Assembly: GCA_002269645.1 (NCBI GenBank) | Contig: NIVC01004352.1 | Location: 1 to 49,140, forward strand | Length of the DNA stretch: 49,140 nucleotides | Direction: 5' to 3' | DNA from: Macrostomum lignano | Taxonomy: Eukaryota | In this document: positions 1-49,140 of the stretch, piece by piece | Numbering within the stretch: the stretch's first letter is position 1 | Layout of the letters: each line of letters opens with the position of its first letter | Notes under the pieces: model-generated | Database searches by the model: none | Told to the model about the DNA's origin: nothing | The model's input: the letters and a program-made list of their open reading frames with translations, nothing else | Position numbers and translations under genes: made by a program

Positions 1-418
1 ACTCCATCATTTTAGCTACTCACTTATTCATCTTCTACTTGATATTTAACTTTCATTCGCCCCTGTCGGAAATATTCATTTATTATTCAAGCCAAAACCG
101 AAAATGTTACTCCGTTTGCTAAATGGTATCTCGAAAATAAACAATCAATAATGAGATACAGAATGAGTAAGAAAATTATAAAATTCGAACGGTACACAAT
201 AAAACCGCAAATTTGACTGACTTTTACTTGTACTTAGCAACTAAAGTCTGCCTACGTCCCACAAGTTTTCATTAATGTAAAAGAATAGAAAAAATTAGAG
301 CTAGGCCCCATTCACACAGATGCACATAAAGCAATTAGTTAAGAACAAATCCGTCTGTTATGTTCAATGCGTCATGATGGACGGAGCGGAATTCCAGAAT
401 AATGCTGGGATGATAGAA

Positions 419-1160
419 TAGGGAGTAGAGTGTAGGGAGTAGAGTGTAGGGATTAAAGTGTAGGGATTAGAGTGTAGTGATTAGAGTGTAGGGATTAGAG
501 TGTAGGGATTAAGGTGTAGGGATTAGAGTGTAGAGAGTAAAGTGTAGAGATTAAAGTGTAGGGATTAGAGTGTAGGGATTAGAGTGTAGGGATTAGAGTG
601 TAGGGATTAGAGTGTAGGGATTAGAGTGTAGGGATTAGAGTGTAGGGATTAGAGTGTAGGGATTAGAGTGTAGGGATTAGAGTGTAGGGATTAGAGTGTA
701 GGGATTAGAGTGTAGGGATTAGAGTGTAGGGATTAGAGTGTAGGGATTAGAGTGTAGGGATTAGAGTGTAGGGATTAGAGTGTAGGGATTAGAGTGTAGG
801 GATTAGAGTGTAGGGATTAGAGTGTAGGGAGCAAAGTGTAGGGATTAGAGTGTAGGGATTAGAGTGTAGGGAGTAGAGTGTAGGGAGTAAAGTGTAGGGA
901 TTAGAGTGTAGGGAGCAAAGTGTAGGGATTAGAGTGTAGGGATTAGAGTGTAGGGAGCAAAGTGTAGGGATTAGAGTCTAGGGATTAGAGTGTAGGGAGT
1001 AGAGTGTAGGGAGTAAAGTGTAGGGATTAGAGTGTAGGGAGCAAAGTGTAGGGATTAGAGTGTAGGGATTAGAGTGTAGGGAGCAAAGTGTAGGGATTAG
1101 AGTGTAGGGATTAGAGTGTAGGGAGTAGAGTGTAGGGAGTAAAGTGTAATGAGTAGAGTG
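419..1160. repeat. 14-bp tandem array (TAGGGATTAGAGTG)n, about 50 copies, just 3' of the ARL15 stop codon
   Basis: Unit read directly. Homogeneous at about 560-830; GAGC/GAGT variants toward the edges. Confidence 0.97.
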
Positions 1161-1225
1161 GGGTTAATTTGAGATTTCGCACCAAGAGACCAGGAATCTT
1201 GATACTAAGGCTGTTCAAACAGAGT

Positions 1226-1932
1226 TCAATCGGCATCGGCCTGGTCGTTGCGAATGACGTCATCGCCGTGAGCGACCAGCAAGAGGTTGGCAATTTTAGT
1301 GAGTGCCAGCATCACCGTGTCGCGCTGTTTGACATTGCAGAGGAGCACGAAAATTTCGCCGTTCCGGCTCTCTGATTGGCCGGCCGAGAACTGCAGCCGC
1401 TCCATCAGCTGAGGGGTTGCAATCGAGTGAGGGGTTGGAAGTGTTGCATTAATGGCTGCCATGACTCGCTTTCACTTGACATTCAAGGTTCCGCTTCTCT
1501 CGCTTCCTCTCTCCCTCCCTCGCCCAACCTCTCTCTCATTGAACCTCTCTCCCTCATTCTCTCCTCTCCCCTCTTTTTTTACCCTCTCTCCCTCTCTCCT
1601 CTACCTTTCCCCTCTCTCTCTGTCTACCTCTCCCCCTTCCTTTCTCTCTCTCTCTCTACCTCTCCCCCTCTTCCTTTCTCTCTCTCTACCTCTTCCTCTC
1701 TCTCCTTCCCTTGCCCAACCTCTCTTTCTTTAACCCTTTTCCCTCTCTCCCTCTCACTCTCTCCCTCTCTCCCTCTCAACCCTCTCTCCCTCTCTCACTC
1801 TCCCCCTCACTCCCTCTCTCCCGCTCTCACTCTCCCCCTCTCTCCCTCTCTCCCTCTCTCCCTCTCCCTCTCTCTCACTCTCTCCCTCTCCCCCTCTCTC
1901 CCTCTCTCCCTCTCCCCTCTCTCACTCTCTCC

Positions 1933-2006
<74 letters not shown>

Positions 2007-4194
2007 CACTCTCTCCCTCTTTCCCCCTGTTTCTCTCGAATCGCTCCCTTCGACAAGCACTTATACATTTGCATTTATTAAAGCAGAGATGCTTCTGTGT
2101 CTTTGTGCAGTTAACCCTATCAGTTTTGCTAGTAATATAATATAGCCATTGGCTAATTGTTGGGCTCCCTATGATGCCTTGCCTCTCAGATTGCTAGGAA
2201 CACAGAAACTGATGCTGCGGTTCATTGTGTAGAGCTGACTGCATTTACCGAACAGCCAGTGTAAATGAAAAAAAGATTAATGTATTCATAAGTCATTTTT
2301 ATTGTGCTTCCTTATGATCTCTTTACACGATATTATAGCGATCATAAAATATGTCAGACACTTTTAGCAATATGTTAGCAGTCAATAACCAATAATTGTG
2401 TTTGTAGTCAGAAACCATCGACTGGTTGATTTTTATTGCAACTAAAATTGCTCAGACAAGGCACAAGCTGCGGTGCATATTACTATTAGTAGGCATTTTC
2501 GTTTTTTACGCAAACAAATGATGCATCTTCTCTATTCCGTGTACTTTTATGAGTTTCCCCTAGAATCTGGGAGGCTGGCCCAGCAACTGACACTCTGGGA
2601 GGCTGGCCCAGCAACTGAGAATCTGGGAGGCTGGCCCAGCAACTGACACTCTGGGAGGCTGGCCCAGCAACTGAGGATCTAGGAGGCTGGCCCAGCAACT
2701 GAGGATCTAGGAGGCTGGCCCAGCAGCTGAGGATCTGGGAGGCTGGCCCAGCAACTGAGGATCTGAGAGGCTGGCCCAGCAACTGAGGATCTGGGAGGCT
2801 GGCCCAGCAACTGAGCATCTGGGAGGCTGGCCCAGCAACTGAGGATCTGGGAGGCTGGCCCAGCAACTGAGCATCTGGGAGGCTGGCCCAGCAACTGAGC
2901 ATCTGGGAGGCTGGCCCAGCAACTGAGCATCTGGGAGGCTGGCCCAGCAACTGAGCATCTGGGAGGCTGGCCCAGCAACTGAGCATCTGGGAGGCTCAAG
3001 CATCATACTTACCTCCACCTCGCCGCATGCCCCGGCGCAGTCTTGGTGCGTGGCCAGAACAAAGACTGGTGCGTCGACCAGCTTGTCGGAGTCCAGCACT
3101 GACCGCAACTCCTGGCGCGCCAGATTCCATCGGCTGTCGTCAGTCTCGCTGGCGTCCACCACGAACATGACGCCGTGAATGTCGGGTCCGTAGTAGCGGG
3201 CCCAGTAAGGCCTGATCTGGTGCGAGCCGCCAAGCTCTTTCACGTGCAAATTCACCGAATCCAGGTGAATATCCTGAAAGATAAACTTTCTGATATTAAA
3301 TTTGATCTATCGGTTAAAAGAGTACGAGATTATTAGCATGCTAGTTGCTAAACTGAAAATTTATTTCACTCAGAAAAAATAACTTCAGATAATTTAAGTG
3401 GGGTTGTTTGTATTGCCTTGGATGTTAAAAGTGTTGTTATTATTAACTGAGAATTAATAACAACTAGAATGTTTTATCGGTTGAGAATTTCATGACATAC
3501 CCTTAAAAATATCATCAGCTGATATACCTTTGAAATATTATATAATAAGCTATCCCATTATAAACAATTAATAAGTTAATTTAAAGTTGCTTTGTAAATT
3601 ACCTTTATATTGAAGCCAGTTGTGGGACTTGTATCCAAGCTATCTTGTAAGAAGCTATTGAGCAATGCTGTTTTTCCTGATTTGTCCAGGCCAACGCAGA
3701 TTAAGTCGAATTCCTCTTTTGGTGGTGGTTCTTTAACACAACAGGCCATCTTGTAAATCTGTTTGATTTGGTTTAGATGTCAATGAATACATAAATGAAA
3801 TGAAATTAAGGATGAATTCGTGCATTAAGTAAACATGAAAAGATTGTTAAAATTAAATTCCTCAAATATAAACTAATTTTTTATGTTTATTATAGTGTCA
3901 TCAAATGAAATGGTGTCTAAAGTATTTTAGGATAATTTTACCTATTTGCATTGTGAATCGAAAGCAGAACAGAATAAAAAATTAAACCCAAGTATTTCTT
4001 GTCAATAGATGTGCTGCAGTCATTACGTAGTGTATTTTTTAAAAGTGTTTGTAATAACAATGGACATTAAGGTTAACAAGGCGGTTAAAAATATAAAAAA
4101 TATAGTCCTAGTCGTCACAGTCACAGACTCAGTCACTTACATTGTAGCAACAAATTCTGCTGACACTAAAGCATAAGGCCAAATTTTGTGTCAT
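1226..4194 (-). CDS. ARL15: ADP-ribosylation factor-like GTPase 15, 4 coding exons, 217 aa
   Basis: Exons 4141-4194, 3603-3758, 3013-3273 and 1226-1408; all junctions GT-AG, phase 0, lengths divisible by 3. Translation MTQNLALCFSVSRICCYN-IYKMACCVKEPPPKEEFDLICVGLDKSGKT..SPTTGFNIK-DIHLDSVNLHVKELGGSHQIRPYWARYY..FVLATHQD..-LMERLQF..DAD*. The P-loop GLDKSGKT, the KELGG switch II and the xHQD motif match ARL15 as recalled. Confidence 0.92.
1497..2040. repeat. CT-rich microsatellite/low-complexity tract in ARL15 intron 3
   Basis: Near-pure pyrimidine tract with perfect (CT)n at about 1948-2002. Confidence 0.95.
2563..2997. repeat. 28-bp tandem array (CTGGGAGGCTGGCCCAGCAACTGAGCAT)n, about 15 copies, ARL15 intron 3
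   Basis: Unit read directly; begins about 15 nt inside the donor (GTAAGT at 3012). Confidence 0.96.
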
Positions 4195-5439
4195 TATTCT
4201 TTGAAAACTAATTTATAAACAATTCATCTGCGAAACACTTCAGTTTTCGCAGACTGTTGCCTCGATTGAAAACTGAAAATGTTATGCGGTAACCTCAATG
4301 GCAATGCCTTTCTTCTTGTGTTTAATAATTAATTAATTTGCGATAAAATTGAAAGGCAAAACAACGACTGTAAATAATTATGGATGTAGATTTTTTCAAG
4401 TATTAAATGAAAAAAATATTTATAGTTTTACTTTCGTACAATTATTGTAACTATTTGCTGTTTCAACTTAGTTTTTAATAAAAAAATAGCTTTTTGTTTT
4501 AAATAGTACTGCCAATGTCACGGGTTAAGTATAATGTAAAAGGCTACAGTCGACCAGTAAAAGATTTTTCCTCGTACTCGTACATGTAAGCTCCAAAGAC
4601 GGCGCGAATCACCTCATGAATCGAATAATGCAAGTTAATACCTTTACTCCGAAATAATGCAAACATTGCTTTCTGTAGAAATTTACAGCTAGTGTACAAA
4701 TTTGATTGTCATGAAGTTCCAAAACCGAGATTAACCAAATTGTACGAGCTAACACCAAATGTTGCAGCCACCCTAAACTCACTACGGAGAATGTCTTTGG
4801 TTACCATAAAAAGTCCTATATAAACCGTTCCTGCGTGTACTTAAGAGTGCAAGAAACTGTTAATACAAATCCTCTATAGCGAGCCAATTGCGACACTTGT
4901 TGGGTCGCAAGGCTAATGTAATTAAATTACATGTAGAATTTTTAATATAAAATGAGCTGCTCCAGTCCGTATTGATGAACATCCCCGAGGCGTAGAAGCA
5001 TCTAGTTTCTTCCACAGTATCGTATGGGGAAGTGCATCTTTTAAAAAGTTAAAGCTTGGTTAATTTATACTTTATTCATCGCGCACTAGTGCAGAGATTC
5101 AACTGCAGAGACGATCGATGAATGGGCCGCTCAATCAAAAAGAATTTAGTGATAGCCTAGGATTATATATAGAACTCTTTAGAATTCCAAGATTAAGTGC
5201 TCGTTGCGGAATCCTAATGCGAAATTCAATTCAATGCACATAAGAATAAGCTAAGGATGGCCGATGGGGACTGCATGTTGGTCATGGCTTAGTCAGAATA
5301 TTTAATTACACTGTAAACACGTACATGTACTTCTACACCAGGGGTCGATGATAATCTAGGTGGACGACTGCGGGCCAGGGAGATAGAGGCCGGATAGAGA
5401 AAGAATTGAGGCGTGGGAATAAAGGAAAAAAGAGATCAG

Positions 5440-5695
5440 AGCTACATGTACAGTATTGCGCGGCGCATCTGAAGGCTGCGTACGGCTGTTCAGTCCAAAG
5501 GACTGCAGGGGGCCGGTCGCCACATACTCCCTCAATTATATCAGCTAGTGCTGGCATCCATGTTACAGCTGGGTGAACTGAAGCAATGCAGAGTTTAATC
5601 GCCTTGCTCCAGGACACAAATTGTTCCGAGTTGGGTCGAGAATCGAACCCCCAACCTACAAGTCGTGAGTCCGACGCTCTAACTACTGAGCTCTA
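5440..5695 (-). mobile_element. tRNA-derived SINE, family A, copy 1
   Basis: Minus strand reads AGCTCAGTAGTTAGAGCG (A box) and GGTTCGATTC (B box), then a body shared with copies at 24856-26373 and 45276-45540 (AACTCTGCATTGCTTCAGTTCAC..GGACTGAACAGCCGTACGCAGCCTTCAGATGCGC). Confidence 0.85.
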
Positions 5696-6606
5696 CTCAT
5701 GGGCTACAAGCCCTAAGCAAAACTGCTAAAACTGCTACTGACTGCAAGTTTACTCTTTCAATTCGTAATTTTATCGAGCATTAAATGCAATTAGAACTAA
5801 CAGAGCTAGATGTAACAAATGAAGACAAAACTGACACTAATTATTTATTTCACAAACTCTCCCGAGTCCACAAAACACGGAGAGTAGGAGCAAAGAATTT
5901 TCGCAGTCAAGTCAAAGTCAGTTTTTATTTCAGAGATTTACAATTGAAGCGTATGGCGCTTGGCAATTTTTACACGGTTCGTTTGAGTTTTTTTTATAAA
6001 AAAGATAATGAAAACCCAGCACTTGCTACTGTAAGTAGAGTTAAGCACTGCGCGGAAATACTGCGGTACATCGTGGCTGGGATATAAGGCAAAAGTTTGA
6101 CAATTCAACCTAATTGAAAGCTTACAGATAGTTTTACGGACACTTGAACAGAGCCAGAAGTGCAACAAATATTAGAGTAAAAAAGCGAAAATTAATTAAC
6201 AAAGCAGACAACCATGAGCAACTGAGCTTAGCAAATAGGTTCAAGAAAAAGCAAAAAAATTAAGCTTACATAAGTTGAAATTATGAGCACGTGAAATGTT
6301 AAATTAATAGTATTTTGAAGCAAGCTGACAGACTGGCACTGTAGTAAAACAAAGTATGATTACAGCTACTATACAGAAGACATTGCACCAACAAGCGCTG
6401 TGTACGCCGCTTGTCCAACTGACCTATGGAAGAATAAAAGAACACAAGGAGCGTTAGAAGCAGTATTGAAACTAATATTTTTTGGAAAACAAAGTTATGA
6501 AGGCTAGATTATAAAATGATGATAAAGTGAAAACTGTTCTACGAATCAGATAATCCCATCAAGTACTCGTTTTTTGACCAAGCTTATCTTATTTAGCCAT
6601 GTTTTT

Positions 6607-7073
6607 GTTGGCAAAAACAGATACTAGAATAACTAGATGGGCCACTCAGCACACTCAGCACTTTCAGTTCAGTAGCAAGTTAAACTTAAGCATTTTAATG
6701 TACTTTTAAAGCCAAGGCTCATTTATTGGCTCTTACCCCCAGCTTAAACCCTCCAACCGCCGCCTTTCCGCACTTACCCCCTCTGCCCCGCCCCAATTTT
6801 TATTGCCTTTCTCAGAATTCCAGCCAGCCTAAATCTGCCATGTACATTTCAGTGGACTGGCCAACAATGTACATTATTGCTGAACCAATTAGCGAGTTGT
6901 TTACGCCTGCAAGATTGGCTTCTAAACTTATCAAAGTCATTTCAGCTGCCTTTATTTTTATAAAATAGCTTATGTATTCTTCGTTGCTACTGAACTGCAA
7001 GTAGAAAGCTGTTTTACTAAATATATATGCCTGAGTGGCCCCATCTAGTTATACCGGTATCTGTGTTGGCAAC
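6607..7073. mobile_element. Foldback/MITE-like element with imperfect inverted ends
   Basis: AACTAGATGGGCCACTCAG (6631-6649) is inverted at CTGAGTGGCCCCATCTAGTT (7031-7050). Similarity extends outward (GTTGGCAAAAACAGATAC vs GTATCTGTGTTGGCAAC) and inward (CAGTTCAGTAGCAA). No clear TSD. Confidence 0.6.
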
Positions 7074-7280
7074 CTTCGAAATATGTTGTGGTCTGTCTTT
7101 TTAATCCTAAAGCCATGGTGTTGCTGTTTCAACAAATTTAGATAATTTTAGCCTTCAAACGTATTTCACATTCTTCAACGTGTACTTTTAGCGACCCATT
7201 GAAGAAGGAATCAGGACAGGGGGGAGGATTAATAAGATGAAAAAGTCCGACTGACTGAGGGCGTTTGGCAACGCTGTGCT

Positions 7281-8975
7281 TCACAGAACTGCGCAGCAAT
7301 GACAGCCGCTGTCGCTGCGCTTTGAGTTGCGGCGCTCTTCTGAAATAAAATTATTTAATTAATAGTTATAGATTAATTATCTTTATTTACTGATAACAGT
7401 TGACACAGCTAAGTCGACGTTATTGAGATCAAAGAATTTCGATGCAGAGTAAGTGCGCAATTTAACTTATTTAACTAGTGTGACTCAATCTGACACACTC
7501 AGCATTGTGATCAGACCCAGTCTGACACACTCAGCACTGCAATCAGACCCAGTCTGACACACTCAGCACTGCAATCAGACCCAGTCTGACACACTCAGCA
7601 CTGCAATCAGACCCAGTTTGACACACTCAGCACTGCAATCAGACCCAGTCTGACACACTCAGCACTGCAATCAGATCCAGTCTGACACACTCAGCACTGC
7701 AATCAGACGCAGTCTGACACACTCAGCACTGCAATCAGACGCAGTCTGACACACTCAGCACTGCAATCAGACCCAGCCTGACACACTCAGCACTGCAATC
7801 AGATCCAGTCTGACACACTCAGCACTGCAATCAGACGCAGTCTGACACACTCAGCACTGCAATCAGACCCAGCCTGACACACTCAGCACTGCAATCAGAC
7901 CCAGCCTGACACACTCAGCACTGCAAGCAGACTCAATCTGACACACTCAGCACTGCAATCAGACCCAGTCTGACACACTCAGCACTGCAATCAGACCCAG
8001 CCTGACACCCCAGAGCTCACCATCAGCAGGCTGGGGCGGAGCTGTCTCCCTGGAGACCAGGTGCATGACAGTGGTCTTGCCAAGCGGCAGGCGCAGGGCA
8101 GACAGGGTCACACTGGGATGAAGGAATCGGCCGTGATAGATGAGGCGAAGGATGTTGGAGTCTGGCCGCTCAGCCGACGACCAGTCTGGGGGGGGGTGGT
8201 TGAGCAACCTAGAGTGTTCACTGAAAAACATTTCTGATTATCTCTCGTATCTCAGATCTGTTTCTCCCATCTCAGATCTACCTCTCCCATCTCAGATCTA
8301 TCTCTCCCATCTCTGATCTATCTCTCCCATCTCTGATCTATCTCTCCCATATCTGATCTATCTCTCCCATCTCTGATCTATCTCTCCCATCTCTGATCTA
8401 TCTCTCCCATCTCTGATCTATCTCTCCCATCTCTGATCTATCTCTCCCATCTCTGATCTATCTCTCCCATCTCTGATCTATCTCTCCCATCTCTGATCTA
8501 TCTCTCCCATCTCTGATCTATCTCTCCCATCTCTGATCTATCTCTCCCATCTCTGATCTATCTCTCCCATCTCTGATCTATCTCTCCCATCTCTGATCTA
8601 TCTCTCCCATCTCTGATCTATCTCTCCCATCTCTGATCTATCTCTCCCATCTCTGATCTATCTCTCCCATCTCTGATCTGTTTCTCCCATCTCTGATCTA
8701 TCTCTCCCATCTCTGATCTATCTCTGATTTTTAATGATATCCTGTACGAGTATAATTTCCCTCTTGATGTATAATTAATAAAATATTGACATTCCCCAAA
8801 ATCACTCAGCTTAAATTCACCTACCTTCAGGCCAGTTGTGAAACACAAAATCAGTTATCTCTTGAGCACAGTCATCTGGATTAAATAGGAAATTATGAAC
8901 TTCTCCTGACACTAATAGGAGGCGAAGGTTAACCCGATCTGCTGGCACCAGGGGCATTGGCAATTCATTGTCCAT
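7281..8975 (-). CDS. UBL3: Ubiquitin-like protein 3 (membrane-anchored Ub-fold), 3 exons, 124 aa
   Basis: Exons 8825-8975, 8021-8185 and 7281-7339; GT-AG, phase 1/1. Translation MDNELPMPLVPADRVNLRLLLVSGEVHNFLFNPDD..HNWPE-DW..NILRLIYHGRFLHPSVTLSALRLPLGKTTVMHLVSRE..-EERRNSKRSDSGCHCCAVL*, with a C-terminal CAAX box. Confidence 0.95.
7485..8008. repeat. 32-bp tandem array (TCTGACACACTCAGCACTGCAATCAGACCCAG)n, about 16 copies, UBL3 intron 2
   Basis: Unit read directly; begins about 12 nt inside the donor at 8020. Confidence 0.96.
8250..8728. repeat. 20-bp tandem array (TCTCTCCCATCTCTGATCTA)n, about 24 copies, UBL3 intron 1
   Basis: Three identical units per 60-nt line from 8341 to 8660. Confidence 0.97.
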
Positions 8976-10454
8976 TGCTACCTATTATGCAACATGAATG
9001 TTAAAACAAAAGCAATAAAAACTTGAATTTGCTTTTAATTACATTTATGGCACATTTTCTAAGATCTCTAGTTAAGGTTTAAAAAATTAACCATTTATCA
9101 ATTCAGAAAAAATAGGCTTACTTTCTTTAAAATGGCATCTTAGTTTGGAAATTTTCAATATATACCATTTTTAAAATTGTCTTAACACCATGATATTCTT
9201 CTTTTGATGTTAAAAATATATTTCCATCCTATTTATGGTTCATAATTATAACTATACTATTTAAGCTATTAACTGGCATAAAAACTGGAATTTTTTGTTT
9301 TGTAGAGCCATTTCATATTTTTAAAAATTTATATTTATTTAATTAAAATTTAATACAATATTAAAACTATATTATTATATAAATATAAATATTTAATAGC
9401 TCGTATTTTTTAGTATTATATATTAAAAATATTGAGCTAGAATACTTATTTAAAATTCAATAAAACTCTATATTCCAGAAGATTTAGTGCATGCCAAATT
9501 TTTCAAACATGCATTCTGAAACCTTAACATTACAATTGCCATACAGTGTGCATGTCATGGCATGCCAATGTATATACATAGTGTATATAAACACTTATGA
9601 ATTTTTTGATATACAAGTATATTATTATTATTTAGTATACAGTGCAAAGATTATTTCTCTAGCTAGATGCCTTAGAATGCAAGATGATTCTGCCAAAGAT
9701 GAAATGGAAACAGTATCGTCTGATTCTGATTCTCATTCAAGCCAAGCATAGAGGCATCAGAGGAGGTTGCCGAGGACAATATCTGGCCAGTTTCAAATAC
9801 TCATTCATAGCTTAATAGCTCACAAGACTGAATTCTGCATGTACAAGCTTAAAAGTCCTGTTTTATTCTAGGCTTTTTTCTTGAAGTACAGACAATTGAA
9901 TGGATGCCTAGAATTAAAAAAACTAATTCAGGTGGTGCGAACTTAACCTATTTTATTTAGCTAATTCAGAACAAGGATTTTCTATCTATAAACATATAGT
10001 ATATGATAGAAGAACACAATTAACATCTGCCAAAATTGAGTATCTATTACGAAATTGCAATAATGGTCCTCCATTGAGCAATTTTATACTGGAAATTTAT
10101 GTAAATAACTGGCTAAAGTCACTGGGTATCAGATGCTCCTGGTAGAAGAGATTCAGAATACTTATATCTTTGTCTCCTTAAATTAAATTTGTAGGAATAT
10201 ATTATGGGTAAATACTTAGTATTGTACTCATAGAAGGCAAATATTGTAGTAGTCATAGACTAGCAGTAAGTAGTACCTATGTAGCTGAGTCAAGAGTCAA
10301 AGATAGAATAAAATTATTAAAATTATTATATTTTATCATTACATTTAATGAACTCATCAGGACTGCAAAATACACAATTTTCTTTGTGCAATTTGCTCTT
10401 TTTCTTTATTTATTTTGTTACAAAGCCTAAGCAAAGGAGATGACAGGCAGAAAA

Positions 10455-10630
10455 TCTCCCAATTGCAACTTAGTTCCTCCTGATTGCAACTTAGTTCCTC
10501 CCAATTGCGACTTAGTTCTTCCCAATTGTGACTTAGTTCCTCCTGATTGTGACTTACAAGCTAGTTCCTAAAGATTATGACTTAGTTCCTCCTAATTGCA
10601 ACTAAGTTCCTCCCGATTGCGACTTAATTT
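10455..10630. repeat. Degenerate tandem repeat, about 20-bp unit (AATTGCAACTTAGTTCCTCC-like), about 8 copies
   Basis: Recurrent ATTGYRACTTAGTTCC motif. Confidence 0.8.
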
Positions 10631-10772
10631 TAACTTTGTATGTGACTTTTCTTGCCTTTTTCTATTTTCTTCTCTTTCTCTTTTTCTCTCTTCTTTCCCT
10701 CTCTTTCTTCTCCCTCCTTTCTTTTTCCTCCCAATTTTTCATTTTTTTGTATTTTTGATTTTGTGACTTTTG

Positions 10773-11738
10773 AGGGGTGTCTAAGAAGTAGTGTCACTCA
10801 GAAGAAAGCCACAAGTAGAGCTGATCAAGCACAGAGTTGCAAGATATCAGCTGCAAGATTTGTTCCAGTCATGGACCCTAACTTTTGGATAAGTTGGCAA
10901 CACACTGCCAGCTAGCCTCAAACTGTTTTATCCACCTGTAAACTGTTCCAATTGATGGCATTGGGAGTCGGGACTGTGAATGCGGTTCAGGTTTTTGTGA
11001 ATATCAGAGCATTTCTGACCAAGACTCTAAAGTGTAAAAATTGTGTGTCTCCACCCTTCTGTAGAGTGAAAGTTAGGGTCCATGAAAGGGGGGTCGTAGC
11101 CCAGCGGTAGCACAGCTGCTTTGGTGTGCCAGCAACCCAGGCTCGATTCCAAGTGCAGTCACATTAATTTTGGGCTGAATTGGAATCTCGGCTTGGCTCT
11201 GCTTGTGCAATTACCGGCCTTGAGAGCCAACCCCCCAAGGTGCAGTGAAGTGTACATGCCTAACAATAAATAAAGTTAGGGCCGCTGTATACTCCTGTGT
11301 GAGTGTGTGCCTGCATACGTATCCGCGCACTTGTATGCCTGCTCAGGGGAGTCGGCAGAATGGACAGTAATGCCTCTCGCTGGTTGTGTGCCTATGTCGC
11401 TTAAAGTGCGCCAGGGTACATACAACCCCCCTGCCTCTAATAAAATAGGGTCCATGACTGGAACAAATCTTGCAGTTGCTGTCTTGCAACTCTGTGCTTG
11501 ATCAGCTCTACTTGTGGCTTTCTTCTGAGTGAGTATAGAAGCACTATGCAGTGTGTATTTCTATGGCCAAGGGTATGCAAAAAATGCATGCTGCTTATAG
11601 CAGGAAGCACTTATAAAAATTAGACTTTTGTGGCCTAAAAGCTAAAATAAGCCACTAACTTTTAGGGCATATGATTTTTTAACACACATTAATACTTGTG
11701 GAAGCAAGCAAAAGTGACACTACTTCTGGGACACCCCT
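10773..11738. mobile_element. Foldback MITE with about 113-bp inverted arms; right arm interrupted by two insertions
   Basis: Left arm 10773-10885 is the reverse complement of 11069-11085 + 11458-11532 + 11718-11738. The right end TGGGACACCCCTTGTA resembles Tc1/mariner-type ends (inference). Confidence 0.75.
11086..11445 (+). mobile_element. tRNA-derived SINE, family B, copy 1, with 12-bp TSD
   Basis: GGGGTCGTAGCCCAGCGG (A box) and GGCTCGATTCC (B box). TSD TAGGGTCCATGA at 11074-11085 and 11446-11457. Homologous copy at 46143-46445 on the minus strand. Confidence 0.85.
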
Positions 11739-13177
11739 TGTACCTTGGCTAGCGACCATTTCACCCATCTAGTTTGGATGGGTGTTGGGCATGTATGATC
11801 CTGTAGTTTCACATGTTAAATTATTTTTGTTAAAAAAATTACTTAGTAGGAGGGCCTAACTTTAAGATTAGTAAGTGATATAATACTCGTAGATAATAAG
11901 GGCTAACTGGGAATCAACTATTTAGTTTTATTAGTCTACAATGGATAATAATATGATACCTAGTCAGTAGAGAAAGTTCCCAAAGGTCTTATTTGGGAAG
12001 AGGCACTACCAGAGGTACTCTTATGTGTGACTCAAACAGTCTATCGGATAATACATTCATCCATCAGAAATCTATTGGATGTACTGTGTATCTAGTAAAA
12101 TTTGGCCTTTACATAAACCCATGTGCCCTCAATGGTATTCAGAATAGACAGTTAGGTCTACCTGATTAGTCAATGAGTTTAAAGTTTTATCAATGATTAA
12201 CAACAACATAGGCCTAGTCATAATATATGTATTTAAACAAAAGTAGGCACTTGATACTATATTACATTTGTTCCTTATTATCTATTCTGTCATTTACTAA
12301 GCTTAAAGTTACTTAAAAGTTATTATTTTCAAAAAATAATTTAATGTGCAAAACTATAGCCACAGGATAGCCAATATTTCAAATATATACATAATAAACA
12401 AAACAAATTTTGTGCACTTTTGTTAAAATTCTATATCTTTATCTTATATAAAACATAGAAATCAGTTTTGAATTAAATACTCATCAAATTTATCAATTAT
12501 AATGCATGGAAAACTATTGTGAATTTGTGACTGTTATTTATAATATAAAGCCTAATATTTTTTATTTTCAATGTAGTGTATATCACACAAAATATTAAAT
12601 GCATATACCAAAAGCTTTTGTATACTAATATGTGTGCAGGGCCCCTCCTGATTCTTTTATTATAAAATTGATAACCATATAACTCATTTTGAATGTGTGC
12701 CGAATCTAGGAAAACACACTTGTTATAATACACATAGTTTTCATAATATTTTATGCGAACTAACTTTTGTTTAAACTAGCAGTAAATTTTAGTATAAATA
12801 AAAGTGTTTTCAGCAGAGGAGAGACCAACCTAGCGCATTGCGGTTTGATAACAAGACATTTAATAGTGAATAGTAAGAGTTCCGAATAAATGTTATTGAA
12901 GATTGTTTTCTAAGTTATTCATTTGCAGAAGAGAAGTGAAGTGGCAGAGAACACATACAATATATACTACTGAGAAGTGGAAGTAGTAAGAGAATACGAA
13001 GTAGATCCTAAATCGATACATGTAAGAATAACCGGAGGCTGTGACCCTCTGATCTCAGTAATGCCTAGGATTAGAAGTACATGTAATACATATACCAGTA
13101 AAATGCTGGTAGAGTCGCTCGCTTGGCGAGAAGAATAAATAGAAAGCTTAATATCAACATTTGAATATGATTTCAAT

Positions 13178-13235
13178 TTCTAACAACTTCAACGCGTTTC
13201 GCACGCCATGGTACATCGTCAGGATTTTATTAGAA
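13178..13235 (-). ncRNA. Minimal type I hammerhead ribozyme in the sense pseudo-LTR
   Basis: CUGACGA-U-GUAC(CAUGGC)GUGC-GAAA-CGCG-UU core. Stem I is 2 bp, a 2x2 internal loop, then 9 bp. Confidence 0.8.
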
Positions 13236-13519
13236 CGATTTGAGAAATTGAGATTGAAAGCGATTGATTAAATATTGGTTTTTGCAACGTACACAGGTAA
13301 GGAGGGTAAGATTGAAAACAATTGATTACAACTTGGCTTTAACAACATACATAGGTATAGTAGGTAGGAGAGAGAATTATAGATTGAGATTGAAAGTTAA
13401 ACCAAATGTACACAATTCTTGTCCAGTGGTCAAAAGGCAGAATCAGGGGCGGTAGCTAGCTTAGGTAATTGAACATCAAGCTAAGTGTACACAGCGTGCA
13501 CGACTGTGTCACTCACTGT

Positions 13520-13939
13520 TCAGAAAACGTGGAGAACGTGACCTGCACCACTATGTTGTAATTGGGTATTGAGATTCGGGGTCTGAGCTTTTATGTGCAG
13601 GGCCTCGAGAATTCTAAGTTTGGCGTCAATATGGCTTTGGTCAATGATTTTAAAGTGTTCTTCTGGTTTGCAGTCATTGCAGTTAGTGCATTCAAGGAGG
13701 TGAGTTTGTATAGCAGATGGTTTGAGCCAGTGTTCCCTGATCCTCGTGTGTAGGTGTCTTTTGGTTTTCCCCACATAGGAGACGCTCTGGTCCACAGAGC
13801 AGTTAAATTGGTAGACAACATCTGCACGCAGAGTACAAGGAACACGCGACTTTAATCTGCTAACAAAGTTCCTAATCTTGTTCGTGTGGAAGACGACCCG
13901 GATGTTACGATTGAAAGAGGCAAAGAATAACCTACGCAT
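13520..13939 (-). CDS. C-terminal GIY-YIG endonuclease fragment of a Penelope-like element (RT domain absent)
   Basis: VVYQFNC..SYVGKTKRHLHTRIREH..HLLEC..HFKIID..LRILEALHIK..PNLNTQ carries the VY/YVG, R, H, E and N motifs of the PLE endonuclease. Confidence 0.88.
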   Translation of the reverse strand: MRRLFFASFNRNIRVVFHTNKIRNFVSRLKSRVPCTLRADVVYQFNCSVDQSVSYVGKTKRHLHTRIREHWLKPSAIQTHLLECTNCNDCKPEEHFKIIDQSHIDAKLRILEALHIKAQTPNLNTQLQHSGAGHVLHVF

Positions 13940-14109
13940 ATGGTTTAACTTTCAATCTCAATCTATAATTCTCTCTCCTACCTACTATACCTATGTATGT
14001 TGTTAAAGCCAAGTTGTAATCAATTGTTTTCAATCTTACCCTCCTTACCTGTGTACGTTGCAAAAACCAATATTTAATCAATCGCTTTCAATCTCAATTT
14101 CTCAAATCG

Positions 14110-14167
14110 TTCTAATAAAATCCTGACGATGTACCATGGCGTGCGAAACGCGTTGAAGTTGTTAGAA
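14110..14167 (+). ncRNA. Minimal type I hammerhead ribozyme in the inverted pseudo-LTR (identical copy)
   Basis: CTGACGA at 14123-14129, GAAA at 14145-14148, GTT cleavage triplet at 14152-14154. Stem I pairs 14110-14122 with 14155-14167. Confidence 0.8.
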
Positions 14168-16934
14168 ATTGAAATCATATTCAAATGTTGATATTAAGCT
14201 TTCTATATACCAGTAAGCCAATATACCGCTCAGGCTAGAATAACAGCAAATGCTACTAGAATAATAGTAAATGCTACCAGAATAACAGGATAACGAAACG
14301 ATACTTATAAGGGGGGCTAAATAGTAGGCCCTATTCTAAGAACAATATACTTAGACAAATTCTCAAATATATACTTACACAACTACTCAGATATATACTC
14401 AGAATAATTCCAAGAAACATATCTCAGACTTATTCTAAGATTAATAAACTCAAAATTTATTAATAGAATAGTCTTGGTAGCAGCTACCAACATTAAAACA
14501 TTTATAAAGATAGAAATTAAGCCATGACAACTTTGGTGAAATTGTGGAATTATTTGTAGGGACAGAAGGAAACACGCCTGTAACAACTTGGTAGCAGCTT
14601 TAGGATATTCAATACATAGGAATTAGAAAAGTAGCCCTACAACAGCTGGTTGCAACAGTGGGATAATTTCAGTGAGAGCAAACATGCCTTTTACATATGT
14701 ATGCCAAATTTTTTGAGTGTACCACCCCAGAAATTTCTAGCATAGATTATTATATGCTTTCTTCCTAACTATGGCTTGATATTAATGTGCATTTAAAAAA
14801 TTGGTTTAAAGCATTTGAATTCTGGCATGCACCTAGTAGTATAATCCATCATCCAGTCTAGACTATAGATAAAACTCCCTTTACCTTATTGAAAGTCCTT
14901 ATTTTTGAACAGTACATTGTAAAAAAATTGGCATACAATACAAGCAAATTTACTCTCAATATAAAAAACTTTAATTCAATGTCACTATGTCAGTGTAGAA
15001 AAAAAACTATAGGCCTAATTTTGATTCTAGTATACTGTATACACAACTGCTTTGATCTAGACTATGCCTAGTATGGGGCTGGCTTGGTTCATATTATTAT
15101 ATTATTCATTGACATTGGCCTATACTATAGGCTACTCCTAAGCTAAAGGTTCACAAATATATAAAACTGTTTTAATCATAATCATAACATACTAGCATTA
15201 GCCAGTTTGCCTAAGTAGTAATAGCAAGACTTGCTTGTAATGCAAGTAAAAGCAATAGTAAATTAAAGAAAAATGAAATACTACTACTATAGTACTACTA
15301 AAAGTCTATTCTAAACAGACTTGCACTTTTTATGTATGACTGAGGCTGAGCAGTGTTAGAAGCAACTTATCATAAAATTTTATGCCCCCTCCATTTCAAA
15401 ATCGTAGCTACGCCAGTTTCTTTGTCACAATTTTACGTAGTTCGTAGAAAAGTTACGCTTAAATTTCATTTACCGTGACTTTACATCAAAAAAATCATGC
15501 CGCTATATGCTTATTAAGATCAGTTAATGCGTTTCAGCTTGAAGTTGTTTTTCTAATAATGATCTGTATGCTATGCGTTGATAGAGAAGTTATTTTGTTT
15601 ATGTTTTAAAGAATTCCACGACGATGTCATAAAATGCAATTACTGCTGAGTTGATACGAAAATGAATGAGTTGCAAAGGTGTGAATCATCTGTACGTTAA
15701 TTTGAAAATTGTTTTCCGTTGACTGACCCCAGCTGTTCATGCGTGACTCCTCGCGGTGATGCTATTAAGTCGTTTATTAATTTATCACTGATAAAGTTAA
15801 AGTCCAGATTTGCATGTAACAGTAAAGTGACATGTAAATTTAACGAACGTGACAAGTTTAACCCTCCCTTTTACCCAATGATATTCTTCGCGTAGCTTCT
15901 AGATAGTGGATATGTCAATTGCAAATTTCTTCTACGACTAGATGTACTTTTTAGAATGTTTTTTTCCGAATGATGCTGAAAATATGAATTTAAATGGTAT
16001 TAAAAATAGTTGACAAATACATTTAAACAAAGCAAAACACAGTTCTGGGATTAAATTCAGCTTCTTTGGCCGAACTGGAAAAATAAAACCCCTTGTCTAA
16101 ACAAGCCTGAGAAGTTCAATTTCTTTAGAAAACAAGATAGCTCAGTTACCGCCGGTAGGTTTATTTTGACCTTAATTATTGTACTTTAAACAAATGTTAA
16201 TTGTTTTCCAACCGGACGTTAAATAGAAACAAATGCAAGTAGGAAACATATCCAAACATGCCCAAAATCTTGCCATAATAAGGAAAAATTATAACAGCAA
16301 ATGCGAACAGGGGAATAAAAGTTAAAGTTTAAACGCACCTATTAATAGAATAATAGCACCGTTACTATGCTATGCACAAGAATTGCAGACTAATTGAAAA
16401 TGCAGATACACAAATCGTCTTTACGAATATAACCAGGTCTGTCAAATAAAGAAATTAATTGGCAACAAAAGTGGGCCGACAAAAAAGACATAAATTATAC
16501 ATACTTGAGGACAATTGAAAAATTATATATAGAATTGCTCCATTTTAAAAAGCAGCAGAGAGCAGCACTGCCTACTGACCAGGCAACTGTAAAATCTGAA
16601 AATTAAATTTTAATAATTTTTGCACAATTGCAAACTTTACAATATATATTCAGCAGCGATTAAGCAGGTGTAATATAAAATTAGTTGCTTACAACATGGC
16701 AACTATGTCCATTGACTAATTTAAGCGAGCATAAGTTTACGCTGGTCAATGATTACGCAACATAGGATACAATGAAACACTGCGGACTTACAATTTCTTT
16801 GAAACATTTTCAAATGACTTTTTGCGACTCATTATTAAAATAAAGCGAAGTTCTTTGGGTTCAAGTTGTGTTTGCTGCCAAGGCAGCGAAATTACACAGG
16901 AAGAGATTCAAGGTAAAGCAGCTATGCGATTGGG

Positions 16935-17285
16935 TATCTGGCGGGAGGTTCAAACACCCTGGCGGGAGGTTCAAACACTCTGGCGGGAAGATCAAACACT
17001 CGGGCGGGAAGATCAAACACTCGGGCGAAAGATCAAACACTCTGTCGGGAAGATCAAACACTCGGGCGGGAAGATCAAACACTGTCGGGAAGATCAAACA
17101 CTCGGGCGGGAAGATCAAACACTGTCGGGAAGATCAAACACTCGGGCGGGAAGTTCAATCACTCCGCTGAGAAGATCAAACACTCGGGCGGGAAGATAAA
17201 CACTCGGGCGGGAAGATCAAACACTCGGGCGGGAGGATCAAACACTCGGGCGGGAGGTTCAAACACTCGGGCGGGAAGATCAATC
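16935..17285. repeat. 21-bp tandem array (CTCGGGCGGGAAGATCAAACA)n, about 17 copies, 3' of the CDK stop codon
   Basis: Unit read directly. Confidence 0.95.
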
Positions 17286-17392
17286 ACTGGGATTGGGAAA
17301 ATTAAGTACACAGTGGTGATGAGATCAAATAGGTTTGAGAGAGCTGATAGCAAAATATGAAGCAATCGCATAGTAACAATCAGACAGCTTTT

Positions 17393-20015
17393 TCAGAAGC
17401 TGAACCTCCTTGCGTGTCGCTGTCTCAAAGGCAGAGGCGGCGGCGGTGGTCGAGACGGCGCCAGCTTGCCGCCGCAGTTAGAAAGGTCGGAGAAGCAGCT
17501 AGCCTGGGGCTGAGCAGGGGCAGCGGCAGCCACTTCAGGCAGTGCAGGCGGATTGTTCTCCGAATTCTGACTAACCAACATCTGGTCGGCGCCGCCGTCT
17601 AGTCGATCAGTCTGACTGGCATTCTTAAACGACGAATCCGACTGTTCCTCGCTGCTAGCGGTTACCATGCCAACCAGGCCAGCCTGGGACTCGTTCGAAC
17701 TAGAAAACTCTTCCAATTGCTCGTCGCTAGCCCAAGCAATGTCGTCCACTTCGACAGATTCTTCTTCTGCAACTTCTCTCCGTTCGACATTGTCCTCTTC
17801 CTCCTCCGACATCATCGACGAAGCCGGTCGTTTCTGTCGAAAACTGCCGCCGCCACTGAACGGCGCCGCCGCCGGCATCGAAGCTCGACCGCGAGAGCGC
17901 GCGCCAAATGCGGCGGCGCCAAATGAAGAAGCGCCGGCGCCAAGCGCCCATCGAGGCACGGGGAAAAGTGTTTGACTTTGTTGCTGCGGCGGCGGCATTG
18001 GGAAGGGACTGTTGATGCCGACATTTCTAACCACAGATTCGACAACATCGGCGGCAGCAGCGTCAGCAGCGGCGTCCGCCGATTCAGCCACAGCGCCGGC
18101 GCCGGCAAAATACGGATGCCGGAGAGCCTCAGCGGCGGTGCAACGAGCCAACGGTGAGAAACGGAGCAGCCGTTCGCCAAGAAGGCTGGCCAGACTCCAT
18201 CGGCCGCCCGTGTAGCCGCAGCCGCCGTCAAGACCGCTGGCCAGACCAGTTGGCAGGCGGGCGGCTAAACAAGCGGCCACAGCCGAAGCCGGCAATTCTG
18301 GCGGAAACTCCGCGGCCAATGGTTGCCTAGCAACGGCAGATCCTGCTGGCCAAGCCGCGGCCGAGGGTACGCCTAGCAGGGCTAAGATTTGCCTAAGCAT
18401 GGGAGCCTCTTTCTGGGCATTGAATAGCGACTTGCCGTTGGCGGCCATTTCGAACAGAATGCAACCGGCGCTCCAGACGTCAGTAGGGCTGGAGTAGCCG
18501 TAGGCCAGCAGCACTTCCGGGCTGCGGTACCACAGAGTGCTGACCACTGCCGTCATCTGTGGGTTAGTAAGTTGATTCATTTGAGCGAGAGTTGATTCAA
18601 GAAATCAATGCATTAAGTTGATTGTTTAAATGTAAAACGACTTACCTGTTTCTCCCAGGAGCAAGCTCTGGCCATGTTGAAGTCGGCAATTTTGAGCACT
18701 GTGCACTGTTGATTTAGCAGACAATTCTGCGGCTTCAAATCACGATGAACGATTCGATGCCTGTGTAGAAAGTCCAGGCCGAGCATCAGCTGATGCCCAA
18801 GATTTCGAACAGCCGACTGAAATGAGTAATGCGACTGACTGCTCAAACTGGAGAGCTGGATGGAGACTGACACTGCTCAAGCTGGGGAACTTGATGGAGA
18901 CTGACACTGCTCAAACTGGAGAGCTGGATGGAGACTGACACTGCTCAAGCTGGGGAACTTGATGGAGACTGACACTGCTCAAACTGGGGAACTCGATGGA
19001 GACTGACACTGCTCAAGCTGGGGAACTTGATGAAGACTGACACTGCTCAAACTGGGGAACTTGATGGAGACTGACACTGCTCAAACTGGGGAACTTGATG
19101 GAGACTGACACTACTCAAGCTGGGGAACTTGATGGAGACTGACACTGCTCAAACTGGGGAACTCGATGGAGACTGACACTGCTCAAGCTGGGGAACTTGA
19201 TGGAGACTGACACTGCTCAAGCTGGGGAACTTGATGGAGGCTGACACTGCTCAAACTGGGGAACTTGATGGAGGCTGACACTGCTCAAACTGGGGAACTT
19301 GATGGAGACTGACACTGCTCAAACTGGGGAAGTTGATGGAGGCTGACACTGCTCAAACTGGGGAAGTTGATGGAGGCTGACACTGCTCAAACTGGGGAAC
19401 TTGATGGAGACTGACACTGCTCAAGCTGGGGAACTTGATGGAGACTGACACTGCTCAAACTGGGGAAGTTGATGGAGACTGACACTGCTCAAACTGGGGA
19501 ACTTGATGGACTGACAACTGCTTAAACTGGGGATCTTGAGGAAGAATTACTTTGGATTGACTAGGAGGATAGCTACTTAAAATACGAGTATAACTACACA
19601 AACAGGGAGCATTTCTACTCAAACAGGGAGTATGTCTACTCAAACAGGGAGCATGTCTACTCAAACAAGGAGCATGTCTACTCAAACTCACGGGTCCCAT
19701 TCGATGCCTGGACAAATAGATTTGCAAATCGCAGTGCAGCAGCTCGAACACTAGAAACAGATAATAGTCTTTGCCATGCTGCTGCAGTAACACGTCAATA
19801 AGTGCTACAATATTTTGATGACGCAATTTTGACAGCGGTTTCAATATGACCAATTCTCTCATAGTACTATAGGGCAGGCCGCTGCTATTGGACACGCGAA
19901 TCTGTTTTAGCGCAACTGGTCCATCTGGTCCGTGGCCAACTAAGACTTTGCTGTAGCTGCCTATGCCAATTTCTCGGCCAAGCACGTATCTGCAATATTG
20001 GTATGACATAAGCAT
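17393..20015 (-). CDS. CDK4/6: CDK4/6-like cyclin-dependent kinase, 3 exons, about 552 aa, long C-terminal extension
   Basis: Exons 19692-20015, 18646-18816 and 17393-18556; all GT-AG phase 0. Motifs EIGIGSYSKV, VALK, GLPYSTMRE (PISTVRE/PLSTIRE-like), HRDLKPQN, DFN, MTAVVSTLWYRSPE, DVWSAGC, HPYF. The start codon is tentative. Confidence 0.88.
18835..19530. repeat. 34-bp tandem array (CTCAAACTGGGGAACTTGATGGAGACTGACACTG)n, about 20 copies, CDK intron 1
   Basis: Unit read directly; ends about 18 nt from the acceptor at 18817. Confidence 0.96.
19598..19687. repeat. 21-bp tandem repeat (AAACAGGGAGCATGTCTACTC) x about 4, abutting the CDK intron 1 donor
   Basis: Gives the SRHAPCL repeats in the ORF track. 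Confidence 0.9.
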
Positions 20016-20058
20016 CAACTTTAATTGAAAGCATAACTTAAAAACAAACCATTGAAAA

Positions 20059-21230
20059 CGGGTAAACAGCGGGAGTAACTATGAACGTCTTATTAGATAC
20101 GAATGCTTCGTCATCTAATTAGTAGTTATCTATAAATGGAGATAAATGGACCTCTCTTACAGGTCTCAGCGCTGAGGCACTGTAAATTGTGGCGGACAAG
20201 GGGTGAGTCAAAAAAATGCCCACCCGAAGGAATACAGACGTAGTACTACTTAGATGACGAGGCATTTTAGCCCTAATATCAGTCATAGTTACTCCTGCCG
20301 TATACCCAAAATTGCGTTACTTTTTTAGGGTTTCTTTCACAGGTAAGTCGCATGGCCAGTGTAAATCAGGGGGGTTGCGCATGTATGCTCAGTGCTTGGG
20401 GGTTAGTAAAAGCAATACCTTTACTGAAACCAGTAACCATCTAGATAGAAACTATTTCCAACTCAGTCCAAGCAAAAACTCACTTGTAGATAGACTGCTG
20501 CTTCTGTTGCTGCTGCTGCAATTTCGGCTGCTCGTGCCCAGCAGTCTGTGAAGGCGAATGCAGCCTAGCTATGGCAGCAGTGGCTGCATCAACCGCAATG
20601 TCAGCAGTGCGCAAACTGTTGCTGCTGCCATGGCTGCTGCTATCACCGCTGGCAAAGGGCCAGCCAATCTGGCTGCTGTTGCTGCCTCCAGAAGAAGCCA
20701 TCGTTCAATTAGTAGCTTCAATCAGTCCAGCACTTCAGTTGCAGATCAATTTCTTGTTCAAAGAAAATCTGATTCAAAGTTTCAATGAGATGCTTTAAAT
20801 TTAGATGTTAAGTCACAATTAAATCCCCCCTGTTCAGCAAGTTAAAGGTAAAAAATGTGTTAATCATAAGAAGAAAAAATCATTCTTTTTCTAAATTTTT
20901 AAATTAAATAAGAAAAGAAACTTCAAATAAATGTGGGCCACTTTTTTTAATAATTAGCGCATTTATATTTAGCCAAAAAGGCTTTGTAATAAGTAGAGTT
21001 GACTTATTAAAACTAGACTGTTTTAAAAAGTAATAAGTAGATGATGAGGCATTTTTGCCTTTATAAGACAGTCATAGTTACTCCTACCATTTACCCAAAG
21101 CTATATTAATTTTGCTTTAGGACTTTTTTACATGTAAGTTGCATTTTTGGCCAAAAACTATGTTGAATTTTTGTTAAAACTAAGTCACACGACTGACTGA
21201 ATATTGGAGGTTGCACATGTATGCCTTAGC
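20059..21230. repeat. Three diverged copies of a dispersed repeat upstream of CDK: 20059-20125 (-), 20246-20400 (+), 21036-21230 (+)
   Basis: Shared TAGATGAYGARGCATT..CATAGTTACTCC..TACCC motif; the first two copies form an inverted pair. Confidence 0.65.
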
Positions 21231-21756
21231 TTATATTTTGCTCAATTGCAGCATAAAAATGGTATATTCAAAACTAAAAAAATAAAAAAACAAAAATATA
21301 CAGAGTTGAAAGTGCCAGTTTGTTGGATAATGCTTATATATTAGCTTTGGTATATGATCATTTGAATGTGTAACACAAATAGCAATGATTGTGAACCAAA
21401 GGAAAGCTAGGTTAAAATTAATATTTTACATAATGCATATGTGCTTAGGGTAAAGGTAATATTGCCAGCTTCAGTTTGCAATCATTTCAGTAGTGTATAG
21501 AAGCCAACTTATACATAAAATTATATATATAATTAGGCCAGGGGCGTAGGGAGGGGGGATAGTAGGGTCTAGCTAAGGCCTAGCCTACAAAGAAGAGTCC
21601 TACAAAGAAGTAAAAATAGGCAAAGAAAAGGAAAAACAAACTCATAATAATAATAAAGAAAATATAAAACAAAGCTAGTTGCAAAAAGGAACAATTAATT
21701 TAGAGTAAGGGCCTATAGAATAGACATAGTATACAAAATTATTGATTAGGTAAAGG

Positions 21757-21867
21757 GGCTAACCTGTAGTTTCGCACGTTTAATTCCAACCCCCACCCCC
21801 CACCACCCTTGAATAGAGGGCGAAATAATTCCGGAAATAATTAAACGTGCGAAACTACAGGATAGCC
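21757..21867. mobile_element. 111-bp MITE with 29-bp TIR and 8-bp TSD
   Basis: TIR GGCTAWCCTGTAGTTTCGCACGTTTAATT (1 mismatch). TSD GGTAAAGG at 21749-21756 and 21868-21875. Confidence 0.88.
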
Positions 21868-24019
21868 GGTAAAGGCTTAGGCCTAGTATAACTAGTTAGG
21901 CTGTTTTTTATAGGCCTAAGGCCTACTAAAGGATTAGGGATTTGAAATGGGCTGGCATCTGGCGAATATAACTTTATAATATTGCATAGGCCTATGCCTT
22001 ATTAGCCATTAGCCTTAGACTTGCCATCTAAGCCTACTATGAGAGGCTAGAGTTTACCTAATACTAAATGCCTAGGCCTATTATGGTTTATAATGCTTAG
22101 CATAGTGTCAAACTTTAATATAGTTAGGGTCTAGTCTAAGGCTAGGCCTAAGCTAAGGGCTAAGGCCTCTACTTAGCCTACCTCGGGTCTAGATTCTAGC
22201 AAGACAAATTTTTGGCAATCATACATAGTTCTGCACAAATTATTTTTCAAAAACGGATATAAACTGTGAAATTATAGGCCTACAAGCTAAGCCGTTGCGT
22301 TTGAACAAGATATATAAAATAAACCGAGCCGGAAAGTTTCAGTCGACCACATGTAAACGATTTGTCATTAAAAAGAAGCCAAAAACTATGCAGATTTCCA
22401 CTTTCTGTTCTCTATCTTCGCTTTTGGTTTAGCTAAATTCATATATTTTTTCTGACTTGACACGTACAGTTGTAATCATTCAGTTAGCTGAAATGGATCC
22501 TGAAGCGAGACTTTGATCTGCAACTTACAACTTTTCGTCACAATTGACTTTGCCTCATCAAACTTTTTCCGTAAAGGAATGAAGCAATGCTTGTCAGTGT
22601 CTGTTCTATATGTAGCTTGGATGTAAAATCACGACGCGTGGACCGCTATCCGGTATCGCCGCGCCGACCTGCTGATTCACTCAAGCCGCCTAAGCGACTC
22701 CGATCTGTTGTTGCATGGCCACATATCAATATCATCACTGTTGTACTAAAGTGATCCTTGTTGAGACGTTACCACTGTAGCTGCAATATATGTACACTTC
22801 TTGTACATGCACATGTACATGTAAGATGTTATCGGCCTCCTATCTGTACGTAAATGCATGTGTGTCGATCTGTTTGAACAGTTTTCAGGTACACGTAATT
22901 TAATATACAGTACACACGAGAACCGCGTGGTGCAGTTCCTCGTCTTTGGAGCTTATCTGCATGGCTGTCCGTGTTTTTTAAGCGTTAAAATCAGTGTCAT
23001 TTGGCATCCTAAGTCAAAGTAATTCGACACTTACTTCAGGATCGCATCAGTCAGAGTTCAAAATCAAGTAAAATATCATCGCCCATGCCCTACACCCTTT
23101 ACACTGCTGAGCCTCTCTGACCTACAGCTACAGAAGTTGTAAACGTCTAATGAAATACGAATTTGAGATGAAGCTTTTCAGCTGGCAACAAAAGCTGCTG
23201 GGTGACATTTTGGGTTAAATTCAGGATGCTAAAATTATATCTATGACACAGAAATCCACAGCATTGCATCCTGTACCATGGTACATGTGCACAAGCTGTA
23301 CATTTACCTGTACAATACATGTGTTTTCTATAGCAACGAGACAGTGCGTCGGTCGAGAGCCAGCGACGAGACTGTACAATGCAGAAAAAAAAATAAATAA
23401 ACTAGAATGAAGATGCAAATTTATATGAAAATGCATTAGTTTCAACACCTCACACTTATATTGGAAAATAGCAAGTTTACTTAACAACACGTAGACGTAG
23501 CCAAGATTCATAGTTAGTCAATGCATACAATGTCCTAGATCAATTCAACATATTAATAAACACTCATTAAACTCGTGCATGCGGCTGGTCGAGGGACAAA
23601 TCAAATGCTAATTCCACCCAATTGGCGGTAAAATCGAGTAAGCAGTCAGGCAGTAAATGCTGTCCCAGTTCTGCAGTTACAGCAGCTGGCTAAAATAATT
23701 TACCAAAAAACCAATGGATTTCAGTCGCTAGATCAATAAAGAGAAATGAACAAAAAAATAATTAGGTCGGTAAATGAGAAATAGATCATGTGTGTCAAGT
23801 GCTTTGAGTTGAGCATACTTTTGGCTTGTCGGATTCATCACACGAGTAATAAGCACTCAACTCGAATGAACGAATTATGTAGAATATAAGAATACTCATT
23901 TTGTACTTAAAAAAAGAAATGCCACGTTTTATAACCACCAGTTGTCTAAGGATCTCATGTTAAAATTTTACTTTGGTGACATACATGTAAAATAGCTACA
24001 TGTAACTGAGAGATAGTGA

Positions 24020-24450
24020 GAGTAGGGTAAGATTCTGACAGATGTGGGGTGAGATTCTGAGGGAAATGGGGTGAGATAATGAGAGACTTGGGGTGAGATT
24101 TTAAGAGAAGTGGGGTGAGATTATAAGGGAAATGGGGTGAGATTCCAAGAGAAGTAGGGTGAGATAATAAGGGAGTGGAGTGAGATTCTCAAAAAATGGG
24201 GAGGGATTCTGATAGATGTGGGATGAGATTCCAAGAGAAGTAGGGTGATATTCTAAGGGAAGTGGAGTGAGATTCTGATGGATGTAGGGTGAGATTCTGA
24301 GGGAACTGGGGTGAGATTATGAGAGAAGTGGGGTGAGAATATGAGGTAACTGGGGTGAGATTATGAGAGAAGTGGGGTGAGATTCTGAGGTAACTGGGGT
24401 GAGATTATGAGAAAAGTGGGGTGAGAATCTGAGGGAAGTGGGGTGAGATA
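24020..24450. repeat. Degenerate tandem array, about 22-bp unit (GGGGTGAGATTCTGAGGGAAGT-like), about 19 copies, 3' of the KDM3 stop codon
   Basis: Recurrent GGGGTGAGAT core at about 22-nt spacing. Confidence 0.88.
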
Positions 24451-24610
24451 CGGGCTTTTGGTTGTGACGCCCAACGGCTCAAAGTCAGCACGGTTAAAAA
24501 TCAAATGGTTAATCATTCTGAAACAATAAAATTGTTTAAAGTCACAATATCGTCACCATCTCTCACGATAAATAAGCTTTAGTGGTCGCAAGCGCACAGG
24601 TGAGGCCGGG

Positions 24611-27600
24611 TCACTCAAGGCTGGAAATGCAGAGGCGAACCCGCTGGAACAGGCTCATCTCCAGGCAGTCGTCGTGCGCTAGCACGCCCGTCCAATTGCT
24701 GGCCAGGCACTGCGCCATGGACTCTGCGCTGCTGAAATCCGTCTGAGCCTGGGTGCCCGTCATCTCGAAGCGGAACTGCGGGACAGAATGGGTTTGAAGA
24801 GGTGTGATATCGATTAGGATAAACTCAGTATCCTTAGAGAGGGGAGGGGGTTGTACTAGGCTAGAGAGTCGGACTCACGACTGAAAGGTCGGGGGTTCGA
24901 TTCACGACCCACTTCGAACAAGTCCATGAGCAAGACACTGAACTCTGCATTGCTTCAGTTCACCCAGCTGTAAAATGGGTGCCAGCATTAGCTGGGGTAA
25001 TTGAAGGTGTGTGTGGCGACCAGTGTTGGGCAAGTTACTCAAAAAAAGTAACTTGCGTTACTGTAACTTAAGTTACCACTTTTTAAAAAGTAACTTACGT
25101 TAGCCTAGTAACTTTGAACAAAAACCCGGTAACTTTTAAGTTACTTCCGTTACTTACTTCCGTTACCTATGTTATTAACAAAATTTTCTGCTTTTTTTAA
25201 CATTGCAAATGTGATGGAACAGCACAAATGATCGCGAAAGCCAGGAGGAAGAATACAACAACATTAATTTCAGTAACTGTATTAAATTTTAATCACTTTA
25301 GGCCCTTTCCGTAAAAAGAAGAGAAGCTGAAGGTCAGAAACGTTAAAGGCAAAACGCAATTTAATTTTTAATAACATTATAAGTTATAATACACAAGGAC
25401 AACTTAACGTAACTTCAGTTGTCCTTGATAATACATCGCTCGTAATAAGTATCTGGCTTTACTCCACTCTACAGTCTGCTTTACTAGTATTTTTATTTAT
25501 TTTCAATTATTATCATTAATATTAAATTATTGTGCAGTGCAGTGCAGTGCCAGTGGACTTTAGTGGTGTAGCCAGGGAGGCCGCCTTAACAATCGTTGGG
25601 GCGGCAACTTCACCCCACCTGCAAGACACCCCACCTGGGGGGGTGGGGTTGGGCGTGGCGGGTACCAAAAACCATGAGGCGATTTGAGTGCCTGCGGCGC
25701 TTAAATGAGTGCCTGCGGCGCTTAAATAAGTGCTTGCGGCGCTAAAATGAGTGCCTGCGGCGCTAAAAGTGGCAATAACATGAGGCATGGCCAGCCAGGC
25801 CAACCCGCCCCCCCCCCAATTAAAATTCCTGGCTACGTCGATCACTGAGTGGATTTGTGGAGACTACAGATGAATTTCTTTCTTTGGTTGTTTGTTTCTA
25901 AGAACTAAACAAAATATTTTTATTAACTTAAAAACAAAAAGCAAAAATATTTTACCGAAAATAACAAAGTAAAAACATGTTTCAAGTATTTCTTTATTAA
26001 TTACAGCGTAATACCGTATGATATTATTCACTTAGTTTTGAATTTAGGAATGAAAAATGCTAAAAATGTGACAACTGGCGTAATAGCTAAGCATATCAGT
26101 TTTAAATTTAAATATTGCGATTGTTGCAAAGTAACTGTAACGGACTTCCGAAATTTGAGTAACTTACCGTTACTCCGTTACCAAAATAGGAAAGTAACTT
26201 GCGTAAGGAACGCTTTACGAAAAAGTAACTTGCGTTACCATTTACAAGTTACTCGGTAACGGAAGTGCCCAACACTGGTGGCGACCCCCCCCGGCCCCCA
26301 GTCCTTGGACTGAACAGCCGTACGCAGCCTTCAGATGCGCGGCGCAATAGCTGCGGCTGTGCTATCGGTTGCACATCTGCCCAATCAATCAATATCCTTG
26401 AATATGCATCTCCGCTCCATCAGTATCCGCGAGTCTGCATCTGCTACCCCCAGTCACCCCAGCAAAAGAAACTACATGGACGAACCTGAAAGGCGCATCC
26501 CGCAGGCAGCAGCACCGCCTCGCCGCAGCGCTGGCGCAGCACAATTGGCGGCGGCTGCAGCGGAGCTACGCCAGCCAGTCGAGTCAGACTTAAGTCGTCC
26601 AGATATCTGAATAGTATGAAGGGGGGGGGGTTAACGGTGAGCAGAATGGCTCATAATAGGTCAAATTGGTGAATCAGATCCATGTCAAGTTACAGGTGTT
26701 AGGTCTCTAAATCAAGCTATGATCCAGTGTTAGGTCTCTAAATCAAGCTATGATCAAGTGTCAGGTCCCTAAATCAAGCTATGATCAAGTGTCAGGTCCC
26801 TAAATCAAGCTATGATCAAGTGTCAGGTCCCTAAATCAAGCTATGATCAAGTGTTAGGTCCCTAAATCAAGCTATGACAGGTGTCAGGTGTCAGGTCCCT
26901 AAATATCAAGCAATTAGAGGTGTCAGGTCCCTAAATCGGGCTATGACCGGTGTCAGGTTCCTAATTATCAAGCAATTAAAAGTTTCAGGTTCCTAAATAT
27001 CAAGCAATCACAGGTGTCAGGTCCCTAAATCGGGCTATGACAGGCGTCAGGTCCCTAAATCTAGCTATGACAGGCGTTAGGTCCCTAAATCTAGCTAAAT
27101 TATGACCGGTGTCAGGTTCCTAATTATCAAGCAATCACAGTTGTCAGGTCCCTAATTATCAAGCAATCACAGGTGTCAGGTTCCTAAATATCAAGCAATT
27201 GCAGGTGTCAGGTTCCTAAATATCAAGCAATCACAGGTGTCAGGTCCCTAAATCGGGCTATGACAGTTGTCAGGTTCCTAATTATCAAGCAATCACAGTT
27301 GTCAGGTCCCTAAATCTAGCTAAATTATGACCGGTGTCAGGTCCCTAAATATCAAGCAATCACAGGTGCAAGGTCCCTAAATCAAGCAATCACAGGTGTC
27401 AGGTCCCTGAATATCAAGCAATCACAAGTGTCAGGTCCCTAATTATCAAGCAAATAAAGGTGTCAGGTCCCTAAATATCAAGCAATCACAGGTGCCAGGT
27501 CCCTAAATCAAGCAATCACAGGTGCCAGGTCCCTAAATCAAGCAATCACAGGTGCCAGGTCCCTAAATCAAGCAATCACAGGTGCCAGGTCCCTAAATCA

Positions 27601-30600
27601 AGCAATCACAGGTGTCAGGTCCCTAAATGAAGCGAAGTCAGAGACGATAGGTCGTACCTGACAGTCTGCAGCTCCAACTGGTATATTTGTTCATTGAGCT
27701 GGCGCAGTGACTCGCTATGGAACACGTGCCACACAGCTGCAACTGGCTGGTCATCCGAGACGCTCGAGGCTGACGGAGGCAGCAGGGCCAGACTGACAAT
27801 GTCGCGGGAGGCGATGCGCAGATAGCAGTCGCTTCCGCGGTGCCCACTAACCAATCTGGAGGCTGTTTGAAACTTGCGCAAAGCCATGTTGAAGCAGCCA
27901 TGCGGACTGGGCAGATGTCGGTGGTGGTTGGCGGGTGGTAGCATGGGTACTTTGTTTATGAAGCCATTAATTTAGATGGGCCACTTATCTCTGCAAGGTT
28001 TTCTATCCACTCCCTTAGTAAAGGTACTAATACTGAAGCTACCAATTCATAAATCCGACGGGGTCAATCGGGGTCATAAAGCTACTGGGGTCAGTCAGGG
28101 TCATAAAGCTACTGGGGTCAGTCGGGGTCATAAAGCTACTGGGGTCAGTCGGGGTCATAAAGCTACTTAAGCAGTCGGTCATTAACCTACTGGACCCCTA
28201 GCAACCAACCTGATATAATCGGGCACCAGCTGTTTCAGCAGGGCTTCAGCGTCGCTCGGCGCTGGCCACTGTATCAGTCGCAGCCTGGCGGCTGTGCCGG
28301 CCTCCTCATTAGAGCTGTAGCACCAGAAAGTGGTCTCGGCTGTCTGGCCAGTAGGTGGAGTCACGGGCGCGCCGCTGATGCAGTCGATCAGAGCGGAGTT
28401 GAAACACTGGCGAGGCTGGCTGCTGGCGCTGCTGTTTGGGAGACACAGCGACTCCCCACTGCTGTTGGCGGTACATAGTGCCAGCAATATTATAGTTCAA
28501 GTTTAGTCGGCTAATTTCTAATCCCCTCTCCCTGTGCACTCCCTCTTCCCCTCTCCCTGTGCACTCTCTCTTGCCCTCTCTCCTTGTTCACCCCCTCTTC
28601 CCCTCTCTCCCTGTGCACCCCTCTTCCCCTCTCCCTGTGCACTCCCTCTTCCCCTCTCCCTGTGCACTCTCTCTTGCCCTCTCTCCTTGTTCACCCCCTC
28701 TTCCCCTCTCTCCCTGTGCACCCCTCTTCCCCTCTCCCTGTGCACTCCCTCTTCCCCTCTCCCTGTGCACTCCCTCTTCCCCTCTCCCTGTGCACTCTCT
28801 CTTGCCCTCTCTCCTTGTTCACCCCCTCTTCCCCTCTCTCCCTGTGCACCCCTCTTCCCCTCTCCCTGTGCACTCCCTCTTCCCCTCTCCCTGTGCACTC
28901 CCTCTTCCCCTCTCCCTGTGCACTCCCTCTTCCCCTCTCCCTGTGCACTCCCTCTTCCCCTCTCCCTGTGCACTCCCTCTTCCCCTCTCCCTGTGCACTC
29001 CCTCTTCCCCTCTCCCTGTGCACTCCCTCTTCCCCTCTCCCTGTGCACTCCCTCTTCCCCTCTCCCTGTGCACCCCTCTTCCCCTCTCCCTGTGCACTCC
29101 CTCTTCCCCTCTCCCTGTGCACTCCCTCTTCCCCTCTCCCTGTGCACTCCCTCTTCCCCTCTCCCTGTGCACTCCCTCTTCCCCTCTCCCTGTGCACTCC
29201 CTCTTCCCCTCTCCCTGTGCACTCCCTCTTCCCCTCTCCCTGTGCACTCCCTCTTCCCCTCTCCCTGTGCACTCCCTCTTCCCCTCTCCCTGTGCACTCC
29301 CTCTTCCCCTCTCCCTGTGCACCCCTCTTCCCCTCTCCCTGTGCACCCCTCTTCCCCTCTCTCCCTGTGCACCCCTCTTCTCCTCTCTCCCTCTGTGCAC
29401 CACCTCTTCCCCTCTCCCTGTGCACCCCCTCTTCCCCTCTCTCCCTGTGCACCCCTCTTCCCCTCTCTCCCTGAGCACCCCTCTTCTCTCTCCCTGAGCA
29501 CCCCTCTTCTCTCTCCCTGTGCACCCCTCTTCTCATCTCTCCCTCTGTGCACCACCTCTTCCCCTCTCCCTGTGCACTCCCTCTTCCCCTCTCCCTGTGC
29601 ACCCCTCTTCTCTCTCCCTGAGCACCCCTCTTCTCTCTCCCTGTGCACCCCTCTTCTCATCTCTCCCTCTGTGCACCACCTCTTCCCCTCTCCCTGTGCA
29701 CTCCCTCTTCCCCTCTCCCTGTGCACTCCCTCTTCCCCTCTCCCTGTGCACCCCTCTTCCCCTCTCCCTGACCCTGTGCACTCCCTCTTCCCCTCTCCCT
29801 GTGCACCCCCTCTTCCCCTCTCTCCCTGTGCACCCCTCTTCCCCTCTCTCCCTGTGCACCCCTCTTCTCCTCTCTCCCTCTGTGCACCACCTCTTCCCCT
29901 CTCCCTGTGCACTCCCTCTTCCCCTCTCCCTGTGCACTCCCTCTTCCCCTCTCCCTGTGCACTCCCTCTTCCCCTCTCCCTGAGCACTCCCTCTTCTTCG
30001 ATCTCCCTGTGCACTCCCTCTTCCTCTCTCCCTGTGCACTCCCTCTTGCCTTCTCCCTGTGCACTCCCTCTTCCCCTCTCCCTGTGCACTCCCTCTTCCC
30101 CTCTCCCTGTGCACTCTCTCTTCCCCTCTATCTGTGCACTCCCTCTTCCCCTCTCCCTGTGCACCCCCTCTTCCCCTCTCCCTGTGCACTCTCTCTTCCC
30201 CTCTATCTGTGCACTCCCTCTTCCCCTCTCCCTGTGCACCCCTCTTCCCCTCTCCCTGTGCACTCCCTCTTCCCCTCTCCCTGTGCACTCCCTCTTCCCC
30301 TCTCCCTGTGCACTCCCTCTTCCCCTCTCCCTGAGCACTCCCTCTTCTTCGATCTCCCTGTGCACTCCCTCTTCCTCTCTCCCTGTGCACTCCCTCTTGC
30401 CTTCTCCCTGTGCACTCCCTCTTCCCCTCTCCCTGTGCACTCCCTCTTCCCCTCTCCCTGTGCACTCTCTCTTCCCCTCTATCTGTGCACTCCCTCTTCC
30501 CCTCTCCCTGTGCACCCCCTCTTCCCCTCTCCCTGTGCACTCTCTCTTCCCCTCTATCTGTGCACTCCCTCTTCCCCTCTCCCTGTGCACCCCCTCTTCC

Positions 30601-33600
30601 CCTCTCCCTGTGCACTCCCTCTTCCCCTCTCCCTGTGCACTCTCTCTTCCCCTCTATCTGTGCACTCCCTCTTCCCCTCTCCCTGTGCACCCCCTCTTCC
30701 CCTCTCCCTGTGCACTCCCTCTTCCCCTGTCCCTTCAGGTGTATCTGCTCTTTATATATTTGTACCAGTTAATAAAGTACGAGATGTCCCTCTTTTACTT
30801 ACTCGGCACCGCTGTTCGCAGGCTTCAGGCATCCTGTTAGCACAATCGGCAGCCGCTTAATCCAACGAGTTTGAAAGTCGGCAAGCGAGGCTAAAGGCAC
30901 GGACAATCGCACAGCGCAATCCCCAGGCTTGCTGCTGTCAACATTGCCAGCTTCATCAGTGGCCCCCGGGTCGGAATGAGGATTTTTAGCCACCAGATCC
31001 TCTGCTAACTGATCGGCAGCTCGAGCCAGATTAGCCAGATAGTCCGGCCGCATAAGGCAAACTGGTTTCATGCGGTCTGGGCAGTGCCGCCAAGAGGGGC
31101 AGTCCTCGCTGAATTGCTGCTGCTGCTGAGGCTGCTGGTCGGGATAGTTAGCTAGGGAATTTGAGCACGTCAGACAGAGACTGTAGCCGCATTCTAGGCA
31201 GGCCAGGTGCATGCTAAATATTGGGCTGCCGCATCTGGTGCACTGCTCCTCAGGTGGGATTTGATTGACCGGCGGCTCCGGCTCCAGGCAGCGGGACCTG
31301 GATCATGGCGAATTCAAATAGGGATATTATCGATGTGATTTCAGATAGGGATATTATCGATGGGATTTCAGATTGGGATATTATCGATGGGATTTCAGAT
31401 AGGGATATTATCGATGGATTTCAGATAGGGATATTATCGATGGGATTTCAAATAGGGATATTATCGATGGGATTTCAGATAGGGATATTATCGATGGGAT
31501 TTCAGATAGGGATATTATCGATGGGATTTCAGATAGGAATATTATCGATGGGATTTCAGATAGGGATATTATCGATGGGATTTCAGATAGGGATATTATC
31601 GATGTGATTTCAGATAGGGATATTATCGATGGGATTTCAGATAGGGATATTATCGATGGGATTTCAGATAGGGATATTATCGATGGGATTTCAAATAGGG
31701 ATATTATCGATGGGATTTCAAATAGGGATATTATCTATGTGATTTTAGATAGGGATATTATCGATTGGATTTCAGATTGGGATTTTTGATGAGGATTCTT
31801 GATTGGGATGATTAAAGTGACATTTCAGCTTTTAGATTATGAAATGGGATTTGAATTATGAAACATTCAGCAATTTTTAGTTAATTTTCCATAAACAAAA
31901 TCACAGACTCACAAATCGGTCATCGGCTGCCGCCTCTGTTGTTTCTTTTTCCTACGCCAGAGCAGCTGGTTCAGGTCGCTGCCGGCCCAGCGAGCTACCG
32001 CGGCCGATTCTCGTTGAAGCAGCTGGTGCAGCGGCGGCAGAAGCAGCGTCAACTGCTTGGCAGCCACGTCTCGGTGCAACTTGTGCTGCGGCGATGAGGT
32101 TGCAGCGGCGGCGGTGGCTGCTGAGGATGTTGCCGTCGGCGGGGCCGGTTCGACTCGCCAGTCAGCCGTGTCAGCTGGTGTCACATCGCCTAGGGAGCAG
32201 AAACCCGCCACCGTGAGCACGCCTTGGCATAGGCGCAGCCTGGATAAGTTATAGTCATAATGTACTTTATAGGGATTCTGGATTCTTAATGAAGTCAGAT
32301 GGCGATTCTCAATGGGATCAATGGCGATTCTCAATGGGATCAGTGGCGATTCTCAATGGGATCAGTGGCGATTCTCAATGGGATGGGATCAGGGGCGATT
32401 CTCAATGGGATCAATGGCGATTCTCAATGGGATCAGTGGCGATTCTCAATGGGATCAGTGGCGATTCTCAATGGGATCAGGGGCGATTCTCAATGAGATC
32501 AGGGGCGATTCTCAATGGGATCAATCGCGATTCTGAATGGGATCAGTGGCGATTCTCAATGGGATCAGTGACGATTCTCAATGGGATCAATGGCGATTCT
32601 CAATGGGATCAGTGACGATTCTCAATGGGATCAATGGCGATTCTCAATGGGATCAATGGCGATTCTCAATGGGATCAGTGGCGATTCTCAATGGGATCAG
32701 TGGCGATTCTCAATGGGATCAGTGGCGATTCTCAATGGGATCAGTGGCGATTCTCAATGGGATGGGATCAGGGGCGATTCTCAATGGGATCAGTGGCGAT
32801 TCTCAATGGGATCAGTGGCGATTCTCAATGGGATCAATGGCGATTCTCAATGGGATCAATGGCGATTCTCAATGAGATCAATAGCGATTCTCAATGGGAT
32901 CAGTGGCGATTCTCAATGGGATCAGGGGCGATTCTCAATGAGATCAGGGGCGATTCTCAATGGGATCAATGGCGATTCTCAATGGGATCAGTGGCGATTC
33001 TCAATGGGATCAGTGACGATTCTCAATGGGATCAATGGCGATTCTCAATGGGATCAGTGACGATTCTCAATGGGATCAATGGCGATTCTCAATGGGATCA
33101 ATGGCGATTCTCAATGGGATCAGTGACGATTCTCAATGGGATCAGGGGCGATTCTCAATGAGATCAGGGGCGATTCTCAGTGGGATCAATGGCGATTCTC
33201 AATGGGATCAGGGGCGATTCTCAATGGGATCAGTGGCGATTCTCAATGGGATCAATGGCGATTCTCAATGGGATCAGGGGCGATTCTCAATGAGATCAGG
33301 GGCGATTCTCAATGGGATCAATGGCGATTCTCAATGGGATCAGTGGCGATTCTCAATGGGATCAGGGGCGATTCTCAATGGGATCAGTGGCGATTCTCAA
33401 TGGGATCAGTGGCGATTCTCAATGAGATCAGGGGCGATTCTCAATGGGATCAGTGGCGATTCTCAATGGGATCAGGGGCGATTCTCAATTGGGAAATTAA
33501 AAGATTCTCCAAGCACAAAAGTAGAGCTGCACTGCTTGGGTGCATTTAATCGAGCTCACTTTCTAAACTCCTTGAACCGGCAGCTGGGCTGGGCCACCGG

Positions 33601-36600
33601 AGGCGTGGCTATCAGCCGGCAGTCTCTACACAGGGGCAGCCGAGTGTAGACCAGCTCCCGGCAGGTGTTGCCCTGCAGAGCTACGAGAGTCTGGCTGGCA
33701 TCCGCCTGACCTTCTGTTGATCTGCTGCTCTCTGTTGGCAGGTGGGGACGGGCGAGAGGATTTTACATTTTACAGGTATACAATTGTGGTTTATTCATTT
33801 ATCCTATAGGGAGATTAAGATAAATATTTTTTATTATTGGGGTTTTTTAATTTTCTGGATTTTGTGGAGATTTTTTACCGTCAGCGCCGCTCATGGCAGT
33901 TGCAGTCGACAAGCTCAACCGTCTCTTAGCCGTGTTAGCAACCGATGCTAACGATAGCAGGGTCTCGCCATCCGACGCCCTCCCAGCTGATGCCTCTTTA
34001 GGCCTCGTTGCCGTCAGTGCTGAGGCCGCGGCGGCAGTCTTGGATGATCGTAACATTGTAGGTAGAGTGATCGACTGCCGCTTTCTGGATGCCTGCGTCG
34101 TGTTTGTGTTAATCATGCGATGCAGTCAATTATGTATAATAGACTGTTTACATCTGTTCAGTGACTTCATCAACATTCTCAAGTAGTCTGAGGATTTCAC
34201 CTATTCTGTTATTAGACGAAGCCTTTACCCATATCTGATATCCACATCTTAGGTGTGGGCGTTTGACACTTCAGCTACTCTGATAGCTGAGTCTTTATGC
34301 ACATACACATTCCCAGGTGGGCTAATGACACTTTTACAGCTACTCTAATAGCTGAGTCTTTATACACATTCCCAGGTGGGCTAATGACACTTTTACAGCT
34401 ACTCTAATAGCTGAGTCTTTATACACATTCCCAGGTGGGCTAATGACACTTTTACAGCTACTCTAATAGCTGAGTCTTTATACACATTCTCAGGTGGGCT
34501 AATGACACTTTTACAGCTACTCTAATAGCTGAGTCTTTATACACATTCCCAGGTGGGCTAATGACACTTTTACAGCTACTCTAATAGCTGAGTCTTTATA
34601 CACATTCCCAGGTGGGCTAATGACACTTTTACAGCTACTCTAATAGCTGAGTCTTTATACACATTCTCAGGTGGGCTAATGACACTTTTACAGCTACTCT
34701 AATAGCTGAGTCTTTATACACATTCTCAGGTGGGCTAATGACACTTTTACAGCTACTCTAATAGCTGAGTCTTTATACACATTCCCAGGTGGGCTAATGA
34801 CACTTTTACAGCTACTCTAATAGCTGAGTCTTTATACACATTCCCAGGTGGGCTAATGACACTTTTACAGCTACTCTAATAGCTGAGTCTTTATACACAT
34901 TCTCAGGTGGGCTAATGACACTTTTACAGCTACTCTAATAGCTGAGTCTTTATACACATTCTCAGGTGGGCTAATGACACTTTTACAGCTACTCTAATAG
35001 CTGAGTCTTTATACACATTCCCAGGTGGGCTAATGACACTTTTACAGCTACTCTAATAGCTGAGTCTTTATACACATTCCCAGGTGGGCTAATGACACTT
35101 TTACAGCTACTCTAATAGCTGAGTCTTTATACACATTCTCAGGTGGGCTAATGACACTTTTACAGCTACTCTAATAGCTGAGTCTTTATACACATTCCCA
35201 GGTGGGCTAATGACACTTTTACAGCTACTCTAATAGCTGAGTCTTTATACACATTCTCAGGTGGGCTAATGACACTTTTACAGCTACTCTAATAGCTGAG
35301 TCTTTATACACATTCTCAGGTGGGCTAATGACACTTTTACAGCTACTCTAATAGCTGAGTCTTTATACACATTCCCAGGTGGGCTAATGACACTTTTACA
35401 GCTACTCTAATAGCTGAGTCTTTATACACATTCCCAGGTGGGCTAATGACACTTTTACAGCTACTCTAATAGCTGAGTCTTTATACACATTCCCAGGTGG
35501 GCTAATGACACTTTTACAGCTACTCTAATAGCTGAGTCTTTATACACATTCCCAGGTGGGCTAATAAGACTTCAGCTACTCTAATAGCTGAGTCTTTATA
35601 CACATTCCCAGGTGGGCTAATGACACTTTTACAGCTACTCTAATAGCTGAGTCTTTATACACATTCCCAGGTGGGCTAATGACACTTTTACAGCTACTCT
35701 AATAGCTGAGTCTTTATACACATTCCCAGGTGGGCTAATAAGACTTCAGCTACTCTAATAGCTGAGTCTTTATACACATTCCCAGGTGGGCTAATAAGAC
35801 TTCAACTACTCCAATGGCCAAGTCTTTATCTACAAGAGCAGAGCGGAGAGCTTAGAAGAGACAAATATTGAGCGAGCCAGATTGCTATTGTAAAGTTTCA
35901 AAGGATCAGGGAGGCTTTGCTGGCCGCAGGTCATCTACCTGCCTATACTTTTTTGTGTAATTAAAGTGTTGAACGATTTTAGAGATTTTTAGGTATGCAG
36001 TAAGGTAGTATAAATTAATTAATTACTAACTCACCTTTGCTGTCGGCCTGGAGTTCCCAGCTGTCGCCGCCGCTGTACCTGAACTGTTCGATTCTGACTC
36101 ATCAATGTTAGCCTGCTTCTGTTTGGGCAAATTCCGCATAATAGGAGGCTGCATCGGTGGCGGCATTTGCTTTTTCTCCATCTGTTGCTCAGCCCACTTG
36201 TGCAACCAGGCCTTCTTGACAGCCATTGACGAACTGGCTTCGGTCGCTGCTGGCTCCGAATTACTTGGCTGCTTCTGCTGTCTTCCCGATGCTGGGGAGC
36301 TGCTGAGGACAGTGAATGAGGGGCAGATAAGGGGCGGATGAGGGTGGGGAGCTGCTGAGGACAGTGAATGAGGGGGCGGATAAGGGGCGGATGAGGGTGG
36401 GGAGCTGCTGAGGACAGTGAATGAGGGGGGCGGATAAGGGGCGGATGAGGGTGGGGAGCTGCTGAGGACAGTGAATGAGGGGGGCGGATAAGGGGCGGAT
36501 GAGGGTGGGGAGCTGCTGAGGACAGTGAATGAGGGGCAGATAAGGGGCGGATGAGGGTGGGGAGCTGCTGAGGACAGTGAATGAGGGGGCGGATAAGGGG

Positions 36601-38285
36601 CGGATGAGGGTGGGGAGCTGCTGAGGACAGTGAATGAGGGGGCGGATAAGGGGCGGATGAGGGTGGGGAGCTGCTGAGGACAGTGAATGAAGGGGCGGAT
36701 AAGGGGCGGATGAGGGTGGGGAGCTGCTGAGGACAGTGAATGGGGGGCGGATAAGGGGCGGATGAGGGTGGGGAGCTGCTGAGGACAGTGAATGAGGGGG
36801 GCGAATAAGGGGCGGATGAGGGTGGGGAGCTGCTGAGGACAGTGAATGAGGGGGACGGATAAGGGGCGGATGAGGGTGGGGAGCTGCTGAGGACAGTGAA
36901 TGAGGGGGGCGGATAAGGGGCGGATGAGGGTGGGGAGCTGCTGAGGACAGTGAATGAGGGGGACGGATAAGGGGCGGATGAGGGTGGGGAGCTGCTGAGG
37001 ACAGTGAATGAGGGGGCGGATAAGGGGCGGATGAGGGTGGGGAGCTGCTGAGGACAGTGACTGAGGGGCGGATGAGGGTGGGGAGCTGCTGAGGACAGTG
37101 ACTGAGGGGCGGATAAGGGGCGGATGAGGGTGGGGAGCTGCTGAGGACAGTGAATGGGGGCGGATAAGGGGCGGATGAGGGTGGGGAGCTGCTGAGGACA
37201 GTGAATGGGGGGCGGATAAGGGGCGGATGAGGGTGGGGAGCTGCTGAGGACAGTGAATAGGGGTGGATGAGGAGCGGATGAGGGGCGGATGAGGGGGAGC
37301 TGCTGATGACAGCGAATTGGGGGCGGATAAGGCCGAGGGGTGGATGTGGGTGGGGAGCTGCTGAGTACAGTGAAGTGAATGGAGGGGCAGATGAAGGTGG
37401 GGAGCTGCTGAGGACAGTGAATAAGGAAGTGGACAAAGACATTATTAAAAAAATGACAAAAGCAACACAGTTAAACTCACCATTGCGACAGCGAAGCTTT
37501 CTGAGCCGAGGAAGACAATCCTGTTGTCAAAGCGATATTAGTAACAGTGGCAACAGAGCTAGTAGTGCTGCTGCTGGCATTACACTTGCTAGCAATTCTA
37601 AGATCCAACGGTTCCACAGCTGTCATGGCGCTTATTGTTGCTCTACGATTACCGCCCGGTCTCAACTGGTCTTGATTCAGTCGCCTGGCCGCGCGCAGAG
37701 GCGGCTTGCCGCCAGCAGCCGATTTTGCTGAGGCCGACATTGGCAAACTGCTCCTGCCAGAGGGAGCGGCGAAACGACTCTGCTGGCCCAACTGCTGGGG
37801 AGGACAATGGCGATATTGATAATGGGCACAGCTGCCTGTTGCGTTTGCGGATAATAAACTGGCTGAGCGGGCGGGATCAGTACAGGCCGGATTGTAGGAC
37901 TGATGGCCGGGCTAACTGGATGATGCTGATTAATAATAGGCATTGGTATTGGCATTGGATAGTTATGGGAGTAATAATGCTGCCAATCGTGCCAATAGGA
38001 GTGCCATTTGTGCTGCAGAGATGGCCGAGGCGAAAATTGCGGCGGTTGAAGATGCGGCGGATAAAGCTGGTGCTGCTGCTGCGGATGTTGATTCGGATGG
38101 TGCACACAGTGCTGCTGAGGACGGTGAACTGCTATTGCTTGTTGTGTATGTGGACTAGCAGTAGCAGCGTGAGAGCTTGAAGTTGAGACTGGTTGTGGCT
38201 GCAAGGAGCGACGAGAATACGCGGTGAAAGCTGATCCACCGTGCGGCTGCGGCAGCATGTTAACGTTGTTATTATTGTTGTCCAT
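24611..38285 (-). CDS. KDM3: KDM3/JMJD1-family JmjC protein with C6 zinc finger; iron ligands lost
   Basis: Phase-consistent GT-AG exons 24611-24775, 26486-26606, 27658-27906, 28210-28461, 30803-31297, 31913-32239, 33560-33731, 33879-34092 and 36035-36302. The 5' exon 37481-38285 has a frame break. Family motifs LCRDCR..CRFKEFRK, GVLTVAGF, CTRCGSPIFSMHLACLECGYSLCLTC, FQTRWIKRLPIVLTG, QWP, PDYISPHGCFNMA, AVWHVF, YLD, GEAVLLPAG, TDFSSAE, HDDCL. Confidence 0.88.
25021..26277. mobile_element. Non-autonomous hAT-type DNA transposon (1257 bp including a nested insert)
   Basis: 12-bp perfect TIR CAGTGTTGGGCA. 8-bp TSD GTGGCGAC at 25013-25020 and 26278-26285. Dense subterminal GTAAC/GTTAC motifs at both ends. 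No transposase ORF. Confidence 0.92.
25561..25847. mobile_element. GC-rich MITE nested in the hAT element
   Basis: Ends TAGTGGTGTAGCCAGG / CCTGGCTACGTCGATCACTG; flanks AGTGGACT(T) and AGTGGATT(T) resemble a degraded TSD; internal 24-bp repeats. Confidence 0.6.
26690..27627. repeat. Composite 30-33-bp tandem array (core GGTGTCAGGTCCCTAAAT), KDM3 intron
   Basis: 31-bp GCTATGATCAA-type units at the left, 30-bp GCAATCACA-type units at the right, mixed in between. Confidence 0.93.
28059..28167. repeat. 27-bp tandem repeat (GGGGTCAGTCGGGGTCATAAAGCTACT) x4, KDM3 intron
   Basis: Unit read directly. Confidence 0.92.
28522..30735. repeat. 25-bp polypyrimidine tandem array (CCCTGTGCACTCCCTCTTCCCCTCT)n, about 85-90 copies, KDM3 intron
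   Basis: Unit read directly; it is the source of the 690-aa and 768-aa spurious ORFs. Confidence 0.97.
31312..31790. repeat. 27-bp tandem array (GATGGGATTTCAGATAGGGATATTATC)n, about 17 copies, KDM3 intron
   Basis: Unit read directly; ends about 14 nt from the acceptor at 31298. Confidence 0.96.
32298..33490. repeat. 22-bp tandem array (GATTCTCAATGGGATCA-[ATGGC/GTGGC/GGGGC/GTGAC])n, about 54 copies, KDM3 intron
   Basis: 17-nt constant block plus a 5-nt variable slot. Confidence 0.97.
34265..35815. repeat. 59-bp tandem array, about 26 copies, KDM3 intron
   Basis: Unit ACTTTTACAGCTACTCTAATAGCTGAGTCTTTATACACATTCYCAGGTGGGCTAATGAC, shifting 1 nt per 60-nt line. Edge units are diverged. Confidence 0.97.
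36292..37422. repeat. About 53-bp G-rich tandem array, about 22 copies, KDM3 first intron; the unit contains a 3' splice site on the gene strand
   Basis: GAGCTGCTGAGGACAGTGA was counted about 22 times; the minus strand reads CTCATTCACTGTCCTCAG|CAGCTCCCC. Confidence 0.95.
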
Positions 38286-38399
38286 TTCGGTTAGCTCGGC
38301 AAGAAAATCACTATTACTGGCACGCGCTTACTTCATTTTGAAGTTCTAATTTCACGCTAAAAGGCCGGGAGTGAGCTGTGAGGTCAGAAAGAGGGAGGT

Positions 38400-38500
38400 A
38401 GGATTGGGAGGCCCTTTCTAAACAGGCTAGCCCAGTTTATTGCTTAATTGGCGGAGTGAGGTGGGGGGCTGGATTGGCGGAAGCCTCCGGCCAATCGAGG
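38400..38500 (-). promoter_or_regulatory. CCAAT-box cluster, candidate KDM3 promoter
   Basis: Three ATTGG and one CCAAT within about 100 bp, 120-210 nt upstream of the ATG at 38285. Confidence 0.45.
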
Positions 38501-40964
38501 AGCGAGCAGAGAAGGAGGGAAAGGGAGGAAAGGGAGGGAGTGGGTTTACCCAAGGACGACTGGAAGAGCGTAAGTTGGCCTTGGATTACCGTTAACGTCA
38601 AGGAAGATAACACTATAGCATAGTAGTAAAGTGGGCCGAATGGCCAAAGTATAGGGTAAAGGAGGGTTTGCTGCTGCTTGTTTGGCGTTTCAATTTTACT
38701 AAGTAAAGCAAGGCATAAAATAAAGTATAAAAGATAAGAAAAAAGCTTAACTTTCTTTGTTTACGAAGCACGAAAATGTTCAGGTTGCCTTGGTGATTTG
38801 CATGTCAGATTATCATATTCATGACTATTATCACAGAAAAAGGCTGTTCAGATGAGCTGAAAGAAAACAAATGTTTCTAAACGATTTAAAGATCAAGGAC
38901 CATTGTAGTATAGCTGAAGACCAAGTTATACTAAATTGGTCCTTGGTCAAGATTCGAGAAGCGAAAGATGATTCATGGAAGATTGAAAAAAGTTATCATG
39001 TTGATTTTCACAACAGCCATGTAATTCGGAACTGCTTCAAACGTTAGATCCAAAAGCCACTTGTCAGGTGATCGAACCAAATATAAGACTACTATATAGC
39101 TGCTGCAAAGATGATTAATGCTTTTTACTCACACCTTGTGTCCTTGTCATGAATTACTCGTATCTCGTCAATTGACAATTGTCATGACATCCTATAGCAA
39201 CCCATTTTCTTTGTCTATTCCGGTAGCGGTATTCTGTACGCTCGTATATGCATGCAGTGGCATTAATAGGATGTTTTTTACATGTAAATGTAAATCATCA
39301 CAGTAATCCTCTTGAACTATTTGATGTTACGTAAATTGCAAAATAAAAAGCATTTTGATTGTTCAATTCATATTTACCCATTGTTTCACAAGTCACAAGT
39401 CAATTTTCTACCATCTTGTATTGCTATTATTAGACGTACACATGCATAACATGTATTGTTCGTAGTAGTCGTTCTCATCAATGCGGATTGCTATTTGCTA
39501 GCAAGTTGCAACACTCCAGTCCAATCTAATCTTAGGTTGAATGAAGCCTATATTACACGTTGTTTAATAGCAATTTATTTTAAGGTCCAAGCTCCTGCCA
39601 GCTAGAGGGTAGGGGACGGGGGTGTCGGGGCTGGGCGGACGGGTTGTAAAATCGCATTAAAATTAGGAGTAGCCCGCCCGGCCAGAACAGAAAGGAGAGG
39701 AAGGCGGACTGTTGGGGCAGGGGATGCTTTTATTAAGACTCTGATTGGCTTAAAACTGCGGTCACGTGACAGTTTATCCACACATACTTAATCTTATCTA
39801 TACTATAGGGGTATAGGCCTAGGCCTGTTTTATAGGGTGCGAGTGCGGAATAAGAATGATTCCGCTTGCTTAGCTAAAAAGGAGAGAAAATAAGGCCCAC
39901 GCTTGTGACCACACCAAAAGCGTTTAAAATAAAACGTACAGACGCTCTTACCCTCTTATTGTCTGGGCCGGGGCCTCTTAGGTCTTAACCACGCAGCAAG
40001 TTAATGACATTTTTATAACAGCCTTTTTACAATTACAGGTTTTAGTTTAAACGTTTTTGAATAGCGAATGTATATAATTGGACGATGGAAGCTTCTCGAT
40101 TAAGGAATGAAAAAGACACAATTTATTCGTAATTGGATTTGTATCGTTTTTCTTTATAAAGCTCTCAGTAAATAGAGTTTAACTTTATAATAATAATTAT
40201 TGTTATATCTATAATTTATCCATGCACGAGTTGAGAATAGAATAAAAATGAATATTATATTTATCAATAAACAAGTAAAATCTATGCAGCATATTAACCA
40301 GCTGCACGATAAGCATAATACACATGTATGTTGTAATCAATTTAATTACTTGTGTTTATATTATTGGCATGCAAATAATAATAAAATTAAGGTAGGTGAC
40401 TGACTGACAAACCAAATAAACGAATCAAAATCATTAATTATCAACCTAAGTGACTGATCAATCAATGAACTCGAATTCAGCAGCATTTTAAATAGTGTAT
40501 TCGATTATTGTATAAATAGCACAGGCAGGTAGGAAAAAATCTGTTTAATATTGCATTAAAATGATGAAAAAATAATTCAATACTAAACAATACATAGAAA
40601 AATTACTACAGACAGGCAAACACACCTAAAATTTCAAGACTTATAAGCTTAGGCTTGTCAAGTTGTCGGTGTCACATGTAAACATTATGGCCAAAATTAC
40701 AGAAATGAGAAATTTTGATTTATGAGTGCAAGAATTATCGTGTAAAATAATACAGTGAGTAGTATGTAGATAATTAAATAATTAACATTTTATTAATTAC
40801 ACTTTGTTGATCCAGTCTGCTCCGAATATAAAAATCACTTGATTTAGAGGTCATCATGACAATGACTCATGCATGATTAGAAATAGAGAAAACTGAGAAT
40901 GGCATAAGACAGTCAGACAGAGCAGAAACGCGCGAGGTTTAAGAACAGTGAGATTAGAGATAGG

Positions 40965-41280
40965 ATACATTAAAGGGGTGAGATTAAAGATAGAATAAAT
41001 TCATTGGAGGGGTGAAATTAGAGATAGGATAGATTCATTGGAGGGGTGAAATTAGAGATAGGATAGATTCATTGGAGGGGTGAGATAAGAGAGAATAGAA
41101 TACATTGGAAGGGTTAGATAAAAGATGGGATACATTGGAGGGGTGAGATTAGACATAGGAGGTATTCATTGGAGGTTTGAGCTTAGAGATAGGATACATA
41201 GGAAGGGTGAGATTAGAGATAGGATACATTAGAGAGGCGAGGTTGGAGATACGATACATTAGAGGGGTGAAATTAGAGCA
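40965..41280. repeat. Degenerate tandem array, about 31-bp unit (CATTGGAGGGGTGAAATTAGAGATAGGATAGA-like), about 10 copies
   Basis: Recurrent CATTGGAGGGGTGA and TTAGAGATAGGATA motifs. Confidence 0.85.
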
Positions 41281-41914
41281 ACCAAAACAACGGATCAAGA
41301 GCATCTGGCGTGAATGCTTCAAATCTGTTGTTTGCCGCCAATTTTCTGCTTTCTAAGAAACAACTTTTCAAAGGCCACTTGCTCAGACAGGGAATAAATT
41401 GTACAGAAAAAAGTTGGACAATAAATTACTAATATTATAAATTTAGAAGCAAAAAAATTATGAGCAAAATTCATTTGATTTTACTGCAGTCTGCATGCGT
41501 CGTTAGAAAACTTTGACAAGGCCTCTCAAAGTCTTCGAAAAGAAGAAATTTAAGTATTATAATGAAACACTATATAATTGTTAATCTTTTTAACACATTG
41601 AAAGAAAAAGGAATGAATGAAAAAGCAAAAGCAAAAATATCCAGAGGGCGAAGGTGAACAGGAGCTGCTTTGAATATTTTCAAGCCATAAAGATCGCTTG
41701 GTCAGCCGACTAGAATCAAAACTGTAGACTGAGGCGAAACGAGCATCAGATAATAGAATTAGAAGACATGGTTTGTAAAAAGCTATTCAAACAGATGACC
41801 GACAGCATCAAGGAGCGTCAATTAAGAGAAAATGCGACACCAAAAAGCGAGAGAAATAACTTGACTAGCAATTATCTTATTCAGCTGATCAGTCGCATAG
41901 CAACAAAGAGTAAG

Positions 41915-42480
41915 CAAACCCGTATCTAGGGTAAACAACTCCGTATCAAGTGTAAATATACACCCATATTTATGGTAAAAACCCGGAATTAGATTTAAAA
42001 AATCCGTATCTAAGGTAAAAAAACATATATCTGGGTAATCAAGCCCGTATCAATGGTAAAAAACCCGTATATAGGGTAAAAACCCGTATCTAGGGTAAAC
42101 AAACCCGCTGTTCCGCATCTATGGTAAAAAAAACCGTATCTAGTGTAAACAAACCCGTATCTAGACTAAGCAATCCTGTATCTAGGGTAAATAACCCCGT
42201 ATCTAGGGTAAAACCGGTGGGTAGGGTAAGCAAACCAGTATCTAGGGTAACCAAACCCGTATCTAGGGTAAAAAACCCGTATCTAGGGTAAAACCTGTGG
42301 CTAGGGTAAGTAAACCCATATCTAGGGTAAACAAACCCGTATCTAGGGTGAGCAAACCCGTACCTAGGGTAAGCAACTCAGTATCTAGTGTAAACATACT
42401 CATATTTAGGGTAAAAAACCCCGTATTTTGGTTAAATAAATCCTTATCTAAGGTAAAAACCGGTATCTAGGGTAAGCAAA
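41915..42480. repeat. Degenerate tandem array, about 21-bp unit (AAACCCGTATCTAGGGTAAAC-like), about 26 copies
   Basis: Recurrent GTATCTAGGGTAA core. Confidence 0.9.
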
Positions 42481-43339
42481 CTTGTTGCTAGGCAACGAGT
42501 GGATGCGAGTGGATTAGTCAACATAAACTGTCATGTTTTGAAGCTTAATAACATACTAATAATTCAGCCAGCACTCTGAAAATATATTTATTAAGCAAGG
42601 TAAACAGAAGTAACAAAAAATAAGTAAATAAGTTGCAACGTGAAGTTTAATTAGTTAAGACTAGAAATATGATAAGCTGAAACAATAATCGGATACCAAT
42701 AAAAGCAAACCAAAGATTACAGCAGTGAATGGCGCCCGAATTCGTGTGTACAAGAAGCGATTCTCTGTCAGGCAATTTTTATGAACAAAAAACGCTATGC
42801 ATAAACAACATAATATATACAAGAAAAAGCTGAAACTCAAAATTGGGTAAAAATATACGTTTGTTTACTCAACTTGCCACTGACTAGTTATAAAAAAGCG
42901 ACATTTACGCTTTATTTATGCAACTGACCTGCTTATAACAGTAGCGGTAAGCGGATATAACAAGAAAAAACTATACAAAAAGCGAAAAATCATGAACATT
43001 ATCCATTATATTAGCAATATTTGCAGGTAAGTACAAAATTTGAGAAATTGATCATTATTTTAATTCGAAGGCAATACTGTGTGACAATCTTAAAAGAAGA
43101 ATAGAAAGCAAGGATTGAAATTGTAAAACAAACGACTTGACTTTCACACACAATTCTCATACGACTTCCATTACACATGAAGTCTATATTTTTTGCAGAA
43201 CCACTAAAATGGCACAATTTGAACCGAAGAGTAGCACAAGGCTAATGGTTTATAAGAACGGAGACGTTACCTATGACCAAATATTAGTAGTGAAACACTC
43301 AGTTGCTATGGTGATGACGTCAGTCCATAAAGCACGAAC

Positions 43340-43740
43340 GCAAGGAAAACACTCCCGTTGCAACGATAACCAATCGTGATCTAATATAACCATTCCCGTT
43401 ACTAAGCGAGTCAACCAATCGGTATCCAAGGTAAACACTCCTGTTGCAAAGCAAAATAACCGTTCGGTATTCAAGGTAAACAGCACTGTTGCTAAGCAAA
43501 ATAACCGTTGGGTATCAAAGGTAAACACTTCCGTTGCTAAGCAAAGTTACTGATCGGTATCCAAGGTAAAAACTCCCATTGCTAAGCAAAATAACCGTTC
43601 GGTATCCAAGGTAAACACTTCCGTTGCTAAGCAACATAACTGATCGGTATCCAAGGTAAACACTTCCGTTACTAGGCAAAGTAACTTATCCTCCGTATCC
43701 AAAGGTAAACATCTCGGTTACTAAGCAACAAACGATTAGT
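43340..43740. repeat. Degenerate tandem array, about 45-bp unit (GTATCCAAGGTAAACACTTCCGTTGCTAAGCAAAATAACCGTTCG-like), about 9 copies, 3' of the LNX stop codon
   Basis: Unit recurs at about 45-nt spacing. Confidence 0.88.
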
Positions 43741-43790
43741 AACCGAATAGCACAACAAAAAATTCTAGCCTTACACACTTGATTTCAACG

Positions 43791-47120
<3,330 letters not shown>

Positions 47121-47244
47121 CTGCATGGCGTGGAATTTGAGAGTGATCAAGGTACCTAGATTGAGAATCAATTTCAAGTTTAAGCAATTTGCCTAACCTC
47201 TTTGCCTGATGCCTCAATACCATGATGACTGAGTTTTATAACCC

Positions 47245-47395
47245 ATATAAATCCCTGAATTCATTAATCCTATAATTCCTTAATCCTAAATTACTTAATC
47301 CCTGAATCCTTAATCTCCGAACTCCTTCAGCCCCGTTGAATTCTTAATCCCCGAATTCCTTAATTTTTTTAATTCCTTAATTTCGAATCCTGGAA
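47245..47395. repeat. Degenerate short-period repeat (CCCTGAATTCCTTAAT-like)
   Basis: Recurrent AATTCCTTAATC motif. Confidence 0.65.
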
Positions 47396-48014
47396 CTCAT
47401 TTTTACCTCGAGTATTTGATCTCCGGCCTTAGCCGTCCATCGATAGCGACTAGACCGTCCATGTAGATCTCTTGAATCACAATGCAACTCTGAAAAGATA
47501 GCAAATAACAATAACATATATACTACTATTGTGAGTAGTTAAAAGTAATATAATTTGTTTCGAAAAAAGCATAAAGTGCCTCCCACTTCAAGAAGTTTCT
47601 TCTGTTTTGTTCAGGCAAAAAATCTATCCTCCTTGCACGCACCCGCCTAGCTTATGAACTACTTTAAGAAATCATTGGCAACATCCCAAATTTGCTAAGC
47701 GTTGATTGATGACTTCGCCTTCAGCAGCGTAGCCTGCAACTTGTAACTCAACAGAAGAAGCTTCGTTAGCCGAGGCTAAGCAAGAAAATGGCTACAGGTG
47801 GGCAGAGATACAGGTAGGTCAGCGGTAGCAATTACACGCAGACAAATAGTAAATGAAAAAAAAGAAACCAAAAAATGCCTCACATACTGGGCCCACACAG
47901 TTCGATGGAATGCAGTAGTTCTTATCATCGAATACATTGGCTGTTTTTGACTTTGAATAGTGCAATGTTTATCATCTGTTTTAAAGGAACTAAGAGGATT
48001 GATTTTCAATATGT

Positions 48015-48455
48015 ATCAGCTGTTATGAAGGCTGATAGCTGTTATGAAGGCTAATATCTAACTGTTATGAAGGCCGATATCTAGCTGTTATGAAGGCCGA
48101 TATCAAGCTGTTATGAAGGCCGATTTCTAGCTGTTAGGAAGGCCGATATCTAGCTGTTATGAAGGCCGATATCTAGCTGTTAGGAATGCCGATATCTAGC
48201 TGTTATGAAGGCCGATATCTAGCTGTTAGGAAGGCCGATATCTAGCTGTTATGAAGGCTATATCTAGCTGTTATGAAGGCCGATATCTAGCTGTTATGAA
48301 GGCCGATATCTAGCTGTTATGAAGGCCGATATCTAGCTGTTATGAAGGCGATATCTAGCTGTTATGAAGGCGCGATATCTAGCTGTTATGAAGGCCGATA
48401 TCTAGCTGTTATGAAGGCCAATATCTAACTGTTATGAAGGCCGATTTACAGCCGT
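48015..48455. repeat. 23-bp tandem array (CTAGCTGTTATGAAGGCCGATAT)n, about 19 copies
   Basis: Unit read directly; probably intronic in LNX. Confidence 0.95.
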
Positions 48456-49140
48456 TATTCATACCTATACTAACCGAATATCAAGCCTTTTACATCCACA
48501 TCTTGACAGTTCTCTTTTTTTACTATTAAAGGATTACTTCATAAGAAAGTCGATTATCTCTTAATAAATCATCAAATAAGTAGGGGCAAACTTCAAATAG
48601 ATATGAGAACGAGGCAAGGGAAGACGGTAAAGCTAGTTCGGTGAAGATAAGATGACAAGGCGATGAAGGCAGAGCCACTACATTAATTCATCCTAATAGG
48701 CTGGCGAGGAACTGGGCCAGTGTCGGATTGCGCAGGCAGGCATGCAAGGGTGTTGCATAACTCACTGGGAGTAGATGGATGAGAACAGAGAACGGAATTA
48801 GATGCAGCTATATGGAAATGACCGCTTAAAGGGGAGAACAGATAGAAGAAAATGAGCCCTGAATTCACATTGCTTGTGGCTCGCGTTCCGACGCTATCAT
48901 GAATCATAGGGCAGAAGTCACCTGTACTAACTGTATGAGTCATCATAAATTCTTGACTAGCTCAAATCTTCACAACTAAATATTTCAGAAGTTTAAAGCC
49001 TCAGAATCTCGTAAACTTACGAGACTTATTTTATGTTTTAGACTATTTGTATCTTAAGCTTGTAAAGGCTTGGGAGTTTATGTGAAGTTCTGAGCTTGTG
49101 AAGCCTGAGTCTATGTGAAATTCTGAGGCTTGTGAAGCCT

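What the first reader, a model, noticed from the sequence alone, without database searches (positions are those of the whole stretch)
26486..27906. KDM3-family protein has lost all three JmjC iron ligands: a candidate pseudo-demethylase
Seen: the family motif GTTNLHLDVSDAV aligns to GSDCYLRIASRDIV (H to R, D to A; codons 27810-27818), and FIPAGAPHQ aligns to LLPAGCAFQ (H to F; 26489-26491). The JmjC is also shortened, yet the C6 zinc finger and nine phase-consistent exons are intact. Established: KDM3 needs H-x-D...H for Fe(II); Arabidopsis JMJ24 is a catalytically dead KDM3 relative with other functions. Inference: a retained non-catalytic chromatin scaffold; the EPLDLR motif near the N-terminus resembles a CtBP-binding PxDLS site.
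Basis: partly seen in the sequence, partly recalled or inferred. Interest (0 to 1): 0.72.

Follow-up and report, generated by a model that had tools for sequence, protein, structure and literature searches.

The report
Degenerate KDM3-like gene without iron ligands
An animal gene related to the KDM3 histone demethylases keeps its zinc finger and an intact nine-exon reading frame, but its catalytic domain has lost all three iron-binding residues, so it is probably a non-enzymatic relative, a kind of protein already known from other demethylase families.

Summary
A nine-exon, GT-AG, 755-codon gene lies on the minus strand (37740..24611). It encodes a KDM3-type C2HC4 zinc finger and a C-terminal JmjC-like domain.

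Homology to KDM3 is weak but real:
- BLASTP against human KDM3B gives E=8e-8, collinear over the whole domain.
- A profile of 63 KDM3-family proteins scores it 28 bits (best of 2000 shuffles 4.3).
- hhalign gives 97.7% probability.
- One intron position and phase is shared with bird KDM3B.

BLASTP, MAFFT and hhalign all place Arg (27816-27818), Ala (27810-27812) and Phe (26489-26491) on the His-x-Asp...His iron triad.

The ligand loss is part of a general decay of the domain. It is 21.5% identical to KDM3B, against 42-64% for other family members. It is about 65 residues shorter, two conserved loops are deleted, and Pfam's JmjC model does not detect it.

The frame has no internal stop (32 and 36 in the other frames), and coding potential is positive only in the model frame. 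A retained non-catalytic protein is therefore more likely than a dead pseudogene.

No orthologue, transcript or source organism could be found, so selection and function remain untested. The CtBP motif is only a lead. This is a new member of a known kind (JmjC pseudo-enzymes) and of moderate interest.

The parts
37481..37740 (-). Exon 1 of the model (ATG at 37740; MSASAK...EPLDLR...). The 5' end is uncertain: a 202-codon Q/H/P-rich ORF starting at ATG 38285 overlaps it in another frame.
37597..37614 (-). Weak statistical support.
36035..36299 (-). Exon 2 (low-complexity, A/S/K/Q-rich)
33879..34092 (-). Exon 3 (low-complexity, A/S/T-rich)
31913..32189 (-). Exon 4. It contains LHQLL (an LxxLL motif, 32017-32031) and a basic run RRKKKQQRR.
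30803..31297 (-). Exon 5: the zinc finger plus the start of the JmjC-like domain (FQTRWIKRLPIVLTG on FRECWKQGQPVLVSG)
31165..31242 (-). C2HC4 zinc finger CTRCGSPIFSMHLACLECGYSLCLTC, with the same Cys/His spacing as rotifer, spider and tick KDM3 proteins
28210..28431 (-). Exon 6 (RLRLIQWPAPSD...LVPDYI on VLKLKDWPPGED...LPLPEY)
27658..27906 (-). Exon 7: the strand that should carry HxD, followed by AAVWHVF on GALWHIY
27810..27818 (-). Codons Arg-Ile-Ala at the family's His-x-Asp/Glu iron-ligand positions
26486..26606 (-). Exon 8 (YLDD...GEAVLLPAGCAFQ on YLDQ...GDAVFIPAGAPHQ). It ends with a phase-0 intron at the same place as in bird KDM3B.
26489..26491 (-). Codon Phe at the position of the third iron ligand (second His)
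24611..24775 (-). Exon 9 (FRFEMTGTQAQTDFSSAESMAQCLA on [25 protein letters not shown]), with stop TGA at 24611-24613

Best explanation
This is a real, very fast-evolving member or offshoot of the animal KDM3/JHDM2 family. It keeps the family's C2HC4 zinc finger and the overall JmjC fold signature. It has replaced all three Fe(II) ligands (His>Arg, Asp>Ala, His>Phe) and the conserved Thr residues before the first His. It has also deleted two conserved loops (FVRPDLGP and DPIHDQ).

Shown: the homology, the substitutions, the intact spliced reading frame, and coding-type composition in that frame.

Inferred: without the metal site it cannot act as a 2-oxoglutarate oxygenase. If expressed, it therefore works non-enzymatically. 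The most likely mode uses the zinc finger plus the degenerate JmjC barrel as a binding or dimerisation module. In KDM3A these same two domains are needed for homodimer formation. The roughly 340-residue low-complexity N-terminus would carry short docking motifs. A plausible action is as a partner or competitor of a catalytic KDM3 at H3K9-methylated chromatin.
For: - BLASTP against human KDM3B gives one collinear alignment over 246 of 290 residues, E=8e-8.
- A family HMM built without this sequence scores it 28.1 bits, against at most 4.3 bits for 2000 shuffles.
- hhalign gives probability 97.7%, E=2.2e-12, over 241 columns.
- The zinc-finger spacing is identical to six family members and appeared in 0 of 20000 shuffles. 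ZF HSPs to rotifer and spider KDM3 have E about 1e-4.
- The phase-0 intron directly after PAGxxxQ is shared with bird KDM3B.
- The ligand mapping is the same in three methods.
- There is no alternative exon with HxD anywhere in the window.
- The model frame has 0 internal stops, against 32 and 36 in the other frames; shuffles of the ZF-JmjC part average 12.9 stops and none of 2000 had zero.
- All eight introns are GT-AG.
- A codon table trained on neighbouring genes scores positive only in the model frame, in each of the five C-terminal exons; the introns score negative.
- 26 of 69 near-invariant family positions are kept, mostly fold residues such as WP, G.FN.A, WH, PAG..Q and DF.S.E.
- Precedents and the dimer requirement come from PMC7280979, PMC3034028, PMC11241480 and PMC4743055.
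Against: - No transcript evidence is available.
- No orthologue or paralogue was found in 5.8 billion clustered proteins or in JGI metagenomes. A full HMMER scan of 1.84 billion representatives, run with the zinc-finger exon only, also found none. Purifying selection is therefore untested.
- The domain is so degenerate that Pfam JmjC does not see it, and loss of the ligands is not enriched over loss of other conserved residues. This pattern would also fit relaxed constraint.
- The 5' end is unresolved.
- No structure prediction could be made, because the tool refuses spliced sequences.
- Any statement about binding partners is inference.
Confidence: 0.6

Rival explanations
1. It is an unprocessed pseudogene or a decaying duplicate of a canonical KDM3 gene. 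On this view it is no longer expressed or no longer under selection, and it has not yet acquired a stop or frameshift.
For: - Extreme divergence: 21.5% identity to KDM3B, against 46% for a rotifer and 59% for a spider.
- Pfam gives no hit.
- Conserved loops are deleted and only 38% of near-invariant positions are kept.
- No orthologue and no matching protein in any database.
- Nearly every intron is filled with minisatellites.
- The start of the gene is ambiguous, with two overlapping frames.
Against: At this level of divergence a neutrally drifting copy should hold about 13 stops in the ZF-JmjC part alone. There are none, and the other two frames hold 17-18. All splice sites are canonical and the phases are consistent. 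The codon-usage signal is present in the model frame in all five C-terminal exons. All seven zinc-ligand residues of the finger are kept. Minisatellites also fill the introns of the neighbouring CDK4/6-like gene, so they are a feature of the genome and not of this gene.
Confidence: 0.25
2. The protein is still an oxygenase or metal enzyme that uses different residues, or a different register, for metal binding. The apparent ligand loss would then be an alignment artefact in a very divergent sequence.
For: Per-column confidence of the hhalign alignment is low around the HxD strand. The family HMM in local mode aligns only the flanks and not that strand. A GHRGSD segment lies six residues upstream.
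Against: BLASTP, MAFFT and hhalign agree on the register. Shifting the His of GHRGSD onto the family His puts Gly at the acid position and destroys the match of the next strand. The third ligand lies in the unambiguous PAGCAFQ/PAGAPHQ match found by every method. No His, Asp or Glu lies within 3 residues of any of the three sites.
Confidence: 0.04
3. The gene model is wrong where it matters. A canonical catalytic exon would exist but was missed, or the substitutions would reflect assembly error.
For: The model is purely ab initio. The introns are long and repeat-rich, which is where assemblies often collapse.
Against: tblastn of KDM3B, JMJD1C, rotifer and spider KDM3 and the family consensus against the whole window hits only the model's exons. 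It finds no other HxD-bearing or PAGxxHQ-bearing stretch. The changes are spread over the whole domain, not confined to three codons. His>Phe needs two base changes.
Confidence: 0.05

Closest known systems
Animal KDM3/JHDM2 H3K9me1/2 demethylases (KDM3A, KDM3B, JMJD1C; invertebrate JHDM2)
   Same: C2HC4 zinc finger with identical Cys/His spacing. A C-terminal JmjC domain that is collinear from FxxxWxxxxP to DFxSxE. A phase-0 intron after PAGxxxQ. A short ZF-to-JmjC spacer like that of the rotifer protein P0050. Family architecture as described in PMC7280979.
   Different: All three Fe(II) ligands and the GTT motif are replaced. The domain is about 65 residues shorter and lacks the FVRPDLGP and DPIHDQ loops. 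It is 21.5% identical to KDM3B, where other members are 42-64%. Pfam PF02373 does not detect it.
Arabidopsis JMJ24 (KDM3/JHDM2 clade)
   Same: A KDM3-clade protein with an atypical JmjC domain of unclear demethylase activity that acts by another mechanism (PMC4743055).
   Different: JMJ24 works through a plant-specific RING finger, as an E3 ligase for CMT3. No RING domain was found here. The lineages differ (plant versus metazoan), so this would be an independent event.
JARID2 (and UTY): JmjC proteins with conserved substitutions of catalytic residues
   Same: A JmjC fold retained without the catalytic residues, with function exerted through other regions (PMC3034028, PMC11241480).
   Different: JARID2 belongs to the KDM5-related JmjN/ARID group, is conserved across animals and has known partners (PRC2). 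Here neither conservation nor partners are known.
Hairless (KDM3D)
   Same: A divergent KDM3 member with the zinc finger and JmjC that acts largely as a transcriptional co-regulator. A bird HAIR sequence in the family set has Ala at the first His position.
   Different: It is a vertebrate gene, 42% identical to KDM3B in the JmjC. Mammalian HR is reported to be active on H3K9 (cited in PMC7280979). It does not lose all three ligands.

Membership tests
KDM3/JHDM2 family (by descent) | C2HC4 zinc finger with the family spacing, upstream of the JmjC | tested here: met
   The regex C..C.{7}H..C..C.{4}C..C matches at aa 358-383 and in six family members. It appeared in 0 of 20000 shuffles. phmmer and tblastn ZF alignments to rotifer and spider KDM3 agree.
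KDM3/JHDM2 family (by descent) | C-terminal JmjC domain homologous to KDM3 JmjC | tested here: met
   BLASTP E=8e-8. Family HMM 28.1 bits against at most 4.3 bits for shuffles. hhalign 97.7%. Caveat: Pfam PF02373 does not reach even E<=10, and PDB phmmer gives only E=0.25.
KDM3/JHDM2 family (by descent) | Shared gene structure with canonical members | tested here: inconclusive
   One of the four introns in the JmjC region coincides in position and phase with bird KDM3B, after PAGxxxQ. The other three do not coincide. About 0.03 coincidences are expected by chance.
KDM3/JHDM2 family (by descent) | LXXLL nuclear-receptor motif | tested here: inconclusive
   LHQLL is present at aa 300-304, but upstream of the zinc finger. 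An LxxLL occurs in 54% of shuffles.
Active JmjC 2OG/Fe(II) demethylase | HxD/E...H iron-binding triad | tested here: not met
   Arg, Ala and Phe occupy the three positions in BLASTP, MAFFT and hhalign. The triad is present in nearly all of the 105 family proteins.
Active JmjC 2OG/Fe(II) demethylase | 2-oxoglutarate contact residues (Thr/Phe before the first His, and Lys) | tested here: inconclusive
   GTTNLH is replaced by SDCYLR (T152>D, T153>C). The family's Lys position could not be fixed without a structure.
Active JmjC 2OG/Fe(II) demethylase | H3K9me1/2 demethylation in vitro | not testable with these tools
   Needs recombinant protein.
JmjC pseudo-enzyme (JARID2-type) | Catalytic substitutions conserved among orthologues under purifying selection | not testable with these tools
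   No orthologue found. The source organism is unknown.
Pseudogene | Disabling lesions (stops, frameshifts, broken splice sites) | tested here: not met
   No internal stop in 755 codons and all introns GT-AG. The only irregularity is the overlapping upstream ORF at the 5' end.
CtBP-binding proteins | PxDLS-type motif in a disordered region that binds CtBP | not testable with these tools
   PLDLR is present. P.DL[SRTK] occurs in 7.6% of shuffles and PLDL in 2.8%. Binding is untested.

The most novel reading that the evidence does not exclude
A lineage-restricted, rapidly evolving KDM3 offshoot has been converted into a non-catalytic regulator. It might be a dominant-negative heterodimer partner of the catalytic KDM3, or a reader or competitor at H3K9-methylated chromatin. 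Its unusually fast evolution would then reflect an arms race, for example with the repeats and mobile elements that crowd this genome. It would be the first animal KDM3-clade pseudo-demethylase, arising independently of plant JMJ24.
Probability: 0.12. Interest if true: 0.6.

Novelty: new member of a known kind. Interest (0 to 1): 0.35.

Why it matters
JmjC proteins that have lost catalysis (JARID2, UTY, Epe1 and JMJ24-like proteins) have shown that demethylase folds are reused as scaffolds. In the papers read here, the only KDM3-clade example was plant JMJ24 (PMC4743055); a review of non-catalytic KDM functions does not mention KDM3 at all (PMC11241480).

If expressed and conserved, this gene would give a natural separation-of-function allele of the KDM3 zinc-finger/JmjC module. 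It would let one ask what that module does without catalysis, for example dimerisation or substrate channelling.

As it stands this is a single, un-annotated, orphan sequence from an unidentified animal genome, so the immediate value is modest.

Tried and rejected
- Pfam on the spliced C-terminal 418 aa gave only sub-threshold zinc-finger hits and no JmjC. Pfam on the N-terminal half found nothing.
- Two word-indexed searches of 5.8 billion proteins gave no hit, even at E<=1. One used ZF+JmjC and one used the JmjC part without the poly-Q.
- A full HMMER scan of 1.84 billion representatives could only take a contiguous exon. The ZF exon gave three marginal hits that are not KDM3 proteins; one is a repeated Cys-rich finger protein.
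- A JGI metagenome scan found no relative.
- An exact look-up of the neighbouring kinase ORF found it not on record.
- Rfam and tRNA scans of the window found nothing that could hint at the taxon.
- Structure prediction and the representative search both refuse spliced proteins. I did not try to get round this, so there is no structural check of the metal site.
- hmmalign returned only the best local domain and was uninformative for the HxD strand; hhalign was used instead.
- An intron joining the upstream MDNNNNN ORF to exon 1 was sought. There are 92 stop-free GT..AG combinations but none with a convincing donor, so this stays unresolved.
- The HRJD 'JmjC-only' genes of regenerative animals were considered. 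They are KDM8-related and lack a zinc finger, so they are not relevant (PMC6390904).
- A register using the His of GHRGSD as the first ligand was rejected: it leaves Gly at the acid position and breaks the match of the following strand.


Full report
**What is at the coordinates**

The window is eukaryotic DNA of about 45% G+C, crowded with minisatellite arrays. The finding spans two exons and the intron between them, in a gene on the minus strand.
- Exon 27906..27658 translates to SPHGCFNMALRKFQTASRLVSGHRGSDCYLRIASRDIVSLALLPPSASSVSDDQPVAAVWHVFHSESLRQLNEQIYQLELQTV.
- Exon 26606..26486 translates to (R)YLDDLSLTRLAGVAPLQPPPIVLRQRCGEAVLLPAGCAFQ.
- The 1051-nt intron between the two exons is almost entirely a 32/62-nt minisatellite (26692-27633).

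**Gene model**

Joining open frames at GT-AG sites gives nine phase-consistent exons:
- 37740-37481, 36299-36035, 34092-33879, 32189-31913, 31297-30803
- 28431-28210, 27906-27658, 26606-26486, 24775-24611

Together they encode 755 residues. Support for the model:
- The model frame has no internal stop. The other two frames have 32 and 36.
- For the ZF-JmjC part, shuffles average 12.9 stops, and none of 2000 had zero.
- A codon table trained on neighbouring genes in the window scores positive only in the model frame, in each of the five C-terminal exons. Introns score negative. In that output the true frame is the column labelled +2, because of a one-base offset at the first exon.
- tblastn of KDM3 proteins against the whole window hits only these exons. 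No hidden exon with a canonical HxD or PAGxxHQ motif exists in the window.

The 5' end is not settled. A 202-codon Q/H/P-rich ORF starting at ATG 38285 overlaps exon 1 in another frame, and no convincing short intron joins the two.

**Is it a KDM3 relative?**

Single-sequence evidence is weak:
- Pfam finds no JmjC, even at E<=10.
- phmmer against PDB sequences gives JMJD1C as the best hit, but at E=0.25, in three collinear blocks.

Targeted tests are clear:
- The human KDM3B JmjC sequence was verified as identical to PDB 6rbj. It aligns by BLASTP in one collinear HSP covering 246 of 290 residues, at 22% identity and E=8e-8.
- I collected 105 KDM3-family proteins and built an HMM from the 63 that cover the domain, leaving this sequence out. 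It scores 28.1 bits (E=4.8e-11 for one sequence). The best of 2000 shuffles scored 4.3 bits.
- hhalign of the same profile gives 97.7% probability and E=2.2e-12 over 241 columns.
- The zinc finger CTRCGSPIFSMHLACLECGYSLCLTC has exactly the C2HC4 spacing of rotifer, spider and tick KDM3 proteins. That spacing appeared in 0 of 20000 shuffles.
- The ZF-to-JmjC spacing resembles the rotifer protein's.
- The phase-0 intron directly after PAGCAFQ is at the same position and phase as the intron after PAGAPHQ in bird KDM3B. The other three introns in the domain are not shared.

The family architecture of C2HC4 finger, LXXLL motif and C-terminal JmjC is described in PMC7280979.

**The metal site**

BLASTP, MAFFT and hhalign all put Arg on the first His, Ala on the Asp/Glu and Phe on the second His.
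- The second His lies in an unambiguous PAGxxxQ match that every method recovers.
- The HxD strand has low column confidence. The next strand (RDIVSLALL on SDAVNVMVYV) fixes the register.
- The alternative of using the His of GHRGSD leaves Gly at the acid position.
- The conserved GTT before the His is SDC here.

Among the 105 family proteins, the triad is HxD/E..H in all but a few of those covering both sites. The exceptions each show a substitution at only one or two of the ligand positions.

**The whole domain is degenerate, not just the ligands**
- Identity to KDM3B is 21.5%. A rotifer is 46%, a spider 59%, two unnamed metagenome-derived proteins 63-64%, and bird Hairless 42%.
- The domain is about 65 residues shorter. 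The FVRPDLGP and DPIHDQ loops are deleted.
- Only 26 of 69 positions that are at least 93% conserved in the family are kept. Those kept are largely fold residues: WP, G.FN.A, WH, PAG..Q and DF.S.E.
- With 38% retention, losing all the ligand positions is roughly what chance would give. The ligands were not singled out.

**Interpretation**

The intact frame, canonical splice sites, in-frame coding signal and complete zinc finger argue that the gene has been kept as a protein-coding gene through a very long divergence. The best explanation is therefore a non-catalytic KDM3 derivative.

How it works is inference. In KDM3A the zinc finger and JmjC are together required for homodimer formation (PMC7280979). 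The retained module may therefore serve in binding or dimerisation. The low-complexity N-terminal half may carry docking motifs.

The two motifs in that half have weak support:
- PLDLR is a lead only. P.DL[SRTK] occurs in 7.6% of shuffles.
- LHQLL is at chance level. An LxxLL occurs in 54% of shuffles.

The main rival is a decaying duplicate. It cannot be excluded, because there is no orthologue in any collection, no transcript evidence and no source organism. The gene's downstream neighbour is a CDK4/6-like kinase, which points to a metazoan.

**Comparison with what is known**

Non-catalytic JmjC proteins are established:
- JARID2 and UTY (PMC3034028, PMC11241480).
- Within the KDM3 clade, plant JMJ24, which has an atypical JmjC and acts as a RING E3 ligase (PMC4743055).

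This gene would be an independent animal case without a RING domain. That makes it a new member of a known kind and of moderate interest.

A structural check of the metal site was not possible.

Noticed in passing
window 24021-37426 (for example 26692-27633, 28522-30734, 31305-31783, 32281-33494, 34272-35802, 36293-37426) and throughout the window: Every intron of the gene carries a minisatellite array (periods 22-62 nt, up to 87 copies; the 59-nt array is 97-99% identical between copies). At least 18 such arrays occur in 49 kb, including in introns of the neighbouring genes. This looks like a genome-wide trait and could help identify the taxon.
   Followed up: partly
window 13136-14209: A 273-nt inverted repeat (13136-13408 and 13937-14209, 99% complementary) flanks a 143-codon ORF with a weak GIY-YIG nuclease match (13523-13951, minus strand; Pfam E=5e-4). 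This is probably a mobile element.
   Followed up: no
window 17396-20704 (-): The downstream neighbour is a CDK4/6-like kinase (PDB CDK6 E=9e-54). It has a long Ala/Ser-rich C-terminal extension and a 34-nt minisatellite in its intron (about 18700-19650).
   Followed up: partly
window 2999-3306 (-), 7962-8237 (-), 43794-47192 (-): Other neighbours are an Arf-family GTPase exon, a UBL3-like ubiquitin-fold exon (Rad60-SLD_2) and several PDZ-domain exons. All lie on the same strand as the KDM3-like gene.
   Followed up: partly
window 37680-38285 (-): A 202-codon Q/H/P-rich ORF starting MDNNNNNVNM overlaps exon 1 of the model in another frame. It could be a longer N-terminus joined by an unrecognised intron, a 1-nt assembly error, or an upstream ORF.
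   Followed up: partly
P0094, P0048, P0022 (family hits): Ligand substitutions at single positions exist in other KDM3-family entries. A bird 'HAIR demethylase' reads NLAVEAAD (first His replaced by Ala). One JMJD1C-like sequence has PAGAMFQ, and another has PAGTLRQ. These could be real or could be prediction or assembly errors.
   Followed up: no
P0001 (hit): A 273-aa metagenomic protein made of three or more tandem Cys-rich fingers (C-x2-C-x9-H-x-R-C-x2-C-x-[YF]D-x-C-x-[ST]-C) followed by a Q/G/M-rich repeat tail. It was the best full-database match of the zinc-finger exon (E=1e-4). It resembles the KDM3 finger in pattern only.
   Followed up: no

What the first reader, a model, noticed from the sequence alone, without database searches (positions are those of the whole stretch)
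36292..37480. A tandem array of about 22 complete 3' splice sites in the first KDM3 intron
Seen: on the gene strand each unit of about 53 nt contains a branch-like CTCAT/TTCAC, a pyrimidine tract and CTCAG|CAG. The upstream donor (TG|GTGAGT at 37480) is phase 2 and joins in frame at the last unit's AG (36303). The first copy lies only 73 nt from the donor (AG at 37408), a normal short-intron size here. The array has no stop codon in that frame: using the first AG reads about 380 Pro/Ser/His-rich residues and stops at 36261, before the zinc finger and JmjC. Inference: amplification across an intron-exon boundary created a ladder of competing acceptors. It could give variable-length low-complexity inserts, truncated/NMD isoforms or recursive splicing, i.e. 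a VNTR-controlled splicing switch.
Basis: partly seen in the sequence, partly recalled or inferred. Interest (0 to 1): 0.82.

Follow-up and report, generated by a model that had tools for sequence, protein, structure and literature searches.

The report
Minisatellite that copied a splice acceptor
A 1.1-kb minisatellite in a flatworm-type genome has copied the 3' end of an intron plus the first 10 bases of the next exon 22 times, but it looks like a tolerated by-product of an extremely repeat-rich genome, not a demonstrated splicing switch.

Summary
On the minus strand, 36293-37426 is a 21.5-copy array with a 52-54 nt unit. It holds 22 copies of ...TTCACTGTCCTCAG|CAGCTCCCCA. The first AG lies 73 nt from a consensus GTGAGT donor. 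The last AG (36303, with an in-frame NAGNAG partner at 36300) joins exon 1 in frame to exon 2.

- Thirty per cent of the window is minisatellite, in 25 arrays, and about a third of them look acceptor-like on the gene strand.
- The genome resembles Macrostomum, where conserved genes splice past such arrays.
- Unit lengths and acceptor phases show no coding constraint.
- The array contains no AG|GT and no usable donor, so classical recursive splicing is excluded.
- Only the last AG is followed by purine-rich exon sequence.

The best reading is a non-adaptive minisatellite that spans the intron-exon boundary. The exon-adjacent AG would make the productive mRNA and the upstream copies would act as decoys. 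No transcript or ortholog data could be obtained, so which AG is used remains untested. The closest precedent is the human ABCA7 VNTR, which reiterates a splice donor.

The host gene is a very diverged KDM3/JMJD1-family member whose three predicted iron ligands are replaced. Interest is modest.

The parts
37481..37911 (-). 3' part of exon 1. It is the open frame ('frame B') that ends in ...SLSQ plus TG, in phase 2.
   Evidence: ORF list and translation. Read-through of the donor gives TGG TGA. The codon statistic weakly prefers this frame. No homolog was found.
37475..37480 (-). 5' splice site GTGAGT of the intron that holds the array.
   Evidence: Sequence. It is a perfect consensus hexamer placed exactly at the end of the ORF.
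37427..37474 (-). Unique T-rich 5' part of the intron, with TTAAT about 38 nt before the first AG.
36293..37426 (-). Minisatellite with a 52-54 nt unit, 21.5 copies and 22 CTCAG|CAG sites.
37408..37409 (-). First acceptor AG. It gives a 73-nt intron, is out of frame, and leads to the stop at 36263-36261.
36300..36305 (-). CAG|CAG of the last unit. It is a NAGNAG pair in which both AGs are in frame, and it is the proposed productive acceptor.
36408..36409 (-). Example of an upstream in-frame acceptor. The others have their G at 37089, 36621, 36516 and 36462.
36035..36302 (-). Exon 2 (268 nt), purine-rich at its 5' end. Its first 10 nt belong to the last repeat unit. Its first ATG is at 36226-36224.
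36261..36263 (-). TAA reached from the 8 acceptors in the same phase as the first AG ((p-36303) mod 3 = 1), and from CCCCAG 36292.
36029..36034 (-). 5' splice site GTGAGT of exon 2, phase 0.
26447..33762 (-). Downstream exons of the host gene. They encode CRF..FR and Cys-rich zinc-finger motifs and a JmjC-like domain.

Best explanation
This is a minisatellite that arose by tandem duplication of a segment spanning the intron-exon 2 boundary. That segment held the last ~20 nt of a formerly ~73-nt intron and the first 10 nt of the exon, together with C-rich 11-12 nt sub-repeats. It expanded to about 22 copies as part of the pervasive minisatellite activity of this macrostomid-like flatworm genome.

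The inferred mechanism is as follows. The productive mRNA removes the whole 1178-nt interval and uses the exon-adjacent AG (36303, or its NAGNAG partner 36300). That site is singled out by exon definition. It is the only copy followed by purine-rich, GAR-containing exon sequence, and it lies 268 nt upstream of the next consensus donor. The 21 upstream copies are decoys embedded in C-rich sequence. They are used rarely or not at all, and most would give frameshifted, NMD-prone products. The array is tolerated, not selected for.

What is shown: the anatomy, the frames, the lack of coding constraint, the absence of recursive sites and the genomic context. What is inferred: which AG is used and why.
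For: - Anatomy of the boundary duplication.
- Frames: AG 36303 and 36300 are in frame and the first AG is not.
- No coding constraint: 7 of 21 spacings are multiples of 3, and acceptor phases split 6/8/8. Unit differences sit in C-runs and at CpG sites.
- Exon context: downstream of the last AG the sequence is 60% purine with 3 GAR motifs. After every other AG it is 22-30% purine with none.
- Genomic context: 30% of the window is minisatellite, in 25 arrays, and arrays fill most introns of this gene to within 7-100 nt of the splice sites.
- Control 1: the ARL gene, whose Arf domain spans the intron (E = 3e-29), must skip 15.5 copies of a unit containing CCTCCCAG/GCTCAG. That array starts 18 nt after the donor.
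- Control 2: in M. lignano UBL3, whose annotated protein maps at 100% identity, the mRNA skips 3.6 copies of the same repeat family about 60 nt upstream of the conserved acceptor.
- Array turnover: the orthologous UBL3 intron carries different arrays in the two species, so arrays turn over fast.
- Literature: with long flanking introns, the 3' splice site closest to the downstream donor across the exon is favoured (PMC9225289). In the human ABCA7 VNTR, which reiterates the exon 18 donor, the exon-adjacent site is canonical and the isoform that uses the next unit's site (retaining one VNTR unit) was about 2% of the quantified isoforms (PMC5954066).
Against: - No transcript, EST, annotated protein or ortholog covering the junction could be found.
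- The first AG is a perfect copy only 73 nt from the donor. Short introns do exist here (90 nt). The intron-definition proximity rule then predicts use of the upstream site (PMC9225289).
- The codon-usage test for the exon 1 and exon 2 frames was weak.
- Exon 1 has an unexplained frame change.
- The host gene is highly diverged and lacks its catalytic ligands, so weak selection on this junction cannot be excluded.
Confidence: 0.55

Rival explanations
1. The array is a functional ladder of competing acceptors, a copy-number-dependent splicing switch. It would yield variable Pro/Ser/His-rich inserts, or would tune productive against NMD isoforms.
For: All 22 units are complete 3' splice sites. 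Six are in frame, and no frame contains a stop. Human intronic VNTR length can shift splicing (PMC5954066; PMC10078293). UBC uses a tandem array of splice sites stochastically (PMC10809524).
Against: Unit length shows no phase constraint. The absence of stops is explained by composition. Acceptor-like arrays are common in this genome and are skipped in conserved genes. Arrays turn over between species. The recursive-splicing part is excluded.
Confidence: 0.12
2. Intron definition wins. The donor pairs with the first AG (73-nt intron), so the array is exonic in transcripts that contain exon 1. These are truncated at 36261 or degraded. The JmjC-like protein is then made from transcripts that start elsewhere (first ATG of exon 2 at 36226-36224), or the gene is decaying.
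For: The first AG has an intact core and a good upstream context at a typical short-intron distance. The proximity rule favours the upstream site for short introns. The array holds no ATG, so it would be harmless as a 5' leader. The gene is very diverged and has lost its iron ligands.
Against: Exon 1 joins exon 2 in frame only at the last unit (and at five others), as expected for a real coding junction. Downstream exons keep open frames over about 12 kb. No promoter or start-site evidence exists for an internal start.
Confidence: 0.15
3. The repeated acceptors serve spliced-leader trans-splicing. The leader could land on any unit AG and would change only the 5' UTR length.
For: About 39% of M. 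lignano genes are trans-spliced, and polycistronic precursors exist (PMC5730564). The array holds no ATG, and the first ATG after it is in the exon 2 frame. The lack of phase constraint fits this model.
Against: A perfect GTGAGT donor sits at the end of the upstream ORF, 73 nt from the first AG, which argues for cis-splicing. There is no polyadenylation signal between the ORF and the array. No trans-splicing data exist for this species.
Confidence: 0.05
4. The gene model or the assembly is wrong. Copy number may be mis-assembled, or exon 1 may not belong to this gene, so the 'in-frame' junction is a one-in-three coincidence.
For: Exon 1 shows two overlapping frames with no convincing small intron between them. 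No homolog of exons 1-2 exists in the databases searched. The coding statistic is weak.
Against: The units carry distinct variants in an ordered pattern, as expected from a resolved array. A consensus donor lies exactly at the ORF end, and phase-0 AAG|GTGAGT closes exon 2.
Confidence: 0.08

Closest known systems
Human ABCA7 intron 18 VNTR (PMC5954066)
   Same: It is a C-rich minisatellite that directly abuts an exon and contains the canonical splice site, so every unit reiterates a splice signal. The exon-adjacent site is the canonical one. Use of the next unit's site gives a frameshifted minor isoform. VNTR length correlates with splicing of the neighbouring exon.
   Different: It reiterates the donor (GT) with a 25-bp unit on the 5' side of the intron. 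Here a complete 3' splice site (branch candidates, pyrimidine tract, AG and 10 nt of exon) is reiterated on the acceptor side. No expression or polymorphism data exist here.
Polyubiquitin UBC tandem array of dual-specific splice sites (PMC10809524)
   Same: It is a tandem repeat in which each unit carries a splice site, giving stochastic isoforms with variable unit number.
   Different: The UBC sites are AGGT, acting as both 5' and 3' sites, and they delimit the coding ubiquitin monomers. Here there is no AGGT, the units are not multiples of three, and they show no coding constraint.
NAGNAG tandem acceptors and alternative 3' splice-site competition (proximity rules, PMC9225289)
   Same: Each unit ends in CAGCAG, and both AGs of the last unit are in frame. 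The first-versus-last choice is the classical contest between intron definition and exon definition.
   Different: Classical cases involve two sites. Here there are 22 near-identical sites spread over 1.1 kb.
Recursive splice sites (AG|GT ratchet points)
   Same: Both involve internal 3' splice sites within a long intron.
   Different: A defining feature is absent. No GT follows any unit AG, and the array has no donor-like sequence.
Intronic minisatellites linked to splicing (C. elegans CeRep25B, PMC4039745; human spl-TRs, PMC10078293)
   Same: They are intronic tandem repeats near splice sites that are associated with splicing variation.
   Different: Those act through regulatory motifs. They do not duplicate the splice site itself.
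G-quadruplex-forming minisatellites (human CEB1/CEB25 type; from my own knowledge)
   Same: Fifteen canonical G4 motifs lie on the G-rich (+, template) strand of the array. This could explain its instability and expansion.
   Different: G4 formation and instability were not tested here.

Membership tests
Minisatellite / VNTR | Head-to-tail copies of a 10-100 bp unit. | tested here: met
   Period 54, 21.5 copies, 89% matches. Units aligned in register.
Minisatellite / VNTR | Copy number varies among individuals. | not testable with these tools
   Only one assembly is available. The unit was not found in metagenome contigs.
Splice-site-reiterating boundary VNTR (ABCA7 type) | The array abuts the exon and includes the splice site in use. 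| tested here: met
   The in-frame AG 36303/36300 lies in the last unit, and 10 nt of that unit are exonic. This depends on the exon 1-exon 2 model.
Splice-site-reiterating boundary VNTR (ABCA7 type) | Repeat length changes isoform ratios. | not testable with these tools
   No transcript or population data.
Recursive splice sites | Juxtaposed 3' and 5' splice sites (AG|GT) that regenerate a donor after the first splice. | tested here: not met
   The array has 0 AGGT, and GT occurs only in poor contexts such as TGTCC, CGTCC and AGTCA.
Dual-specific splice-site tandem arrays (UBC type) | AGGT in each unit, with coding units in frame. | tested here: not met
   No AGGT. Only 7 of 21 spacings are divisible by 3.
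NAGNAG tandem acceptor | Two AGs 3 nt apart at the acceptor. | tested here: met
   CAG|CAG at 36305-36300, with both AGs in frame. Usage of both is not testable.
KDM3 / JMJD1 (JMJ25) family (host gene) | JmjC domain preceded by a Cys-rich zinc finger. | tested here: inconclusive
   Pfam JmjC scores only E = 0.14 and no solved structure matches. An exhaustive HMMER search gave 18 hits with a best E-value of 2e-8. All ten hits scanned against Pfam match JmjC, although P0006 falls below Pfam's gathering score. Several of the eight looked up are named KDM3, JMJ25 or JmjC-domain proteins, and their alignments cover the zinc finger and the JmjC domain.
KDM3 / JMJD1 (JMJ25) family (host gene) | Fe(II)-binding HxD...H triad. 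| tested here: not met
   In the alignment, LHxD of relatives faces LRIA, and AHQV faces AFQV. The protein is predicted to be catalytically inactive. This depends on my exon joins.
Spliced-leader trans-splice acceptor | A leader sequence joined at the AG in mRNA. | not testable with these tools
   No RNA data. Trans-splicing is frequent in M. lignano.

The most novel reading that the evidence does not exclude
The array works as a copy-number-dependent rheostat. The first AG (intron definition, 73 nt from the donor) and the last AG (exon definition, next to purine-rich exon 2) compete. The number of intervening decoys sets the fraction of productive versus frameshifted, NMD-targeted mRNA of a JmjC-like chromatin protein. 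Minisatellite length variation would then change gene dosage heritably.
Probability: 0.1. Interest if true: 0.65.

Novelty: new variant of a known kind. Interest (0 to 1): 0.3.

Why it matters
If the upstream copies are ignored, the locus is a natural 22-fold competition experiment. It would show that sequence identity of a complete 3' splice site is not enough for use, and that exon context and position decide. If they are used, it would be an acceptor-side counterpart of the ABCA7 VNTR and a route by which minisatellite instability changes gene output. In both cases it illustrates how a genome with 15-30% tandem repeats keeps splicing accurate. The wider point may matter more than this one array: introns in this lineage are filled almost end to end with fast-turning-over minisatellites, some of which belong to dispersed families shared between species.

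Tried and rejected
- A protein search with the exon 1-exon 2 junction peptide found nothing.
- A search with concatenated zinc-finger and JmjC exons found nothing, but the 8000-candidate list was probably swamped by polyQ words.
- Pfam scans of single exons found nothing.
- The PDB sequence search found nothing relevant.
- Rfam and tRNA scans of the window found nothing.
- An exact look-up of the exon 1 ORF in public assemblies found it not on record.
- The repeat core is absent from the M. lignano locus L001 and from metagenome contigs.
- A codon-usage frame test, trained on 2.75 kb of homology-supported exons, was too weak to decide.
- A search for a small GT-AG intron joining the two exon 1 frames found no convincing donor.
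- CCCCAG 36292 and GACAG 36278 were rejected as acceptors because both are out of frame and lack a pyrimidine tract.
- The idea that the absence of stops indicates coding was rejected, because composition explains it.
- Recursive splicing was rejected.
- An operon or trans-splicing reading was considered and ranked low, because a consensus donor lies at the end of the upstream ORF.


Full report
**Observation.** On the minus strand, the interval 36293-37426 is a tandem array with period 54, 21.5 copies, 89% matches and TRF score 1738. It contains 22 CTCAG|CAG sites whose AG ends run from 37408 to 36303. Spacings range from 41 to 59 nt and are mostly 52-54 nt. The 24-nt core TTCACTGTCCTCAGCAGCTCCCCA occurs 22 times, 17 of them exact, and nowhere else in the window. 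Shuffled sequence gives none.

Upstream, the ORF 37911-37481 ends ...TCG CAA TG|GTGAGT, which is a phase-2 consensus donor. Read-through gives TGG TGA. The first AG closes a 73-nt intron. Exon 2 is 36302-36035 (268 nt). Its only protein-like frame (SGRQQKQPSNSEP...NSRPTAK) ends in phase 0 at AAG|GTGAGT.

AG 36303 and its NAGNAG partner 36300 join exon 1 to that frame. CCCCAG at 36292 does not. From the first AG the reading runs about 381 codons to TAA 36263-36261.

**Is it more than chance?** The array itself is real. The 22 'complete acceptors', however, are copies of one sequence and count as one observation. The array has no stop triplet in any frame. With 54% C, 23% T, 14% A and 10% G, a 53-nt unit lacks stops about half the time, so this is not a signal.

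A simple acceptor heuristic required YAG, at least 80% pyrimidine upstream, no nearby upstream AG, and a yUnAy motif 15-42 nt upstream. It passes 28 sites on the minus strand, and 19 of them are in this array. Acceptor-likeness as such is common among the repeats here. Twenty-five arrays cover 30% of the window, and 8 of them have a YAG preceded by at least 70% pyrimidine on the gene strand. One array (24021-24449) scores higher than this one.

**Origin of the array.** Aligning the units with both flanks shows the following:
- Each unit begins with the first 10 nt of exon 2 (CAGCTCCCCA).
- Each unit ends with the last 16-19 nt of the unique 73-nt intron (..ATTCACTGTCCTCAG).
- The middle consists of 11-12 nt sub-repeats (CCCTCATCCGCC / CCTTATCCGCC / CCCTCATTCAC) that resemble the intron tail.

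The 5' units are diverged (47, 58 and 59 nt). The 3' units are nearly identical and show multi-unit patterns. The variant string is ABCDEFGHIJIKDLHHMJJHM, and the last two four-unit blocks match at 210 of 213 aligned positions. So duplication across the boundary is supported, with recent growth next to the exon. Unit differences are C-run lengths and CpG-to-TpG changes, which are mutational hot spots. The conserved core is therefore not evidence of selection.

**Context.** The UBL3 exons of the window are 72% identical to Macrostomum lignano UBL3, and the next-best hits are 56-57% identical. The M. lignano locus L001 is equally packed with 18-44 nt minisatellites. One 28-nt family there is about 90% identical to the window's array at 2564-2996, but it sits in a different gene. 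The window is thus from a macrostomid-like flatworm, though not M. lignano itself.

For M. lignano, Wudarski et al. report that simple and tandem repeats make up 15% of the genome. They also report mean intron lengths of 1.1-1.4 kb and that 39% of genes are trans-spliced (PMC5730564). In the host gene nearly every intron holds an array, which reaches to within 7-100 nt of the splice sites. The studied array differs only in that its unit carries the 3' splice signals, so it can extend right to the exon.

**Controls for 'decoys are skipped'.**
- The ARL gene's Arf domain (Pfam E = 3e-29) spans an intron of about 1.6 kb. That intron starts GTAAGT and, 18 nt later, holds 15.5 copies of CCTCCCAGATGCTCAGTTGCTGGGCCAG. 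The productive mRNA must bypass them to reach CCTCAG|CTGATGGAG.
- In M. lignano UBL3 the annotated protein maps at 100% identity. Its conserved junction NWPE|DWSE uses CTGCAG|ATTGG. It does not use the 3.6 copies of CTCCCAGATCCTCAG about 60 nt upstream.
- The orthologous UBL3 intron carries unrelated arrays in the two species, which indicates fast turnover.

**Which AG is used?** No direct evidence could be obtained. No protein or contig in the public collections covers exons 1-2. No close ortholog of the gene exists among 1.84 billion representatives. The indirect arguments are these:
1. Spacings divisible by 3 number 7 of 21, and acceptor phases split 6/8/8. The array therefore evolves as non-coding sequence.
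2. Only the last AG is followed by purine-rich sequence: 60% purine and three GAR motifs in 60 nt, against 22-30% and none for the others. It also lies 268 nt from the next consensus donor, which is a typical exon-definition unit.
3. Literature supports both outcomes. Short introns favour the upstream 3' site. Long flanking introns favour the site closest to the downstream donor across the exon (PMC9225289). I therefore predict either a single product or a bimodal one (first and last AG), and not an even ladder.
4. In the human ABCA7 VNTR, which reiterates the exon 18 donor, the exon-adjacent site is canonical. The isoform that uses the next unit's site, and so retains one VNTR unit, was about 2% of the quantified isoforms (PMC5954066).

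Against last-AG use, the first AG is a perfect copy at a normal short-intron distance. A 90-nt CDK intron exists in the window.

**Points of the interpretation that fail.** Classical recursive splicing needs AG|GT. The array has no AGGT, and its only GT contexts are poor donor matches. A coding 'insert' function has no support from phase statistics. A VNTR switch is possible but untested.

**Host gene.** Pfam gives JmjC only at E = 0.14, and the PDB search gives nothing. An exhaustive HMMER search gives 18 hits, with a best E-value of 2e-8 at 29% identity. All ten hits scanned against Pfam match JmjC, although one (P0006) falls below Pfam's gathering score. Several of the eight looked up are named KDM3, JMJ25 or JmjC-domain proteins of fungi and plants, and the rest are unnamed or hypothetical. 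The alignments span the CxxC...HxxCxxCG finger and the JmjC domain. The three iron ligands appear replaced (LHxD to LRIA, AHQV to AFQV). 'KDM3' is acceptable at family level only, and the protein is probably not an active demethylase. 'First intron' is uncertain, because exon 1 consists of two overlapping frames with no convincing small intron between them.

**Verdict.** The best explanation (confidence 0.55) is a non-adaptive, boundary-spanning minisatellite whose exon-adjacent AG is the productive acceptor. The rivals are:
- first-AG use with an alternative start or a decaying gene (0.15);
- a functional ladder or switch (0.12);
- a gene-model or assembly problem (0.08);
- a trans-splice landing pad (0.05).

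The closest precedent is the ABCA7 donor-reiterating VNTR, and this is the acceptor-side variant. Interest is 0.3.

Noticed in passing
whole window; L001 1-23252: Thirty per cent of the window (14.7 kb) lies in 25 minisatellite arrays. The M. lignano UBL3 locus shows the same architecture. UBL3 is 72% identical to M. lignano, so the window is probably from a macrostomid-like flatworm that is not M. lignano.
   Followed up: partly
window 2564-2996; L001 10358-10459: A 28-nt minisatellite family is about 90% identical between the two species but sits in different genes (an ARL intron here, UBL3 intron 1 in M. lignano). This suggests dispersed, possibly mobile, minisatellite families.
   Followed up: partly
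window 8208-8822 vs L001 10229-10521: The orthologous UBL3 intron 1 carries unrelated arrays in the two species (20-nt x 25 copies here, 28-nt x 3.6 copies there). Intronic arrays therefore turn over rapidly.
   Followed up: partly
window 27660-27950 and 26447-26600 (minus): The JmjC-like domain of the host gene appears to lack all three Fe(II) ligands (HxD to RxA, H to F). It is possibly a catalytically dead KDM3-family paralog.
   Followed up: partly
window 37680-37911 (minus): Exon 1 consists of two overlapping open frames: one starting at an ATG near 38285 and ending at 37680, the other covering 37911-37481. No consensus small intron links them. An acceptor-like TTGTCCTCCCCAG|CAG at 37795 resembles the repeat core. 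The cause could be an assembly indel, an atypical 89-nt intron, or two separate ORFs.
   Followed up: partly
window 36293-37426 (+ strand); 28522-30734 (- strand): Fifteen canonical G-quadruplex motifs and 32 GGGGCGG boxes lie on the G-rich (+) strand of the studied array. Seventeen G4 motifs lie on the gene strand of the 25-nt x 88 array in a downstream intron.
   Followed up: no
window 18556-18645 (minus): A 90-nt intron in a CDK-like gene has a perfect TACTAAC box, with the branch A only 8 nt from the AG and almost no pyrimidine tract. This hints at short branch-to-AG distances in this species.
   Followed up: no
window 13523-13951 (minus): A 143-aa ORF looked to me like a GIY-YIG motif (VYQFNC...YVGKT..L..R..EH), which would fit a Penelope-like retroelement fragment. 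This was recognised by eye and not confirmed by any search.
   Followed up: no
window 5454-5682, 45289-45512, 24862-25021, 26291-26349: Four copies of a dispersed element of about 230 nt, which looked to me tRNA-related or SINE-like, share 83-92% identity. Two of them lie inside the host gene region.
   Followed up: partly
window 44298-44684: An (AGAC)n tract of about 98 copies, open in several frames, lies between exons that looked PDZ-like by eye.
   Followed up: no
window 24021-24449 (minus): A second acceptor-like array lies in the 3' part of the same gene: a 22-nt unit ...CCCACTTCTCTCAG|A in 19.5 copies. Its pyrimidine score is higher than that of the studied array.
   Followed up: no
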